From: Dictyostelium discoideum | Lineage: Eukaryota | Length of the DNA stretch: 64,000 nt | Reading direction: 5' to 3' | Assembly: GCA_000004695.1 (NCBI GenBank) | Contig: CM000150.2 | Span: 96,001-160,000, forward strand | Shown: in pieces, positions 1-64,000 of the stretch | Position numbering within the stretch: the stretch's first letter is position 1 | How the letters are laid out: the number at the start of each line of letters is the position of its first letter | Position numbers and translations under genes: made by a program | Notes under the pieces: generated by a model | Told to the model about the DNA's origin: nothing | The model's database searches: none | What the model saw: only the letters and a program-made list of their open reading frames with translations

Positions 1-163
1 TTGGTGTTGAAATGTCCATTTACATCATAAAATTGTTTATAAGAACGGTAATATGCAAGACAAAATGGACATATATTTTTATGCATAATATAATGAATAA
101 TAATATTTTTAAAATTCTTTAATTTTTCTCTGCAATTAATGCATGACATGTTATTTAAATTCA
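1..163 (-). CDS. N-terminal fragment (runs off window start) of a multicopy Cys-rich / C2H2-like zinc-finger protein family; ATG at 161-163; reverse complement of 62505-62665
   Basis: Reverse complement encodes MNLNN(I/M)SCINCREKLKNFKNIIIHYIMHKNICPFC..., near-identical to the N-termini at 62505 and 58825. Confidence 0.6.
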
Positions 164-179
164 TTTTGTTTGCTGGCTG

Positions 180-894
180 GAAATTAAAAATAATATTTTT
201 TTTTTTTTTTTCCTCGAGTTTTTACGTTTTTTTTTTTTTTTTTTTTTCATTTTATTCAAATTTTAGCATTTTAGCAAGTAGATATATGATTTAGTACTTA
301 GAATTTTATATTTAGAGGGATATACCCCATTTTCAAAAAATGACCGGGAACCTATGACCCTGTCTATACCTTTTTCTTTTTAAAATATTAAAAAAAAAAA
401 CTATAAAATCTGCCCAATTTATTGTAAAACTACACTAATGCAATAATATACATGTGCACTCGTTAATTGTTTATTAATTATAAAAAATAAAAAATAAAAA
501 ATCTTTTTTTATATGTATGTTTATACTTATAATATAAATATGAAAAACAAATAATTAAATTTTTTTTTTTTTTTTTTTGATATTTTTCGCTTTTTGAAAT
601 GAAAAGTAAAATTTAAAATAACATAATATAAAACCCAAGGCAATTGAAACACTTATTTATTATTAATTAATAAAAATAATAATAATAGAATTCAATTGCC
701 ACTGAAACAAATAAATAAAGAATTAAAATTACTTTGGTTATCTTTTTAGTTTTTTTTTTTTTTTAATTTTCATAATTTTTTTTTTTTTCTTTTATTTTCT
801 TATTTTTTTTTTTTTTTTAATAAATTTGAAATAAATAGTGTAAAAATTGATTTGAAATGTATTTAAAATGCATTTAAAATGTATTTTAAAAAAT
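180..894. repeat. Inverted copy of the upstream region found at 60866-62504, lacking the TIR element present at 61472-62373 (the empty site)
   Basis: Reverse-complement identity by eye, including poly-A/T runs; the TIR element and its TA duplication are absent here. Confidence 0.6.
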
Positions 895-1135
895 ATAATT
901 AATAAAAGCTTAAAAAAGGATTAATAAGTAATTTTAAATTACATTAAAAATAACTTTTTTAAATTTATTATAAAGTGATTAAAACATTATTTAAAAACCG
1001 CTTTATAATAAATTTAAAAGGTCATTTTTAATGTAATTTTAAATGACCTTAAAAATATCTTTAAAATTACCTTTTTAAAAAGCAAATTTTAAGCCAATTT
1101 AAAGTTGATTTAATGGTGTAATTTTCATCGCTGTG
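895..1135 (-). mobile_element. Fragment of TIR hairpin element (variant terminus ...CATCGCTGTG at 1135); homolog of the 59728-59995 palindrome arm
   Basis: Sequence identity to the 59740-59990 region; terminal CGCTGTG motif. Confidence 0.5.
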
Positions 1136-2600
1136 TGGAAAGTTTACTTCCTGTTCTTCTGAAAACGGTTGTTGGTACCGTTGGCAGATTTGGTATTGTT
1201 GCTACCTGATGCAACATTACTTGGTGATCCATTGAAGTTGTTAGATCGGCCATTACTCCCACTACTGGATTTATTATCGCTACTGTTTCCTGTAGTGTTA
1301 TTACCACTTGGGTTAACTAATTTCTTGACATTGGGCTTGGAATGATAATTCAATTTTAACAATGATTGTTTAGCTTCGTTGTTCTTTCTGATTGACTTGG
1401 CTAGCTTTCTTACACGTTCAGTTTCAGTTTCATCAAAAATCTTTGGTGTATCCTTGATCTTAATTGGTAAGAGTACTTCAGAACCATAGATTTCTTTAGC
1501 GATGTTGTTACGAAGGACACGACTAAGCGATGCTTGAGCATTAACAACTAAGACGATTGCTCTCTGAGTTAAGTAACTAATAAGTTCTACATCGACATTA
1601 GAGCTATCAGATGATAAGATACTTGACATGAGAAGCAAAGGTTTCAAGCTATCGTTGATTCGCTTTTCAACAATCAACAAGTCAGTATCATTGTTCTTGA
1701 CGTTGGGTGATACAGTAATACCTTCAGGTGTACCGAATGGAGCGAAATTCACTTGGAAGTTAGATGGAAAGTTGAATACTTTATTCAATTCGGATATCTC
1801 ATCTTTCTTGAGGATTCATTCTTCTTCGACGACATTGTTACTTGATTCATCTTCACTTTGTTCATTCTCAGTGTCAGAGTCATCATGAGAAGGTTGGCTA
1901 CGTGAATTGGTATTAGATGAGAACATAGGTTCTTTCATGAATCTTGTTAAGGCTAAGGAAAGGTTGTTGATTTGATCCTCCATTGATTTCATTCTTAAAT
2001 CAAAGGATTCAGCGCTATTAGAGGTAGAGGTACTACCACTAGAGGCTTCATTATTATTAACAGTGGTAGACATATTTTATTGTTGATATCTAAAATTATA
2101 ATATGAGAAAAATAATAATATTAAAAATTAATAAAGAGAAATAATTATTTGTATAAAATTTGTGTGTGTGTGTATCTTAAATATATATAGGAGGAATTCC
2201 CAAATAAAATAAATCAAATTGTTTTAGTTTTTTGTGCCACTATTTATACGTTTTTATTTTCTTAAAAATTTCTCAAAACTCAAAAAAATAAGTGTTTTCG
2301 ACCCTTCACAACTTTGTGCATTGTGTCGGTTCGGAATTTTTATGTTTTTCGACCTTGCGCAATGATCGCGTCATTGTGCCGGTTCGAAATTTTTACTTTT
2401 CTTCGAAAATTTTTTATTCTTCGAATGTTCTAGAACATTCTAAAAAATTATCTTAAATATTTGGGATCGCGTCATTGTGCCGGTTCGAAATTTTTACTTT
2501 TCTTCGAAAATTTTTTATTCTTCGAATGTTCTAGAACATTCTAAAAAATTATCTTAAATATTTGGGAAATTAAAATAAATAAATGTTATTCATAATATAT
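1136..2600 (-). mobile_element. DIRS-type retrotransposon copy a: 5' ITR (2076-2600, with an internal ~115-bp tandem duplication) plus ORF1, truncated at 1136
   Basis: ORF1 protein nearly identical to other copies; ITR core sequence (gtgccggttcgaaattttt...gaatgttctagaacattc). Confidence 0.85.
1144..2073 (-). pseudogene. DIRS ORF1 (gag-like), split into two frames around 1790-1816
   Basis: ORF track entries 1816-2073 and 1144-1788 together match the 335-aa ORF1 of intact copies. Confidence 0.8.
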
Positions 2601-2858
2601 ATATGATAATATAAACACCGTCCAATAGCTCGTTAATGGATATAATTCTTTCGTGGAACGTTTTAATGTGCGGGTGTTTCCGCGCCAATGACGGCTAGCT
2701 GGTGGTCGCTTTTTGTAATAACAAACAAGATTGAACAGAGATATCATCATTAGCGATCAACTTAAATAAATAGTCGACAGTCTGGGGAGTAGTGGGCATT
2801 TCTGGATCGATAAGGTAAGCGTGACGATTATTTTAAATGGTTTCGCCTAAGCCCTTAA

Positions 2859-3108
2859 CTACTGTAGCAAAGCACGTTTGAAATATAAATTAAATACCAC
2901 AACTAGAACGTTAGGGTTACGTATAGCATACTCAATTAACCAGCGAGTTTTCCCAGTTTGACGTGAGCCACTGAAGCCAATTGTAAACAACTCTCGTAAA
3001 TGACATGCCTTAGTACCGCCAAGATTATTAGCAGCGCTACGCATTATTAATCGCAATACTTTTCTCAAGTTCTTGAACTATCGCATCATAATCAATTGTA
3101 GACGTCAT
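2859..3108 (-). pseudogene. Terminase-like P-loop ATPase gene fragment (Walker A GFSGSRQTGKT); frame broken relative to the paralog at 29994-30140
   Basis: SRQxGKT Walker-A motif of the type seen in phage large-terminase ATPases; RBS tgaggtaaaaaaatcATG; the paralog has an uninterrupted N-terminus MTSTTTIDYDAIEKSIAINNERSAANNLGGTKACQLRELFTIGLSGSR. Confidence 0.45.
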
Positions 3109-3120
3109 GATTTTTTTACC

Positions 3121-3288
3121 TCATTTATTTAAGTGGTTGTATGAACTCACAGGGTTATAGTCCTCATAAACAGGAAGTAGTAGACCAGGTGCATTAGGCA
3201 TTGTTATTAATACACGCTGCCCACGCACATAAGGTTGGTTGTTAACATATTTAAAATCAGTTGCCACATAGCCTTTTGGAATTTCCAT
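3121..3288 (-). CDS. Small phage-like gene (55 aa, MEIPKGYVATDFKYVNNQPYVRGQRVLITMPNAPGLL...); its stop overlaps the RBS of the downstream terminase-like gene
   Basis: RBS aagagga 9 nt upstream of ATG; conserved paralog at about 30158-30327. Confidence 0.5.
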   Translation of the reverse strand: MEIPKGYVATDFKYVNNQPYVRGQRVLITMPNAPGLLLPVYEDYNPVSSYNHLNK

Positions 3289-3549
3289 GGTAAACTAATC
3301 CTCTTAATAGGGGACCGATGGCGGGTTGACCGTCAGACTTCTACAACACCCAACCACGTAATATCGGAGTGCTTCTGTCATTGTTATTTTATTTTTAGAT
3401 GCTACGCGGTTGATTGTGGTTTACTTACACCAAAGTGTAAGCGTCGGTTATTTGCTGGCATACTTTCAGCCACGTCCCAAGTCTCCAATTCACCGCCTTC
3501 CTGCTATTAATGGTGCCTAATGACGGACATTCATCTCAAAATAAAACCA

Positions 3550-3585
3550 GGAGGGGTAAAACCCTCCTATATACTAATCTTACGG
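3550..3585. terminator. Bidirectional intrinsic terminator-like hairpin (AGGAGGGgtaaaaCCCTCCT flanked by A-run and T-run)
   Basis: GC stem with U-tract on both strands; repeated in the paralog at 30572-30606. Confidence 0.5.
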
Positions 3586-3889
3586 ACGTGGTGATATCGA
3601 ATACCACATTCTGTAATTTGGATCATGCTGGGTGTTATTTAATGTTTTGGCTATTGCTATAACCGACCGAGCTACTGTGTTTCCACAGAAATGACTCGAA
3701 CCATCGACCCACAGCGTGTATATAGTGAGCTGGTGGTTTAACCTCCCAAGGGCGGTGTTCGACTATTCGTCAAACGAAGACAAGCTTTTTAATTTAATTA
3801 AACTACCACACCATCTTCAATTTCGATTTTGGTAGAAGAGTTAGATTCAGTTAATCAATGTTGGCTTCGAAATCCAGAATCTCTTTTTC

Positions 3890-4078
3890 CTACTGCTTGA
3901 TTACTTTGCTGATCTCCAGCGGCTGATAACGTTCGATAACTGGATTAACGAACACAGCAATGGAAGCTTCATCGGCTTTCTTAGTACCGTTGAATGCTTC
4001 GGTGCGCGCGGTATTTTCACGCTGGTCAAAATTGGAGTTAGCGGTAACGTTGTGACGAGATATCGATTCGTAGTTCAC
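3890..4078 (-). CDS. Hypothetical phage-like protein (62 aa)
   Basis: ORF in the GC-rich island on the same strand as its neighbours; no recognisable motif. Confidence 0.3.
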   Translation of the reverse strand: MNYESISRHNVTANSNFDQRENTARTEAFNGTKKADEASIAVFVNPVIERYQPLEISKVIKQ

Positions 4079-4130
4079 TTTCTAAGCTTTGACAATATCG
4101 CGTTTCTCGCCTAATGCATTATGTGCATGT

Positions 4131-4761
4131 ACAGCAAAGAAAAATCCACATTTAAAGCAAATTTAAAGCAAAGTTGATTTAAATTGGATTTAAATTGAAT
4201 TTAAAGCCGGGTTTAAAAAATTCATTTTCAAGGTAATTTTTAAGATAATTTTAAGATATTTAAAAATGCCTTTAAAATTTATTTTAAAATAATTTTAAAG
4301 AGGATTTAAAGTTGATTTAAAGTAGATTTAAAGTGAATTAAAATTTCCTTTAAATATAAATTTAAGGTTTTTAATAAAAAACATCTAATTTTAGATCAAA
4401 AAAATGGGGATAAAATATTCTATCATTTTTAAATTATCATCAAAGCAATCAAATGGTGTAATGGTTGATGAGACTACCCTTTGATTGATGAGACTACCCT
4501 TTTGGTAAATTTTCAAAAATTTCAAAAAAAAATTTTATAAAATTTATCCGTTAAATAACGGCTTCGAACTCCGGACCTCGCTTTTAAAGCCATTAAAAAG
4601 CTAATTCCTAAGGTAATTATAAAGGTAATTTATAAGGTGGTTTTAAAGTAACCTTAAAAATTACCTTTAAAATTACCTTAAAAATTGCTTTTGTACAGGA
4701 CTTTAAATTCGCTTTAAATTAAATTTAAATTTGCTTTAAAGGTGGTTTTTCTTTCACTGTG
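4131..4761 (+). mobile_element. TIR hairpin element (B-type end ...A-type end; left terminus 2 bp short), inserted into the 3' end of a phage-like gene
   Basis: Termini ACAGCAAAGAAAAATCCAC ... GGTGGTTTTTCTTTCACTGTG; internal tRNA-like/hairpin core. Confidence 0.7.
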
Positions 4762-5026
4762 TAGTGTATTCTTTGCCAGCTACGGTAATAAGCGTACTAG
4801 CGTTGGACAATATCACTTTAGCAAGGATATCTTCACGCACACGAATGATATCTTGTAAACCATGGTAGTTTTCTTTGATCGCATCAGAAACCGCCCCAAC
4901 GGAATCATTGAAACCAGCTTCTTGGGCGAATTCATCAGTACCGCGAGTTAGTGAAATAAGCATCAGACCGTTGGACATGGATTTAACCGTGGCCAATGTA
5001 CGGGTAATTGAAATCTTAGTAGCCAT
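4754..5026 (-). CDS. Phage-like gene (MATKISITRTLATVKSMSNGLML...) truncated at its 3' end by the TIR element; the last codons read into the TIR
   Basis: RBS aaaggaaaaggaaatataATG; the ORF stop lies inside the CACTGTG terminus. Confidence 0.45.
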   Translation of the reverse strand: MATKISITRTLATVKSMSNGLMLISLTRGTDEFAQEAGFNDSVGAVSDAIKENYHGLQDIIRVREDILAKVILSNASTLITVAGKEYTTQ

Positions 5027-5157
5027 TATATTTCCTTTTCCTTTATACGTTATAGACAGAGTGCCGAACCCTGTTTTAGAGAACGGTAGAGGCTTTCACT
5101 CTTAGGCTTTCATCGATCCCCGTTCGTGACCGTTTAGCGATTTCTTTAGATCTTAAT

Positions 5158-5247
5158 TGGTAGAGAATTAGAGATTCGAACTCTAGGAGCGGTTTCCCGC
5201 CCGACGGTTTTTAAGACCGTTACCTTGAACCACTCGGACAATTCTCC
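5158..5247 (-). tRNA. Class-II tRNA-Leu (anticodon UAA), long variable arm, discriminator A73, genomically encoded CCA end
   Basis: Manual fold: acceptor GGAGAAT/ATTCTCT, anticodon stem ACGGT/ACCGT with loop CUUAAAA, T-arm TAGAG-TTCGAAT-CTCTA, 3' ACCA; close to the bacterial tRNA-Ser/Leu body GGAAGTGTGGCCGAGCGGTTGAAGG... Confidence 0.7.
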
Positions 5248-5336
5248 AATTGGGTGACACCCATTAGAATTTCACGTAGCTCTATAGCTATTACAGTCAA
5301 TACTAACACTTCACAAAAAGGCCTGGTTAACCCCTA

Positions 5337-6014
5337 CTGATTGAACTTAGGTTGTCTTAGAGTTCCTACCAGGAAAACTGCAACTGATATCATTGTTTGG
5401 TGATTACAAAAAAGACCAGTGTTATTGGCTGGTCTTTTTGAGTTATACGATACCGTTCTCTTTACGATAACGGAATATTTTTGATCTATCGATATTAAGC
5501 ATTTCTGCAATTACTTAATCGCTATTACCTCACCAAGCAGTTCGATAATCATGGCAATATGTTCTGGGTTAAGTTGTGTCTTTTGGCTTTTACTTAATGC
5601 TGATCTACCAACACAGCGAAGAAAAAACCACCTTTAAATTCGCTTTAAATTAAATTTAAATTTGCTTTAAAGTCCCGAATTAAAGCAATTTTAAAGGTAA
5701 TTTTAAAGCGAATTTAAAGGTGGTTTTTTCTTCGCTGTGTTGGTAGATCAGCATTAAGTAAAAGCCAAAAGACACAACTTAACCCAGAACATATTGCCAT
5801 GATTATCGAACTGCTTGGTGAGGTAATAGCGATTAAGTAATTGCAGAAATGCTTAATATCGATAGATCAAAAATATTCCGTTATCGTAAAGAGAACGGTA
5901 TCGTATAACTCAAAAAGACCAGCCAATAACACTGGTCTTTTTTGTAATCACCAAACAATGATATCAGTTGCAGTTTTCCTGGTAGGAACTCTAAGACAAC
6001 CTAAGTTCAATCAG
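5337..6014. repeat. Near-perfect ~275-bp-arm palindrome of phage-like sequence centred on a 128-bp mini TIR element
   Basis: 5337-5611 is the reverse complement of 5740-6014, read directly. Confidence 0.85.
5612..5739. mobile_element. Mini TIR element (internally deleted, two termini back to back) at the palindrome centre
   Basis: CACAGCGAAGAAAAAACCACCTTTAAA ... TTTAAAGGTGGTTTTTTCTTCGCTGTG. Confidence 0.7.
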
Positions 6015-6644
6015 TAAAACACTAAAAATTACCTTTAAAATTACCTTTAAAATTACCTTTTTAATCGCTTTAAAAGCGAGGTCCTGAGTTCGAAGCCGTT
6101 ATTTAACGGATAAATTTTTTAAAATTTTTTTTTTTAATTTTTCAAAAATTACCAAAAGGGATTCGATCCCCCGACCCTCTATCAAAGGGTAGTCTCATCA
6201 ACCATTACACCATTTGATTGCTTTGATGAAAATTTAAAAATGATAGAATATTTTATCCCCATTTTTTTGTTCTAAAATTAGATCTTTTTTATTAAAAACC
6301 TTAAATTTATGTTTAAAGGAAATTTAAATTCACTTTAAATCTACTTTAAATCTACTTTAAATCCTATTTAAAATTAATTTAAAATAAATTTTAAAGGTAT
6401 TTTTAAATATCATAAAAATTATCTTAAAAATTACCTTAAAAATCACCTTTAAAATCACCTTTAAAATCACCTTTATAAATTTATTTTAAAGCAAATTTTA
6501 AAGGCATTTTTAAATATCTTAAAAATTACCTTAAAAATTACCTTAAAAATGAATTTTTTAAACGCGGCTTTAAATTCAATTTAAATCCAATTTAAATCAA
6601 CTTTTCTTTAAATTTGCTTTAAAGGTGCATTTTTCTTTGCTGTG
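6015..6644 (-). mobile_element. TIR hairpin element, truncated on the palindrome side; B-type terminus at 6624-6644
   Basis: Internal modules and tRNA-like core in reverse orientation; terminus GGTGCATTTTTCTTTGCTGTG. Confidence 0.7.
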
Positions 6645-6693
6645 AAGAGATCCAGTTCTACCATTCTGGCGATGCTTGCTTGCCGATCAGTCA

Positions 6694-6810
6694 TTAACGA
6701 ATCTTCTTCAGTAACTGAGTACGAAGAATTGGATTAGCATCTCGCTTGGCTTTATCGGCCGCTGCAGTGCGTTTTGTACAGTTACCAAAATCAAAAGATT
6801 TACATGGCAT
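6694..6810 (-). CDS. Small basic protein (38 aa, MPCKSFDFGNCTKRTAAADKAKRDANPILRTQLLKKIR) with a strong GGAGG-type SD; paralog at 47855-47971
   Basis: Two copies about 90% identical, both with an RBS; hairpin after the stop in the 47972 copy. Confidence 0.5.
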   Translation of the reverse strand: MPCKSFDFGNCTKRTAAADKAKRDANPILRTQLLKKIR

Positions 6811-7054
6811 GACATCCCTCCATTGACTTAAAAGAAAAATAAGGGGATAACATGTGTTCTGGTCAAGCCATACCCTTAATGAGGGTGTTAATCTTCGTCA
6901 TAATAATTTTGATCTTTTGGAGTACTTGCATGCAGAGAGGTTATGGGGACCATCCCTACACATTATATCCGGTACTGTGTAAAACTTTACATATCAATAG
7001 ATCAAAAATAAGAGGATGTAGTACATCCCCTCTTTCAATTAAGGCAACATGACC

Positions 7055-7319
7055 CTAGTCAAGTAGCGCATTGTGTCACGTAATAGGGATACACGCCCGC
7101 GATTAAGATCAACAATACCGTAGTTCAAATGAATAGAATCGTTATATATACCTTCTGCGTTAAGCCTGAAGTTCAAACGCGAACGGAGCGTAGTATGAAC
7201 CTGACCTTCACTTCTGAAAATGTGTACTCGTTATCTAACGCCACATCAAAGGCAGGCCAACCTGTTAATGCTGTTGATCTTATCCCAATTACGTGAAACA
7301 ATGCGCTACTTGGCTAAGG
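7055..7319. repeat. ~30-bp inverted repeat (CAAGTAGCGCATTGTKTCACGTAAT) flanking about 200 bp in phage-like island C
   Basis: 7055-7084 is the reverse complement of 7288-7319. Confidence 0.5.
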
Positions 7320-7384
7320 TCATGGTGGCCAATACAACTCCACCTGTAAACCTTTCACCAACCACTTGTCATTGACTAATAACT

Positions 7385-7706
7385 AGTCAGTTTCGTTGTT
7401 CTTGACGTTGGGTGATACAGTAATACCTTCAGGTGTACCGAATGGAGCGACATTCACTTGGAAGTTAGATGGAAAATTGAATATTTTATTCAATTCGGAT
7501 ATCTCATCTTTCTTGAGGATACATTCTTATTTGACGAGTAAACCTTGATTGTTTACCATATGTTTGTACTGACCAAGTAAGGTATCGGATAATTGATAAT
7601 CGGTTGGAACATCGACATTGTTACTTGATTCATCTTCACTTTGTTCATTCTCAGTGTCAGAGTCATTATGAGAAGGTTGGCTACGTGAATTGGTATTAGA
7701 TGAGAA
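7385..7706 (-). mobile_element. DIRS ORF1 fragment with an internal deletion, abutting phage-like DNA at a small palindrome (TGACTAATAACTAGTCA)
   Basis: Matches ORF1 N-terminal coding sequence of other copies. Confidence 0.75.
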
Positions 7707-8222
7707 TTAATAATTTAATTTATTAAATTACATTTATATTAAATATATATAAATATATTATGAATAAAATTTATTTATATTATCATATATATATATATAT
7801 TATGAATAACATTTATTTATTTGAATTTCCCAAATATTTAAGATAATTTTTTAGAATGTTCTAGAACATTCGAAGAATAAAAAATTTTCGAAAGAAAAGT
7901 AAAAATTTCGAACCGGCACAATGACGCGATCATTGCGCAAGGTCGAAAAACTGAAAAATTCCGAACCGACACTATGCACAAAGTTGTGAAGGGTCGAAAA
8001 CTCTTATTTTTTTGAGTTTTGCTAAATTTTTAAGAAAATAAAAACGTATAAATAGTGGCACTAAAAACTAAAACAATTTGATTTATTTTATTTGGGAATT
8101 CCTCCTATATATATTTAAGATACACACACACACAAATTTTATACAAATAATTATTTCTCTTTATTAATTTTTAATATTATTATTTTTTCTCATATTATAA
8201 TTTTAGATATCAACAATAAAAT

Positions 8223-9230
8223 ATGTCTACCACTGTTAATAATAATGATGCCTCTAGTAGTAGTACCTCTGCCTCTAATAGCGCTGAATCCTTTGATTTA
8301 AGAATGAAATCAATGGAGGATCAAATCAACAACCTTTCCTTAGCCTTTACAAGATTCATGAAAGAACCTATGTTCTCTTCTAATACCAACTCACGTAGCC
8401 AACCTTCTCATGATAACTCTGACACCGAGAATGAACAAAGTGAAGATGAATCAAGTAACAATGTCGATGTTCCAACCGATTATCAATTATCCGATACCTT
8501 ACTTGGTCAGTACAAACATATGGTAAACAATAAAGGTTTACTCGTCGAAGAAGAATGTATCCTCAAGAAAGATGAGATATCCGAATTGAATAAAGTATTC
8601 AACTTTCCATCTAACTTCCAAGTGAATGTCGCTCCATTCGGTACACCTGAAGGTATTACTGTATCATCCAACGTCAAGAACAATGATACTGATTTGTTGA
8701 TTGTCGAAAAGCGAATCAACGATAGCTTGAAACCTTTGCTTCTCATGTCAAGTATGTTATCATCTGATAGCTCTAATGTCGATGTAGAACTTATTAGTTA
8801 CTTAACTCAGAGTGCAATCGTCTTAGCCGTTAACGCTCAAGCATCGCTTAGTCGTGTCCGTCGTAACAACATCGCTAAAGAAATCTATGGTTCTGAAGTA
8901 CTCTTACCAATTAAGATCAAGGATACACCAAAGATGTTTGATGAAACTGAAACTGAACGTGTAAGAAAGCTAGCCAAGTCAATCAGAAAGAACAACGAAG
9001 CAAAACAATCATTGTTAAAATTGAATTATCATTCCAAGCCCAATGTCAAGAAATCAGTTAACTCAAGTGGTAATAACACTACAGGAAACAGTAGTAATAG
9101 TAAATCCAGTAGTGGGAGTAATGGCCGATCTAACAACTTCAATGGATCACCAAGTAATGTTGCATCAGGTAGCAACAATACCAAGTCTGCCAACGGTACC
9201 AACAACCGTTTTCAGAAGAACAAGAAGTAA
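8223..9230 (+). CDS. DIRS ORF1 (gag-like, 335 aa)
   Basis: Full-length ORF conserved across copies. Confidence 0.8.
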   Translation: MSTTVNNNDASSSSTSASNSAESFDLRMKSMEDQINNLSLAFTRFMKEPMFSSNTNSRSQPSHDNSDTENEQSEDESSNNVDVPTDYQLSDTLLGQYKHMVNNKGLLVEEECILKKDEISELNKVFNFPSNFQVNVAPFGTPEGITVSSNVKNNDTDLLIVEKRINDSLKPLLLMSSMLSSDSSNVDVELISYLTQSAIVLAVNAQASLSRVRRNNIAKEIYGSEVLLPIKIKDTPKMFDETETERVRKLAKSIRKNNEAKQSLLKLNYHSKPNVKKSVNSSGNNTTGNSSNSKSSSGSNGRSNNFNGSPSNVASGSNNTKSANGTNNRFQKNKK

Positions 9231-12144
9231 ACTTACCAGTAGGTGGACGTCTGTTCCACCACAAACAAGTTTGGAAAGAATTGGGTCTTCCAAACTTTTG
9301 TCAAGAGGTCGTAAATGGATTAAAAGTCCATCTACTTCCAAACTTCAAGCCGATGCCAAACCCAATTCCGATTTCAATTCCAGAGGGTCCAAAATCAGAT
9401 TGCATCACAAAGGAAGTACAAGACTTGTTATTAGACGATGCCATCGAACAAGTACTTCCAAACCGTTATTCAAAGCGCGTTTTTTACTCCAACGTGTTTA
9501 CGGTTCCAAAACCTGGAACGAATCTACATCGTCCAGTTCTCGATTTAAAAAGGTTAAACACTTACATCAACAACCAATCATTCAAGATGGAAGGAATCAA
9601 GAATCTACCATCAATGGTCAAACAAGGTTATTACATGGTAAAACTCGATATCAAGAAAGCTTACCTCCACGTTTTAGTAGATCCGCAATACAGAGACTTA
9701 TTTCGCTTCGTGTGGAAAGGTTCGCACTACCGTTGGAAAACAATGCCGTTCGGGTTATCGACAGCTCCTCGTATCTTTACAATGTTGTTAAGACCTGTAC
9801 TTCGAATGTTGAGAGATATCAACGTATCCGTCATCGCATACTTGGACGATCTATTAATCGTCGGTTCAACAAAAGAAGAATGTTTATCCAACCTCAAAAA
9901 GACAATGGACTTACTTGTCAAACTAGGTTTCAAGTTAAATCTAGAAAAGAGTGTTCTCGAACCAACTCAATCAATTACATTTCTCGGATTACAAATCGAT
10001 TCGGTATCAATGAAGCTTCTTGTTCCCAAAGAAAAGAAGAAAAGTGTCATCAAGGAAATAAGAAACTTTTTAAAACTAGATTGTTGCTCCCCAAGAAAGC
10101 TTGCTGGTTTAAAAGGAAAGCTAATCGCACTGAAAGATGCAGTCATCCCTTTCAGACTTTACACTCGTCGAACAAACAAGTTTCACTCTCAGTGTCTGAC
10201 TCTAGCCAATGGAGATTGGGATCAATCATTCCCCATTCCTCAAGAGGTCAAGTCAGAGATTTCACATTGGTTAACAGTTCTAAACCAATGGAATGGAAAA
10301 GAAATCAGTCTGTTTCCAAGTTACGACTATGTTCTTACAACCGATGCCTCGGAATCAGGTGCAGGTGCCACACTCAAGAAAGGAAACAAGGTAATCAAAA
10401 CTTGGTCATTCCAGTGGTCAACAACTCAATCAAACATGTCGTCAAATCGTCGAGAAATGCTCGCGCTGCTAATGGCCTATCAAGCGCTATGTCAGAAACT
10501 GAACAACTGCAAGCTGAAGATCCAAACCGACAATACTACCACTCTCTCATACATCAATCGCCAGGGTGGTCAGATACAAGATCTCTCAGTTCTGTTCGAA
10601 CAACTTTGGAAACAATGCCTCAAGAAGAAAGTGAACTTGATTGGAGAGCATATTCCAGGATTCTTCAATGTAAAAGCCGACCACCTCAGTCGTCTTTCAG
10701 AGATGAATCACAAATCATCGACCAGAGTAATCAAGAGTTACATCTGGCAACTGAAGAAGGAAGTGTTCAATCGCATCCAACTTCAATTCGGTCAAATACA
10801 GATGGATCTGTTCGCATCTCACCTCAACCATCAAACGAACAACTACTCAACAATAAGAATGAATGCACTCAACCTCGATTGGAGTCAATGGAAGCAATGT
10901 CTGGCCTTTCCACCACCCATTCTTTTGCCTTCTATCCTGGAGAAGATGAACTCATCCAGTTCGAAGAAGGTTTCTATAATACTGATCTTCCCAATCTGGA
11001 GATCAGCAACTTGGTATCCGATGATTCAAGCACAAGTTCCTCGTCATCATCGTCACATGTTTCCTCAAGTACTGGGAACATTCCAAGAAGTATTGACCAA
11101 ACAATCAGTAGAGTCGATACCAATCCAGATTCAACAACGTTGGAAGCTGGGGATTATTCAACTTTCCAATCTCATGTAATGTCCTTCGCTCGTACAACAA
11201 ATACAAAAACAGCTGAGCTGTTAATGAAGTCATGGGAACCTTCAACTCTCAAAGTATATAGCTCCAGTTATACAAGATTCCGCAATTTCTGTACTTTGAA
11301 CTCTTTGAATCCAGCAAACATTACCTTAGTTGTTTTCATGGATTATCTTACACATCTATTCAAACACAAACCTCCGTTAGCTTTCTCAACTATTAACGGT
11401 CATCGATCTATGTTGAATCAGTTGTTACTCCTTAGGAATCAAACTGATATTGTTAATGATCCATTCATTACAAGAATTATGACTGGTATTCACAAGTTGC
11501 GTCCTTCATCTGCAAAGTATAAAGAGATATGGGATGCAAATCAAGTATTCAAGCACTTATCTACTATCAAAGTCATCCCCAAGTACACATACACTGCGCT
11601 ATTAAACAAGACACTTGTACTCTGTAAAATGTTTGGTTTAGCAAGATCATCAGACTTGGTGAAGTGGTCGTTCAAAGGTCTCATTATTACTCCTGACTCA
11701 ATCAAAGGTCCCGTTATTAATGCTAAAGAACAAAGAAGTGGTATTGTTTCAATCTTAGAATTAACATCGTTAGATGATACTAACTCTCAAGTGTGCCCTG
11801 TTCGCCACCTTGCAACATACCTTAGAGCATCTAAAGGAAGAAGAAAGCCCCATTCGGGTGACTCTGTCTTTATTAAGAATGAAGGTGAACCGCTCCAAGT
11901 TAATGATATTAATTCAATTGTACTATCAACACTCTCAAAGTCAGGTATTGATATTGTCAAGTTCAAATCTCACTCTACCCGTTCCGCTATGGCTTCTCTG
12001 CTGTTGTCCAATAACGTTCCGTTCCACGTTGTCAAAAAGATGGGTCGTTGGAAATCAAACGATACTGTAGATACCTTCTACGATAAAAGAATCATTGGTG
12101 AAAAATCTGGTGGTTTCTTAAATACTGTCGTCCAAATTTCATAA
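9043..12144 (+). CDS. DIRS long overlapping ORF; the C-terminal ~320 aa is a tyrosine recombinase (R..HxxR..Y), the N-terminal ~700 codons overlap the RT ORF in another frame
   Basis: RSSDL, KSHSTRSAMAS and GRWKSNDTVDTFY catalytic-residue context; the long overlap is kept open in every near-full-length copy. Confidence 0.8.
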   Translation: MSRNQLTQVVITLQETVVIVNPVVGVMADLTTSMDHQVMLHQVATIPSLPTVPTTVFRRTRSKLTSRWTSVPPQTSLERIGSSKLLSRGRKWIKSPSTSKLQADAKPNSDFNSRGSKIRLHHKGSTRLVIRRCHRTSTSKPLFKARFLLQRVYGSKTWNESTSSSSRFKKVKHLHQQPIIQDGRNQESTINGQTRLLHGKTRYQESLPPRFSRSAIQRLISLRVERFALPLENNAVRVIDSSSYLYNVVKTCTSNVERYQRIRHRILGRSINRRFNKRRMFIQPQKDNGLTCQTRFQVKSRKECSRTNSINYISRITNRFGINEASCSQRKEEKCHQGNKKLFKTRLLLPKKACWFKRKANRTERCSHPFQTLHSSNKQVSLSVSDSSQWRLGSIIPHSSRGQVRDFTLVNSSKPMEWKRNQSVSKLRLCSYNRCLGIRCRCHTQERKQGNQNLVIPVVNNSIKHVVKSSRNARAANGLSSAMSETEQLQAEDPNRQYYHSLIHQSPGWSDTRSLSSVRTTLETMPQEESELDWRAYSRILQCKSRPPQSSFRDESQIIDQSNQELHLATEEGSVQSHPTSIRSNTDGSVRISPQPSNEQLLNNKNECTQPRLESMEAMSGLSTTHSFAFYPGEDELIQFEEGFYNTDLPNLEISNLVSDDSSTSSSSSSSHVSSSTGNIPRSIDQTISRVDTNPDSTTLEAGDYSTFQSHVMSFARTTNTKTAELLMKSWEPSTLKVYSSSYTRFRNFCTLNSLNPANITLVVFMDYLTHLFKHKPPLAFSTINGHRSMLNQLLLLRNQTDIVNDPFITRIMTGIHKLRPSSAKYKEIWDANQVFKHLSTIKVIPKYTYTALLNKTLVLCKMFGLARSSDLVKWSFKGLIITPDSIKGPVINAKEQRSGIVSILELTSLDDTNSQVCPVRHLATYLRASKGRRKPHSGDSVFIKNEGEPLQVNDINSIVLSTLSKSGIDIVKFKSHSTRSAMASLLLSNNVPFHVVKKMGRWKSNDTVDTFYDKRIIGEKSGGFLNTVVQIS
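9281..11179 (+). CDS. DIRS reverse transcriptase / RNase H ORF (632 aa)
   Basis: YLDDLLIVG (YxDD), RNase H TDASESGAGA, NVKADHLSR motif. Confidence 0.85.
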   Translation: MGLPNFCQEVVNGLKVHLLPNFKPMPNPIPISIPEGPKSDCITKEVQDLLLDDAIEQVLPNRYSKRVFYSNVFTVPKPGTNLHRPVLDLKRLNTYINNQSFKMEGIKNLPSMVKQGYYMVKLDIKKAYLHVLVDPQYRDLFRFVWKGSHYRWKTMPFGLSTAPRIFTMLLRPVLRMLRDINVSVIAYLDDLLIVGSTKEECLSNLKKTMDLLVKLGFKLNLEKSVLEPTQSITFLGLQIDSVSMKLLVPKEKKKSVIKEIRNFLKLDCCSPRKLAGLKGKLIALKDAVIPFRLYTRRTNKFHSQCLTLANGDWDQSFPIPQEVKSEISHWLTVLNQWNGKEISLFPSYDYVLTTDASESGAGATLKKGNKVIKTWSFQWSTTQSNMSSNRREMLALLMAYQALCQKLNNCKLKIQTDNTTTLSYINRQGGQIQDLSVLFEQLWKQCLKKKVNLIGEHIPGFFNVKADHLSRLSEMNHKSSTRVIKSYIWQLKKEVFNRIQLQFGQIQMDLFASHLNHQTNNYSTIRMNALNLDWSQWKQCLAFPPPILLPSILEKMNSSSSKKVSIILIFPIWRSATWYPMIQAQVPRHHRHMFPQVLGTFQEVLTKQSVESIPIQIQQRWKLGIIQLSNLM

Positions 12145-12600
12145 TATATATATATATATGATAATATAAATTAAAAATTTAATTTATTAAATTATATTTT
12201 ATATTAAATATATATATATATATTAGTCCCATCCCACCCGCCCTTAGTCGGAATTCCATAAATCAAATTGTTTTAGTTTTTAGTGCCACTATTTATACGT
12301 TTTTATTTTCTTAAAAATTTAGCAAAACTCAAAAAAATAAGAGTTTTCGACCCTTCACAACTTTGTGCATAGTGTCGGTTCGGAATTTTTCAGTTTTTCG
12401 ACCTTGCGCAATGATCGCGTCATTGTGCCGGTTCGAAATTTTTACTTTTCTTTCGAAAATTTTTTATTCTTCGAATGTTCTAGAACATTCTAAAAAATTA
12501 TCTTAAATATTTGGGAAATTCAAATAAATAAATGTTATTCATAATATATATATATATATTTAATATAAAATATAATTTAATAAATTAAATTTTTAATTTA

Positions 12601-13263
12601 TTTGAACGACAGTATCAATGAAAATACCACCAGATTTTTCACCAATGATTCTTTTATCGTAGAAAGTATCTACAGTATCGTTTGATTTCCAGCGACCCAT
12701 CTTCTTGACAACATGGAACAGAACGTTATTGAACAACAGCAGAGAAGCCATAGCGGAACGGGTAGAGTGAGATTTGAACTTTCCAGTGTCAATACCTGAG
12801 CTTGAGAGTGTTGATAATACAATTGAACTAATATCATTAACTTGGAGCGGTTCACCCTCATTCTTAATAAAGACAGAGTCACCCGAATGGGGCTTTCTTC
12901 TTCCTTTAGAGGCTCTAAGGTATGTTGCAAGGTGGCGAACAGGACATACTTGAGAGTTAGTATCATCTAACGATGTTAATTATAAGATTGAAACAACACC
13001 ACTTCTTTGTTCTTTAGCATTGATAACTAGACCTTTGATTGAGTCAGTACTAATAATGAGACCTTTGAATGACCACTTCACCAAGTCTGATGATCTTGAT
13101 AAACCAAACATTTTACAGAGTACAAGTGTCTTGTTTAATAGCGCAGTGTATATGTACTTGGGGATAACTTTGATAGTAGACAAGTGCTTGGATACTTGAT
13201 TTGCACCCCATATCTCTTTATACTTTGCAGATGAAGGGAGCAACTTGTGAATACCAGTCATAA
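12601..13263 (-). mobile_element. DIRS copy c: 3' fragment of the recombinase ORF (frame-broken), tail-to-tail with copy b and sharing its ITR
   Basis: ORFs 12980-13261 and 12670-12966 match recombinase region. Confidence 0.8.
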
Positions 13264-14344
13264 TTATATATCGTGGTATTTGTAAATTATAAGGTAATTG
13301 GTATCATCAATTTGAATTGGTATAACTATATTTAGAATACTATCATACGTAATATAATTTATTTGAAAGAAAATGGTATTGGTCACCAACATATTTGTCA
13401 AAATAATTTAATAATATTGAATGTTTTACTAGTTATCATCCATTTCAATCATTGATATTGAATTGATAATACCTGACCATCTACCTGAAAGTTCATTATA
13501 TGATGCAACTTCAACTGCATCACCAACATTGTATATTTCTTTATTATTTTTAATTGATGAGTGAAAAGTTAAATTTTTATAATTTTGAAATAATGAATCT
13601 AATTTAATTTTTATGTTATCTAAATTATCTGGATTTTTTATTTTATAATTAATGCTGTACTTTCAGGTTCAATACTTTTTAATTTAAAAAATTTCACCAT
13701 GTTTAATTTGGTAACCCTTTCATATTGTTCATCCCTATTATTTGTATTATTATTTAAATAATTTTTAATTCTTGATAATTGTGCTTCAAAAGTTTCAGCT
13801 TAAGTGTATTTTGGTGCACCCCAATTTTTTATATAGATTGGATAATATAACAACAAGTGGAAATTCGTTATTTCTGTTTCAGTAATTAAATTTACTTTTG
13901 CATTAAACGATTCAATTAATACTTGAAGTGAAATTAAATCATTTTCATCAAAGGAGTCACTATATAATTTAAAACATATAGTTACTAATTGTTCCATTAT
14001 TAAAAATCATCATTTGATATTTGATTTTTAATTGATATTAAAAGGTAATATAATATTGATCTATTCTCTCTTCCTTTCCTTGTTTTATTTGCAAATAGTG
14101 AAATTGATGGTTTTGGTTTATTATCTATTATTTTTGCATTTTTTAAATTATTTAAAAAATTTTCAATTTTTTTATTTTTATCAAAAATGTAATTTAAACA
14201 CCTTTGTGCGACACCTAATAAAATATGTCTGGTTGTGTTTTTAAATAATTAATGGACAAGGGTTCGACACCCTCTGTCCACACCTTTGATACCAATATCT
14301 TTTGCTTTTTTTTCCCATACTTTTTTTAATTCTATATCAGCATT
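13264..14344 (-). pseudogene. 3' part of a Cys-rich gene-family copy (continues from 17147-17460 across the DIRS-d insertion); frame broken
   Basis: Reverse complement matches 63860-64000 and downstream; GVDRGW(V/C)... region. Confidence 0.55.
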
Positions 14345-17146
14345 TATATTATCATATATATATATATATTATGAATAACATTTATTTATTTGAATTTCCC
14401 AAATATTTAAGATAATTTTTTAGAATGTTCTAGAAGAATAAAAAATTTTCGAAAGAAAAGTAAAAATTTCGAACCGGCACAATGACGCGATAATTGTTTA
14501 AGGTCGAAAAACTGAAAAATTCCGAACCGACACTATGCACAAAGTTGTGAAGGGTCGAAAACACTTATTTTTTTGAGTTTTGCGAAATTTTTAAGAAATA
14601 AAAACGTATAAATAGTGGCACTAAAAACTAAAAACAATTTGATTTATTTTATTTGGGAATTCCTCCTATATATATTTAAGATACACACACACACAAATTT
14701 TATACAAATAATTATTTCTCTTTATTAATTTTTAATATTATTATTTTTCTCATATTATATTTTTAGATATCAACAATAAAATATGTCTACCACTGTTAAT
14801 AATAATGAAGCCTCTAGTAGCAATACCTCTGCCTCTAATAGCGCTGAATCCTTTGATTTAAGAATGAAATCAATGGAGGTTCAAATCAACAACCTTTCCT
14901 TAGCCTTTACAAGATTCATGAAAGAACCTATGTTCTCTTCTAATACCAACTCACGTAGCCCACCTTCTCATGATCACTCTGACACCGAGAATGAACAAAG
15001 TGAAGATGAATCAAGTAACAATGTCGATGTTCCAACCGATTATCAATTATCCGATACCTTACTTGGTCAGGAATGTATCCTCAAGAAAGATGAGATATCC
15101 GAATTGAATAAAGTATTCAACTTTCCATCTAACTTCCAAGTGAACGTCGCTCCATTCGGTACACCTGAAGGTATTACTGTATCATCCAACGTCAAGAACA
15201 ATGATACTGACTTGTTGATTGTCGAAAAGCGAATCAACGATAGCTTAAAACCTTTGCTTCTCATGTCAAGTATGTTATCATCTGATAGCTCTAATGTCGA
15301 TGTAGAACTTATTAGTTACTTAACTCAGAGTGCAATCGTCTTAGCCTTTAATGCTCAAGCATCGCTTAGTCGTGTCCGTCGTAACAACATCGCTAAAGAA
15401 ATCTATGGTTCTGAAGTACTCTTACCAATTAAGATCAAGGATACACCAAAGATGTTTGATGAAACTGAAACTGAACGTGTAAGAAAACTAGCCAAGTCAA
15501 TCAGAAAGAACAACGAAGCTAAACAATCATTGTTAAAATTGAATTATCATTCCAAGTCAAATGTCAAGAAATCAGTTAACTCAAGTGGTAATAACACTAC
15601 AGGAAACAGTAGTAATAGTAAATCCAGTAGTGGGAGTAATGGCCGATCTAACAACTTCAATGGATCACCAAGTAATGTTGCATCAGGTAGCAACAATACC
15701 AAGTCTGTTTCCAAGTTACGACTATGTTCTTACAACCGATGCCTCGGAATCAGGTGCAGGTGCCACACTCAAGAAAGGAAACAAGGTAATCAAAACTTGG
15801 TCATTCCAATGGTCAACAACTCAATCAAATATGTAGTCAAATCGTCGAGAAATGCTCGCGCTGCTGATGGCCTATCAAGCGCTATGTCGGAAACTGAACA
15901 ACTGCAAGCTGAAGATTCAAACCGACAACACTACCACTCTCTCTTACATCAATCGCCAGGGTGGTCAAATACAAGATCTCTCAGTTCTGTTCGAACAACT
16001 TTGGAAACAATGCCTCAAGAAGAAAGTGAACTTGATTGGAGAGCATATTCCAGGATTCTTCAATGTAAAAGCCGACCACCTCAGCCGTCTTTCAGAGATG
16101 AATCACAAATCATCGTCCAGAGTAATCAAGAGTTACAACTGGCAACTGAAGAAGGAAGTGTTCAATCGCATCCAACTTCAATTCGGTCAAATACAGATGG
16201 ATCTGTTCGCATCTCACCTCAACCATCAAACGAACAACTACTCAACAATCAGAATGAATGCACTCCACCTCGATTGGAGTCAATGGAAGCAATGTCTAGC
16301 CTTCCCACCACCCATTCTTTTGCCTTCTATCCTGGAGAAGATGAACTCATCCAGTTCGAAGAAGGTTTCTATAATACTGATCTTCCCAATCTGGAGATCA
16401 GCAACTTGGTATCCGATGATTCAAGCACAAGTTCCTCGTCATCATCTTCACATGTTTCCTCAAGTACTGGGAACATTCCAAGAAGTATTGACCAAACAAT
16501 CAGTAGAGTCGATACCAATCCAGATTCAACAACGTTGGAAGCTGGGGATTATTCAACTTTCCAATCTCATGTAATGTCCTTCGCTCGTACAACAAATACA
16601 AAAACAGCTGAGCTGTTAATGAAGTCATGGGAACCTTCAACTCTCAAAGTATATAGCTCCAGTTATACAAGATTCCACAATTTCTGTACTTTGAACTCTT
16701 TGAATCCAGCCAACATTACCTTAGTTGTTTTCATGGATTATCTTACACATCTGTTCAAACACAAACCTCCGTTAGCCTTCTCAACAATTAACGGTCCCAA
16801 ATAAAATAAATCAAATTGTTTTTAGTTTTTAGTGCCACTATTTATACGTTTTTATTTTCTTAAAAATTTCGCAAAACTCAAAAAAATAAGAGTTTTCGAC
16901 CCTTCACAACTTTGTGCATAGTGTCGGTTCGGAATTTTTCAGTTTTTCGACCTTAAACAATTATCGCGTCATTGTGCCGGTTCGAAATTTTTACTTTTCT
17001 TTCGAAAATTTTTTATTCTTCGAATGTTCTAGAACATTCTAAAAAATTATCTTAAATATTTGGGAAATTCAAATAAATAAATGTTATTCATAATATATAT
17101 ATATATATTTAATATAAAATATAATTTAATAAATTAAATTTTTAAT
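14345..17146 (+). mobile_element. DIRS copy d, inserted without target duplication into the host gene-family copy; two internal deletions; right end is an inverted L-ITR
   Basis: Host sequence is exactly contiguous across the insertion (ctatatcagcattt | aattcagcataa). Confidence 0.8.
14783..16804 (+). pseudogene. 673-aa fusion ORF from deletion: ORF1 - RT overlap frame - N-terminal recombinase
   Basis: Comparison with copy b shows about a 1.1-kb deletion and loss of the recombinase catalytic half. Confidence 0.75.
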
Positions 17147-17460
17147 TTAATTCAGCATAATTTGGTTTGATGGAGTGAAAATTTGTAATGTCTTCTTGTT
17201 TTCTTAATGTACCTGATTTGCAAATATATAAACCATCTATTGGATTGTCACATGTGTGACATGCATATTCATTTGAATTATGTCCATTAAGTTTACACGA
17301 TGCTCTAAATTCTGGAATATCCATTGTTAGTCCAAACGGTACAACATCTATTTGTTCATTTTCAATAATTAAATTAAACCCATTACCAATAAAAGATGAA
17401 AACAATGCCTAATGGTTTAATGAAAATTAAGTAACCAATCATATGGTACTACAAATAATA
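17147..17460 (-). pseudogene. Middle part of the same Cys-rich gene-family copy (…ENEQIDVVPFGLTMDIPEFRASCKLNGHNSNEYACHTCD…AELN), cut at 17460 by the second TIR family
   Basis: ORF 17142-17405 is homologous to 57529-57700 and 63600-63860. Confidence 0.6.
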
Positions 17461-18188
17461 CACAGGGGCGAAAAAAAATACTTAAAAGCATCTTTAAAGT
17501 AGGAACGTAAATAGTACTATTATAAAGTATACTTAATAAGTATATTTATTAAGTATACTTATTAAGTGTACTTATTAAGTATATTTATTAAGTATATTTA
17601 TTAAGTATACTTATTAAGTATATTTATTAAGTATATTTATTAAATATATTTATTAAATATATTTATTAAGTATATTTATTAAGTATATTTAATAAGTATA
17701 TTTATTAAGTATATTTATTAAGTATATTTATTAAGCATAATTATTAAGTATAATTATAAAATATAATTATTAATTAAAATTATTAAGTATAATTAATAAG
17801 GGTAATTATAAAGTTCACTTAATAAGAATACTTAAAAAGTTAAAAATAACATTTTATAATAATAATTTAAAATAAATTTAAAAAAAAAAAAAAAAAAAAC
17901 TAAAAAAAAAAAAAAGAATTAATTAAAAAGTAAAGTATTTGAAATCAGAAATTTTTTTTATTTAATTGTGAAAATTCTAAGGGTATTAATATGTTGACTT
18001 TAACAAGGGTCATACAACATTTATAATTGACTAATTTGAAAAGCAGAACTTTATTTCCATTATTATTTGTACCAAAAGCATTTACTTTACAGGTTCAAAT
18101 AAAAGAAGGGACAACCTAAAATATAATTGTTTTTTAAATTATATTAATCTCTTTATTTTATATTATTATTTTTTTTTTTCTTTGAACC
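17461..18188 (+). mobile_element. Second TIR family, left arm: terminus CACAGGGGCGAAAAAAAATACTTAAAAGCATCTTTAAAGTAGGAACG, satellite, ~300-bp unique part
   Basis: Reverse complement of 47170-47768. Confidence 0.7.
17528..17810. repeat. 13-bp tandem satellite (TTAAGTATAYTTA)n inside the second TIR family arm
   Basis: More than 20 tandem units read directly; mirrored at 47400-47700. Confidence 0.8.
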
Positions 18189-20895
18189 AGAGGGTCCGAA
18201 ATCAGATTGCATCACAAAGGAAGTACAAGACTTGTTATTAGACGATGCCATCGAACAAGTACTTCCAAACCGTTATTCAAAGCGCGTTTTTTACTCCAAC
18301 GTGTTTACGGTTCCAAAACCTGGAACGAATCTACATCGTCCAGTTCTCGATCTAAAAAGGTTAAACACTTACATCAACAACCAATCATTCAAGATGGAAG
18401 GAATCAAGAATCTACCGTCAATGGTCAAACAAGGTTATTACATGGTAAAACTCGATATCAAGAAAGCTTACCTCTACGTGTTAGTAGATCCACAATACAG
18501 AGACTTATTCCGCTTCGTGTGGAAAGGTTCGCACTACCGTTGGAAAACAATGCCGTTCGGGTTATCGACAGCTCCTCGTATCTTTACAATGCTGTTAAGA
18601 CCTGTGCTTCGAATGTTGAGAGATATAAACGTATCCGTCATCGCTTACTTGGACGATCTATTAATCGTCGGTTCAACAAAAGAAGAATGTTTATCCAACC
18701 TCAAAAAGACAATGGACTTACTTGTCAAACTAGGTTTCAAGTTAAATCTAGAAAAGAGTGTTCTCGAACTAACTCAATCAATTACGTTTCTCGGATTACA
18801 AATCGGTTCAATATCAATGAAGCTTCTTGTTCCCAAAGAAAAGAAGAAAAGTGTCATCAAAGAAATAAGAAACTTTTTAAAACTAGATTGTTGCTCCCCA
18901 AGAAAGCTTGCTGGTTTAAAAGGAAAGCTAGTCGCACTGAAAGATGCATTCAGACTTTCCACTCGTCGAACAAACAAGTTTCACTCTCAGTGTCTGACTC
19001 TAGCCAATGGAGATTGGGATCAATCGTTCCCCATTCCTCAAGATGTCAAGTCAGAGATTTCACATTGGTTAACAGTTCTAAACCAATGGAATGGAAAAGA
19101 AATCAGTCTGTTTCCAAGTTACGACTATGTTCTTACAACCGATGCCTCGGAATCAGGTGCAGGTGCCACACTCAAGAAAGGAAACAAGGTAATCAAAACT
19201 TGGTCATTCCAGTGGTCAACAACTCAATCAAACATGTCGTCAAATCGTCGAGAAATGCTCGCGCTGCTAATGGCCTATCAAGCGCTATGTCAGAAACTGA
19301 ACAACTGCAAGCTGAAGATTCAAACCGACAATACTACCACTCTCTCTTACATCAATCGCCAGGGTGGTCAGATACAAGATCTCTCAGTTCTGTTCGAACA
19401 ACTTTGGAAACAATGCCTCAAGAAGAAAGTGAACTTGATTGGAGAGCATATTCCAGGATTCTTCAATGTAAAAGCACCTCAGCCGTCTTTCAGAGAAGAA
19501 TCACAAATCATCGTCCAGAGTAATCAAGAGTTACAACTGGCAACTGAAGAAGGAAGTGTTCAATCGCATCCAACTTCAATTCGGTCAAATACAGATATAT
19601 CTGTTCGCATCTCACCTCAACCATCAAACGAACAACTACTCAACAATCAGAATGAATGCACTCCACCTCGATTGGAGTCAATGGAAGCAATGTCTGGCCT
19701 TCCCACCACCCATTCTTTTGCCTTCTATCCTGGAGAAGATGAACTCATCCAGTTCGAAGAAGGTTTCTTTAATACTGATCTTCCCAATCTGGAGATCAGC
19801 AACTTGGTATCCGATGATTCAAGCACAAGTTCCTCGTCATCATCGTCACATGTTTCCTCAAGTACTGGGAACATTCCAAGAAGTATTGACCAAACAATCA
19901 GTAGAGTCGATACCAATCCAGATTCAACAACGTTGGAAACTGGGGATTATTCAACTTTCCAATATCATGTAATGTCCTTCGCTGGTACAACAAATACAAA
20001 AACAGCTGAGCTGTTAATGAAGTCTTGGGAACCTTCTACTCTCAAAGTATATAGCTCCAGTTATACAAGATTCCGCAATTTCTGTACTTTGAACTCTTTG
20101 AATCCAGCAAACATTACCTTAGTTGTTTTCATGGATTATCTTACACATCTGTTCAAACACAAACCTCCGTTAGCCTTCTCAACAATTAATGGTCATCGCT
20201 CTATGTTGAATCAGTTGTTACTCCTTAGGAATCAAACTGATATTGTTAATGATCCATTCATCACAAGAATTATGACTGGTATTCACAAGTTGCGTCCTTC
20301 ATCTGCAAAGTATAAAGAGATATGGGATGCAAATCAAGTATTCAAGCACTTGTCTACTATCAAAGTCATCCCTAAGTACACATACACTGCGCTATTAAAC
20401 AAGACACTTGTACTCTGTAAAACGTTTGGTTTAGCAAGATCATCAGACTTGGTGAAGTGGTCGTTCAAAGGTCTCATTATTACTACTGACTCAATCAAAG
20501 GTCCAGTTATCAATGCTAAAGAACAAAGAAATGGTGTTGTTTCAATCTTAGAATTAACTTCGTTAGATGATACTAACTCTCAAGTATGCCCTGTTCGCCA
20601 CCTTGCAACATAACTTAGAGCCTCTAAAGGAAGAAGAAAGCCCCATTCGGGTGACTCTGTCTTTATTAAGAATGAGGGCGAACAGCTCCAAGTTAATGAT
20701 ATTAATTCAATTGTATTATCCTCACTCTCAAAGTCAGGTATTGATATTGCCAAGTTCAAATCTCACTCTACCCGTTCCTCTATGGCTTCTCTGCTGTTGT
20801 CCAATAACGTTCCGTTCCACGTTGTCAAGAAGATGGGTCGTTGGAAATCAAACGATACTGTGCCGGTTCGAAATTTTTTATTCTTCGAATGTTCT
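18189..20895 (+). mobile_element. DIRS copy e, 5'-truncated (starts inside the RT ORF), frame-switched, nonsense codon at 20611, ITR partly deleted and then split by the Skipper insertion; remainder at 27618-27713
   Basis: ORF 18232-20613 fuses the RT and recombinase frames; TAA replaces TAC at RHLAT*. Confidence 0.8.
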
Positions 20896-21330
20896 TGTGT
20901 AAAAGTCACTCACACTAATCTTCAATCCATTGTCACATTTGTTCAATCTTTAATCAAACAGTCCAATTTTTAAAGTAATGTTTTTTTAAAATGAAGGATA
21001 GAAAGAGTGAAAGACTAATATCATAAAAGTAAACATACATAAAAGAGATAATTAAAAGTAAGGGCGTTATGAAAAACTAAACCGAAAATCAGAATTTTTA
21101 TTATTATTTAAATTTTAATTTAATTTTATTTAATTTAATTTAATTTTTTATTTTTCAACTGAAAAAATAAAAAATTAAAAAATAAAAATTAAAATTAAAT
21201 GAAATATTTTTACATGGAGATGCGCGAATTTGTTACGTTGTTGAGCTCATACTAACTTTAAATTAATTTAGTTTTGAGTCTCCAACACCTTCCCCTTCCT
21301 TCTTTAGGCTAGCTTTGGCTTAGAGGTGGA

Positions 21331-21612
21331 CTATAATCTCTTCGGTGTAACTTTTCTTCCTGATCTTGTTGTTTTAATTTGTAAACTAAGATCAAGTTCA
21401 TCATCATCACTTGAAGTATTTTGATTTCTTGATTTTCTTTTCTTTGATTGGTTCATTTGATTTGAGTTGGAGTTTTGTTGTCTTGGAGGAGTTGGTTGCA
21501 ATGTTTGGGACCTTTGAACTTCTTGGGAGAGTGGAGGTGACACAATTGGCTCAACGGCTTCTGTAGTTACATTCTCTCTTTCTCTTCTAGAGTTCAATTG
21601 TTTCTTCTGCAC
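21331..21612 (-). CDS. C-terminal tail ORF of pol (basic/Ser-rich), frame-shifted relative to integrase
   Basis: ORF track entry; position as in Ty3/gypsy C-terminal extensions. Confidence 0.35.
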   Translation of the reverse strand: MQKKQLNSRRERENVTTEAVEPIVSPPLSQEVQRSQTLQPTPPRQQNSNSNQMNQSKKRKSRNQNTSSDDDELDLSLQIKTTRSGRKVTPKRL

Positions 21613-21613
21613 G

Positions 21614-23614
21614 TTATTCCAATACTCTCTGACTAACTAGTTTTACGATTTGATCCTTGTTGTACACATTGTGTTTCTTTGGATAACCTACTAAATCGAG
21701 TGTTACATTATTACCATGAACGGCAGTGATTATGAATGGTCCACAATTCTTGGATTCAAGTTTGTGAGAGATTAGATCTTTTGAAAGGTTAGTTTGGAAG
21801 AATTTTCTTTTAACCATCACCTTTTCTCCGACTACGAAGATAACATCACCACGACCTCGGTTGTAGTACTTTTGAGCATTGATTTGAGCATCTAGTATAT
21901 TATCACGGACAATCTTTTTGATGTTGCTCATTGGTATACGAGTCTTTGTTAATGAATTGAAATGATTAACTGGAGTTGGTGGATTGAATCCATAAACGAT
22001 TTGGAATGGTGACATCTTTGTAGACTTGCTCATTGATGAGTTCATTGCAAATTCAATAAGTGGAATGATATCTGAACAATTCTCCACATACTCTGTTGAG
22101 GCTTTAGTTAATATTCTAATAATTTCTCTATTCATTCTTTCAGTTTGACCATCAGCTTGTGCTCTGTGTGCCACAGTCATCTTGAGTTTAGAATCCATCG
22201 TCTTTGCCCATCTCTCACATATTTCTGAAAGGAATCTTGGATCTCTATCGGAGACGATTGTTCTTGGATAACCATGGAGTCTGAACACATGATTCAACAA
22301 TAATTGAGCGGTATGTTGGGCATCTATTGTCTTATGACATGGAACTATATTAACCATTTTAGATAATCTACAAACAATGACACAAACTTGATCGACTTCA
22401 ACTGTAAATCCGTTTAGTGCATACATTGTTTTTGGTAGCGATAAGAAATCGATTGATATATCTCTCCAAACTTCAAAGGGAATTTCTAAACTTTGGAGTA
22501 TACCATTATCTTTACGGTTAATTTTCAATTGACATGTTGCACAAGACTTTATGTACCTCTTGATAATAGAAAACATTTCTTTAAAATAGTAATCTTGTCT
22601 TATATTATTGTATGTTATATCTAAAGCGTAATGACCACTATATTTGGTATCGTGATATTCCCTAATGACGGTATGAATAGTTTCTTTATCTATGATGATT
22701 AATTTCTTGAACCCATCTTCACTAAGGTAACATAAATCATTAATTTCTTCAATGCATAAATTTGGATTCTTTTTCATCTCTAATAGCCATTGAGAATTGA
22801 TTTGTTCTTCCTTAATTTTATTTAAAAACGATTCATCCCATTGGAAATTATCATATTTACGAGATAAGAAATCAGCTATACAATTCTTTTTACCACTTAT
22901 ATGTCTTAATTCATAATCAAATTCTTTAATATATTTCATATAATTATCTTGTCTCTTTGTGAACGGTTTATCGTTTGACTTATTGATAATATATTTAAGA
23001 TTTTGGTGATCAGTGTAGATTGAAACCTTTTTACCAATTAATAAATGTTGAAACTTCTTTAGAGAATCAATGATTGAAAGGAACTCTCTATCACCTATGC
23101 TGTACCTCTTTTGAGTATCAGTAAGTTTTCTACTGTGAAACCAAATGACTTTGAATTTATCACCTTGAATTTGATATAATACACCTGATAATGCTTTATC
23201 ATTAACATCACAATACAAGTGAAAACTACCATTGTTTAGATTATTATTATCTGAATGGATTGGCATGTCTGTTGATGCTTTAACCTTTTCGATATCTATT
23301 GGTATGCAGTTATCTTGTTCAATTGGAATATCGACAATATTTTCACCTTCAAACTCTTTCTTTAGATTATTGAATTCTTTGAGTGATTCATCAGAAAGTG
23401 TTTTCTTGTTTTTTCCTATTGATTCTTTGGAAAGGTGATATGTTTTTTCAGCGTAATTTTCAATGTGTCTCCTGAAGAATCCAAAAAGACCTAATGCAGC
23501 TTCAGCTTCTTTGGCGTTTCTTGGTTCAGGTAACTCAGAGATAGCTCTAACCTTTGCAGCTCTTGGAGATATACCATCTTTATGAATGTGAAAACCAAGG
23601 AAATCTACTTCAGT
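21614..23614 (-). CDS. RNase H - integrase (HHCC zinc finger, D,D35E core), continuous with the RT frame apart from an in-frame TAA at 23615-23617
   Basis: Manual translation of 23267-23614 reads through (…FLGFHIHKDGISPRAAKVRAISELPEP…) into ORF 21614-23266. Confidence 0.7.
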   Translation of the reverse strand, partial: TEVDFLGFHIHKDGISPRAAKVRAISELPEPRNAKEAEAALGLFGFFRRHIENYAEKTYHLSKESIGKNKKTLSDESLKEFNNLKKEFEGENIVDIPIEQDNCIPIDIEKVKASTDMPIHSDNNNLNNGSFHLYCDVNDKALSGVLYQIQGDKFKVIWFHSRKLTDTQKRYSIGDREFLSIIDSLKKFQHLLIGKKVSIYTDHQNLKYIINKSNDKPFTKRQDNYMKYIKEFDYELRHISGKKNCIADFLSRKYDNFQWDESFLNKIKEEQINSQWLLEMKKNPNLCIEEINDLCYLSEDGFKKLIIIDKETIHTVIREYHDTKYSGHYALDITYNNIRQDYYFKEMFSIIKRYIKSCATCQLKINRKDNGILQSLEIPFEVWRDISIDFLSLPKTMYALNGFTVEVDQVCVIVCRLSKMVNIVPCHKTIDAQHTAQLLLNHVFRLHGYPRTIVSDRDPRFLSEICERWAKTMDSKLKMTVAHRAQADGQTERMNREIIRILTKASTEYVENCSDIIPLIEFAMNSSMSKSTKMSPFQIVYGFNPPTPVNHFNSLTKTRIPMSNIKKIVRDNILDAQINAQKYYNRGRGDVIFVVGEKVMVKRKFFQTNLSKDLISHKLESKNCGPFIITAVHGNNVTLDLVGYPKKHNVYNKDQIVKLVSQRVLE

Positions 23615-23617
23615 CTT

Positions 23618-24637
23618 TTACATTTCACTCTTTTCTCTTGAAATGAATAATAGGTACATTCTACAATATAGAAGCATTCTAATGATTTCAATGAAATGTA
23701 CCATGTAGTCGAGTTTTGAATGAACCAAAAGATCATCAAAGTATTGTAATAAACTTTTGATTTTTCCAAATATTTCGACCATCAATCTAGCGAATGTGGA
23801 TGGAGAGTTGACTAAACCTTGTGGCATTCTAGTATATTCAAATTTACCAATATGTGTAATGAAAATGGTGTACTTTGCGTGTTCTGGATTAATTAACACT
23901 TGTAAATAACCCATAATCATGTCAAACTTTGAGAAAAGCTTTGAATATTTACATTGATTTAAAAGACTATCAACCGGAGTGAATGGATGATCGTCTCTAA
24001 CAGTGACTTTATTTATTTGACGATAGTCGTGGACTACACGCCATGAATCTCTCTTCTTTAATAACATGATTGGGGATGAGTAATTTGATTCTGATCTTTT
24101 GATAATACCTAAATCTATAAATTTGAGAACCATTTCTTCGACATGTCTCTTATGATCATCTGTTGAGTAATAGATTTGTTTCTTTGTTGGTTCAACATCT
24201 TGATCTTTCTTTATTATGATATTATGTATGATATTACCTCTTCTGGAATTGTTAATCTGATCTGGAACATCAGGAAGTTTATCTACTATAACATCTTCGA
24301 ATGAATTATTAATGAAATCACGTACTGCTTGTATCTCTTCTTCTTCTGGATTATTTTTAACCAGTATATCACAAAGTTGTGATGGGATGCTTTCAATAAA
24401 CTTTGTAACTTGTTCTTTGATATCTTCATCATCATCTAGTAGATTATGTGACTGTGACTGATTATCATTGGATACGGTAACATGTTTTCTTGGAGCTTTT
24501 ACATTACAATGTAATTGATTCGACTGTTGATAATTAATTTTGTATGTACTGTTATTCAACTTGATTATTTTATCTTTTTGGTTAATGATAGAGTCCTTAA
24601 GGATATCATTACCAAAAAGTACATCAATGATATCCAA
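23618..24637 (-). CDS. Reverse transcriptase (…LQYFDDLLVHS…), separated from the protease by an in-frame TAA
   Basis: YxDD motif; RT begins immediately after the stop codon in the same frame. Confidence 0.75.
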   Translation of the reverse strand: MDIIDVLFGNDILKDSIINQKDKIIKLNNSTYKINYQQSNQLHCNVKAPRKHVTVSNDNQSQSHNLLDDDEDIKEQVTKFIESIPSQLCDILVKNNPEEEEIQAVRDFINNSFEDVIVDKLPDVPDQINNSRRGNIIHNIIIKKDQDVEPTKKQIYYSTDDHKRHVEEMVLKFIDLGIIKRSESNYSSPIMLLKKRDSWRVVHDYRQINKVTVRDDHPFTPVDSLLNQCKYSKLFSKFDMIMGYLQVLINPEHAKYTIFITHIGKFEYTRMPQGLVNSPSTFARLMVEIFGKIKSLLQYFDDLLVHSKLDYMVHFIEIIRMLLYCRMYLLFISREKSEM

Positions 24638-25342
24638 TTATATATTAAAGAAGTTATGAATTTCATTGTTAACTTGTATATTGATTTGTTCAACAAACTC
24701 TTCTTTGACGTCAAGTAGCGGTAAGTTAATCTTGGCTTTGGTTTTGTGAACGTGGTTCTTCATATCTTTTGAAATCAACCTCTTATTGATTAAACTAACA
24801 TTACTTCCAGTATCGAGAATTAATTTGAATTGTTTTTTTTTGGAATGAGAGTTAATTATAATCTTGGGTTTATCCATGTTTTCTCTGTTTGGAACGATTA
24901 AACATTTTAGAGTCGGAATGAGAGCAGTATCACTTGTACCAGTACTATGTAATAATGAGATGATTGGTTTGTTTGTTTCTTTATCGAATTTAATTGTGTA
25001 AAGCAATTCATCTTCTTCATCGTTAATTAATTCTTTACCAGAATTTAATATCTTTGGACGATTGAATATGTTTACAGTATAGTTTTTATCTTGAACATTT
25101 GTTAACTCTGTTGGAGTATTAAATTCAATCTTCTGTGGTGTATACTTCATCTCTGATTCCACAGCTTTTGGAATTGGAACGTTTGTATCAGGAACTAGTT
25201 TTATACCATATGAGTCTTTGACGTATTCTTTAAGTTTGTTGATGTTTTTATGAACATCATGTTGCTGGCTTTGTTGATGTAACTGTTTAACAATGTTTTG
25301 ATTATAAAAAGAGTTAAGAGTATAAAGTGAATCTTTGTTCAC
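24638..25342 (-). CDS. Aspartic protease (LILDTGSNVSLI)
   Basis: DTG active-site motif. Confidence 0.75.
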   Translation of the reverse strand: MNKDSLYTLNSFYNQNIVKQLHQQSQQHDVHKNINKLKEYVKDSYGIKLVPDTNVPIPKAVESEMKYTPQKIEFNTPTELTNVQDKNYTVNIFNRPKILNSGKELINDEEDELLYTIKFDKETNKPIISLLHSTGTSDTALIPTLKCLIVPNRENMDKPKIIINSHSKKKQFKLILDTGSNVSLINKRLISKDMKNHVHKTKAKINLPLLDVKEEFVEQINIQVNNEIHNFFNI

Positions 25343-25432
25343 TGGGTAATCATTATCCTCAAGGTGATGATATTGTGAAATTTTATAATTTTTATTTAAA
25401 ATCTTTGACCTGGACTCATCACCTTCATCGAG

Positions 25433-25852
25433 TCATTGTTGCTTTTTGGCTAATGGACCTGGATTGGCTTTGGCATCGACCGGATCAATTCTACATGTAG
25501 ATGTGGAGTGATTTGATTTACCACAATTGAGACAGTAGCCTTTGCTTTGACGGTAAACGATGAAACTGCTTCTTATCTTTTTGAGGTCTACCTTAGAGTC
25601 TTTTCTTATTTCGGGTAATATTGCAGCTCTAATCTTATCAGCTTGAGCATCAAAGGAATTCCTGTTATGAGAGTTATGATTTGGAGTAGCATGATTCTTT
25701 TTTAATGGAAACTTCTCATCAGTATTCGATGCAGAATCGGAAGGTCTTCTTCTCGAGAACTTATCAGCATTGTTAAGAACCAACTCGGTGATGGCTTCAC
25801 GACACTCGGTGATATCGGTTTGTAACCAGTCTGGTACGACCATCTTTAACAA
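25433..25852 (-). CDS. Skipper-like gag nucleocapsid with CCHC zinc knuckle (CLNCGKSNHSTSTC)
   Basis: CX2CX4HX4C motif. Confidence 0.7.
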   Translation of the reverse strand: MLKMVVPDWLQTDITECREAITELVLNNADKFSRRRPSDSASNTDEKFPLKKNHATPNHNSHNRNSFDAQADKIRAAILPEIRKDSKVDLKKIRSSFIVYRQSKGYCLNCGKSNHSTSTCRIDPVDAKANPGPLAKKQQ

Positions 25853-25879
25853 AGCAAGGATATTATTATCTAAAATTGA

Positions 25880-26567
25880 TCATAGATACTCTAATTGAAC
25901 TTCAGCAGTACCATGGATGAGATACACCGGATTAATTACATTGTGGTAACTCATAATGGCTTCGATGTTATTTATAACATCTTGGGCTGAGTAGCAGTTA
26001 CGATGGTTAATAGCTTCGACTACTTTAGTATTGGCAGCTTCGTAGTCAGTTTTGAATGGAACCAAAGTCTTGGATCTAAAGTTACGGTGGATTAGCTTCT
26101 TCAATGTTTCACCTTCAATTTTATCGTTGTTCTTAACTGATTCATTGTGGGTAGGTTGAAGCAATTGAAATAATTCATTTGATGCAGCACCATTGTCCAC
26201 AATGGTCTTCAAGGTTGGTTCAACACCATTCTGGGAGCAGTGGATGGTAAAAAGATTCATGAAGATGACAGCAGTGGCAGCATTTTTTAAAGCATCAATG
26301 GTTTTAGCTTCAATGGAATTGGTCTTTGATTTCTTTGGCACTTTCTCTCTGACTTCGACGTCGGATACATCAGTGCTTTCAGTTGAAATAAATTTCATCA
26401 TCAACTTCAGTGGGACGAAGAGTCTTTTTTGATTTTACTTGAACAGTAATAGCATCATGGGAGGCGGTTGTCACTTCAGCGGCACGTTTGGCGGTGGAAG
26501 ACACTTTGGCTTTACGGATGGCTTTCTTTGAAGGAGTAGTAGTTGATGACATGACTTTCACCAACAA
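25880..26567 (-). CDS. Skipper-like gag capsid region (two overlapping ORFs)
   Basis: ORFs 26379-26567 and 25880-26404. Confidence 0.55.
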
Positions 26568-26714
26568 TTATATATAAAATTTATTAAATATAATTTAATT
26601 TTATAATTTAATTTTATAATTTAATTTACATAATTTAATTATATAATTTAATTTAATTTATTTAATTTAATTTAATTTAATTTTTAATTAAATAATTAAA
26701 TATAAGTATTAATA

Positions 26715-26950
26715 TATGTTAACTGTTATTCCACTAATATATTTTTATTGTGGTGTCTTTATATTATTTAATTGATAATAAATATTATCTTAAATTATTT
26801 TAATTATAACAATGCATCAATATAACTGTTATTCCACTAATAATTTATATTGTGGTGTATTTATTTAACTGTTATTCCACTAATAATTTATATTGTGGTG
26901 TCTTTATTTAACTGTTATTCCACTAATAATTTATAGTGGTGTCTTTGTAT
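26715..26950. repeat. ~40-bp tandem repeats (ACTGTTATTCCACTAATAATTTATATTGTGGTGTCTTTATTTA) in the Skipper-like 5' leader
   Basis: Four direct copies. Confidence 0.7.
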
Positions 26951-27617
26951 TTGAGCATTATTATTAAATTAATTGATACAATCTTGTTTTATATTACTTT
27001 ATAAAAGATGCATGTTTACAATGTGAGTAGGAAGTGTCGTTGTACCGCCTAAGCAGTACAGCGTTAATCTTGCAAACAGAAGGGCCATTGTAATGCATTT
27101 TTATTTTGTTTTAAATACTACTGTTATTCCTCTAATCTGAAGAGTCGACTTCTTCATCATGAGGTGTCATTGTATACGAAATATAAGGATTGTATCTAAT
27201 TATTTGTTTTAATGTATTTGTTTTATGTTAAAATTAGAAAAAAAAAGTGTAAAAGTCACTCACACTAATCTTCAATCCATTGTCACATTTGTTTAATCTT
27301 TAATCAAACAGTCCAATCTTTAAAGTAATGTTTTTTTAAAATGAAGGATAGAAAGAGTGAAAGACTAATATCATAAAAGTAAACATACATAAAACAGATA
27401 ATTAAAAGTAAGGGCGTTATGAAAATCAGAATTTTTATTATTATTTAAATTTTAATTTAATTTTATTTAATTTAATTTTTTATTTTTCAACTGAAAAAAT
27501 AAAAAATTAAAAAATAAAAATTAAAATTAAATGAAATATTTTTACATGGAGATGCGAATTTGTTACGTTGTTGAGCTCATACAAACTTTAAATTAATTTA
27601 GTTTTGAGTCTCTAACA

Positions 27618-27713
27618 TCTAGAACATTCTAAAAAATTATCTTAAATATTTGGGAAATTCAAATAAATTAATGTTATTCATAATATATATATATATTTAA
27701 TATATAATATAAT
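27618..27713. mobile_element. Remainder of the DIRS ITR into which the Skipper-like element inserted (target gaatgttct|agaacattc)
   Basis: ITR core continues exactly after the right LTR. Confidence 0.75.
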
Positions 27714-29940
27714 TTAATAAATTAAATTTTTAATTGATTGAGTTGGTTCGAGAACACTCTTTTCTAGATTTAACTTGAAACCTAGTTTGACAAGTAAGTC
27801 CATTGTCTTTTTGAGGTTGGATAAACATTCTTCTTTTGTTGAACCGACGATTAATAGATCGTCCAAGTAAGCGATGACGGATACTTTGATATCTCTCAAC
27901 ATTCGAAGTACAGGTCTTAACAGCATTGTAAAGATACGAGGAGCTGTCGATAACCCGAACGACATTGTTTTCCAACGGTAATGCGAACCTTTCCACAAGA
28001 AGCGGAATAAGTCTCTGTATTGCGGATCTACTAACACGTGGAGTAGGCTTTCTTGATATCGAGTTTTACCATGTAATAACCTTGTTTGACCATTGACGGT
28101 AGATTCTTGATTCCTTCCATCTTGAATGATTGGTTGTTGATGTAAGTGTTTAACCTTTTTAGATCGAGAACTGGACGATGTAGATTCGTTCCAGGTTTTG
28201 GAACCGTAAACACGTTGGAGTAAAAAACGCGCTTTGAATAACGGTTTGGAAGTACTTGTTCGATGGCATCGTCTAATAACAAGTCTTGTACTTCCTTTGT
28301 GATGCAATCTGATTTCGGACCCTCTGGAATTGAAATCGGAATTGGGTTTAGCATCGGCTTGAAGTTTGGAAGTAGATGGACTTTTAATCCATTTACGACC
28401 TCTTGACAAAAGTTTAGAAGACCCAATTCTTTCCAAACTTGTTTGTGGTGGAACAGACGTCCACCTACTGGTAAGTTTACTTCTTGTTCTTCTGAAAACG
28501 GTTGTTGGTACCGTTGGCAGACTTGGTATTGTTGCTACCTGATGCAACATTACTTGGTGATCCATTGAAGTTGTTAGATCGGCCATTACTCCCACTACTG
28601 GATTTACTATTACTACTGTTTCCTGTAGTGTTATTACCACTTGAGTTAACTGATTTCTTGACATTGGACTTGGAATGATAATTCAATTTTAACAATGATT
28701 GTTTTGCTTCGTTGTTCTTTCTGATTGATTTGGCTAGCTTTCTTACACGTTCAGTTTCAGTTTCATCAAACATCTTTGGTGTATTCTTGATCTTAATTGG
28801 TAAGAGTACTTCAGAACCATAGATTTCTTTAGCGATGTTGTTACGACGGACACGACTAAGCGATGCTTGAGCATTAACGGCTAAGACGATTGCACTCTGA
28901 GTTAAGTAACTAACAAGTTCTACATCGACAATAGAGCTATCAGATGATAACATACTTGACATGAGAAGCAAAGGTTTTAAGCTATCGTTGATTCGCTTTT
29001 CGACAATCAACAAGTCAGTATCATTGTTCTTGACGTTGGATGATACAGTAATACCTTCAGGTGTACCGAATGGAGCGACGTTCACTTGGAAGTTAGATGG
29101 AAAGTTGAATACTTTATTCAATTCGGATATCTCATCTTTCTTGAGGATACATTATTCTTCGACGAGTAAACCTTGATTGTTTACCATATGTTTGTACTGA
29201 CCAAGTAAGGTATCGGATAATTGATAATCGGTTGGAACATCGACATTGTTACTTGATTCATCTTCACTTTGTTCATTCTCAGTGTCAGAGTTATCATGAG
29301 AAGGTAGGCTACGTCTTAAATCAAAGGATTCAGCGCTATTAGAGGCAGAGGTACTACTACTAGAGGCATCATTATTATTAACAGTGGTAGACATTTTTTA
29401 TTGTTGATATCTAAAATTATAATATGAGAAAAATAATAATATTAAAAATTAATAAAGAGAAATAATTATTTGTATAAAATTTGTGTGTGTGTGTATCTTA
29501 AATATATATAGGAGGAATTCCCAAATAAAATAAATCAAATTGTTTTAGTTTTTAGTGCCACTATTTATACGTTTTTATTTTCTTAAAAATTTCGCAAAAC
29601 TCAAAAAAATAAGAGTTTTCGACCCTTCACAACTTTGTGCATAGTGTCGGTTCGGAATTTTTCGACCTTGCGCAATGATCGCGTCACTGTGCCGGTTCGA
29701 AATTTTTATTTTTCTTTCGAAAATTTTTTTTTTCTTCGAATGTTCTAGAACATTCTAAAAAATTATCTTAAATATTTGGGAAATTCAAATAAATAAATGT
29801 TATTCATAATATTAATATATATATGATAATATAAATCTTGGAATGTTTTAGAACATTCTAAAAAATTATCTTAAATATTTGGGAAATTCAAATAAATAAA
29901 TGTTATTCATAATATATATATATGATAAATTAAATTTACT
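27714..29940 (-). mobile_element. DIRS copy f: 5' ITR (29400-29940, partly duplicated), ORF1 with an internal deletion, N-terminal half of the RT ORF; truncated at 27714
   Basis: ORFs 28477-29121, 29152-29394, 28031-28426, 27714-28664. Confidence 0.8.
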
Positions 29941-29993
29941 AGAACGTTAGGGTTACGGATAGCATACTCAAATAACCAGCGAGTTTTCCCAGT

Positions 29994-30140
29994 TTAACGT
30001 GAGCCACTCAAGCCAATTGTAAACAACTCTCGTAACTGACATGCCTTAGTACCGCCAAGGTTATTAGCAGCGCTACGCTCATTATTAATCGCAATACTTT
30101 TCTCAATCGCATCATAATCGATGGTTGTCGTAGACGTCAT
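29994..30140 (-). CDS. Terminase-like gene N-terminal fragment (48 aa, uninterrupted here; cut downstream by the DIRS-f ITR)
   Basis: RBS atgaggtaaaaaatcATG; homolog of 2859-3108. Confidence 0.45.
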   Translation of the reverse strand: MTSTTTIDYDAIEKSIAINNERSAANNLGGTKACQLRELFTIGLSGSR

Positions 30141-30334
30141 GATTTTTTACCTCATTTATTTAGGTGGTTGTATGAACCCACATGGGTATAGTCCTCATAA
30201 ACAGGAGCTACTTTTGCTGGTAGACCAGGTGCATTAAGCATTGTTTTTAATACACGCTGACCACGCACATAAGGTTGGTTGCTAACATATTTTAAATCAG
30301 TTGCCACATAGCCTTTTGGAATTTCCATGGTAAA

Positions 30335-30520
30335 CTAATCCTCTAAATAGGTGACCAATGGCGGGTTTACTTCTACAACACTCAACCACGTAATGTTGGA
30401 AGTGCTTCGGTATTGTTCTTTTATTTTGAGATGCCATGCGGTTGATCGTGGTTTACTTACCCCAAAGTGTAAGTGTCGGTTATTTGCTGGCATACTTTCA
30501 GCCACTTCCCAAGTCTCCAA
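30335..30520 (-). CDS. Small phage-like gene (61 aa, TTG start); the island-A copy (3300-3480) carries an in-frame stop
   Basis: Stop overlaps the RBS of the next gene; paralog pseudogenised. Confidence 0.4.
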   Translation of the reverse strand: METWEVAESMPANNRHLHFGVSKPRSTAWHLKIKEQYRSTSNITWLSVVEVNPPLVTYLED

Positions 30521-31121
30521 TTCACCGCCGTCCTGCTATTAAGGGTGCCCAATGACGGACATCCATCTCAAAATAAAACTAGGAGGGGGTAAAACCCTCC
30601 TATATACTGATCTTACGGACGTGGTGATATCGAATACCACATTCTGTAATTTGGATCACACTGGGTGTTATTTACAATACCTAACGGACTGTATTTATCG
30701 TAGAAGGATCCCACTGTTGCGTTGCAATACCGTTAACAATCAACACTAAGCTGATTGTCCATACACTATTCTTCGTCGATGTATGATAAGGTAGGACAAT
30801 CCCATCAGCCGGTAGCTTATCCAATACAGCATCAACAATCAGCGCTTTGGACGGTGCTAAAATAAGGAACATCCGTTGTTAGCTTTGTTTTCCATATTTG
30901 GTTCACTGTCTTACAAACAAACCACCGGCATCTTTACCCTGCGTGTTACTAATAGGAATGGGGAAGGCATTCCTATTAGTAACACGCATAACTGACGTTT
31001 TCACTAGGGGCTAATACTAATTAATATTACCATGCCAGCTACGGTGTCAATCCAGTGTGTCAAATTAGTAACAGCTTTGGAGCCATCCAGATATGACGGA
31101 ACGCCTGGGCCTGAAATTTAA

Positions 31122-32120
31122 AAATTTAATTTATTAAATTATATTTTATATTAAATATATATATATATATTATGAATAACATTTATTTATTTGAATTTCC
31201 CAAATATTTAAGATAATTTTTTAGAATGTTCTAGAACATTCGAAGAAAAAAAAATTTTCGAAAGAAAAGTAAAAATTTCGAACCGGCACAATGACGCGAT
31301 AATTGCGCAAGGTCGAAAAACTGAAAAATTCCGAACCGACACTATGCACAAAGTTGTGAAGGGTCGAAAACTCTTATTTTTTTGAGTTTTGCGAAATTTT
31401 TAAGAAAATAAAAACGTATAAATAGTAGCACTAAAAACTAAAAACAATTTGATATATGGAATTCCGACTAAGGGCGGGTGGGATGGGACTAATATATATA
31501 TATATATTTAATATAAAATATAATTTAATAAATTAAATTTTTAATTTATATTATCATATATATATATATATTATGAAATTTGGACGACAGTATTTAAGAA
31601 ACCACCAGATTTTTCACCAATGATTCTTTTATCGTAGAAGGTATCTACAGTATCGTTTGATTTCCAACGACCCATCTTCTTGACAACGTGGAACGGAACG
31701 TTATTGGACAACAGCAGAGAAGCCAGAGCGGAACGGGTAGAGTGAGATTTGAACTTGGCAATATCAATACCTGACTTTGAGAGTGTTGATAGTACAATTG
31801 AGTTAATATCATTAACTTGGAGCGGTTCACCCTCATTCTTAATAAAGACAGAGTCACCCGAATGAGGCTTTCTTCTTCCTTTAGAGGCTCTAAGGTATGT
31901 TGCAAGGTGGCGAACAGGGCATACTTGAGAGTTTGTATCATCTAACGAAGTTAATTCTAAGATTGAAACAACACCACTTCTTTGTTCTTTAGCATTAATA
32001 ACTGGACCTTTGATTGAGTCAGGAGTAATAATGAGACATTTGAACGACCACTTCACCAAGTCTGATGATCTTGCTAAACCAAACATTTTACAGAGAACAA
32101 GTGTCTTGTTTAATAGCGCA
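31122..32120 (-). mobile_element. DIRS copy g: 3' ITR plus recombinase C-terminus, truncated at 32120
   Basis: ORF 31571-32086 is the recombinase catalytic region; the ITR contains ggaattccgactaagggcgggtgggatgggac. Confidence 0.85.
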
Positions 32121-32569
32121 TTTATATTATCATATATATATATATATTATGAATAACATTTATTTATTTGAATTTCCCAAATATTTAAGATAATTTTTTA
32201 GAATGTTCTAGAACAATTGAAGAATAAAAAATTTTCGAAAGAAAAGTAAAAATTTCGAACCGGCACAATGACGCGATCATTGCGCAAGGTCGAAAAACTG
32301 AAAAATTCCGAACCGACACTATGCACAAAGTTGTGAAGGGTCGAAAACTCTTATTTTTTTGAGTTTTGCGAAATTTTTGAGAAAATAAAAACGTATAAAT
32401 AGTGGCACTAAAAACTAAAACAATTTGATTTATTTTATTTGGGAATTCCTCCTATATATATTTAAGATACACACACATACAAATTTTATACAAATAATTA
32501 TTTCTCTTTATTAATTTTTAATATTATTATTTTTTCTCATATTATAATTTTAGATATCAACAATAAAAT

Positions 32570-33577
32570 ATGTCTACCACTGTTAATAATAACGAAGCCT
32601 CTAGTAGTAGTACCTCTGCCTCTAATAGCGCTGAATCCTTTGATTTAAGAATGAAATCAATGGAGGATCAAATCAACAACCTTTCCTTAGCCTTTACAAG
32701 ATTCATGAAAGAACCTATGTTCTCTTCTAATACCAACTCACGTAGCCAACCTTCTCATGATAACTCTGACACCGAGAATGAACAAAGTGAAGATGAATCA
32801 AGTAACAATGTCGATGTTCCAACCGATTATCAATTATCCGATACCTTACTTGGTCAGTACAAACATATGGTTAACAATCAAGGTTTACTCGTCGAAGAAG
32901 AATGTATCCTCAAGAAAGATGAGATATCCGAATTGAATAAAGTATTCAACTTTCCATCTAACTTCCAAGTGAATGTCGCTCCATTCGGTACACCTGAAGG
33001 TATTACTGTATCATCCAACGTCAAGAACAATGATACTGACTTGTTGATTGTCGAAAAGCGAATCAACGATAGCTTAAAACCTTTGCTTCTCATGTCAAGT
33101 ATGTTATCATCTGATAGCTCCAATGTCGATGTAGAACTTATTAGTTACTTAACTCAGAGTGCAATCGTCTTAGCAGTTAATGCTCAAGCATCGCTTAGTC
33201 GTGTCCGTCGTAACAACATCGCTAAAGAAATCTATGGTTCTGAAGTACTCTTACCAATTAAGATCAAGGATACACCAAAGATGTTTGATGAAACTGAAAC
33301 TGAACGTGTAAGAAAGCTAGCCAAGTCAATCAGAAAGAACAACGAAGCAAAACAATCATTGTTAAAATTAAATTATCATTCCAAGACCAATGCAAAGAAA
33401 TTAGTTAACTCAAGTGGTAATAACACTACAGGAAACAGTAGTAATAGTAAATCCAGTAGTGGGAGTAATGGCCGATCTAACAACTTCAATGGATCACCAA
33501 GTAGTGTTGCATCAGGTAGCAACAATACCAAGTCTGCAAACGGTACCAACAACCGTTTTCAGAAGAACAAGAAGTAA
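32570..33577 (+). CDS. DIRS ORF1 (335 aa)
   Basis: Full length. Confidence 0.8.
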   Translation: MSTTVNNNEASSSSTSASNSAESFDLRMKSMEDQINNLSLAFTRFMKEPMFSSNTNSRSQPSHDNSDTENEQSEDESSNNVDVPTDYQLSDTLLGQYKHMVNNQGLLVEEECILKKDEISELNKVFNFPSNFQVNVAPFGTPEGITVSSNVKNNDTDLLIVEKRINDSLKPLLLMSSMLSSDSSNVDVELISYLTQSAIVLAVNAQASLSRVRRNNIAKEIYGSEVLLPIKIKDTPKMFDETETERVRKLAKSIRKNNEAKQSLLKLNYHSKTNAKKLVNSSGNNTTGNSSNSKSSSGSNGRSNNFNGSPSSVASGSNNTKSANGTNNRFQKNKK

Positions 33578-36491
33578 ACTTACCAGTAGGTGGACGTCTG
33601 TTCCACCACAAACAAGTTTGGAAAGAATTGGGTCTTCCAAACTTTTGTCAAGAGGTCGTAAATGGATTAAAAGTTCATCTACTTCCAAACTTCAAGCCGA
33701 TGCCAAACCCAATTCCGATTTCAATTCCAGAGGGTCCGAAATCAGATTGCATCACAAAGGAAGTACAAGACTTGTTATTAGACGATGCCATCGAACAAGT
33801 ACTTCCAAACCGTTATTCAAAGCGCGTTTTTTACTCCAACGTGTTTACGGTTCCAAAACCTGGAACGAATCTACATCGTCCAGTTCTCGATCTAAAAAGG
33901 TTAAACACTTACATCAACAACCAATCATTCAAGATGGAAGGAATCAAGAATCTACCATCAATGGTCAAACAAGGTTATTACATGGTAAAACTCGATATCA
34001 AGAAAGCTTACCTACACGTGTTAGTAGATCCACAATACAGAGACTTATTCCGCTTCGTGTGGAAAGGTTCGCACTACCGTTGGAAAACAATGCCGTTCGG
34101 GTTATCGACAGCTCCTCGTATCTTTACAATGCTGTTAAGACCTGCACTTCGAATGTTGAGAGATATCAACGTATCCGTCATCGCTTACTTGGACGATCTA
34201 TTAATCGTAGGTTCAACAAAAGAAGAATGTTTATCCAACCTCAAAAAGACAATGAACTTACTTGTCAAACTAGGTTTCAAGTTAAATCTAGAAAAGAGTG
34301 TTCTCGAACCAACTCAATCAATTACGTTTCTCGGATTACAAATCGATTCGGTATCAATGAAACTTCTTGTTCCCAAAGAAAAGAAGAAAAGTGTAATCAA
34401 GGAAATAAGAAACTTTTTAAAACTAGATTGTTGCTCCCCAAGAAAGCTTGCTGGTTTAAAAGGAAAGCTAATCGCACTGAAAGATGCAGTCATCCCATTC
34501 AGACTTTACACTCGTCGAACAAACAAGTTTCACTCTCAGTGTCTGACTCTAGCCAACGGAGATTGGGATCAATCATTCCCCATTCCTCAAGAGGTCAAGT
34601 CAGAGATTTCACATTGGTTAACAGTTCTAAACCAATGGAATGGAAAAGAAATCAGTCTGTTTCCAAGTTACGACTATGTTCTTACAACCGATGCCTCGGA
34701 ATCAGGTGCAGGTGCCACACTCAAGAAAGGAAACAAGGTAATCAAAACTTGGTCATTCCAGTGGTCAATAACTCAATCAAACATGTCGTCAAATCGTCGA
34801 GAAATGCTCGCGCTGCTAATGGCTTATCAAGCGCTATGTCGGAAACTGAACAACTGCAAGCTGAAGATTCAAACCGACAACACTACCACTCTCTCTTACA
34901 TCAATCGCCAGGGTGGTCAAATACAAGATCTCTCAGTTCTATTCGAACAACTTTGGAAACAATGCCTCAAGAAGAAAGTGAACTTAATTGGAGAGCATAT
35001 TCCAGGATTCTTCAATGTAAAAGCCGACCACCTCAGTCGTCTTTCAGAGATGAATCACAAATCATCGACCAGAGTAATCAAGAGTTACAACTGGCAACTG
35101 AAGAAGGAAGTGTTCAATCGCATTCAACTTCAATTCGGTCAAATACAGATGGATCTGTTCGCATCTCACCTGAACCATCAAACGAACAACTACTCAACAA
35201 TCAGAATGAATGCACTCCACCTCGATTGGAGTCAATGGAAGCAATGTCTGGCCTTCCCACCACCCATTCTTTTGCCTTCTATCCTGGAGAAGATGAACTC
35301 ATCCAGTTCGAAAAAGGTTTCTATAATACTGATCTTCCCAATCTGGAGATCAGCAACTTGGTATCCGATGATTCAAGCACAAGTTCCTCGTCATCATCGT
35401 CACATGTTTCCTCAAGTACTGGGAACATTCCAAGAAGTATTGACCAAACAATCAGTAGAGTCGATACCAATCCAGATTCAACAACGTTGGAAACTGGGGA
35501 TTATTCAACTTTCCAATCTCATGTAATGTCCTTCGCTCGTACAACAAATATAAAAACAGCTGAGCTGTTAATGAAGTCTTGGGAACCTTCCACTCTCAAA
35601 GTATATAGCTCCAGTTATACAAGATTCCGCAATTTCTGTACTTTGAACTCTTTGAATCCAGCAAACATTACCTTAGTTGTTTTCATGGATTATCTTACAC
35701 ATCTGTTCAAACACAAACCTCCGTTAGCCTTCTCAACAATTAACGGTCATCGCTCTATGTTGAACCAGTTGTTACTCCTTAGGAATCAAACTGATATTGT
35801 TAATGATCCATTCATCACAAGAATTATGACTGGTATTCACAAGTTGCGTCCTTCATCTGCAAAGTATAAAGAGATATGGGATGCAAACCAAGTATTCAAG
35901 CACTTATCTACTATCAAAGTTATCCCTAAGTACACATACACTGCGCTATTAAACAAGACACTTGTACTCTGTAAAATGTTTGGTTTAGCAAGATCATCAG
36001 ACTTGGTGAAGTGGTCGTTCAAAGGTCTCATTATTACTCCTGACTCAATCAAAGGTCCAGTTATCAATGCTAAAGAACAAAGAAGTGGTGTTGTTTCAAT
36101 CTTAGAATTAACATCGTTAGATGATACAAACTCTCAAGTATGCCCTGTTCGCCACCTTGCAACATACCTTAGAGCCTCAAAAGGAAGAAGAAAGCCCCAT
36201 TCGGGTGACTCTGTCTTTATTAAGAATGAGGGTGAACCACTCCAAGTTAATGATATTAACTCAATTGTATTATCAACGCTCTCAAAGTCAGGCATTGATA
36301 TTGTCAAGTTCAAATCTCACTCTACCCGTTCCGCTATGGCTTCTCTGCTGTTGTCCAATAACGTTCCGTTCCACGTTGTCAAGAAGATGGGTCGTTGGAA
36401 ATCAAACGATACTGTAGATACCTTCTACGATAAGAGAATCATTGGTGAAAAATCTGGTGGTTTCTTAAATACTGTCGTCCAAATTTCATAA
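33414..36491 (+). CDS. DIRS long overlapping ORF with C-terminal tyrosine recombinase (1025 aa)
   Basis: As in copy b. Confidence 0.8.
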   Translation: MVITLQETVVIVNPVVGVMADLTTSMDHQVVLHQVATIPSLQTVPTTVFRRTRSKLTSRWTSVPPQTSLERIGSSKLLSRGRKWIKSSSTSKLQADAKPNSDFNSRGSEIRLHHKGSTRLVIRRCHRTSTSKPLFKARFLLQRVYGSKTWNESTSSSSRSKKVKHLHQQPIIQDGRNQESTINGQTRLLHGKTRYQESLPTRVSRSTIQRLIPLRVERFALPLENNAVRVIDSSSYLYNAVKTCTSNVERYQRIRHRLLGRSINRRFNKRRMFIQPQKDNELTCQTRFQVKSRKECSRTNSINYVSRITNRFGINETSCSQRKEEKCNQGNKKLFKTRLLLPKKACWFKRKANRTERCSHPIQTLHSSNKQVSLSVSDSSQRRLGSIIPHSSRGQVRDFTLVNSSKPMEWKRNQSVSKLRLCSYNRCLGIRCRCHTQERKQGNQNLVIPVVNNSIKHVVKSSRNARAANGLSSAMSETEQLQAEDSNRQHYHSLLHQSPGWSNTRSLSSIRTTLETMPQEESELNWRAYSRILQCKSRPPQSSFRDESQIIDQSNQELQLATEEGSVQSHSTSIRSNTDGSVRISPEPSNEQLLNNQNECTPPRLESMEAMSGLPTTHSFAFYPGEDELIQFEKGFYNTDLPNLEISNLVSDDSSTSSSSSSSHVSSSTGNIPRSIDQTISRVDTNPDSTTLETGDYSTFQSHVMSFARTTNIKTAELLMKSWEPSTLKVYSSSYTRFRNFCTLNSLNPANITLVVFMDYLTHLFKHKPPLAFSTINGHRSMLNQLLLLRNQTDIVNDPFITRIMTGIHKLRPSSAKYKEIWDANQVFKHLSTIKVIPKYTYTALLNKTLVLCKMFGLARSSDLVKWSFKGLIITPDSIKGPVINAKEQRSGVVSILELTSLDDTNSQVCPVRHLATYLRASKGRRKPHSGDSVFIKNEGEPLQVNDINSIVLSTLSKSGIDIVKFKSHSTRSAMASLLLSNNVPFHVVKKMGRWKSNDTVDTFYDKRIIGEKSGGFLNTVVQIS
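33628..35526 (+). CDS. DIRS RT / RNase H (632 aa)
   Basis: YLDDLLIVG; TDASESGAG. Confidence 0.85.
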   Translation: MGLPNFCQEVVNGLKVHLLPNFKPMPNPIPISIPEGPKSDCITKEVQDLLLDDAIEQVLPNRYSKRVFYSNVFTVPKPGTNLHRPVLDLKRLNTYINNQSFKMEGIKNLPSMVKQGYYMVKLDIKKAYLHVLVDPQYRDLFRFVWKGSHYRWKTMPFGLSTAPRIFTMLLRPALRMLRDINVSVIAYLDDLLIVGSTKEECLSNLKKTMNLLVKLGFKLNLEKSVLEPTQSITFLGLQIDSVSMKLLVPKEKKKSVIKEIRNFLKLDCCSPRKLAGLKGKLIALKDAVIPFRLYTRRTNKFHSQCLTLANGDWDQSFPIPQEVKSEISHWLTVLNQWNGKEISLFPSYDYVLTTDASESGAGATLKKGNKVIKTWSFQWSITQSNMSSNRREMLALLMAYQALCRKLNNCKLKIQTDNTTTLSYINRQGGQIQDLSVLFEQLWKQCLKKKVNLIGEHIPGFFNVKADHLSRLSEMNHKSSTRVIKSYNWQLKKEVFNRIQLQFGQIQMDLFASHLNHQTNNYSTIRMNALHLDWSQWKQCLAFPPPILLPSILEKMNSSSSKKVSIILIFPIWRSATWYPMIQAQVPRHHRHMFPQVLGTFQEVLTKQSVESIPIQIQQRWKLGIIQLSNLM

Positions 36492-36945
36492 TATATATAT
36501 ATATATGATAATATAAATTAAAAATTTAATTTATTAAATTATATTTTATATTAAATATATATATATATATTGGTCCCATCCCACCCGCCCTTAGTCGGAA
36601 TTCCATAAATCAAATTGTTTTAGTTTTTAGTGCCACTATTTATACGTTTTTATTTTCTCAAAAATTTCGCAAAACTCAAAAAAATAAGAGTTTTCGACCC
36701 TTCACAACTTTGTGCATAGTGTCGGTTCGGAATTTTTCAGTTTTTCGACCTTGCGCAATGATCGCGTCATTGTGCCGGTTCGAAATTTTTACTTTTCTTT
36801 CGAAAATTTTTTATTCTTCAATTGTTCTAGAACATTCTAAAAAATTATTTTAAATATTTGGGAAATTCAAATAAATAAATGTTATTCATAATATATATAT
36901 ATATATTTAATATAAAATATAATTTAATAAATTAAATTTTTAAGT

Positions 36946-39900
36946 GTATGTGTACTTAGGGATGACTTTGATAGTAGATAAGTGCTTGAATACTTGATTT
37001 GCATCCCATATCTCTTTATACTTTGCTGATGAAGGGCGCAACTTGTGAATACCAGTCATAATTCTTGTAATGAATGGATCATTAACAATATCAGTTTGAT
37101 TCCTAAGGAGTAACAACTGATTCAACATAGAGCGATGACCGTTAATTGTTGAGAAGGCTAACGGAGGTTTGTGCTTGAACAGATGTGTAAGATAATCCAT
37201 GAAAACAACTAAGGTAATGTTTGCTGGATTCAAAGAGTTCAAAGTACAGAAATTGCGGAATCTTGTATAACTGGAGCTATATACTTTGAGAGTTGAAGGT
37301 TCCCAAGACTTCATTAACAGCTCAGCTGTTTTTGTATTTGTTGTACGAGCGAATGACATTACATGAGATTGGAAAGTTGAATAATCCCCAGCTTCCAACG
37401 TTGTTGAATCTGGATTGGTATCGACTCTACTGATTGTTTGGTCAATACTTCTTGGAATGTTCCCAGTATTTGAGGAAACATGTGACGATGATGACGAGGA
37501 ACTTGAGCTTGAATCATCGGATACCAAGTTGCTGATCTCCAGATTGGGAAGATCAGTATTATAGAAACCTTCTTCGAACTGGATGAATTCATCTTCTCCA
37601 GGATAGAAGGCAAAAGAATGGGTGGTGGGAAGGCTAGACATTGCTTCCATTGACTCCAATCGAGGTGGAGTGCATTCATTCTGATTGTTGAGTAGTTGTT
37701 CGTTTGATGGTTGAGATGAGATGCGAACAGATCCATCTGTATTTGACCGAATTGGAGTTGGATGCGATTGAACACTTCCTTCTTCAGTTGCCAGTTGTAA
37801 CTCTTGATTACTCTGGTCGATGATTTGTGATTCATCTCTGAAAGACGACTGAGGTAGTCGGCTTTTACATTGAAGAATCCTGGAATATGCTCTCCAATCA
37901 AGTTCACTTTCTTCTTGAGGCATTGTTTCCATAGTTGTTCGAATAGAACTGAGAGATCCTGTATCTGACCACCCTGGCGATTGATGTAAGAGAGAGTGGT
38001 AGTGTTGTCGGTTTGAATCTTCAGCTTGCAGTTGTTCAGTTTCCGACATAGCGCTTGATAGGCCATTAGCAGCGCGAGCATTTCTCGACGATTTGACGAC
38101 ATGTTTGATTGAGTTGTTGACCACTGGAATGACCAAGTTTTGATTACCTTGTTTCCTTTCTTGAGTGTGGCACCTGCACCTGATTCCGAGGCATCGGTTG
38201 TAAGAACATAGTCGTAACTTGGAAACAGACTGATTTCTTTTCCATTCCATTGGTTTAGAACTGTTAACCAATGTGAAATCTCTGACTTGACCTCTTGAGG
38301 AATGGGGAATGATTGATCCCAATCTCCATTGGCTAGAGTCAGACACTGAGAGTGAAACTTGTTTGTTCGACGAGTGTAAAGTCTGAATGGGATGACTGCA
38401 TCTTTCAGTGCGATTAACTTTCCTTTTAAACCAGCAAGCTTTCTTGGGGAGCAACAATCTAGTTTTAAAAAGTTTCTTATTTCTTTGATGACACTTTTCT
38501 TCTTTTCTTTGGGAACAAGAAGCTTCATTGATACCGAATCGATTTGTAATCCGAGAAAAGTAATTGATTGAGTTGGTTCGAGAACACTCTTTTCTAGATT
38601 TAACTTGAAGCCTAGTTTGACAAGTAAGTCCATAGTCTTTTTGAGGTTGGATAAACATTCTTCTTTTGTTGAACCGACGATTAATAGATCGTCCAAGTAA
38701 GCGATGACGGATACGTTGATATCTCTCAACATTCGAAGTACAGGTCTTAGCAGCATTGTAAAGATACGAGGAGCTGTCGATAACCCGAATGGCATTGTTT
38801 TCCAACGGTAGTGCGAACCTTTCCACACGAAGCGGAATAAGTCTCTGTATTGTGGGTCTACTAACACGTGGAGGTAGGCTTTCTTGATATCGAGTTTTAC
38901 CATGTAATAACCTTGTTTGACCATTGACGGTAGATTCTTGATTCCTTCCATCTTGAATGATTGGTTGTTGATGAAGGTGTTTAACCTTTTTAAATCTAGA
39001 ACTGGACGATGTAGATTCGTTCCAGGTTTTGGAACCGTAAACACGTTGGAGTAAAAAACGCGCTTTGAATAACGGTTTGGAAGTACTTGTTCGATAGCAT
39101 CGTCTAATAACAAGTCTTGTACTTCCTTTGTGATGCAATCTGATTTGGGACCCTCTGGAATTGAAATCGGAATTGGGTTTAGCATCGGCTTGAAATTTGG
39201 AAGCAGATGGACTTTTAATCCATTTACGACCTCTTGACAAAAGTTTGGAAGACCCAATTCTTTCCAAACTTGTTTGTGGTTGAACAGACGTCCACCTACT
39301 GGTAAGTTTACTTCTTGTTCTTCTGAAAACGGTTGTTGGTACCGTTGGCAGACTTGGTATTGTTGCTACCTGATGCAACATTACTTGGTGATCCATTGAA
39401 GTTGTTAGATCGGCCATTACTCCCACTACTGGATTTACTATTGCTACTGTTTCCTGTAGTGTTATTACCACTTGAGTTAACTGATTTCTTGACATTGGAC
39501 TTGGAATGATAATTCAATTTTAACAATGATTGTTTAGCTTCGTTGTTCTTTCTGATTGACTTGGCTAGCTTTCTTACACGTTCAGTTTCAGTTTCATCAA
39601 ACATCTTTGGTGTATCCTTGATCTTAATTGGTAAGAGTACTTCAGAACCATAGATTTCTTTAGCGATGTTGTTACGACGGACACGACTAAGCGATGCTTG
39701 AGCATTAACGGCTAAGACGATTGCACTCTGAGTTAAATAACTAATAAGTTCTACATCGACATTAGAGCTATCAGATGATAACATACTTGACATGAGAAGC
39801 AAAGGTTTTAAGCTATCGTTGATTCGCTTTTCGACAATCAACAAGTCAGTATCATTGTTCTTGACGTTGGATGATACAGTAATACCTTCAGGTGTACCGA

Positions 39901-40752
39901 ATGGAGCGACATTCACTTGGAAGTTAGATGGAAAGTTGAATACTTTATTCAATTCGGATATCTCATCTTTCTTGAGGATACATTCTTCGACAAGTAAACC
40001 TTGATTGTTTACCATATGTTTGTACTGACCAAGTAAAGTATCGGATAATTGATAATCGGTTGGAACATCGACATTGTTACTTGATTCATCTTCACTTTGT
40101 TCATTCTCGGTGTCAGAGTTATCATGAGAAGGTTGGCTACGTGAATTGGTATTAGATGAGAACATAGGTTCTTTCATGAATCTAGTAAAGGCTAAGGAAA
40201 GGTTGTTGATTTGATCCTCCATTGATTTCATTCTTAAATCAAAGGATTCAGCGCTATTAGAGGCAGAGGTATTGCTACTAGAGGCTTCATTATTATTATC
40301 AGTGGTAGACATATTTTATTGTTGATATCTAAAATTATAATATGAGAAAAATAATAATATTAAAAATTTATAAAGAGAAATAATTATTTGTATAAAATTT
40401 GTGTGTGTGTGTATCTTAAATATATATAGGAGGAATTCCCAAATAAAAATTGTTTTTAGTTTTTAGTGCTACTATTTATACGTTTTTATTTTCTTAAAAA
40501 TTTCGCAAAACTCAAAAAAATAAGAGTTTTCGACCCTTCACAACTTTGTGCATAGTGTCGGTTCGGAATTTTTCAGTTTTTCGACCTTGCGCAATGATCG
40601 CGTCATTGTGCCGGTTCGAAATTTTTACTTTTCTTTCGAAAATTTTTTATTCTTCGAATGTTCTAGAACATTCTAAAAAATTATCTTAAATATTTGGGAA
40701 ATTCAAATAAATAAATGTTATTCATAATATATATATATATATGATAATATAA
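36946..40752 (-). mobile_element. DIRS copy i, 3'-truncated (recombinase lacks its last ~180 aa, no 3' ITR), tail-to-tail with copy h
   Basis: ORFs 39308-40312, 37359-39257, 36940-39495; 5' ITR 40313-40752. Confidence 0.85.
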
Positions 40753-42267
40753 AAGACTGATCAATACCCATCACTAATTTACCATTAGGGCAGGGGATCT
40801 CACGGATACTAGATTGCGCAAAACTTCCCGTATTCTCATCAATAAGAAGATATGTGGTGATTGTATCCACAGTGGGGGCTGGGATGGTCCCAATGCCGTG
40901 TTCCAGGCCTGATAAAACTTATCAGAATTAGAACCGCCATCTTGCACAACTATCGCTGGTGTTAATGTAGCAGCCGCAACAAACAACCCTTGATCAAATT
41001 TTAATCTATTTCCTGCCTTCGCACTAATACGCACATCTCAACTATCGGAAGCAGGACCCGCCATCATATTTAAAATGATAGGTGTGCCGCCATCTTCCAT
41101 GTACGCTATGAGTGTTGCGTTCTGAATTGTAGGACCTAGTGCACCATTACCGTAAGCTTGAATGAACTGGCCCTTAGGGGTAGGAATACCGTTATCGCGC
41201 CTGGAGCTGATAATATTTCGTTGTCCGTAACATCCTGTTTCGTGTAAGCCGTGTGAGTAGCCACTGATACTTTGGGTGCTGTAAAGACGTCTTTCACAAT
41301 GTCATTAATCTCTGCAGCGGTCACAACACCGCCCTGGATAACTTCCTCTATGTCTGGTAATCCTCCGTTACCACCACCACCGCCCGCTAATGCGATTATA
41401 TCGCCTAACGTTGCTTTCCTTAAGGCTAATCGTCCATCTTCATTTAGTTGGGAAATCGCAACAATCTCCTGACCCGTTATAGTTTGAGCTGCTGGTAATG
41501 TAGAAAATTTAACAGCCATAATAACGCTCCATAATTCAACCGATTTAAATGCTAAAATATCAATATATTGCAATGGTCAAAGCATGGGGTTTTATAGGAG
41601 CCCTACTAGACTCTCTCGTTTAAACTTTATACACTACTTATTATTATTGATTTAAAAATGAGTGCAGGACTCATTAAGGCTTGCACAGGGAATTGAACCC
41701 CAATCCACGTTATCGTTGGTGGCTCTAGGCCGCTGTGAGCTACATACATTCTGTCAGAAAGGTAACCTACGTCCCTCCAACTTTAACGCACTCTATTGTT
41801 GAGCTATACAAGCATAACATAAATGACCCAGCCTCGCAGTATTTATTACATTCGCAGCGGCGATGCACGCCTAACCACACAGTTTATGAACCCACTAGAT
41901 TATCAGATCCCGACTGGAAGTTTTGTCACGAACTCTATTGTAGGGTAATTAATCCTACGGTCAAGCCGTCTACCAATTAGTTAAGTACCTAGTAAATGTT
42001 CAACGATTAAGACATCATCCTCTGGACTCAGTCCGTATCTGTTCTTTGCGTGTCTGGCTATTACTGGCTTATTTGTTTGCAGTGGGTCTTTGCTATCATC
42101 GCTGAGACTTGGATGATAAAAATACCAACCAAGTCTTGTTCACCGCTCCACGTATAAGGGGAAAATATTGTCTCCTCAAGACAGCCCGAAGGTAGTCGGT
42201 GGCTAACCACAGCCCAACTCACCTTTTGCTCAGGATTTACCCTAAAAGGCTATTAACTTTATAACCT
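40753..42267. other. Prokaryote/phage-like island D
   Basis: GC-rich; gene with a GGAG RBS; degenerate tRNA-like stretch at about 41660-41760. Confidence 0.65.
41136..41519 (-). CDS. Phage-like structural-type protein (127 aa, MAVKFSTLPAAQTITGQEIVAISQLNEDGRLALRKATLGDIIALAGGGGGNGGLPDIEEV...)
   Basis: RBS ttatGGAGcgttattATG; Gly-rich central loop; function not recognisable. Confidence 0.4.
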   Translation of the reverse strand: MAVKFSTLPAAQTITGQEIVAISQLNEDGRLALRKATLGDIIALAGGGGGNGGLPDIEEVIQGGVVTAAEINDIVKDVFTAPKVSVATHTAYTKQDVTDNEILSAPGAITVFLPLRASSFKLTVMVH

Positions 42268-42850
42268 CATCTTTGAGTGCGATTAGCTTTCCTTTTAAAC
42301 CAGCAAGCTTTCTTGGGGAGCAACAATCTAGTTTTAAAAGTTTCTTATTTCCTTGATGACACTTTTCTTCTTTTCTTTGGGAACAAGAAGCTTCATTGAT
42401 TTTGAATCGATTTGTAATCCGAGAAATGTAATTGATTGAGTTGGTTCAAGAACAATCTTTTCTAGATTCAGCTTGAAACCTAGTTTGACAAGTAAGTCCA
42501 TTGTCTTTTTGAGGTTGGATAAACATTCTTCTTTTGTTGAACCGACGATTAATAGATCGTCCAAGTAAGCGATTACGGACACGTTGATATCTCTCAACAT
42601 TCGAAGTACATGTCTTAACAACATTGTAAAGATACGAGGAGCTGTCGATAACCCGAACGGCATTGTTTTCCAACGGTAGTGCGAACCTTTCCACACGAAG
42701 CGGAATAAGTCTCTGTATTGCGGATCTACTAAAACGTGGAGGTAGGCTTTCTTGATATCGAGTTTTACCATGTAATAACCTTGTTTGACCATTGACGGTA
42801 GATTCTTGATTCCTTCCATCTTGAATGATTGGTTGTTGATGTAAGTGTTT
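42268..42850 (-). mobile_element. DIRS copy j: RT-ORF fragment
   Basis: ORF 42334-42819 matches the RT YLDD region. Confidence 0.8.
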
Positions 42851-43765
42851 ATTTATATTATCATATATATATATATTATGAATAACATTTATTTATTTGA
42901 ATTTCCCAAATATTTAAGATAATTTTTTAGAATGTTCTAGAACATTTGAAGAATAAAAAATTTTCAAAAGAAAAGTAAAAATTTCGAACAGGCACAATGA
43001 CGAGATAATTGCGCAAGGTCGAAAAACATAAAAATACCGAACCGACACAATGCACAAATTTGTGAAGGGTCGAAAACACTTATTTTTTTGAGTTTTGCGA
43101 AATTTTTAAGAAAATAAAAACGTATAAATAGTAGCACTAAAAACTAAAACAATTTGATTTATTTTATTTGGGAATTCCTCCTATATATATTTAAGATATA
43201 CACACACACAAATTTTATACAAATAATTATTTCTCTTTATTAATTTTTAATATTATTATTTTTCTCATATTATAATTTTAGATATCAAAAATAAAATATG
43301 TCTACAACTGTTAATAATAATTATACCTCTAGTAGTAGTACCTCTGCCTCTAATAGCGCTGAATCCTTTGATTTAAGAATGAAATCAATGGAGGATCAAA
43401 TCAACAACCTTTCTTTAGACTTTACAAGATTCATGAAAGAACCTATGTTCTCATCTAATACCAATTCACGTAGCCAACCTTCTCATGATGATTCTGACAC
43501 TGAGAATGAACAAAGTGAAGATGAATCAAGTAACAATGTCGATGTTCCAACCGATTATAAATTATCCGATACCTTACTTGGTCAGTACAAACATATGGTA
43601 AACAATCAAGGTTTACTCGTCGAAGAAGAATGTATCCTCAAGAAAGATGAGATATCCGAATTGAATAAAGTATTCAACTTTCCATCCAACTTCCAAGTCA
43701 ACGTCGCTCCATTCGGTACACCTGAAGGTATTACTGTATCATCCAACGTCAAGAACAATGATTAA
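42851..43765 (+). mobile_element. DIRS copy k: L-ITR plus ORF1 N-terminal 155 aa, truncated
   Basis: ORF 43298-43765. Confidence 0.8.
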
Positions 43766-43769
43766 TGTA

Positions 43770-44419
43770 AAAAAATAAAAAAAAATAATAAAAAAAATGA
43801 AACCATAAAACATAAATAAAATGATATGTTTTATTTTTTAATTTAATTTTGTATAAATATTTGTGAATACAATGAGAAATAATATACCGGGTTACACTGA
43901 ATTATATAAATAATAACATAATCTTTCTGAAAAACTTATTAATTTTTTTTTTTTTTTTTTTTTATTTTTTTATTTTTTTTTTTTTTAGTAATTGTTGACT
44001 AAAACCTATAAATATTTTCATTTATGTAACTACTGTATTCTAAACTTAACTATAATTATATATTTGATATGTGTTTATTAATAATTTACCATTATAAATT
44101 GTAAAATAATTTTTAATTTTTTTTTTTTTTACCTTTTTTTTTATCTTTAATTTTTTTTTATCTTTTTTTTTTAACCTTTTTTTTTTATCTTTTTTTAACC
44201 TTTTTTTTATCTTTTTTTTTTTTTTTCTAAAATATTATTGCTACATTTGTTGTTAAAAAAAAATAGGAATTTTATTTTTTTTTTATATTTTTTTTCATCA
44301 CACATTCACAAACATGCTTTATTTTTTAAAAAAAAAATATTTAAATTAAAAAAACATGCTTTATTTTTTTTTACAAAAATAAATTTTTTTTTTTTTATTT
44401 TTTTTTTTAAACCTATAAA
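43770..44419. repeat. Low-complexity poly-T / (T)nATC / (T)nAACC tracts
   Basis: Read directly. Confidence 0.7.
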
Positions 44420-45121
44420 CACAGCAAAGAAAAATGCACCTTTAAAGCAAATTTAAAGTAAAGTTGATTTAAATTGGATTTAAATTGAATTTAAAGCCGC
44501 GTTTAAAAAATTCATTTTTAAGGTAATTTTTAAGGTAATTTTTAAGATATTTAAAAATGCCTTTAAAATTTGCTTAAAAATTTATTTTAAAGGTAATTTT
44601 AAAGGTGATTTTTAAGGTAATTTTTAAAATGATTTTTAAGATATTTAAAAATACCTTTAAAATTTATTTTAAATTAATTTTAAATAGGATTTAAAGTAGA
44701 TTTAAAGTAGATTTAAAGTGAATTTAAATTTCCTTAATATATAAATTTAAGGTTTTTAATAAAAAAGATCTAATTATAGATAAAAAAAATGGGGATAAAA
44801 TATTCTATCATTTTTAAATTTTCATCAAAGCAATCAAATGGTCGGGGGATCGAATCCCTTTTGGTAATTTTTGAAAAAATTAAAAAAAAAAAATTTAAAA
44901 AATTTATCCGTTAAATAACGGCTTCGAACTCAGGACCTCGCTTTTAAAGCGATTAAAAAGGTAATTTTAAAGGTAATTTTAAAGGTAATTTTAAAGGTGA
45001 TTTTAAAGTAACCTTAAAAATTACCTTTCAAATTACCTTTAAAATTGCTTTAATTCAGGACTTTAAAGCAAATTTAAATTTAATTTAAAGCGAATTTAAA
45101 GGTGGTTTTTTCTTTGCTGTG
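44420..45121 (+). mobile_element. TIR hairpin element (B-end to A-end), complete
   Basis: CACAGCAAAGAAAAATGCACC ... GGTGGTTTTTTCTTTGCTGTG. Confidence 0.75.
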
Positions 45122-45470
45122 AAATATTTTGCTTTTTTTTTTTTTTTTTTTTTTTTATTATTTTTTTTTACCAACACATAACGACTCTTCCTTACTTATA
45201 ATATATAAGCAAATAACATTAAAAAAATTGTTAAATTATTTACATAACTTTTACGTAAAAACGAACGGATTTTTATTTTTATTTTTATTTTTTTTCAATT
45301 TTTTTTTTTTTTGTTTCGGTTATTATTTTTCAGACTTAAATTATTATTTATAAATTAAATATAAAAAATAATATTGCATCATCTGGAAATGGTAATTATT
45401 TAAATTGATATTATCCAACTTCGCTTATTTTAAATAAAAATGAAACTGCACTAAATCAAAACTGGTAAGG

Positions 45471-46024
45471 TAAGATGATTTTTAAGGTAATTTTTAAGAT
45501 AATTTTTAAGATATTTAAAAAATACCTTTAAAATTTATTTTAAATTAATTTTAAATAGGATTTAAAGTAGATTTAAAGTATATTTAAAGTGAATTTAAAT
45601 TTCCTTTAAGTATAAATTTAAGGTTTTTAATTAAAAAGATCCATTTTTAGATCAAAAAAATGGGGATAAAATATTCTACCATATTTAAATTTTCATCAAA
45701 GCAATCAAATGGTGTAATGGTTGATGAGACTATCCTTTGATAGAGGGTCGGGGGATCGAATCCCTTTTGGTAATTTTTGAGAAATTAAAAAAAAAAATTT
45801 TAAAAAATTTATCCGTTAAATAACGGCTTCGAACCCAGGACCTCGCTTTTAAAGCGATTAAAAAGGTAATTTTAAAGGTAATTTTAAAGGTAATTTTTAA
45901 GGTGATTTTAAAGTAACCTTAAAAATTACCTTTAAAATTACCTTAAAAATTGCTTTAATTCAGGACTTTAAATTCGCTTTAAATTAAATTTAAATTTGCT
46001 TTAAAGGTGGTTTTTTCTTCGCTG
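45471..46024 (+). mobile_element. TIR hairpin element, 5'-truncated; its A-end terminus ends 2 bp from the stop codon of the adjacent gene paralog
   Basis: ...GGTGGTTTTTTCTTCGCTGTG at 46004-46024. Confidence 0.7.
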
Positions 46025-46026
46025 TG

Positions 46027-46745
46027 TTAATGCCGATTTTTTTCATTTTTTGTTTTGTTTCTAATTTTATTTTGAGGATTTGAAAAATCTTGTTTATTTG
46101 GTTTTGAATTGTGAAAGTCAATAATATCTTTTTGATTTCTAAAATTTCCTTCTTTTAATAAATAATCGACACCTCTTGGTTTATCACATGTATGACATGA
46201 GAAATCATTGCAATTATAATGGTTAATCCTACAAGATGATCTAAATTCTGTTATATGCATTGTTAATCCATATGGTATAATTTCATAATCATTTTCATTA
46301 TTATCTTTAATTTTTAATTTATTATTAAATTGCGCTGAAAATAATTTTTTAATTGTTTGATGTATATTGTGAAACCATTCTTTTGGAACAATAAAAAAAA
46401 CAATTTTATTATTTTTAAAAAATGGACCAACATAATTTTCAAAATCTACCAATAATGTATAATCTGATCTACCTTGATGACTCATTCCTTCACTAAATAT
46501 TCTTAATAAAATAAATTTATATAAAATTGAATTTTTTATTTTATTAAACTGTTCTCCAGATTTATAATTTTTATAAATACCTTGCTCATAGTCTTTTGAG
46601 AAATCTAAATATTCTAAAAAATTTTTTTTTTCAATTAATAATTTAACAACTGAATAAATTTCAAAATAAAAAATTGACTCTTCATTTGTAACTCAAAAAG
46701 TGACCATCGATAGGTAAATTTGCTAAAAATATAGAATCCATACAC
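46027..46745 (-). pseudogene. Diverged paralog (~45% identity, C-terminal domain only) of the Cys-rich gene family; in-frame stops near the N-terminus; bounded on both sides by outer TIR ends
   Basis: ORF 46027-46485 (…PYGLTMHITEFRSSCRINHYNCNDFSCHTCDKPRG…) plus upstream MDSIFLANLPIDGHFLSYK*. Confidence 0.5.
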
Positions 46746-46775
46746 AGCGAAGAAAAAACCACCTTAAAAGCAAAT
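46746..46775 (+). mobile_element. Solo TIR terminus (ACACAGCGAAGAAAAAACCACC) abutting the ATG of the paralog
   Basis: Read directly. Confidence 0.55.
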
Positions 46776-47768
46776 TTAATCTAAAAAAAAAACAAAAAAA
46801 GTATTATTTTAGATTTCTTCAACTTCATCAATAATATCAATGCTTTCAAAACCAATCACCAGTTCTTTTAAAATAAATTGATACTACAATTAAATAATAG
46901 CTGGTAAGTTAATATAATTTTTTTTTAAAAAAAAAAAAAATTAAAAAAAAAAAAAAAATAAATAATAATAATAAAATAAAATAGATAGACTAATTTGAAA
47001 AATAATAATTATATTTTAGGTTACCTTTCTTATTATACCAACAACCACTTCTTTTCAATCAAATTGATACTTCACTTATATAATAACTGGTAAGTCAATA
47101 TAATTTTTTTTTTTTAAAAAAAAAATAATAATATAAAATAAAGAGATTAATATAATTTAAACAATTATATTTTAGGTTGTTTCTTCTTTTATTAGAACCT
47201 GTAAAGTAAATGCTTTTGGTACAAATTATAATGGAAATAAAGTTCTGCTTTTCAAATTAGTCAATTATAAATGTTGTATTACCATTAAATAAAAAAAATT
47301 TCTGATTTCAAATACTTTTACTTTTTAATTAATTCTTTTTTTTTTTTTTTTTTTTTTAAATTTATTTTAAATTATTATTATAAAATGTTATTTTTAATTT
47401 TTATTTTTAAGTATTCTTATTAAGTGAACTTTATAATTACCCTTAATAATTACCCTTATTAATTATAATTAATAATTCCACTTAATAGTTATACTTAATA
47501 ATTATACTTAATAATTTTAATTATTAATTATATTTTATTATTATACTTAATAATTATGCTTAATAAATATACTTTTTAATTATACTTAATAAATATACTT
47601 AATAAATATACTTTTTAATTATACTTATTAATTATACTTAATAAATATACTTAATAATTATACTTAATAATTATACTTAATAAATATACTTATTAAGTAT
47701 ACTTAATAATAGTACTATTTACGTTCCTACTTTAAAGATGCTTTTAAGTATTTTTTTTCGCCCCTGTG
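46776..47768 (-). mobile_element. Second TIR family, right arm (tandem ~200-bp units with GTAAGT...TTTTAG intron-like boundaries, satellite 47400-47700, terminus ending CCCCTGTG at 47768)
   Basis: Reverse complement of the 17461-18188 arm. Confidence 0.65.
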
Positions 47769-47854
47769 GAGATTAACACCCTCATTTAGGGGATGTCTTG
47801 ACCAGAACACAGGTTATCCCCTTATTTTTTCTTTTAATTCAATGGAGGAATGTC

Positions 47855-47971
47855 ATGCCATGTAAACCTTTTGATTTTGGTAACAGGACAAAACGCACTG
47901 CAGCGGTCGATAAAGCCAAGCGAGTTGCTAATCCAATTCGTCGTACTCAGTTACTGAAGAAGATTCGTTAA
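47855..47971 (+). CDS. Small basic protein (38 aa, MPCKPFDFGNRTKRTAAVDKAKRVANPIRRTQLLKKIR), paralog of 6694-6810
   Basis: SD aatGGAGGaatgtcATG; hairpin TGACTgatcggaAAGTCA after the stop. Confidence 0.5.
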   Translation: MPCKPFDFGNRTKRTAAVDKAKRVANPIRRTQLLKKIR

Positions 47972-48740
47972 TGACTGATCGGAAAGTCAGCATCGCTAGA
48001 ATGGTAGATTGTCGTTGAGATGCAGGGCGTAAAGCCCAGCTATTGGCAAAGATGTAAGCGGCTTAAGAGCCCCTAATTAGTATCCGCGGTCACGGCCGCA
48101 CATCCTAGCCTATGGGCTCACACCAATGCGTAATATGGTAGCAAAAATCATGTCAGATGAAGACATCCCAGATCATGATACCCGTACATGGTATTGTCTC
48201 CAGTATCCAATAACCTCAATCTGCCATCAAACCAAATTATAATATTTAAAAAAAAAAATTTGAATCTCAAAAATCATTTTCTAGATCTGAAAAAACCCAC
48301 TTAAATTATTATTAAATTACTATTTTTTTTAATAATTTAGTAAATAGATATTTTAAGTCATAAATTAAGCGATAAAATCTATTTTTTTGGTTAACCAGCA
48401 TAGTCTAGGTGTTTATCTATTTAATATGTTTTTTGTGGATAATAAAGCATATTTCAATCACTAATGATATTTATTAAATTTATTAAATTTGTTTATTTTT
48501 TTTTTCCGTGATGGAAAATGGTAAGACCATTAGTTCGTTCTGCATTGCCCATTACATCACCACTTCTTACATGTCAGCGTCTGGTGAAGTTACGCTGGGT
48601 GATGCAGCCGATAAAGAGACACAGTTCGCTATTAACTCGACTGGATCGATTAATATGTAAGCGCCACGTTTTGTTCTGAAGGGTATTCGGGATGAGAGAA
48701 CACCTGTTTTTGAATGCTCATGAATTATCCAGCATAGTAT

Positions 48741-48989
48741 GTGGAATTCTATAGACCCTATTACCAGAAATACGACCACGGAAGATCTTGGTTCGCAACG
48801 CGTTTGCTGAAGTGGTTCACACACAACTATCCAACAGCGGTGATTGATGTGGTTAAGTCCGTGGCCCTGGTTCTTGTTAAACATCGCGATTTGATTGGTA
48901 ACCCATCATTCATTGACACAGAGTGGTTTTTGGATGGTGAGTGTTTGCGTCATCTTAATAACGCACTGGTCATGGAAAACGAACCGGTT
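48741..48989 (+). CDS. Phage-like gene truncated by insertion of DIRS copy l
   Basis: ORF 48741-49025 reads from GC-rich sequence into the ITR. Confidence 0.35.
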
Positions 48990-51900
48990 TATTTATATTA
49001 TCATATATATATATATATATTATGAATAACATTTATTTATTTGAATTTCCCAAATATTTAAGATAATTTTTTAGAATGTTCTAGAACATTCGAAGAATAA
49101 AAAAAATTTTCCAAAGAAAAGTAAAAATTTCGACCCGGCACAATGATGCGATAATTGTGCAAGGTCGAAAAACTGAAAAATTCGGAACCGACACTATGTA
49201 CAAAGTTGTGAAGGGTCGAAAACTCTTATTTTTTTGAGTTTTGCGAAATTTTTAAGAAAATAAAAACGTATAAATAGTGGCACTAAAAACTAAAACAATT
49301 TGATTTATTTTATTTGGGAATTCCTCCTATATATATTTAAGATACACACACACACAAATTTTATACAAATATTTATTTCTCTTTATTAATTTTTTATATT
49401 ATTATTTTTCTCATATTATAATTTTAGATATCAACAATAAAATATGTCTACCACTGTTAATAATAATGATGCCTCTAGTAGTAGTGCCTCTGCCTCTAAT
49501 AGCGCTGAATCCTTTGATTTAAGAATAAAATCAATGGAGGATCAAATCAACAACCTTTCTTTAGCCTTTACAAGATTCATGAAAGAACCTATTTTCTCAT
49601 CTAATTCCAATTCACGTAGCCAACCTTCTCATGATAACTCTGACACCGAGAATGAACAAAGTGAAGATGAATCAAGTAACAATGTCGATGTTCCAACCGA
49701 TTATCAATTATCCGATACCTTACTTGGTCAGTACAAACATATGGTAAACAATCAAGGTTTACTCGTCGAAGGAATCAAGAATCTACCATCAATGGTCAAA
49801 CAAGGTTATTACATGGTAAAACTCGATATCAAGAAAGCCTACCTCCACGTTTTAGTAGATCCGCAATACAGAGACTTATTCCGCTTCGTGTGGAAAGGTT
49901 CGCACTACCGTTGGAAAACAATGCCGTTCGGGTTATCGACAGCTCATCGTATCTTTACAATGTTGTTAAGACCTGTACTTCGAATGTTGAGAGATATCAA
50001 CGTATCCGTCATCGCTTACTTGGACGATCTATTAATCGTCGGTTCAACAAAAGAAGAATGTTTATCCAACCTCAAAAAGACGATGGACTTACTTATCAAA
50101 CTAGGTTTCAAGTTAAATCTAGAAAAGAGTGTTCTCGAACCAACTCAATCAATTACGTTTCTCGGATTACAAATCGATTCAAAATCAATGAAGCTTCTTG
50201 TTCCCAAAGAAAAGAAGAAAAGTGTCATCAAGGAAATAAGAAACTTTTTAAAACTAGATTGTTGCTCCCCAAGAAAGCTTGCTGGTTTAAAAGGAAAGCT
50301 AATTGCACTGAAAGATGCAGTTATCCCATTCAGACTTTACACTCGTCGAACAAACAAGTTTCACTCTCAGTGTCTGACTCTAGCCAATGGAGATTGGGAT
50401 CAATCATTCCACATTCCTCAAGATGTCAAGTCAGAGATTTCACATTGGTTAACAGTTCTAAACCAATGGAATGGAAAAGAAATCAGTCTGTTTCCAAGTT
50501 ACGACTATGTTCTTACAACCGATGCCTCGGAATCAGGTGCAGGTGCCACACTCAAGAAAGGAAGCAAAGTAATCAAAACTTGGTCATTCCAGTGGTCAAT
50601 AACTCAATCAAACATGTCGTCAAATCGTCGAGAAATGCTCGCGCTGCTGATGGCCTATCAAGCGCTATGTCAGAAACTGAACAACTGCAAGCTGAAGATT
50701 CAAACCGACAACACTACCACTCTCTCTTACATCAATCGCCAGGGTGGTCAGATACAGGATCTCTCAGTTCTGTTCGAACAACTTTGGAAACAATGCCTCA
50801 AGAAGAAAGTGAACTTGATTGGAGAGCATATTCCAGGATTCTTCAATGTAAAAGCCGACCACCTCAGTCGTCTTTCAGAGATGAATCACAAATCATCGTC
50901 CAGAGTAATCAAGAGTTACAACTGGCAACTGAAGAAGGAAGTGTTCAATCGCATCCAACTTCAATTCGGTCAAATACAGATGGATCTGTTCGCATCTCAC
51001 TTCAACCATCAAACGAACAACTACTCAACAATCAGAATGAATGCACTCCACCTCGATTGGAGTCAATGGAAGCAATGTCTGGCCTTTCCACCACCCATTC
51101 TTTTGCCTTCTATCCTGGAGAAGATGAACTCATCCAGTTCGAAGAAGGTTTCTATAATACTGATCTTCCCAATCTGGAGATCAGCAACTTGGTATCCGAT
51201 GATTCAAGCTCAAGTTCCTCGTCATCATCGTCACATGTTTCCTCAAGTACTGGGAACATTCCAAGAAGTATTGACCAAACAATCAGTAGAGTCGATACCA
51301 ATCCAGATTCAACAACGTTGGAAGCTGGGGATTATTCAACTTTCCAATCTCATGTAATGTCCTTCGCTCGTACTACAAATACAAAAACAGCTGAGCTGTT
51401 AATGAAGTCATGGGAACCTTCAACTCTCAAAGTATATAGCTCCAGTTATACAAGATTCCGCAATTTCTGTACGTTGAACTCTTTGAATCCAGCAAACATA
51501 ACCTTAGTTGTTTTCATGGATTATCTTACACATCTGTTCAAGCACAAACCTCCGTTAGCCTTCTCAACAATTAACGGTCATCGCTCTATGTTGAATCAGT
51601 TGTTACTCCTTAGGAATCAAACTGATATTGTTAATGATCCATTCATCACAAGAATTATGACTGGTATTCACAAGTTGCGTCCTTCATCTGCAAAGTATAA
51701 AGAGATATGGGATGCAAATCAAGTATTCAAGCACTTATCTACTGTCAAAGTCATCCCTAAGTACACATACACTGCGCTATTAAACAAGACACTTGTACTC
51801 TGTAAAATGTTTGGTTTAGCAAGATCATCAGACTTGGTGAAGTGGTCGTTCAAAGGTCTCATTATTACTACTGACTCAATCAAAGGTCCAGTCATTAATG

Positions 51901-52782
51901 CTAAAGAACAAAGAAGTGGTGTTGTTTCAATATTAGAATTAACTTCGTTAGATGATACAAACTCTCAAGTGTGCCCTGTTCGCCACCTTGCAACATACCT
52001 TAGAGCCTCTAAAGGAAGAAGAAAGCCCCATTCGGGTGACCCTGTCTTTATTAAGAATGAGGGTGAACCGCTCCAAGTTAATGATATTAACTCAATTGTA
52101 CTATCAACGCTCTCAAAGTCAGGCATTGATATTGTCAAGTTCAAATCTCACTCTACCCGTTCCGCTATGGCTTCTCTGCTGTTGTCCAATAACGTTCCGT
52201 TCCACGTTGTCAAGAAGATGGGTCGTTGGAAATCAAACGATACTGTAGATTCCTTCTACGATAAAAGAATCATTGGTGAAAAATCTGGTGGTTTCTTAAA
52301 TACTGTCGTCCAAATTTCATAATATATATATATATATGATAATATAAATTAAAAATTTAATTTATTAAATTATATTTTATATTAAATATATATATATATA
52401 TTAGTCCCATCCCACCCGCCCTTAGTCGGAATTCCATAAATCAAATTGTTTTAGTTTTTATTGCCACTATTTATACGTTTTTATTTTCTTAAAAATTTCG
52501 CAAAACTCAAAAAAATAAGTGTTTTCGACCCTTCACAACTTTGTGCATAGTTTCGGTTCAGAATTTTTCAGTTTTTCGACCTTGTGCAATGATCGCGTCA
52601 TTGTGCCGGTTCGAAATTTTTACTTTTCTTTCGAAAATTTTTTTTATTCTTCGAATGTTCTAGAACATTCTAAAAAATTATCTTAAATATTTGGGAAATT
52701 CAAATAAATAAATGTTATTCATAATATATATATATATATTTAATATAAAATATAATTTAATAAATTAAATTTGTAATTAAAC
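48990..52782 (+). mobile_element. DIRS copy l: both ITRs; internal deletion fusing ORF1 in frame to RT (637-aa ORF 49444-51357); recombinase ORF 49890-52322 intact
   Basis: LLVEE|GIKNLPSMVKQ junction compared with copy b. Confidence 0.85.
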
Positions 52783-53313
52783 AGAACCCTGAGACGTATG
52801 TGGTCTACCAGAAGGTATCAAATGTAGCAAATCGCGTGCTTTAGAACAATCGCATGTATTCGGTGTGTTATGTATTCCAACGTACCATACCCGTAATCAT
52901 TCGTTTGGTTTCAAATATGTGTTGGTATCGAAGAACCTACAGCGTCTTCAACCAGGTGAGCACCTTGCGGCGGGGGACAATTTTTGCACACTCCCCTAAT
53001 TTGACAGAGGGCGGTGACTAAATACGGGTGTGAAACTAACGTGTGTTTCATGTCACTACCAGAAGTCGAACAGGATGGAATGATTGCTACGGAATCATTC
53101 GTTAATGCCATGGCGTGTGATAAGATGGAGAGTCGTTTATTGCAATGGGGTGAGAACAATGTACTTGTTAAACAACTACAAACCTTATCCAGTGATCGGG
53201 GAACAAATTCGGGATGATGGTTTTTTATTCGCAATGCGCAATATCGAATCTGATGTTGGTCTGGTCAACATGACTGCGAAAGCATTGATGGAAGTGGATG
53301 TCATCTTGGATAA

Positions 53314-53835
53314 ATGCGTGTACGGCGACCTAGTGCAACGGTAATCAACATTACCATCAAGTCCAACCGCCTGCGTACAGGTCGTTCAGAAGTTCAGTTC
53401 TATGATAAACAATCCGACCCCTATGAAAAAGCAGACCGTGACTTTCCTATCAATCTGCGTGGTGTGTATGAAACATTATTGAGTCGTCACCCACATACCT
53501 TAATGTTAGAGCCTAGTCTGAACACTTTGGTCAATAATGCCATATCTGATACCGGTGGTTTGGATCGTCGAATGAATGCCCAAACTGGTGCAATCTTGGC
53601 GATGGATAAAGGTGTTCAGATCTATAACAAGTTCCTATCGGCTACTGGCGTGCTTAGATCTCTTTTGTTAAATGCATTGTGGCAGGTGTGCGTTTCAAGA
53701 TCTCTGACAGTCATGAGGGTAAAGGTGTTATCGTTCATGTCTTTAAAGATGAAGATGCACCGACATGGCGTGCGTACAGATGTCATCGTGGATAACGCCT
53801 CTATCACTAAAACTCTATTGAACAGTTTGAGTTGA
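53314..53835 (+). CDS. Phage-like hypothetical protein (173 aa); upstream frames 53014-53344 look like frameshifted parts of the same gene
   Basis: ORF track; overlapping stop/start with the next gene. Confidence 0.35.
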   Translation: MRVRRPSATVINITIKSNRLRTGRSEVQFYDKQSDPYEKADRDFPINLRGVYETLLSRHPHTLMLEPSLNTLVNNAISDTGGLDRRMNAQTGAILAMDKGVQIYNKFLSATGVLRSLLLNALWQVCVSRSLTVMRVKVLSFMSLKMKMHRHGVRTDVIVDNASITKTLLNSLS

Positions 53836-54452
53836 TGTCCAACAGTCCTATCTATCAGTCCAAAGCAAACCGTGATCATCATGTGAGCTGGGTGATTGAA
53901 CATGAAGTAGAGCTGCTAGCGTTAACTGATCGCTTGTATTATGGGGCAGAGCAGATTCTTCGCATTAAGAAGAACCATGACTTCCCAACATATCCTGCTC
54001 GTTATCGAGCACCTTATGGGAGGTTTGTGATAACTCGTGATCCAGTAATGATTGTACCAGTGTATATCATCCTGTTGGAAAAGATGAGGGAATATTTGGT
54101 TTCCTATGCAGTGCCTAAGTTAATGCACTTCGGTACTTTATCTATTATTACTCAAGTAGACAAGTACGCCCTCCCTTGGCGTAATGTACCAACTCGTTTG
54201 GCTGGTGAGTCAGACATTCGTCTGTTCTGGCGGCTGGTACACAAACCGTCTATTATCATTGCCAATACACCGGCAATGCAGAAAGCAGTAGGTAAGTTAT
54301 TGCGTCATGAGAATCCAATGCGTATTGACAATTTGATGGATGAAAGTGTATCTCCACTAGGTCGTAATCGACCAGTGCAGATGTATAAACACATGCAAGC
54401 TTGTCGTGGTATTCGCTTTGAACGTCAATTGTTAACTGAAGGGGCCGCTTAA
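53835..54452 (+). CDS. Phage-like hypothetical protein (about 205 aa)
   Basis: ATG at 53835 overlaps the TGA of the upstream ORF. Confidence 0.4.
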   Translation: MSNSPIYQSKANRDHHVSWVIEHEVELLALTDRLYYGAEQILRIKKNHDFPTYPARYRAPYGRFVITRDPVMIVPVYIILLEKMREYLVSYAVPKLMHFGTLSIITQVDKYALPWRNVPTRLAGESDIRLFWRLVHKPSIIIANTPAMQKAVGKLLRHENPMRIDNLMDESVSPLGRNRPVQMYKHMQACRGIRFERQLLTEGAA

Positions 54453-54474
54453 AGCAGATCGGCAAGATTTGCTA

Positions 54475-55059
54475 ATGAATGGAGAGCAGATCTGGTCGTT
54501 AGATCCTCAGTGTAATAATCCTAAAGTTCAGGTTCTCGCTGAGGATAAAACTTTTGAGATGTTGGTGCGTCCTCTGATAGCCAGCTGGCCAATTCAGAAG
54601 TTCCAAGAAGGGATGGCTCTGGGTAAGCGGCATTTCTTAACAGGGTTCCGCATTTCAAACAAAGGTATCCGTAACATACTGACCGAAGGGTATCGTGACT
54701 ACGATATGATCATTGTACAACTAATGGGCACTGATCTGACCGGTGGGTTCATCGATGTAGTGAAATTTAACTCATTACAAGCCCGTACCATTAACCATAT
54801 CAACAACGCCTTTGTTGCAAGAATTCCTGAATATGTCACTACTGCAAGTATGGTTGACTATTTAGAGATTCTATTATTCGTCAAGTTCGAGCAGGTCTGG
54901 TTTAGTTCCAGAAATCTATCGGCTAGGCTTATAAGAAAGGACTGGGCCATATCAAAAACCCTGATAAATTTCCAAAGAATCAAATCGCTGAGGATATCAA
55001 ACAAGGCGGTGTTTCCGATGGCCAGACTGCTCAGGTGTTTATCTCATGTGGTTACCTAA
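54475..55059 (+). CDS. Phage-like hypothetical protein (about 194 aa)
   Basis: ORF track; ATG 23 bp after the previous stop. Confidence 0.35.
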   Translation: MNGEQIWSLDPQCNNPKVQVLAEDKTFEMLVRPLIASWPIQKFQEGMALGKRHFLTGFRISNKGIRNILTEGYRDYDMIIVQLMGTDLTGGFIDVVKFNSLQARTINHINNAFVARIPEYVTTASMVDYLEILLFVKFEQVWFSSRNLSARLIRKDWAISKTLINFQRIKSLRISNKAVFPMARLLRCLSHVVT

Positions 55060-55990
55060 CCGACCATAACTCCAGGATCTTTGTTCGTCCTGTTACGGTC
55101 AAGGTATTGGTAGCTTCTATGAAGCCTTTGTTGAATCACATTCTGCTACTGAGGCCATGATCTTTACCAAGAAACCATTGGAGGATTCAGAATGGTTTAA
55201 CCGTAAGTTACAATTGGTCGGTTAGGCCATACAGCGCGTCCATCTTGGTGAGGATTGAGGTACTCAAATTACAGTACCGGTAATAATGCGTCCAGGCTGG
55301 TCCGGTGTAATGGCGGGTAAGTATTACGTAGACGACAGTGGTCAGATGTAAGCCATTCATGAGAAAGATGAAGGTAAACTGCTGCGTATAAGGTCACTAA
55401 TGTATTGTCAGCATAAATATCGTTCGGGTGTTTATGAGCGCTGTTATGGTAAGTTGGCTATGTCGATCCCGTATTTCAACGTACTGGGCAAGATAGGGAA
55501 AAACGAAGCCATTGCTGGGCACGTGTCCGCAACAGAATTTGATGCTGCTTTATAACAGAAGATGTTGTCCACTAAACACCTGGATACTTCTTCTACGGTG
55601 GATCCGTTTATCATTCATCGTGAAGATGCAATTTATATAACGTGTGGTATTCGTGATAATACTGCTGGTTTAAACCTACGACTGAAAGGGCAGAATGTAG
55701 CCAGATGACGTAGGGATTGTGCTTGATCAGTTCTTAGAGTTACTTAACCGACTTCTACAGGTGAATATCGTTCATGCTGAAATGATTCTGTACTCGGTAA
55801 TGGTGCGTGACCCAAGCAAGTTGGATCATTGCTTACCGCGCGCTAACGAACAACGGCAGTTTAGTTCTTATCACGAATGTATCGAATTCCCCAGTCTTTT
55901 GGTGCAGTTGCTGTATCAAGAGCAAGCGGATGTTATGATGAAACCCATGACGTTCTTAATTGATAACCGTCAGTCACATCGGCAGATAGA

Positions 55991-56083
55991 TTATATTACC
56001 CATCTGTTCAAGCACAAACCTCCGTTAGCCTTCTCAACAATTAACGGTCATCGATCAATGTTGAATCAGTTGTTACTCCTTAG
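55991..56083 (+). mobile_element. ~93-bp fragment of the DIRS recombinase ORF (…HLFKHKPPLAFSTINGHRSMLNQLLLL…) embedded in phage-like island E
   Basis: Near-identity to DIRS sequence; shares the ttcaaGcac variant with the adjacent copy l. Confidence 0.7.
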
Positions 56084-56110
56084 TATCTTTGCAGACTAAG
56101 GGGTAGGGCG

Positions 56111-56506
56111 ATGCGCACTACGGCAACGCTTATCATTGGTAATCATGGATTTACGGTTAAAGACTACAATGATGAGTTCTACAGTAAGGCAAGGGCGTAC
56201 TGCGCACGTTTCGTTAAATACCGGATTGAATCTAAGGTCGTCCAAGGACGGAGATCTTTTGTCAAGGTACCAGATCGTGTATTCGGCTCAGCTTCGAAGG
56301 ACCGTAAAGAGCTACACATTAACTGTTTAGCTGAATTTAAACAATTTATGTTGAATAGTGGTTGGAACCCTGAACGGTTCAAAGAAATCACCAGGGAATT
56401 ACCTGAGGGACGAGATGTCAATTCCAATGACCACCAGGTTGCAGTACCAGTTAGAGAAAGATCCTTCTGGTATCACGACCCGAATCAATACATTGCAAAC
56501 GGGTAA
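56111..56506 (+). CDS. Phage-like hypothetical protein (131 aa)
   Basis: ORF track. Confidence 0.35.
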   Translation: MRTTATLIIGNHGFTVKDYNDEFYSKARAYCARFVKYRIESKVVQGRRSFVKVPDRVFGSASKDRKELHINCLAEFKQFMLNSGWNPERFKEITRELPEGRDVNSNDHQVAVPVRERSFWYHDPNQYIANG

Positions 56507-56615
56507 AGGAAAGACATTCTATGCCATATACAACATGTTCAAACTGCAGAAGCTCACTGGCATTATGTTAATGCCGAAGTACATCACGACTTGGCATACT
56601 GGCTTACATGACTTT

Positions 56616-57334
56616 CACAGCGAAGAAAAAACCACCTTTAAAGCAAATTTAAAGCAAATTTGATTTAAATTGGATTTAAATTGAATTTAAAGCCGCGTTT
56701 AAAAAATTCATTTTTAAGGTAATTTTTAAGGTAATTTTTAAGATATTTAAAAATGCCTTTAAAATTTGCTTTAAATTAAATTTTTAAGCAATTTTTAAGG
56801 TAATTTTTAAGGTGATTTTTAAGATAATTTTAAGATATTTTAAAAATACCTTTAAAATTTATTTTAAAGTAATTTTAAAGAAGATTAAAAGTAGATTTAA
56901 AGTGAATTTAAATTTCCTTTAAACATAAATTTAAGGTTTTTAATAAAAAAGATCTAGTTTTAGAACAAAAAAATGGTGATAAAATATTCTATCATTTTTA
57001 AATTTTTCATCAAAGCAATCAAATGGTGTAATGGTTGATGAGACTATCCTTTGATAGAGGGTCGGGGGATCGAATCCCTTTTGGTAATTTTTGAAAAAAT
57101 TAAAAAAAAAATTTAAAAAATTTATCCGTTAAATAACGGCTTCGAACTCAGGACCTCGCTTTTAAAGCGATTAAAAAGGTAATTTTAAAGGTAATTTTAA
57201 AGGTAATTTTAAAGGTAATTTTAAAGTAACCTTAAAAATTACCTTTAAAATTACCTTTAAAATTGCTTTAATTCAGGACTTTAAAGCAAATTTAAATTTA
57301 AAGCGAATTTAAAGGTGGTTTTTTCTTCGCTGTG
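56616..57334 (+). mobile_element. TIR hairpin element, complete (B-end to A-end)
   Basis: CACAGCGAAGAAAAAACCACC ... GGTGGTTTTTTCTTCGCTGTG; tRNA-like hairpin core 57020-57100. Confidence 0.75.
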
Positions 57335-57528
57335 AAAAGATAATAATTTAATAAACTTTAAATGTTTTTTGAAAAAACACATTTAGGGTCAGTGATTTTT
57401 TTTTTCACTGCGCTACTGTAGTGAAATTAAATAATAAAATTAACTACGCTACTGTAGTGAAATTTTATTGAAAATTCCCTACAACAATTTGGTTTGGTTG
57501 AGTGAAAATTTGTAATATCATCTTGTTT

Positions 57529-58825
57529 TCATAATGTACCTGATTGGCAAATAAATAAACCATCTCTTGGCTTGTCACATGTGTGACATGAATATTCATT
57601 TGAATTATGTCCATTAAGTTTACACGATGCTCTAAATTCTGGAATATCCATTGTCAGTCCCAACGGTACAACATCTATTTGTTCGTTTTCAATAATTAAA
57701 TTAAAGCCAATACCAATAAAAGATGAAAACAATGTCATAATGGTTTGATGAAAATTAAGTAACCAATCATTTGGTACTACAAATAATAATAATTTATTGT
57801 TTTTAAATTCATTTCCAATATAATTTTCTATATCCAGCATTATAGAATAATCTTTCTTGTATTGACACCGCATACTATCAGTGAATATTCTAAGTAAAAC
57901 AATTTTATTTTTATTTTTATTTTTCGAATCTTTAAATTGTTGACCACTTTTATAATTTGTATAAATTCCAGTTTCAAAATGTGTATCAAAATCAATTCTA
58001 TTAAAAAATTGCTTTTTATTCAATAAAGTTTCTAATACTTTTTTAATTTCAAAATAAAAAATTGAGTGATCATAATTTTTATTTATAAATGTTTCTCCTT
58101 TTATTTGAAAATTTTCCATAAATAATTTATCCATATATAGAGGTGTGTATCTTATTAGATTTAAATTAGTTTATTTTTGTCAATAAAACTTTTAAATTTT
58201 TCAAGTAGCTTTAAACTTATTGAGTTTTCAATTCCCAACATTAAAAATTCAATTTCAGTTTCATTTAATTTTTTTTTGATTTTTTATTATCTAAATTATT
58301 ATTTTGATTATTATTTATTGGTTCATTTTGACCATTTTCATTATTTTCATTATTTTCATTATTTTTTGCTCCATTTTGATCTATTATATTTTCATCATCA
58401 CTATGTCGCAACCTAATTGTATCATGATTTTCTTCATTATCAATTGTTTGATTGTTTTCATTATTTTCATTATTTTCTTGATAAATAATTTCATCTTGGT
58501 TTTGGTTACATAAATGTTTACATGGGTCATCTATATCATTTGTTGGATATTTTATTTTTTCACCAGTAATATCCATTGATTTTTTATAAAAGCTATCTCT
58601 TTTTGGATTATTTGTAATAATTTTACTTTGTTCATTTTTACATTTTTTGGTGTTGAAATGTCCATTTCCATCATAAAATTGTTTATAAGAACGGTAATAT
58701 GAAAGACAAAATGGACATATATTTTTATGCATAATATAATGAATAATAATATTTTTAAAATTCTTTAATTTTTCTCTGCAATTAATGCATGATATGTTAT
58801 TTAAATTCATTTTGTTTGCAGTCAA
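57529..58825 (-). pseudogene. Cys-rich / zinc-finger-like gene-family copy; a 9-versus-10 A-run difference at about 58140-58260 shifts the frame
   Basis: ORFs 58265-58825 (N-terminal zinc finger and acidic NEN repeats) and 57529-58134 (C-terminal domain) are collinear with the open reading frame at 62505-64000. Confidence 0.55.
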
Positions 58826-58901
58826 ATGACCTATCAGTGAATAATTGAATTAATTATAATTAACTCAGCATATTTTAAAAAAGATGGAGTTATCCTAGAA
58901 A

Positions 58902-59472
58902 TCACAGCGAAGAAAAAACCACCTTTAAATTCGCTTTAAATTAAATTTAAATTTGCTTTAAAGTCCTGAATTAAAGCAATTTTAAAGGTAATTTTAAAGG
59001 TAATTTTTAAGGTTACTTTAAAATTACCTTTAAAATTACCTTTAAAATTACCTTTTTAATCGCTTTAAAAGCGAGGTCCTGAGTTCGAAGCCGTTATTTA
59101 ACGGATAAATTTTTTAAATTTTTTTTTTTAATTTTTCAAAAATTACCAAAAGGGATTCGATCCCCCGACCCTCTATTAAAGGATACTCTCATCAACCATT
59201 ACACCATTTGATTGCTTTGATGAAAAATTTAAAAATGATAGAATATTTTATCCCCATTTTTTTGTCTAAAATTAGATCTTTTTTTATTAAAAACCTTAAA
59301 TTTATTTTAAAGCGATTAAAAAGGTAATTTTAAAGGTAATTTTTAAGGTGATTTTAAAGTAACCTTAAAAATTACCTTTAAAATTACCTTAAAAATTGCT
59401 TTAATTCAGGACTTTAAATTCGCTTTAAATTAAATTTAAATTTGCTTTAAAGGTGGTTTTTTCTTCGCCGTG
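58902..59472. mobile_element. TIR hairpin element with A-type ends on both sides, starting 77 bp upstream of the gene start at 58825
   Basis: CACAGCGAAG... and ...CTTCGCCGTG termini. Confidence 0.7.
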
Positions 59473-59727
59473 CTTAAAAATCACCTTTAAAATAAACTTT
59501 AAAATGACCTTGAAAATTACCTTTAAAATTATCTTTAAAATGACCTTTAAAATTACCTTTAAAATGCTCTTTAAAATTAAGTTTAAAATGCCCTTTAAAA
59601 TTAACTTTATAATGCTCTTTAAAATTACTTAAAAATATGATTAAAAATTATATTAATAATTACATTTTAAAGTTCCTTAAAAATTGAATTTTAAAGTTTA
59701 TTAATAATTACATTAAAGCACCTTACA
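59473..59727. repeat. Tandem ~20-bp repeats (ACCTTTAAAATNNN)
   Basis: Read directly. Confidence 0.6.
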
Positions 59728-60240
59728 CAGCAAAGAAAAATGCACCTTTAAAGCCAATTTCAAGCAAATACAATTTAAATTTGCTTTAAATTGGCTTTAA
59801 ATTTGCTTTTTAAAAAGGTAATTTTAAGGATATTTTTAAGGTCATTTAAAATTACATTAAAAATGACCTTTTAAATTTATTATAAAGCGGTTTTTAAATA
59901 ATGTTTTAATCACTTTATAATAAATTTAAAAAAGTTATTTTTAATGTAATTTAAAATAACTTATCAATCCTTTTTTAAGCTTTTATTACACAGCAAAGAA
60001 AAAACCACCTTTAAATTCGCTTTAAATTAAATTTAAATTTGCTTTAAAGTCCTGAATTAAAGCAATTTTAAAGGTAATTTTAAAGCGAATTTAAAGGTGG
60101 TTTTTTCTTTGCTGTGTAATAAAAGCTTAAAAAAGGATTGATAAGTTATTTTAAATTACATTAAAAATAACTTTTTTAAATTTATTATAAAGTGATTAAA
60201 ACATTATTAAAACCGCTTATAATAATTAAAAGGCATTTTA
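59728..60240. repeat. Imperfect palindrome (~130-250-bp arms) centred on a mini TIR element (59989-60116)
   Basis: Flanks aagcttttatta | taataaaagctt are reverse complements. Confidence 0.7.
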
Positions 60241-60865
60241 TGTAATTTAAGACCTAAAAATCCTAAATACCTTTTTAATGGCTTTAAAAGCGAGGTCCTG
60301 AGTTCGAATCCGTTATTTACGAATAATTTTTTAAATTTTTTTTTTATTTTTCAAAAATTACCCAAAAGGGATTCGATCCCCCGACCCTCTATCAAAGGGT
60401 AGTCTCATCAACCATTACACCATTTGATTGCTTTGATGAAAAATTTAAAAATGATAGAATATTTTATCCCCATTTTTTTGTGCTAAAATTAGATCTTTTT
60501 TATTAAAAACCTTAAATTTATGTTTAAAGGAAATTTAAATTCACTTTAAATCTACTTTTAATCTACTTTAAATCCTATTTAAAATTAATTTAAAATAAAT
60601 TTTAAAGGTATTTTTAAATATCTTAAAAATTATCTTAAAAATTACCTTAAAAATCACCTTTAAAATCACCTTTAAAATCACCTTTAAAATTGCTTAAAAA
60701 TTTATTTTAAAGCAAATTTTAAAGGCATTTTTAAATATCTTAAAAATTACCTTAAAAATTACCTTAAAAATGAATTTTTTAAACGCGGCTTTAAATTCAA
60801 TTTAAATCCAATTTAAATCAACTTTTCTTTAAATTTGCTTTAAAGGTGCATTTTTCTTTGCTGTG
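60241..60865 (-). mobile_element. TIR hairpin element (B-type terminus at 60845-60865), left side merging into the palindrome
   Basis: Reverse-orientation internal modules; terminus GGTGCATTTTTCTTTGCTGTG. Confidence 0.65.
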
Positions 60866-61471
60866 TAATTATATTTTTTAAAATACATTTTAAATGCATT
60901 TTAAATACATTTCAAATCAATTTTTACACTATTTATTCCAAATTTATTAAAAAAAAAAAAAAAAAATAAGAAAATAAAAAAAAAAAAAAAAATTAAGAAA
61001 ATTAAAAAAAAAAAAAACTAAAAAGATAACCAAATTAATTTTAATTCTTTATTTATTTGTTTCAGTGGCAATTGAATTCTATTATTATTATTTTTATTAA
61101 TTAATAAAAAATAAGTGTTTCAGTTGCCTTGGGTTTTATATTATTTTATTTTAAATTTTACTTCTCATTTCAAAAAGCGAAAAATATCAAAAAAAAAAAA
61201 AAAAAAATTTAATTATTTGTTTTGCATATTTATATTATAAGTATAAACATACATATAAAAAAAGATTTTTTATTTTTTATTTTTAATAATTAATAAACAA
61301 TTAACGAGTGCACAGGTATATTATTGCATTAGTGTAGTTTTACAATAAATTGGGCAGATTTTATAGTTTTTTTTTTAATATTTTAAAAAGAAAAAGGTAT
61401 AGACAGGGTCATAGGTTCCCCGTCATTTTTTGAAAATGGGGTATATCCCTCTAAATATAAAATTCTAAGTA

Positions 61472-62373
61472 CACAGCAAAGAAAAATGCACCTTTAAAGC
61501 AAATTTAAAGAAAAGTTGATTTAAATTAGATTTAAATTGAATTTAAAGCCGCGTTTAAAAAATTCATTTTTAAGGTAATTTTTAAGGTAATTTTTAAGAT
61601 ATTTAAAAATGCCTTTAAAATTTGCTTTAAAATAAATTTTTAAGCAATTTTAAAGGTGATTTTAAAGGTGATTTTAAAGGTAATTTTTAAGGTAATTTTT
61701 AAGATAATTTTTAAGATATTTAAAAATACCTTTAAAATTTATTTTAAATTAATTTTAAATAGGATTTAAAGTAGATTTAAAGTAGATTTAAAGTGAATTT
61801 AAATTTCCTTTAAACATAAATTTAAGGTTTTTAATAAAAAAGATCTAATTTTAGAACAAAAAAATGGTGATAAAATATTCTATCATTTTTAAATTTTTCA
61901 TCAAAGCAATCAAATGGTGTAATGGTTGATGAGAATACCCTTTGATAGAGGGTCGGGGGGATCGAATCCCTTTTGGTAATTTTAGAACAAAAAAATGGTG
62001 ATAAAATATTCTATCATTTTTAAATTTTTCATCAAAGCAATCAAATGGTGTAATGGTTGATGAGACTATCCTTTGATAGAGGGTCGGGGGATCGAATCCC
62101 TTTTGGTAATTTTTGAAAAATTAAAAAAAAAAATTTAAAAAATTTATCCGTTAAATAACGGCTTCGAACTCAGGACCTCGCTTTTAAAGCGATTAAAAAG
62201 GTAATTTTAAAGGTAATTTTAAAGGTAATTTTAAAGGTAATTTTAAAGGTAATTTTAAAGTAACCTTAAAAATCACCTTTAAAATTACCTTTAAAATTGC
62301 TTTAATTCAGGACTTTAAAGCAAATTTAAATTTAATTAAAAGCGAATTTAAAGGTGGTTTTTTCTTCGCTGTG
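61472..62373 (+). mobile_element. TIR hairpin element, complete, with TA target duplication (61470-61471 and 62374-62375) and an internal ~125-bp tandem duplication of the tRNA-like core
   Basis: The empty site (gatttagTActtagaa) is present in the inverted paralogous copy at about 286-300. Confidence 0.8.
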
Positions 62374-62504
62374 TACTAAATCATATATCTACTTTCTATA
62401 ATGCTAAAATTTGAATAAAATGAAAAAAAAAAAAAAAAAAACGTAAAAACTCGAGGAAAAAAAAAAAAAAAAATATTATTTTTAATTTCCAGCCAGCAAA
62501 CAAA

Positions 62505-64000
62505 ATGAATTTAAATAACATATCATGCATTAATTGCAGAGAAAAATTAAAGAATTTTAAAAATATTATTATTCATTATATTATGCATAAAAATATATGT
62601 CCATTTTGTCTTGCATATTACCGTTCTTATAAACAATTTTATGATGTAAATGGACATTTCAACACCAAAAAATGTAAAAATGAACAAAATAAAATTATTA
62701 CAAATAATCAAAAAAGAGATAGCTTTTATAAAAAATTAATGGATATTACTGGTGAAAAAATAAAATATCCAACAAATGATCCAGATGACCCATGTAAACA
62801 TTTATGTAACCAAAACCAAGATGAAATTTTTTATCAAGAAAATAATGAAAATAATGAAAATAATCAAACAATTGATAATGAAGAAAATCATGATATAATT
62901 GGGTTGGTACATAGTGAAGATGAAAACAATGAAATTAGAATAGATGAAAATGAAGCAAACATTAATAATGAAAATAATGAAAATAATGAAAATGAAAATG
63001 CTCAAAACGAACCAATAAATAATAATCTAAATAATAATTTAGATAATGAAAAATCAAAAAAAAAATTAAATGAAACTGAAATTGAATTTTTAATGTTGGG
63101 AATTGAAAACTCAATAAGTTTAAAGCTACTTGAAAAATTTAAAAGTTTTATTGACAAAAATAAAACCAATTTAAATCAAATAAGATACACACCTCAATAT
63201 ATGGATAAATTATTTATGGAAGATTTTCAAATAAAAGGAGAAACATTTATAAATAAAAATTATGATCACTCAATTTTTTATTTTGAAATTAAAAAAGTAT
63301 TAGAAACTTTATTAAATAAAAAGCAATTTTTTGAAAGAATAGATTTTGATACAGATTTTGAAACTGGAATTTATACAAATTATAAAAGTGGTCAACAATT
63401 TAAAGATTTAAAAAATAAAAATAAAAATAAAATTGTTTTACTTAGAATATTCACTGATAGTATGCAGTGTCAAAACAAGAAAGATTATACTATAATGCTG
63501 GATATAGAAAATTATATTGGAAATGAATTTAAAAATAATAAATTATTATTATTTGTAGTACCAAATGATTGGTTACTTAATTTTCATCAAACAATTAGGG
63601 CATTGTTTTCATCTTTTATTGGTAATGGCTTTAATTTAATTATTGAAAATGAACAAATAGATGTTGTACCGTTTGGACTGACAATGGATATTCCAGAATT
63701 TAGAGCATCGTGTAAACTTAATGGACATAATTCAAATGAATATGCATGTCACACATGTGACAAACCAAGAGATGGTTTATTTATTTGCAAATCAGGTACA
63801 TTAAGAAAACAAGAAGATATTACAAATTTTCACTCCAACAAACCAAATTATGCTGAATTAAATGCTGATATAGAATTAAAAAAAGTATGGGAAAAAAAAG
63901 CAAAAGATATTGGTATCAAAGGTGTGGACAGAGGGTGGGTCGAACCCTTGTCCATTAATTATTTAAAAACACAACCAGACATATTACATAATATTTTATT
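62505..64000 (+). CDS. Cys-rich / C2H2-like zinc-finger protein of the multicopy family, open to the window end (at least 498 codons): N-terminal CxxC...HxxxH finger, acidic NEN repeats, C-terminal domain with CKLNGHNSNEYACHTCDKPRDGLFIC
   Basis: Manual translation from the ATG at 62505 without a stop; absent from the ORF track because no stop lies in the window. Confidence 0.6.
   Translation, partial: MNLNNISCINCREKLKNFKNIIIHYIMHKNICPFCLAYYRSYKQFYDVNGHFNTKKCKNEQNKIITNNQKRDSFYKKLMDITGEKIKYPTNDPDDPCKHLCNQNQDEIFYQENNENNENNQTIDNEENHDIIGLVHSEDENNEIRIDENEANINNENNENNENENAQNEPINNNLNNNLDNEKSKKKLNETEIEFLMLGIENSISLKLLEKFKSFIDKNKTNLNQIRYTPQYMDKLFMEDFQIKGETFINKNYDHSIFYFEIKKVLETLLNKKQFFERIDFDTDFETGIYTNYKSGQQFKDLKNKNKNKIVLLRIFTDSMQCQNKKDYTIMLDIENYIGNEFKNNKLLLFVVPNDWLLNFHQTIRALFSSFIGNGFNLIIENEQIDVVPFGLTMDIPEFRASCKLNGHNSNEYACHTCDKPRDGLFICKSGTLRKQEDITNFHSNKPNYAELNADIELKKVWEKKAKDIGIKGVDRGWVEPLSINYLKTQPDILHNIL

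Follow-up and report, generated by a model that had tools for sequence, protein, structure and literature searches.

The genes of a Cys-rich zinc-finger family scattered through this part of the Dictyostelium discoideum genome were found next to the terminal inverted repeats (TIRs) of transposable elements, with one of them, copy C, fitting precisely between two outward-facing ends. The question raised by this locus is whether such genes are targets of the TIR elements, cargo carried between them, or genes that themselves encode the protein of a mobile element. The window, that is, the whole stretch of 64,000 nucleotides analysed, is a D. discoideum transposon graveyard of the DIRS-1/DDT, centromere type, and the neighbours of the genes are DIRS-like RT and tyrosine-recombinase genes. 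The gene is very probably the transposase of the autonomous D. discoideum DDT DNA transposons, its pieces having reached TIR ends through nested insertions, and the family is neither a host family nor cargo. The proposal of the preliminary description that the gene may be the protein-coding part of an uncharacterised mobile element was essentially right as regards the mobile element, with its own TIRs, 2-bp target duplications, and a DDE transposase, but not as regards its novelty, since the element is already known and fits the DDT elements. The coordinates and distances given in that description are all correct.

With at most one mismatch allowed, the window contains 15 occurrences of the terminal motif ACACAGCGAAG compared to 0.41 expected from shuffles, none of 100 shuffles reaching 15, and a scan with a 27-nt version of the motif located 20 termini. 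In the aligned terminus copies one side of CACAG is conserved and the other is unrelated, which identifies them as true outer ends; all termini begin with CACAG, bar a few degenerate exceptions. The loci used for comparison (L001-L006) were drawn from the assemblies GCA_054859385, GCA_054883475, and GCA_054859235, these extra loci having been picked because the gene was present. In related loci, inward-facing CACAG TIRs, flanked in turn by 2-bp target duplications, enclose an intact gene together with a second ORF. A complete autonomous element is ~5.0-5.6 kb long and comprises the CACAG... TIRs, the transposase gene, a second gene of ~275 aa, and subterminal arrays of 11-13-bp repeats (three examples are listed in Table 1). 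The annotated range of ORF2 includes introns. A 2-bp target duplication, with GG, TG, and AG among those found, is present in ~25 of the 31 independent complete pairs, and the third base also matches in only one complete pair. The autonomous element thus makes 2-bp duplications when it moves, and the N-terminal zinc fingers of its transposase may bind the subterminal repeats.

The full-length transposase consists of ~815-830 residues, and its close protein relatives (715-865 aa) are all D. discoideum hypothetical proteins. Two subfamilies are present, ~44-50% identical to each other, which are presumably DDT-A and DDT-B. The family is multi-copy and includes many decayed fragments; in the profile search, the matches at E < 1e-30 were without exception family members or fragments thereof, and strong matches came from D. 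discoideum or D. cf. discoideum only. The C2H2-like finger noted before at the N terminus is real, the region containing C2H2/C2HC-type zinc fingers, but the Cys/His cluster that had been assigned to the C terminus lies in the middle of the protein (aa ~395-420 of 831) and includes the C(2)C motif. A PDB sequence search with P0006 gave no meaningful match. Direct Pfam scans of the window ORFs, the full-length relatives, and the 15 members of the family alignment returned merely sub-threshold zinc-finger noise, and PF02992 was matched directly by none of these 15 members, even at E <= 10.

Distant relatives were found by the profile search, and four of them (P0063, P0078, P0087, and P0102) carry PF02992 Transposase_21 (tnp2), with scores of 32-39 bits against a gathering cut-off of 28.6; the cut-off for DUF1258 is exceeded as well by one of them. 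The comparison with transposase profiles that had been suggested earlier gave a match to tnp2-type transposases: hhalign of the DDT proteins (alignment A1, 15 members, shallow, with Neff about 1.5) with the PF02992-carrying relatives (A2) yielded a probability of 99.5%, with E = 1.5e-22 over 526 columns. The catalytic core residues, in P0006 numbering, are D310, D387, C407-x2-C410, H612-x3-H616, and E636. Residues D310, D387, and E636 align with D326, D414, and E680 of P0078, invariant in A2, and the motifs C407-H-T-C410 and H612-LLL-H616, kept in at least 90% of A1, align with the invariant C433/C436 and H656/H660 of A2. The CACAG termini conform to the 5'-CA(C)...(G)TG-3' pattern of CACTA/Mirage/Chapaev (CMC) elements, and the 2-bp target duplication lies within their range of 2-5 bp. 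On the evidence of these alignments, the DDT transposase can be placed in the CMC clade of DDE transposases, also CMCT clade. There is no direct Pfam match, and the link between DDT and CMC runs through the intermediate family.

DDT elements resemble CMC elements in the CAC... termini, in a target duplication that is short, 2 bp as reported for some CMC elements, and in the arrays of short subterminal repeats, and they resemble CACTA elements in the presence of a second ORF beside the transposase. They differ in having CACAG rather than CACTA termini, in a kinship seen through profiles only and not by a direct PF02992 match, and in the N-terminal C2H2/C2HC fingers and Asn-rich linker, which are specific to the DDT lineage. 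According to a 2017 review, the transposases of DDT elements are unlike any known transposase, whereas a clear kinship with CMC is seen here; no published link between DDT and CMC was found in the literature searched.

The S elements are ~720 bp long, have no ORF, and have their terminal ~27-30 nt in common with the autonomous element. As in systems of MITEs and autonomous partners, the short non-coding member shares these terminal nucleotides and the target-duplication length with the coding element, but S carries a tRNA-like A/B-box module that is missing from the autonomous elements examined. This module was not called by ARAGORN or Rfam, and Rfam gave for S only sub-threshold hairpin matches to models of MITE-derived miRNAs. 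S elements would be mobilised in trans by the DDT transposase. S and other DDT elements repeatedly insert into resident DDT copies, for reasons that we infer rather than observe. Whatever part of a gene remains between two insertions of this kind necessarily has outward-facing termini on both sides, and later deletions, inversions, and fragment captures scramble the pieces. Nested clusters elsewhere, such as the nested insertions of maize, likewise have younger elements inside older ones and old pieces bounded by outward-facing ends. Three S elements lie within a subfamily-2 element in L002 and four within a subfamily-1 element in L006, where an S at 15219-15978 interrupts the coding sequence and gene sequence is present on either side of it. 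For the subfamily-1 element of L006 (3719-11642), simple insertion into a gene of subfamily 2 was considered and rejected, the flanks being TG vs TA with no clean duplication.

Table 1. Positions of transposase gene copies, S elements, and DDT element parts (window coordinates unless a locus is named; rc, reverse complement)
Feature	Position	Strand	Length	Description
Subfamily-1 5' end, empty-site reference	1..1135	-		TIR at 1135, ATG at 161; without S insertions
Decayed gene fragment	6-161	-		Within subfamily-1 5' end 1..1135
Decayed fragment	13270..14356	-		C-terminal part of subfamily-1 transposase gene, aa 441-819 (tblastn)
Decayed fragment	17145..17476	-		Transposase aa ~315-445; cut by subfamily-2 element terminus starting at 17461 (+)
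Complete S	44420..45121	+	702 bp	88% identity to reference S, full length; target duplication AA; flanks ...ataaa/CACAG...CTGTG/aaata
Host element of copy C, left part	45123..45470	+		Subfamily-2 DDT, gene end to ORF2 start
5'-truncated S	45471..46026	+		S positions 182-720; 91% identity to reference S; 3' terminus ...CTTCGCTGTG adjoins copy C
Copy C (flagged)	46028..46742	-		Dead internal fragment of subfamily-2 transposase gene, aa ~207-455 of 715-aa P0018
S 5'-end stub	46743..46779	+	37 bp	S positions 2-38; 97% match; similarity stops at 46779; adjoins other side of copy C
Host element of copy C, right part	46780..47768	+		ORF2 region, 13-bp subterminal tandem repeats (family D1), 3' terminus ...CGCCCCTGTG at 47768
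Complete S, reference copy	56616..57334 (aligned as 56615-57335)	+	719 bp	3' end toward copy A
Copy A	57336..58901	-		Subfamily-1 transposase pseudogene, aa 1-439, two ORFs (tblastn, translation)
S derivative	58903..59472	.	570 bp	S 3'-type terminus at both ends; inverted repeat I15
Copy-B element, 5' TIR and subterminal region	59726..59988	+		Subfamily 1; terminus at 59726; continues in reference copy at window 931-862 rc
Nested S	59989..60865	-		At TA in 5' region; internal snap-back duplication of own end and flank
Copy-B element, 5' internal region	60866..61471	+		Between two nested S insertions
Nested S with internal duplication	61472..62373	+		131 bp upstream of copy-B ATG; TA target duplication
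Copy B	62374..64000	+		Canonical leader, then intact transposase ORF starting with ATG at 62505 and still open at window end after 498 codons
Complete element	L001 9218-14251		5034 bp	Target duplication TG; second gene downstream
Complete element	L003 8979-14558		5580 bp	Target duplication AA; second gene downstream
Complete element	L005 7978-14222			Target duplication TA; second gene downstream

Nesting can be followed step by step in the element that carries copy B, whose leader is 88% identical to L001 9873-10006 and whose protein is 96% identical to P0001. The terminus described 131 bp upstream of its start is indeed there, ending at 62373/62374. The filled site, AAGTA/CACAG...CTGTG/TACTAAATC, has as its empty counterpart AAGTACTAAATC in the reverse complement of window positions 330-260 (paralogous, 295/296); with its TA duplication and a paralogous empty site in the same window, the S at 61472-62373 is therefore a nested insertion. 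The S lying farther upstream has TA at both flanks and contains a palindrome; the paralog at window 931-862, which is uninterrupted, served as the reference for its junctions. The internal region between the two is 97% identical to window positions 901-295 (minus strand) and matches L001 9472-9845 and L003 9232-9848. Two independent S copies contain the same kind of inverted, snap-back duplication, comprising the terminus together with the flank outside it. The 128-bp 'mini-MITEs' at 5612-5739 and 59989-60116, taken as independent insertions, were rejected, as their outside flanks are mutually reverse-complementary. The idea that the gene family is a preferred target of TIR elements holds in part and in a trivial sense, one filled site and its empty site in the window showing that S inserts into DDT copies, but this is nesting within the elements' own family, and it has already been reported.

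Copy C had been described as a paralog, but it is not a complete one, covering residues ~207-455 of a protein of 715-818 aa. Its 'ATG' (46739-46741, minus strand), adjoining ACACAGCGAAG at 46742, is an internal Met, residue 207 of P0018, and its stop is due to a frameshift, the minus-strand ORF extending over 46027..46485 with TAA at 46027-46029; the plus-strand CTTCGCTGTG(T) ends next to this stop, at 46026/46027. The copy is 91% identical to residues 229-435 of P0018 (tblastn) and 89.6% identical over 734 bp to L004 10615-11348 (blastn), with the match ending exactly at 46028 and 46745. Both catalytic D residues and C(2)C are kept, but H(3)H is missing, as is the catalytic E. S(182-720) is followed by the inverted gene fragment and then by S(2-38), an inside-out order that lies inside the ORF2 region of another element. 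The left part of this host matches L005 21774-22119 (80%), L002 12230-12475, and L004 12447-12611, and the right part matches the ORF2 regions of L005 and L004, as well as the 3' subterminal region of L004. The statement that the family sits exactly at outer TIR ends applies to copy C; it does not extend to the other copies, as only copy C abuts the termini exactly.

For copy A, described as the gene at 57529-58825 with TIR ends 195 bp and 77 bp away, both termini were confirmed: one is at 57334/57335, with the 3' end of the gene 194-195 bp away, and the other at 58902/58903, with the TTG start (58825) at a distance of 77 bp. Unrelated filler occupies both ends of the copy (57336-57489 and 58825-58901), and at 14 bp before the ATG its leader diverges from the canonical sequence. 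Neither of the S-type elements on its two sides has a target duplication: the reference S is flanked by TT vs AA, and none was found in the flanks of the S derivative. The outermost TIR pair, for which a check of target duplications had been suggested, likewise has none (TT vs CT). An inversion by S/S recombination around copy A was considered as a source of the missing duplications and discarded, since the predicted flank exchange does not fit (TT/AA, AT/CT). Copies A and C are not fully accounted for by simple nesting and call for additional steps of rearrangement. Decayed copies are scattered through the cluster, as had been noted (6-161, 13270-14356, and 17145-17476). Six of the ten gene-fragment ends lie at most 160 bp from a terminus, as close as only ~9% of the window (binomial P ~1e-4).

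The names DDT-A, DDT-B, and DDT-S, which we take to be those of Glockner et al. 2001, are applied here to the subfamily-1/2 and S elements. The autonomous elements most likely correspond to DDT-A/DDT-B, judging by size, organism, genomic context, and the account of Glockner et al. 2001 rather than by a sequence match, and the ~720-bp S elements are probably DDT-S on a similar basis. The share of DDT in the whole genome is about 1%. In the centromeres of D. discoideum, published DDT elements account for ~20% of the sequence, and they cluster with one another and are nested inside DDT-rich regions (PMC2665215); DDT-A, DDT-B, and DDT-S are also cited in PMC5633606. The elements of the window come from the same organism and are likewise putative DNA transposons in DIRS-rich centromeric clusters, self-nested and accompanied by a short non-coding member. 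Two of the autonomous elements, 5034 and 5580 bp long, are similar in size to the DDT-B consensus of 5471 bp (PMC9012585). Rearranged fragments that join a terminus to inverted internal sequence are also common to both, as in the published DDT-B fragment '428-1+3291-1646' (PMC9012585). In this comparison, made by description and not by consensus sequence, no contradiction was found.

Several other explanations of the gene copies at TIR ends have to be weighed against nesting. Copy A lies between two S-type elements in inverted orientation (56616-57334 and 58903-59472), the gene in L002 has S on both sides, and TTATT is found at each flank of an inverted S pair in L002 (8043-9599), so that S pairs may sometimes co-move; two S elements could in this manner mobilise the gene as cargo of a composite transposon, like the IS pair in Tn10. 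However, the distance from S to the gene is inconstant (0, 77-96, 102, 131, ~370, and ~400 bp), and S elements face copy A with their 3' ends but the L002 gene with their 5' ends. The outer termini of the bracket around copy A have no duplication, and around copy C such termini are absent altogether, one of its S neighbours being 5'-truncated and the other a stub. The S upstream of copy B inserted independently and has a duplication and an empty site of its own, and intact genes have their own TIRs. The composite arrangement, proposed in the preliminary description, thus found no support; it is already largely refuted and extremely unlikely. Equally unlikely is a host zinc-finger gene family used as a preferred landing site by unrelated TIR elements, a reading to which the real C2H2-like finger, the UniRef label 'C2H2-type domain-containing protein' of one family member, the lack of a transposase domain directly detected by Pfam, and the landing of TIR elements in and near the gene would lend themselves. 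Element anatomy already refutes it, the gene lying within its own TIRs with target duplications, and its many decayed copies, the restriction of the E < 1e-30 matches to the family itself and of strong matches to D. discoideum and D. cf. discoideum, and the alignment of the DDE core, its C(2)C and H(3)H motifs included, to tnp2-type transposases all speak against a host family.

The odd junctions and palindromes might also be assembly artefacts, that is, long-read mis-joins in a repeat-rich region, and the palindrome around 5612-5739 has perfect arms (277/277 bp), as fold-back chimeric reads give. This is very unlikely, since all three comparison assemblies contain loci with the same patterns of nesting, the same termini, and the same target duplications, the arms of the second palindrome have diverged (102/110), and copy C differs by 9-10% from its relatives and is therefore an old sequence rather than a chimera of recent copies. 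Aberrant action of the transposase, rather than insertion followed by random decay, could have produced the exact junctions of copies A and C, as well as the snap-back palindromes, with reversed-ends or sister-chromatid alternative transposition and self-integration as candidates. Reversed-ends transposition is a mechanism described for maize Ac/Ds. The position of copy A between two inverted S 3' ends, with both S elements lacking a duplication, is expected from such transposition with inversion, and the inside-out order around copy C, the inverted duplications of terminus and outside flank in two S copies, and the rearranged DDT-B fragment mentioned above (PMC9012585) point the same way. However, a search across rearranged partners revealed neither a diagnostic reciprocal junction nor a matching 2-bp duplication, the flank exchange predicted for an S/S inversion does not fit, and such structures are explained equally, with no need of a transposase, by recombination between dispersed S elements, fragment capture at breaks, and fold-back repair. 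Aberrant action, which would complement nesting and not replace it, is rather unlikely. We can speculate, with a similar degree of reserve, that the DDT transposases form a deep amoebozoan branch of CMC unrecognised in the open literature and that the odd structures are aberrant transposase footprints actively remodelling centromeres.

Beside the ordinary nesting of DDT elements in one another, the CMC assignment and the odd rearrangements are minor extras. The genes that seemed mysteriously linked to transposon ends encode the transposase of the transposon itself, and its short relatives have broken them into pieces by inserting into them. Such nesting is normal in Dictyostelium centromeric repeat clusters, and the finding is an ordinary one. 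Its main value lies in the clarification, with by-products useful for the annotation of dictyostelid genomes: many D. discoideum gene models labelled 'hypothetical protein' or 'C2H2-type domain' are transposase fragments, for which masking is advisable. Other by-products are a family with a strict 2-bp target duplication and CACAG termini, and catalytic residues named by the CMC assignment (D310, D387, and E636 in P0006), which are open to mutation.

Within the window, the 11-mer ACACAGCGAAG occurs 15 times with at most one mismatch, compared to 0.41 occurrences expected from shuffled sequences, none of which reached 15, and a 27-nt version of the motif marks 20 termini. When all CACAG copies are aligned in the same orientation, their 3' sides are conserved for more than 100 nt and their 5' sides differ from copy to copy, so the motif is the genuine outer end of a repeated element. 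Six of the ten gene-fragment ends in the window lie no more than 160 bp from such a terminus, whereas only ~9% of the window does (binomial P ~1e-4), which argues against chance. [quoted passage not shown] On one side of the flagged copy (copy C, 46028-46742, minus strand), direct reading of the sequence places the end of the + strand terminus ...GGTGGTTTTTTCTTCGCTGTG at 46026, with the minus-strand ORF 46485..46027 closing in a TAA at 46027-46029; on the other side, the minus-strand ATG codon occupies 46739-46741, followed by ACACAGCGAAGAAAAAACCACC at 46742.

Full-length proteins of the family comprise 715-865 aa and form two subfamilies, with 78-96% (subfamily 1, P0002-P0006) and 41-45% identity (subfamily 2, P0018-P0022) to the query from copy B. 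The latter is open for 498 codons from 62505, running past the end of the window, and every protein-database relative is a hypothetical protein from Dictyostelium discoideum or D. cf. discoideum. Copy C, taken earlier for a paralog with its own ATG and stop, belongs to subfamily 2 (91% identity to P0018 over aa 229-435); its DNA is 89.6% identical over 734 bp to a homologous locus (L004 10615-11348), the match ending exactly at 46028 and 46745. Since its "start" MDSIFLANLPIDG is an internal stretch of P0018 (...TKYMDSIFLANLPIDG, about aa 207), the P0018 sequence ...KLETEQKMKKIGIT is broken off at its far end by the terminus, after IGIT, and its stop is produced by a frameshift, copy C is a dead piece from inside the gene. 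Copy A (57336-58901, minus strand) spans aa 1-439 and is broken into two ORFs. In addition, a single decayed transposase gene is split into aa 441-819 and aa 358-445 by ~2.8 kb at 14357-17144; this insert has no recognizable CACAG terminus and is probably a different element.

Nine loci with family members, from three D. discoideum / D. cf. discoideum assemblies, were compared. In three of them (L001, L003, and L005), intact copies lie inside inward-facing termini, so the gene supplies the coding capacity of a TIR transposon; in L001 the transposase gene (10001-12549) is accompanied by a second gene (12676-13630). The ends of these autonomous elements are of the same family as those of S, the short non-coding TIR element; the copy-B element begins at 59726 with 27 nt that several S copies also have, unchanged, at their own 5' ends. 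A matching dinucleotide is found on both flanks in ~25 of 31 independent complete terminus pairs, including GG, TG, and AG, and the third flank base also matches in only one pair; the target duplication is 2 bp. Internally deleted, non-coding subfamily-2 derivatives of ~2.5 kb (L005 3656-6148, L007 9926-12381 and 12516-15057) each carry CACAGGGGCG termini with a target duplication of 2 bp.

Coordinates of elements (S copies complete or partial) and gene fragments in the window and in homologous loci (L-numbers)
Feature	Coordinates	Strand	Length	Duplication	Remarks
S copy	4130-4761
S copy	5612-6645
S copy	44420-45121
S copy	45471-46026				3' end adjoins copy C
S copy	46743-46779				adjoins other side of copy C
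S copy (reference)	56616-57334
S copy	58903-59472
S copy	59989-60865
S copy	61472-62373
A-box/B-box module of S	45708-45765; also near 6158, 44840, 57060, 59152, 60368, 62082
Gene fragment	6-161
Gene fragment	13270-14356				aa 441-819
Gene fragment	17145-17476				about aa 358-445
Copy C host, left part	45123-45470	+			gene end to ORF2 (second gene) start
Copy C host, right part	46780-47768	+			ORF2, 13-bp subterminal repeats, terminus ...CCCCTGTG
L001 element	9218-14251		5034 bp	TG	inward-facing CACAGCAATG... termini
L003 element	8979-14558		5580 bp	AA	layout as L001
L005 element	7978-14222		6245 bp	TA	subfamily-2 gene between CACAGGGGCG... termini

The preliminary description had offered three readings of the association: that the genes encode part of a mobile element, that they are its preferred target, or that they are cargo of a composite transposon. 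The first is borne out by the intact genes within their own TIRs and 2-bp duplications. For copy B, the neighbouring S ends can be accounted for directly. The 131 bp between an S end (62373) and its ATG form a canonical leader, 88% identical to L001 9873-10006, and the 606 bp on the far side of this S (60866-61471) are the canonical upstream region, matching L001 9472-9845 and L003 9232-9848. The same 5' region occurs once more at 901-159 (minus strand, 96-97% identity), there uninterrupted, and provides the empty site AAGTACTAAATC; comparison with the filled site AAGTA/CACAG...S...CTGTG/TACTAAATC reveals duplication of TA at the insertion of S 61472-62373. The S at 59989-60865 is also inserted at a TA of the 5' region, and the element's own 5' TIR lies upstream of it. 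Thus, on the basis of its canonical flanks, TA sites, and own TIR, copy B is an autonomous element into whose 5' part two S elements have inserted.

Nesting recurs elsewhere: an S element with a TA duplication lies within the coding region at L006 15219-15978, the gene resuming on either side; a subfamily-2 element in L002 contains three S elements and a subfamily-1 element in L006 contains four; at window position 17461, a subfamily-1 gene fragment is cut by a subfamily-2 terminus. DNA left between two neighbouring insertions would, by definition, be flanked by outward-facing termini, so gene pieces at TIR ends follow the pattern of nesting. The genes are therefore a preferred target only in the trivial sense that S elements do insert in copies of this transposon, copy B among them, and the cargo reading fails because the intact gene belongs to its own TIR element.

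Simple nesting is nevertheless insufficient for copies A and C. Copy C is hosted by the 3' portion of a subfamily-2 element; the two pieces of this portion are nearly contiguous in homologs and are separated here by S(182-720), the inverted gene fragment, and S(2-38). The arrangement is inside-out, with the host touched by internal positions of S and the gene fragment by S termini; most simply, the block is part of an earlier locus in which a gene piece lay between two S elements, and was captured by or recombined into another element. Both S-type elements adjoining copy A lack a target duplication (flanks TT/AA and AT/CT), and its leader is swapped for an unrelated 77-bp repeat from position -14. 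Such structures could arise by alternative transposition, by S/S recombination, or by break repair. The same kind of junction, terminus to inverted interior, occurs in the published DDT-B fragment "428-1+3291-1646" (PMC9012585).

The reference S copy (56615-57335) is 721 bp long, is bounded by a CACAG terminus at either end, and contains no ORF reaching 80 aa; most of its length consists of TTTAAAGGTAA-like subterminal repeats of 11-12 bp that run in both directions. A tRNA-like module with an A box and a B box (TGGTGTAATGGT ... GGTCGGGGGATCGAATCCC) is present in all S copies; it is absent from the full-length elements of L001, L004, and L009 and gave no tRNA call with ARAGORN or Rfam. TRE5-A retrotransposon integration has been reported on the upstream side of an A/B-box motif of "DDT-B" (PMC9012585). 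The long hairpin of the S 3' region (44967-45054, 45872-45947) matches MITE-derived miRNA precursor models of Rfam only below threshold (mir-548 and mir-3938, 38-40 bits versus the 90-94 needed); small RNAs derived from a DNA transposon were reported for thug-S in Dictyostelium (PMC4894637).

A Pfam scan of the family proteins gave no direct match. A profile built from 15 members and run against 1.8 billion representative proteins retrieved, besides the family itself, distant relatives at E = 1e-8 to 1e-3, and PF02992 (Transposase_21) exceeded its gathering score in four of the ten scanned; one of these four also exceeds the DUF1258 cut-off, and one is from the thrips Frankliniella fusca. PF02992 is tnp2, the CACTA transposase family. 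Profile-profile comparison of the family with the PF02992-bearing relatives yielded 99.5% probability and E = 1.5e-22 over 526 columns. Residues of P0078 that are invariant in the PF02992-bearing family correspond to those of P0006, a full-length family member, in the motifs LLRIFSD (D310 in P0006, D326 in P0078), LTMD (D387, D414), CHTC (C407 and C410, C433 and C436), FHLLLH (H612 and H616, H656 and H660), and TFE (E636, E680). The literature gives this residue set, together with CA/CAC termini and 2-5-bp duplications, as the signature of the CACTA/Mirage/Chapaev(/Transib) clade (PMC12730594; PMC6004678). The Cys/His cluster previously placed at the C terminus contains the C(2)C motif and is located mid-protein, and the N-terminal C2H2-like finger was recognized correctly, as CxxC-x12-H-x3-H and CxxC...H...C fingers are present, though below Pfam thresholds.

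The gene family belongs to a type of transposon that is already known, seen here in its ordinary nested condition. Three DNA transposon families, Tdd, DDT, and thug, are described in D. discoideum; DDT accounts for 0.9% of the genome; it forms ~20% of the centromeres and clusters with its own kind (PMC2665215), and the DDT-B consensus is 5471 bp long (PMC9012585). The elements are probably DDT-A, DDT-B, and DDT-S, which they fit in size, organism, presence of a short non-coding member, and genomic context. DIRS-like reverse transcriptase and tyrosine-recombinase genes are neighbours of the family elements. A 2017 review stated that DDT transposases resemble no known transposase, and our literature search found no paper connecting DDT to the CACTA/Mirage/Chapaev clade; the assignment may thus be new to the open literature, although curated repeat databases may already have it.

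Several other repeats were observed nearby. Two minus-strand S copies (5335-6016, 59879-60226) contain an inverted duplication of their own 38-bp 3' terminus together with DNA outside the element, with arms perfect over 277/277 bp in one and matching at 102/110 in the other; each resembles a 128-bp mini-element with palindromic flanks. Since the outside flanks differ, the two represent independent events or a systematic fold-back mechanism, or they may be an assembly artefact. A tRNA-Leu(TAA) gene (5158-5247, minus strand) lies ~90 bp from the 277-bp arm, near two S copies; Dictyostelium TRE retrotransposons target tRNA genes. In L003, the 22 bp flanking a 5'-type terminus at 6776 on its outer side recur, as their reverse complement, just beyond the 3' terminus at 14558, another inverted duplication of terminus and flank. 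In L002 (8043-9599), two inverted S elements 39 bp apart have TTATT on both outer sides, and each also has its own TT duplication; joint movement is possible, yet not required. A DIRS-1-like retrotransposon at 48989-52755 is bounded by inverted terminal repeats of 320 bp (95% complementary) and contains an RT/RNase H ORF overlapping one of tyrosine-recombinase type; a 98-nt stretch of it is repeated at 55986-56083.

Follow-up and report, generated by a model that had tools for sequence, protein, structure and literature searches.

In the stretch of Dictyostelium discoideum chromosome 1 analysed here (64,000 nt; contig CM000150.2, positions 96,001 to 160,000 of the forward strand; hereafter the window), we find a 94-nt piece of the retrotransposon DIRS-1 embedded in resident, already non-functional sequence derived from a jumbo phage, and we consider it probable, at roughly 70%, that this piece is a patch left by error-prone double-strand-break repair. 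The piece is an exact insertion, it lacks the element termini, it diverges from every DIRS copy in the window, and the phage DNA that hosts it is decayed and has been colonised by host transposons. An exact insert with neither terminal repeats nor poly-A, and with at most 1-3 nt of microhomology, is the signature of repair capture or templated insertion at a double-strand break, and the patch is most likely an ordinary break-repair scar. The double-strand break as trigger, and the route by which the DNA was supplied, are what we infer from this anatomy.

The DIRS-derived stretch is present at 55989-56083 on the forward strand, where an earlier sequence-only reading had set its limits at 55991-56083. 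BLAST carries the DIRS match leftward to 55986 at the cost of one mismatch, the core assignable only to DIRS comprises 94 nt (55990-56083), and G55989 can be assigned to phage or to DIRS. The stretch matches the tyrosine-recombinase ORF of DIRS-1 in six copies of the window with about 92-96% identity and E values of 1e-33 to 1e-40. The patch and its matches are as follows:

55989..56083, + strand: the patch, a micro-fragment internal to DIRS-1, taken from the SAM-like N-terminal domain region of its tyrosine-recombinase ORF, delimited by alignment to the DIRS copies of the window
51519..51613, + strand: match in the adjacent DIRS copy, 95.8% (4/95 mismatches); candidate donor site, lying 4.4 kb upstream and oriented like the patch
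37103..37197, - strand (aligned as 37197-37103): match in a second DIRS copy, 95.8% (4/95 mismatches); candidate donor site in the opposite orientation, 18.8 kb away, carrying the G of the ttcaaGcac variant
20134-20228: match in a DIRS copy, 93.7%
35688-35782: match in a DIRS copy, 93.7%
11341-11435: match in a DIRS copy, 92.6%
16736-16796: match in a DIRS copy, truncated

The chance expectation for a 17-mer taken from the patch is 0.00 matches, and when the patch and its flanks were aligned with the six DIRS copies in a seven-way alignment, all similarity was lost abruptly outside 55986-56083. In the adjacent copy the segment corresponds to about residues 544-575 of ORF 49890-52322, which contains a Phage_integrase domain (E 7e-9) together with weak SAM-like N-terminal matches at residues 504-572, so that its designation as a recombinase-gene fragment is correct. 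It occupies positions 2530-2627 of this 3795-bp copy, far from both terminal repeats. The earlier judgement that the fragment is too short for insertion by the element's own machinery agrees well with these results, as it is an internal piece without inverted terminal repeats and the other DIRS matches in the window are large copies that include pieces of the terminal repeats. The fragment lies, as had been stated, in frame within ORF 55719-56099, and the frame is identical to that of the recombinase, its translation being DYITHLFKHKPPLAFSTINGHRSMLNQLLLLS versus DYLTHLF...LLLLR in DIRS. The search for further fragments of this kind, which had been recommended, detected no second DIRS or transposon micro-fragment across the approximately 10 kb of phage-like DNA in the window, and we therefore regard the patch as a single event.

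The DNA that received the patch (52782-56612) is a decayed module comprising the nvRNAP beta, nvRNAP beta' and SWI/SNF-type helicase genes, collinear with the Agricanvirus Erwinia phages AH06, RAY and Ea35-70. With a GC content of about 0.43-0.44 it stands out from the amoeba DNA on either side (0.2), and tblastn with AH06 proteins recovered residues 94-701 of beta, 7-648 of beta' and 1-182 of the helicase. That a DIRS recombinase-gene fragment sits inside phage-like DNA is thus confirmed both by the BLAST matches to six copies and by the collinearity of its flanks with AH06 and RAY. The block and its boundaries consist of the following features:

48987..52781, + strand: DIRS-1 copy with both terminal repeats, its right terminus, which is intact, abutting the left end of the phage block
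52782..54452, + strand: nvRNAP beta pseudogene (about residues 94-701 of AH06 gp267 / RAY gp248) with three frame changes and several in-frame stops
54460..55988, + strand: nvRNAP beta' pseudogene upstream of the patch (AH06 gp268 / RAY gp249) with frame changes, stops and a 1-nt deletion near 55980
55699..55701, + strand: breakpoint of an internal beta' deletion of about 393 bp or about 131 codons (AH06 residues 425-555 missing), without filler, located by tblastn
56084..56110, + strand: last beta' codons (IFAD*, compare IFVD* in L009/L013) and intergenic spacer, the phage sequence resuming directly after the patch
56111..56612, + strand: SWI/SNF-type helicase N-terminus pseudogene (about residues 1-182), with a frameshift near 56437, cut by an AT-rich repeat
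56613..57337, no strand assigned: about 0.7 kb of AT-rich repeat bearing terminal inverted repeats, present many times in the window, at which the phage block ends on the right

The decay of the block is evident from its seven or more frame changes, its numerous in-frame stops, the loss of about 393 bp and the truncation of either end, and it lacks the intact translatable genes expected of a live phage or a contaminant. The deletion at 55699-55701 is a second rearrangement scar in the gene that bears the patch. The AT-rich repeat on the right looks like a putative DDT-type DNA transposon. On the left, the DIRS copy at 48987-52781 is internally deleted, since about 1 kb carried by other copies between reference positions 782 and 806 is absent from it; a simple insertion of this copy into the beta gene was considered and rejected, because the DNA to its left (48009-48986) is not the beta N-terminus. 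Searches of INPHARED (tblastn), IMG/VR and JGI metagenomes returned no relative closer than 72% amino acid identity over 93 residues, Pfam gave no matches for the ORFs of the phage block, and PHROGs gave only a weak helicase match for ORF 56111-56506. The only match to the block in the homologue search was an AX4 reference protein, DDB_G0267346 (206 aa, about 55290-56520), which is stitched together from pieces of the beta' and helicase pseudogenes. A GT-AG intron predicted at about 55970-56166 takes out the DIRS patch together with the phage intergenic spacer, and the gene model is almost certainly spurious.

The phage DNA in the window is a resident fossil and not a contaminant. The window lineage has changed at 123 of the 781 sites that are invariant among five phages, and at these sites GC>AT changes are 2.2 times as frequent per site as AT>GC changes, an excess that fits decay in an AT-rich genome. 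When compared by tblastx with the whole AH06 genome, the main block corresponds to 208.9-213.3 kb and a second phage piece, at 2889-5026 on the minus strand, to 170.7-172.5 kb. This second piece is split precisely, inside the homologue of AH06_217, by a 634-bp AT-rich repeat (4131-4764), all but about 9 nt of the phage gene being accounted for. The repeat has terminal inverted repeats (ACAGCAAAGAAAAATCCAC...), more than 10 copies in the window, one of them the repeat that cuts the right end of the main block, and collinear phage flanks, and it is probably a DDT-type DNA transposon, though a putative one. Moreover, a phage segment is duplicated in the same orientation (2885-3641 versus 29925-30674, with 10 gaps); because its two copies are only 88.4% identical, compared with 97-98% for DIRS copies, the duplication is old and was made after integration. 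We hold it to be highly probable that several pieces of one Chimalliviridae-type jumbo-phage genome reside in the chromosome 1 centromere, where they have been pseudogenised, shifted towards AT, duplicated, invaded by transposons and patched with DIRS-1, and that they arrived by phage-to-amoeba transfer, presumably via ingested infected prey. A search of the literature for links between Dictyostelium and jumbo phages, phiKZ or Agricanvirus, or for mention of DDB_G0267346, found nothing relevant. The paper that describes the manual reconstruction of the chromosome 1 centromere does not mention phage DNA (PMC2665215).

Several other features of the window bear the same foreign stamp or accompany it. 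A 90-nt tRNA-Leu(UAA) gene at 5158-5247 on the minus strand (ARAGORN; Rfam tRNA, 50.7 bits) lies within a GC-rich phage-like block. It is 76-86% identical to jumbo-phage tRNA genes and is likely to be phage-derived; AH06 itself lacks a tRNA at the matching position. PMC2665215 notes two 'centromere 1 tRNA genes', of which this is probably one. In the first phage-like block, two minus-strand ORF remnants have PHROG matches: 4766-5095 to phrog_1491 ('tail fiber protein', E 6e-15), and 2862-3077 to phrog_2586, a family of unknown function (E 3e-8). Unique blocks with a GC content of 0.37-0.44 (amoeba background about 0.2) occur at 40762-42260, 48009-48986, 6895-7380, 30675-31114 and 2616-2884 and hold broken, bacterial- or phage-looking ORFs, for example 41139-41576 on the minus strand (MAVKFSTLPAAQTITGQEIV...). 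None of these five blocks has a match in AH06, and 40762-42260 and 48738-48986, together with ORF 41139-41576, found no match in the phage collection as DNA or as protein; their source may be non-conserved regions of the same phage. A near-perfect palindrome at 5335-6016 has 326-nt arms that are 98% complementary and lie 30 nt apart, each arm joining phage-like DNA to one half of a roughly 130-bp MITE-like repeat (5611-5740), and it looks like a fold-back or inverted-duplication repair product. At 21291-26718, on the minus strand, there is a Ty3/gypsy-type retroelement with long RT/RNase H/integrase ORFs, single-copy in the window and probably Skipper.

With 55990-56083 removed, the window aligns with nine phage relatives (AH06, RAY, L009 and L011-L016) across the beta' tail, its stop codon, the spacer and the helicase start, and the sole gap in this alignment is 1 nt, about 10 nt upstream. 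Because the excised sequence aligns without a gap at the site itself, the event was an exact addition of 94 nt with no flank loss; a short insert between collinear flanks, with a loss of 0-15 nt, is what characterises templated insertions, and here the nine relatives show no gap at the site. The site reads ...CGGCAGATAG^TATCTTTGCAGACTAA, where L009 and L013 have CCAGCCGACAG^CATCTTTGTTGACTGA, and the junction letters are GATAG^ATTAT...CCTTAG^TATC. At the left junction the acceptor has ATAG and the donor ATGG before ATTAT, which amounts to the terminal G or to a microhomology of 3/4 nt. The right junction has no microhomology besides the TAG that ends both flank and patch, and these 3 coinciding nt belong to the DIRS sequence of every copy. 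An uncertainty of 1-3 nt attaches to the microhomology calls, since the pre-insertion sequence was reconstructed from phages that are only about 62% identical to it in nucleotides. Two phage tail types, one AH06-like and one L009-like, underlie the junction analysis, as no closer phage relative exists in INPHARED, IMG/VR or the JGI metagenomes, and the window resembles the L009-like type. Microhomologies of 6 nt (ATGGAT) and 4 nt (AATC), suggested by the AH06 tail, were dropped because the tail of the L009/L013 type aligned better and left the excised sequence gapless. Neither a poly-A/T tract nor a target-site duplication of the retrotransposition type was found at the patch, again as in templated insertions, and no terminal-repeat homology was found at or near 55986-56083.

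The reading frame is kept only because the separate 1-nt deletion near 55980, about 10 nt upstream, offsets the 94-nt insertion to give a net change of +93. The in-frame status is incidental, as the host is a heavily decayed pseudogene with seven other frameshifts, and the patch is without function, its ORF being a pseudogene remnant. The junctions are those of the AX4 reference assembly alone; exact-product look-ups with six ORFs or gene models of the phage block gave no match in other assemblies.

It had been proposed that the fragment matches the neighbouring DIRS copy specifically, on the grounds that the ttcaaGcac variant occurs only there. This is contradicted by the alignment, in which G at 56012 is present in two of the six window copies that cover the position: the inverted copy also carries it (37166-37182, minus strand) and equals the adjacent copy in similarity to the patch. 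The patch differs from each of these two best copies at 4 of 95 positions, and all four differences are transversions. Three substitutions are private to the patch (55995 C>A, 56000 A>C, 56057 T>A), and A at 56054 is common, among the six window copies, only to the patch and the copy at 11341. The variant pattern is therefore a mosaic, and no window copy has that combination; nor was a donor bearing the private variants found among the six window DIRS copies that cover the segment, copies which differ from one another by about 2-3% (97-98% alike). The nearest possible donor for a templated insertion among the window copies is the adjacent one, 4.4 kb upstream in the same orientation. It is possible that it served as donor, and because it ties with the inverted copy 18.8 kb away, the donor is not assignable. 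The private substitutions and the variant shared with 11341 speak against a specific match to the neighbour, and the diagnostic G, being common to the inverted copy, no longer marks the adjacent copy as template. Judged by these variants, the donor could be a nearby copy, a distant copy or a DIRS cDNA, with no single copy singled out. The private variants may reflect a donor elsewhere in the genome, where centromere 1 alone contains about 81 kb of DIRS sequence (PMC2665215), or they may have accrued after insertion, and in the latter case the patch would be roughly as old as typical DIRS copies, or older.

If the patch is a repair scar, the break would have separated ...GCAGATAG from TATCTTTG..., about 5 codons short of the nvRNAP beta' pseudogene's stop, and 94 nt of DIRS-1 recombinase-ORF sequence would have been added before the ends were rejoined. 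The broken 3' end may have primed on a DIRS-1 template through 1-3 nt of microhomology, copied it and disengaged, which would be the synthesis-dependent course known as 'repair-mediated duplication', or else a free fragment of DIRS-1 DNA or cDNA may have been ligated in by end-joining capture. The microhomology appears weaker than is typical of synthesis-dependent events, and these two routes and template switching during replication would be expected to leave the same sequence. As a single example (n = 1), the patch gives neither a rate nor a pathway. From the earlier suggestion of local template switching or gene conversion during repair, repair-associated copying or capture survives as the best account, whereas gene conversion lacks the homologous flanks that it needs and the link to the adjacent copy does not hold.

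Replication-based template switching of the FoSTeS/MMBIR type, in which a stalled or collapsed fork would have copied about 94 nt from the DIRS copy 4.4 kb upstream and switched back, corresponds in essence to the local template switching suggested earlier and is rather unlikely. The closeness, the same orientation and the G variant of that copy suit it well, as do the short insertion, the minimal junction homology and the exact resumption of the phage sequence. However, break-repair synthesis is expected to produce the same sequence, the adjacent copy is no closer to the patch than the inverted one 18.8 kb away, and the A at 56054 is common only to a third copy. Gene conversion involving a DIRS copy and the phage-derived DNA is scarcely credible. 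It has the physical proximity of the DIRS copies as its sole support, but it requires homologous flanks, of which there are none beyond 1-3 nt, and it replaces a homologous tract, whereas here 94 nt were added; we reject it because the flanking homology is absent.

The chimeric read or assembly join that had also been raised is improbable. Assembly of the highly repetitive chromosome 1 centromere from shotgun reads was manual (PMC2665215), and the exact-product and homologue look-ups found no independent sequence of the locus, both of which would fit a cloning, sequencing or assembly artefact. Yet a chimera makes one junction, and here there are two, with the phage sequence resuming at the next nucleotide. 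At 94 nt the piece falls short of the length of a Sanger read, and its surroundings are unique sequence, so that a repeat-driven misjoin is neither needed nor possible; it is identical to none of the six window DIRS copies that cover the segment, with at least 4 differences from each; and the phage DNA around it bears the marks of a long stay in the genome. Still more improbable is that a complete, element-mediated DIRS-1 insertion was whittled down by later deletions. Centromeric DIRS elements are indeed highly fragmented by later events (PMC2665215), and the same phage gene has undergone the 393-bp deletion. Such a history, however, calls for two or more deletions, all of which would have had to stop precisely at the insertion point without the loss of a phage nucleotide, and this coincidence is why we reject it; moreover, no terminal-repeat trace is left, and DIRS-1 prefers existing DIRS copies as targets (PMC5633606). 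An element-mediated DIRS-1 insertion as such was likewise rejected, as the piece has no inverted terminal repeats, consists of 94-95 nt of one ORF and lies in a phage-derived target. Native phage sequence was rejected because nine phage relatives lack the patch.

Break repair thus remains our preferred reading, and the patch would mean that templated or captured insertions occur in Dictyostelium centromeric DNA. It would also mean that internal DIRS-1 fragments can spread without transposition, which bears on the counting of DIRS 'fragments' as transposition events. Since the host is foreign DNA with living phage relatives, the state before insertion can be reconstructed to the nucleotide, which is rarely possible in a centromere. 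If the phage-derived sequence is a neutral fossil with external homologues, as it seems to be, it would record break repair in this genome, including a possible use of DIRS-1 cDNA as a patch. Repair patches are a well-known class, so that the patch itself is of modest interest, and the more notable feature is the phage fossil that hosts it. If its origin is as we propose, it would rank among the few documented instances in which DNA of a lytic jumbo phage has become fixed in a eukaryotic chromosome.

The phage block is like the Agricanvirus members of the Chimalliviridae (AH06, RAY and Ea35-70) in keeping the order of the three genes at about 62-67% nucleotide identity. It is unlike them in lying in a eukaryotic chromosome, truncated at both ends, with frameshifts, stops, a deletion and insertions of host transposons, and in its GC content of 0.43 versus 0.46-0.54 in the phages. 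Canonical DIRS-1 retrotransposition is thought to proceed by integration of a circular cDNA with inverted LTRs at its ends (PMC5633606). The patch has in common with it the DIRS-1 origin and the location in a DIRS-rich centromere, but it has neither inverted terminal repeats nor the internal complementary region, represents 94 nt of a 4.8-kb element, and lies in a target that is not a DIRS copy.

As an internal retroelement fragment without termini and with little or no homology at its ends, the patch is like the end-joining capture of cDNA or filler DNA. In yeast, Ty1 cDNA is reportedly captured at double-strand breaks (Moore & Haber 1996; Teng et al. 1996). Comparable cases are reportedly NUMT-mediated repair (PMC2567098) and the capture of linear fragments in yeast (PMC1976456). 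According to Boesler et al. 2014 (cited in PMC5633606), DIRS-1 produces extrachromosomal cDNA; circular DIRS-1 cDNA has been demonstrated in an agnA knockout only, and post-transcriptional silencing normally acts on DIRS-1. Compared with these capture systems, the sequence of the patch fits a cDNA source and a chromosomal source alike.

In humans, proximal repair-mediated duplications reach at most 619 bp, their median being 147 bp, and their donors lie less than 5 kb away (Pace, Sen, Batzer & Feschotte 2009, PMC2671141); they show 2-9 nt of microhomology, deletions of 1-15 nt and no poly-A, and are attributed to synthesis-dependent strand annealing (PMC2671141). The patch differs from them in that its donor is a multi-copy retrotransposon, which makes the donor not assignable, in that its microhomology of at most 1-3 nt is at the low end of their range, in that its acceptor is phage-derived DNA in an amoeba centromere, and in that distant phage homologues stand in for an orthologous empty site. 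It is like them in being short (94 nt), in interrupting a collinear sequence without poly-A or target-site duplication, in having a possible donor less than 5 kb away on the same chromosome, and in combining little or no flank loss with a junction microhomology that is short at best.

Follow-up and report, generated by a model that had tools for sequence, protein, structure and literature searches.

A short non-autonomous transposon nested in a longer relative, most likely of the DDT family, in the centromere region of Dictyostelium discoideum chromosome 1

The DNA transposons of Dictyostelium discoideum include the Tdd, DDT and thug elements, which make up 0.5%, 0.9% and 0.1% of the genome, respectively (PMC5633606). 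In the centromere of chromosome 1, DDT elements account for 22%, and thug is not among the listed components (PMC2665215). The DDT-B consensus is 5,471 bp long, and an A/B-box motif in DDT-B attracts TRE5-A (PMC9012585). In a 2017 review the transposases of DDT were described as unlike any known. Among the other described systems relevant here, MITEs of the CACTA/EnSpm-Mirage-Chapaev (CMC) group have CAC..GTG ends and 2-bp duplications (PMC6004678), and the tree of the CMCT group in the supplement of PMC12730594 includes a Repbase family named EnSpm-1_DDi.

The window, which is the whole stretch of 64,000 nucleotides that was analysed, is the centromere region of AX4 chromosome 1, built of transposons as described in PMC2665215. 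An ORF on the reverse strand (57529-58134) was 100% identical to DDB_G0267348 of Dictyostelium discoideum AX4, and ORFs nearby matched DDB_G0267350, DDB_G0267274 and DDB_G0267190. The bulk of the window was made up of DIRS-1-like copies, with overlapping ORFs and a tyrosine recombinase, together with a gypsy-type element. A search of the window with Rfam gave a tRNA-Leu at 5161-5247 as the sole hit. The family described here, taken as the sum of its short and long parts, covered about 13.1 kb of the 64 kb, or about 20% of the window. Its members and the associated features are listed in Table 1.

Table 1. Positions of family members and associated features. Positions refer to the window unless a fetched locus (L) is named; lower-case flanks are unmatched.
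Feature	Position	Strand	Flanks	Description
Copy J	61472..62373	+	TA/TA	short non-autonomous element, 902 bp
Tandem duplication in J	61846..62127	+		131 bp; doubles A-box-like TGGTGTAATGG and B-box-like GGATCGAATCC
Hairpin in J	62197..62306	.		long, near-perfect; made of GGTAATTTTAAA units (12 bp) in either orientation; centre at about element position 791
Copy I*	59989..60865	-	TA/TA	second recent insertion; holds fold-back palindrome 59876-60037/60068-60229
Inverted paralogue of J surroundings	1..1113	-		97% identity; cut off by DIRS-1 at 1136
Element K	59726..64000	+		long relative; 21-bp left end identical to J; continues past window end
Candidate transposase ORF of K	62505..63998	+		first 498 codons, no stop to window end
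Second transposase gene copy	57486..58819	-		truncated (DDB_G0267348 + DDB_G0267350); between short copies G and H
Further transposase gene	13266..14346	-		3' fragment with frameshifts and stop codon; cut off by DIRS-1; further piece 17145-17460
Copy A	4130..4761	+	tg/ta	old, degenerate; 83-91% identity
Copy C*	5612..6644	-	AA/AA	interrupted by fold-back palindrome, arms 5335-5660/5691-6016
Copy D	44420..45121	+	AA/AA	702 bp; 35-bp deletion removes A-box-like motif
Copy E	45471..46026	+		5'-truncated; abuts decayed second-subfamily transposase fragment 46027-46685 (-)
Copy F	46743..46779	+		37-bp terminal stub
Copy G	56616..57334	+	tt/aa	719 bp; both ends of 'right' type; at junction of unrelated sequences
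Copy H	58903..59472	.	at/ct	rearranged; two right ends
Unnamed short copy	L003:11449-12160		TA/TA
Unnamed short copy	L008:4043-4801		TT/TT
Unnamed short copy	L008:4841-5599		TT/TT
Long element	L007:5218-10251		TG/TG

The borders of copy J read ...ctaagTA/CACAGCAAAGAAAAATGCACC...GGTGGTTTTTTCTTCGCTGTG/TActaaatc, enclosing 902 bp with the inverted ends CACAG...CTGTG. The terminal 21-mer, allowing at most three mismatches, occurred 17 times in the window and not once in 100 shuffles, and comparison of J with the window by BLAST identified about ten copies or fragments. The element is thus real and bounded as the preliminary description had it. Alignment of nine copies gave a family consensus of about 770 bp with 21-bp inverted ends; J exceeds this length because of a 131-bp tandem duplication of its central part. 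Inside the ends are subterminal arrays of units such as GGTAATTTTAAA, in which TTTAAA is repeated at 11-12 bp intervals in both orientations, and it is because of these arrays that the single strand folds far better than shuffled sequence (z = -15.5). The interior is hairpin-rich, in keeping with the small palindromes first noted there. The 'tRNA-like arm' noted with them corresponds to an A-box-like TGGTGTAATGG and a B-box-like GGATCGAATCC motif, which lie 44 bp apart in the centre of the element and were present in every copy that retains this region. It is a motif pair and not a tRNA, since neither Rfam nor ARAGORN called a tRNA in the central part, and in J there was none even at E values up to 10; the only Rfam matches to J were sub-threshold ones to generic miRNA-hairpin models.

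Evidence for mobility came from the inverted paralogue at the start of the window. For this comparison the DNA on either side of J was joined and copy I* was also removed. The resulting sequence (59775-59988, 60866-61471 and 62374-62668) was 97.05% identical (1087 of 1120 columns) to the reverse complement of 1-1113. The paralogue was empty at the position of J, with a single TA at 296/297, and the filled site had exactly one TA more. It was also empty at the position of I*, with a single TA at 901/902 and again exactly one TA more when filled. Both positions were uninterrupted in long elements from two other assemblies as well (L007 and L004). J is an insertion that is accompanied by a 2-bp duplication, and the window itself shows that the family moved after a local segmental duplication. 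That J is mobile and non-autonomous and is bounded by terminal inverted repeats, and that a filled and an empty site occur within one window, had both been claimed beforehand; both claims hold, with two filled and empty pairs (J and I*) rather than one.

The same sites could also be read as the result of precise excision from the paralogue, in which case the filled sites would not be new insertions. Cut-and-paste elements do excise, and there was time for excision, because the two paralogues differ by 3%. However, cut-and-paste excision normally leaves both copies of the duplication or a footprint, and exactly one TA and nothing else was found at each of the two empty sites. The uninterrupted long elements of the two other genomes also speak against excision, as do J and I* themselves, which were 97.9% identical over 524 bp and looked the youngest of the copies. 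Excision is extremely improbable as the origin of the empty sites, and J and I* are treated below as insertions.

To define the duplication, flanks were compared for all two-ended copies in the window and in the loci fetched via a neighbouring gene (n = 11). Identical 2-bp flanks bounded eight of the 11 copies, with TA in three, AA in two, TT in two and TG in one. The chance that two random dinucleotides are identical in this AT-rich DNA is 0.114 per copy, which gives a probability of about 3e-6 for at least eight of 11. The complete element of a second subfamily (L010:3615-9383) had the unmatched flanks ca/aa. That the duplication is 2 bp long, variable in sequence and not specific to TA is well supported. 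The original proposal of a TA duplication therefore stands as to its length and as to J, but TA is not obligatory, since five of the eight matched flanks were other than TA. Copy D had been recorded as complete and without clean TA flanks, which is correct, although a duplication is nevertheless present there as AA/AA. A 4-bp duplication of GTAC, left possible in the preliminary description, fits J alone and was rejected because I* would require that TTAC equal GTAA; the second filled and empty pair rules it out.

Because the duplication is not TA-specific, the element is not Tc1/mariner- or Stowaway-like, which was the affiliation first suggested. Under that affiliation J would be a Tc1/mariner-type element or a Stowaway-like MITE that inserts at TA only and is moved by a Tc1/mariner transposase. 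The TA/TA flanks of J, I* and the copy at L003 would agree with this, and the family does resemble Tc1/mariner elements and Stowaway MITEs in its 2-bp duplication, which is typical of that superfamily, and in its short, non-coding, well-folding derivatives with inverted ends. The AA, TT and TG duplications do not agree with it, the ends are CAC...GTG and are followed by long subterminal repeat arrays of a different architecture, and the protein encoded by the element with the identical end contained no Tc1/mariner, pogo or HTH_Tnp domain at E values up to 10. With TA restriction, ends and partner protein all differing, membership in this superfamily is very improbable.

A search for a partner with matching terminal repeats, which had been proposed as a check, led to element K, whose left 21 bp are identical to those of J and which carries a candidate transposase ORF. 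Without I* and J, K consists of about 1 kb of non-coding DNA followed by the ORF from 62505. The predicted protein contains a zinc finger of the C2H2 type at its N-terminal end, and its motifs include LLRIFTDSM, GLTMDIPEF, CHTC and QPDILHNIL. From the terminal repeat onward, K was colinear with L004:8898-10881 of D. cf. discoideum at 77% identity. A complete relative (L007:5218-10251) was 5,034 bp long with ends beginning CACAGCAATG; it contained a transposase-sized ORF with one frameshift and a second gene downstream. The second-subfamily element at L010 was 5,769 bp long and differed in its ends (CACAGGGGCGAAAATCAG...) and in its subterminal repeat. J does have a coding relative whose terminus is identical, and some copies of this relative have long open frames. 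Short and long elements have in common the CACAG...CTGTG ends, the variable 2-bp duplication and the TTTAAA arrays at 11-12 bp, which are concentrated within the subterminal 250-500 bp of either type, at 11 to 15 units per 250 bp over a background of 1.6. A clear A/B-box pair was found in the short copies only and not in the long element of the same subfamily.

Since both J and I* lie inside K, they are nested insertions in a larger member of their own family. The earlier observation that no copy contains a transposase gene is accurate for the short copies, but J itself is nested in K, the carrier of a candidate transposase gene. Dictyostelium elements are said to prefer loci that are already occupied by their own family, and the nesting of J and I* in K fits this preference. 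Two other arrangements were considered and dropped. The copies at L008 suggested that the long second-subfamily element might be a composite between two short copies; this was abandoned because the right-hand L008 copy is an insertion into the second gene and the intact element at L010 has its own ends. A preference for the transposase gene as an insertion target was suggested by termini that face such a gene three times, and one of those three genes is a 3' fragment.

The likely explanation of the locus is that J is a non-coding cut-and-paste transposon of the approximately 770-bp type, which inserted in the 5' non-coding DNA of a coding member of its own family. The protein of about 830 amino acids encoded by the long elements would act on the short copies in trans as their transposase, recognising and binding the shared ends and subterminal repeats and excising the element; reinsertion would occur by a cut of the target with a 2-bp stagger, giving rise to the 2-bp duplication.

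The family is most likely DDT, in which DDT-A and DDT-B would be the long forms and DDT-S the short one, a match made by published description. The short copies here are presumably DDT-S. DDT is enriched in the DIRS-1 clusters of the centromeres, where it takes up about 20% of the length (22% for chromosome 1; PMC2665215), and the family described here covered about 20% of the window. The complete long elements (5,034 and 5,769 bp) are close in length to the 5,471-bp DDT-B consensus (PMC9012585), whereas the A/B box, described in DDT-B, was seen here as a clear pair in the short copies only. As far as the accounts of DDT in PMC5633606, PMC2665215 and PMC9012585 extend (originally Glockner et al. 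2001), DDT resembles the family in its host, in its centromere-enriched location, in long forms that measure about 5.0 to 5.8 kb here, in an A/B-box-like motif (here that of the short copies), in a transposase unlike known ones and in a preference for insertion in its own family; no difference emerged in this comparison by published description. Most likely, then, the family was already catalogued in 2001, and J is an ordinary nested insertion in a transposon-built centromere. In that case the termini probably belong to a known family of another class than the one first suggested, namely DDT with a CMC/EnSpm-like transposase.

The same mechanism could operate if the family were thug, with thug-S as the coding and thug-T as the non-coding form. 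Thug is also a catalogued family of Dictyostelium DNA transposons, thug-S contains an intron-bearing ORF and is a source of miRNA-like small RNAs derived from hairpins (PMC4894637, PMC6161686), and the short copies here are extremely hairpin-rich. However, thug makes up 0.1% of the genome and DDT 0.9% (PMC5633606), and thug is not among the components of the centromere, of which DDT is about 20% (PMC2665215), as is the present family of the window. The long elements, at about 5.0 to 5.8 kb, are close to DDT-B (PMC9012585), and the ORF of K is free of introns over its first 498 codons, unlike that of thug-S. Identity with thug is accordingly unlikely, and the name DDT is preferred.

The preliminary description also listed mini derivatives of about 128 bp. 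The sequences exist, at 5612-5739 and 59989-60116, but they are the centres of palindromes and not free-standing elements. The first lies at the centre of arms 5335-5660/5691-6016 (98% identical) and the second at the centre of arms 59876-60037/60068-60229 (91%), each with a 30-nt spacer. Each unit consists of the terminal 97 nt or so of an ordinary copy, a switch at a TTTAAAG unit and the last 31 nt of the end, followed by inverted flank, and the truncated remainder of the same copy resumes 8 to 35 bp past each palindrome. In these two copies the palindrome pivots on the midpoint of the long hairpin native to the element, near element position 791. A locus from another assembly (L002), which was 99.93% identical to 52904-60098 of the window, carried at 59989 an ordinary copy that lacks the palindrome.

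The 128-bp units are probably full copies rearranged by fold-back or template switching, or else differences of assembly. Alternatively, they might be genuine mobile miniatures that have two right ends and target palindromic DNA. In favour of this, the two units are nearly identical, with perfect inverted arms of 49 nt in each and with the same internal junction, for which rearrangement accounts only in part. However, the flanks of each unit repeat one another in inverted orientation (113 and 277 bp), which insertion does not create. They also continue into the truncated full copy just beyond the palindrome, the same locus in L002 has a full copy without a palindrome, and a free 128-bp copy was found in none of the ten fetched loci. 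Mobile miniature elements are thus quite unlikely, and rearrangement or assembly is the favoured reading. Large palindromes form at short inverted repeats by fold-back or template switch, as in gene amplification in yeast and mammals. As in those systems, a native hairpin, here that of the element, centres an inverted duplication that reaches into the flank in two copies, whereas the arms here are only 113 and 277 bp long and lie inside a transposon copy. The hairpin-centred palindromes provide a lead on how hairpin-rich repeats may destabilise centromeric DNA or be mis-assembled in it.

Full-length versions of the candidate transposase were about 830 amino acids long (P0028, 831 amino acids; P0027, 814 amino acids, from a cluster of 20 near-identical members). 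All 45 homologues were from D. discoideum or D. cf. discoideum, and they formed two subfamilies that were about 50% identical. A HMMER profile search of 1.84 billion representatives, a library without organism names, returned 19 proteins, the majority of them also present among the 45 from Dictyostelium only. Pfam searches of the transposase fragments and of full-length proteins (P0027, P0028, P0030 and P0034) gave no transposase family at E values up to 10, and a profile search of PDB sequences gave no match, RAG1 and Transib included. An AlphaFold2 model of P0028 from an alignment of 15 sequences had a mean pLDDT of 35, too poor for use. Because there was no profile match and the model was unusable, assignment to the DDE transposases of the CMC group rests on the residue pattern, the ends and the length of the duplication.

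In the alignment D310 (LLRIF[TS]D), D387 (GLTMDIPEF) and E633 (TSAExFE) were invariant, and C407-x2-C410 (CHTC) and H612-x3-H616 (HLLLH) were nearly so. Read together with termini of CAC...GTG and a duplication of 2 bp, this D, D, C(2)C, H(3)H, E series suggests a DDE transposase of the CMC/CMCT type, with D310, D387 and E633 as putative catalytic residues. The suffix DDi in EnSpm-1_DDi presumably denotes D. discoideum, following Repbase naming. The name suggests that a CMC/EnSpm-like assignment may already exist, and EnSpm-1_DDi is probably the Repbase entry for this family, judging by its name.

Beyond this, DDT could tentatively be regarded as a deep-branching CMC lineage, restricted to Dictyostelium, that makes sequence-independent 2-bp duplications, a possibility that is on balance doubtful. 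If it is correct, hairpin chemistry like that of RAG and Transib, or the long hairpins of the elements themselves, may produce the fold-back palindromes at the two copies, and palindromes driven by hairpins would make the elements active shapers of the centromere. The A/B box of Pol III type in the short copies may then also be a landing pad for TRE retrotransposons, which target tRNA genes.

Comparison with the described CMC elements showed both differences and likenesses. Similarity to CMC transposases was not detected by Pfam, PDB or HMMER profile searches, and at the sensitivity of HMMER the protein family is confined to Dictyostelium. The duplications of EnSpm proper are 3 bp long and those of this family 2 bp, and ESTA duplicates TA only, whereas the 2 bp duplicated here are variable. 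On the other hand, within the account of the CMCT group (CACTA/EnSpm, Mirage, Chapaev and ESTA) that PMC12730594 gives after Yuan and Wessler (2011), the clade has 5'-CAC...GTG-3' ends, duplications of 2-5 bp and D, D, C(2)C, H(3)H, E residues in the order in which the conserved residues of the candidate transposase stand here. Termini of the form CA(C)...(G)TG were found as CACAG...CTGTG in the short copies and in the long elements at L007 and L010, and the duplication was 2 bp in eight of 11 copies and in both filled and empty pairs. Subterminal arrays of a motif of about 12 bp in both orientations are shared with En/Spm, and the CMC/CMCT elements in general likewise have a further gene downstream of that for the transposase and abundant non-coding deletion derivatives. 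Together with the residue pattern, the ends and the 2-bp length of the duplication offer a testable CMC/EnSpm-like assignment for elements that the 2017 review called unclassifiable.

Each of the two fold-back palindromes in the window has at its centre a hairpin native to a short element copy, and the internal junction is identical in the two. Contig L002, which covers the same locus in another assembly, lacks the palindrome at 59876-60229. The other palindrome has its left arm 88 bp from a tRNA-Leu(UAA) gene, which is housed in a transposon nest and is intact in appearance. A segment of ~40 bp (GCAAATTTAAATTTAATTTAAAGCGAA) near the right end of the short copies has its orientation flipped in copy E (window 45471-46026) and copy A (window 4130-4761) when these are set against J (window 61472-62373), D and G, and short inverted TTTAAAG units lie on either side of it.

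At locus L008, two short copies of 759 bp each, both flanked by TT/TT, were arranged head-to-head with 39 bp between them, and the pair sat immediately upstream of a second-subfamily transposase gene. At L003 a transposase ORF was interrupted by a short element insertion; the deposited gene model there, P0005, runs into the terminal repeat and has the C-terminal end ...HSKEKCTFKANLKQS. Several deposited models of the transposase family are, like P0005, chimeric or exon-skipping (for example P0010, P0016, P0024, P0025, and P0038).

Short element G marks the abrupt end of a stretch with a GC content of 38-43%, in which plus-strand ORFs follow one another in series with the frame shifting from one to the next. 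The last of these ORFs contains a Walker-A-like LQTGKGKTF motif. Pfam gave no matches for any ORF of this chain, and a search of 5.8 billion proteins returned a single homologue, P0009, from a Logan assembly. The stretch looks like a decayed large gene within the centromere.

Features in the window and at other loci
Feature	Location	Strand	Detail
tRNA-Leu(UAA) gene	window 5158-5247	-	ARAGORN; Rfam 50.7 bits
Fold-back palindrome	window 5335-6016
Fold-back palindrome	window 59876-60229
ORF-bearing stretch	window 52900-56615
ORF	53314-53835	+
ORF	53832-54452	+
ORF	54469-55059	+
ORF	55719-56099	+
ORF	56111-56506	+
ORF	56358-56663	+
Transposase ORF with short element insertion	L003:10001-12160
Short copy	L008:4043-4801
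Short copy	L008:4841-5599
Second gene	L007:8676-9630		MNSSANFITPNG...
Second gene	L008:8400-8593		MTHNNSASFETPN...
Second-subfamily long element	L010:3615-9383		5,769 bp; ends CACAGGGGCGAAAATCAG...

The subterminal repeat unit of the second-subfamily long element at L010 was TACTTAATAAGTA, while the first subfamily and the short copies have TTTAAA units instead. In long elements the transposase gene was followed by a second gene, which was not found in the window by tblastn. This arrangement, a transposase with a second gene downstream, recalls the two-gene layout of En/Spm.
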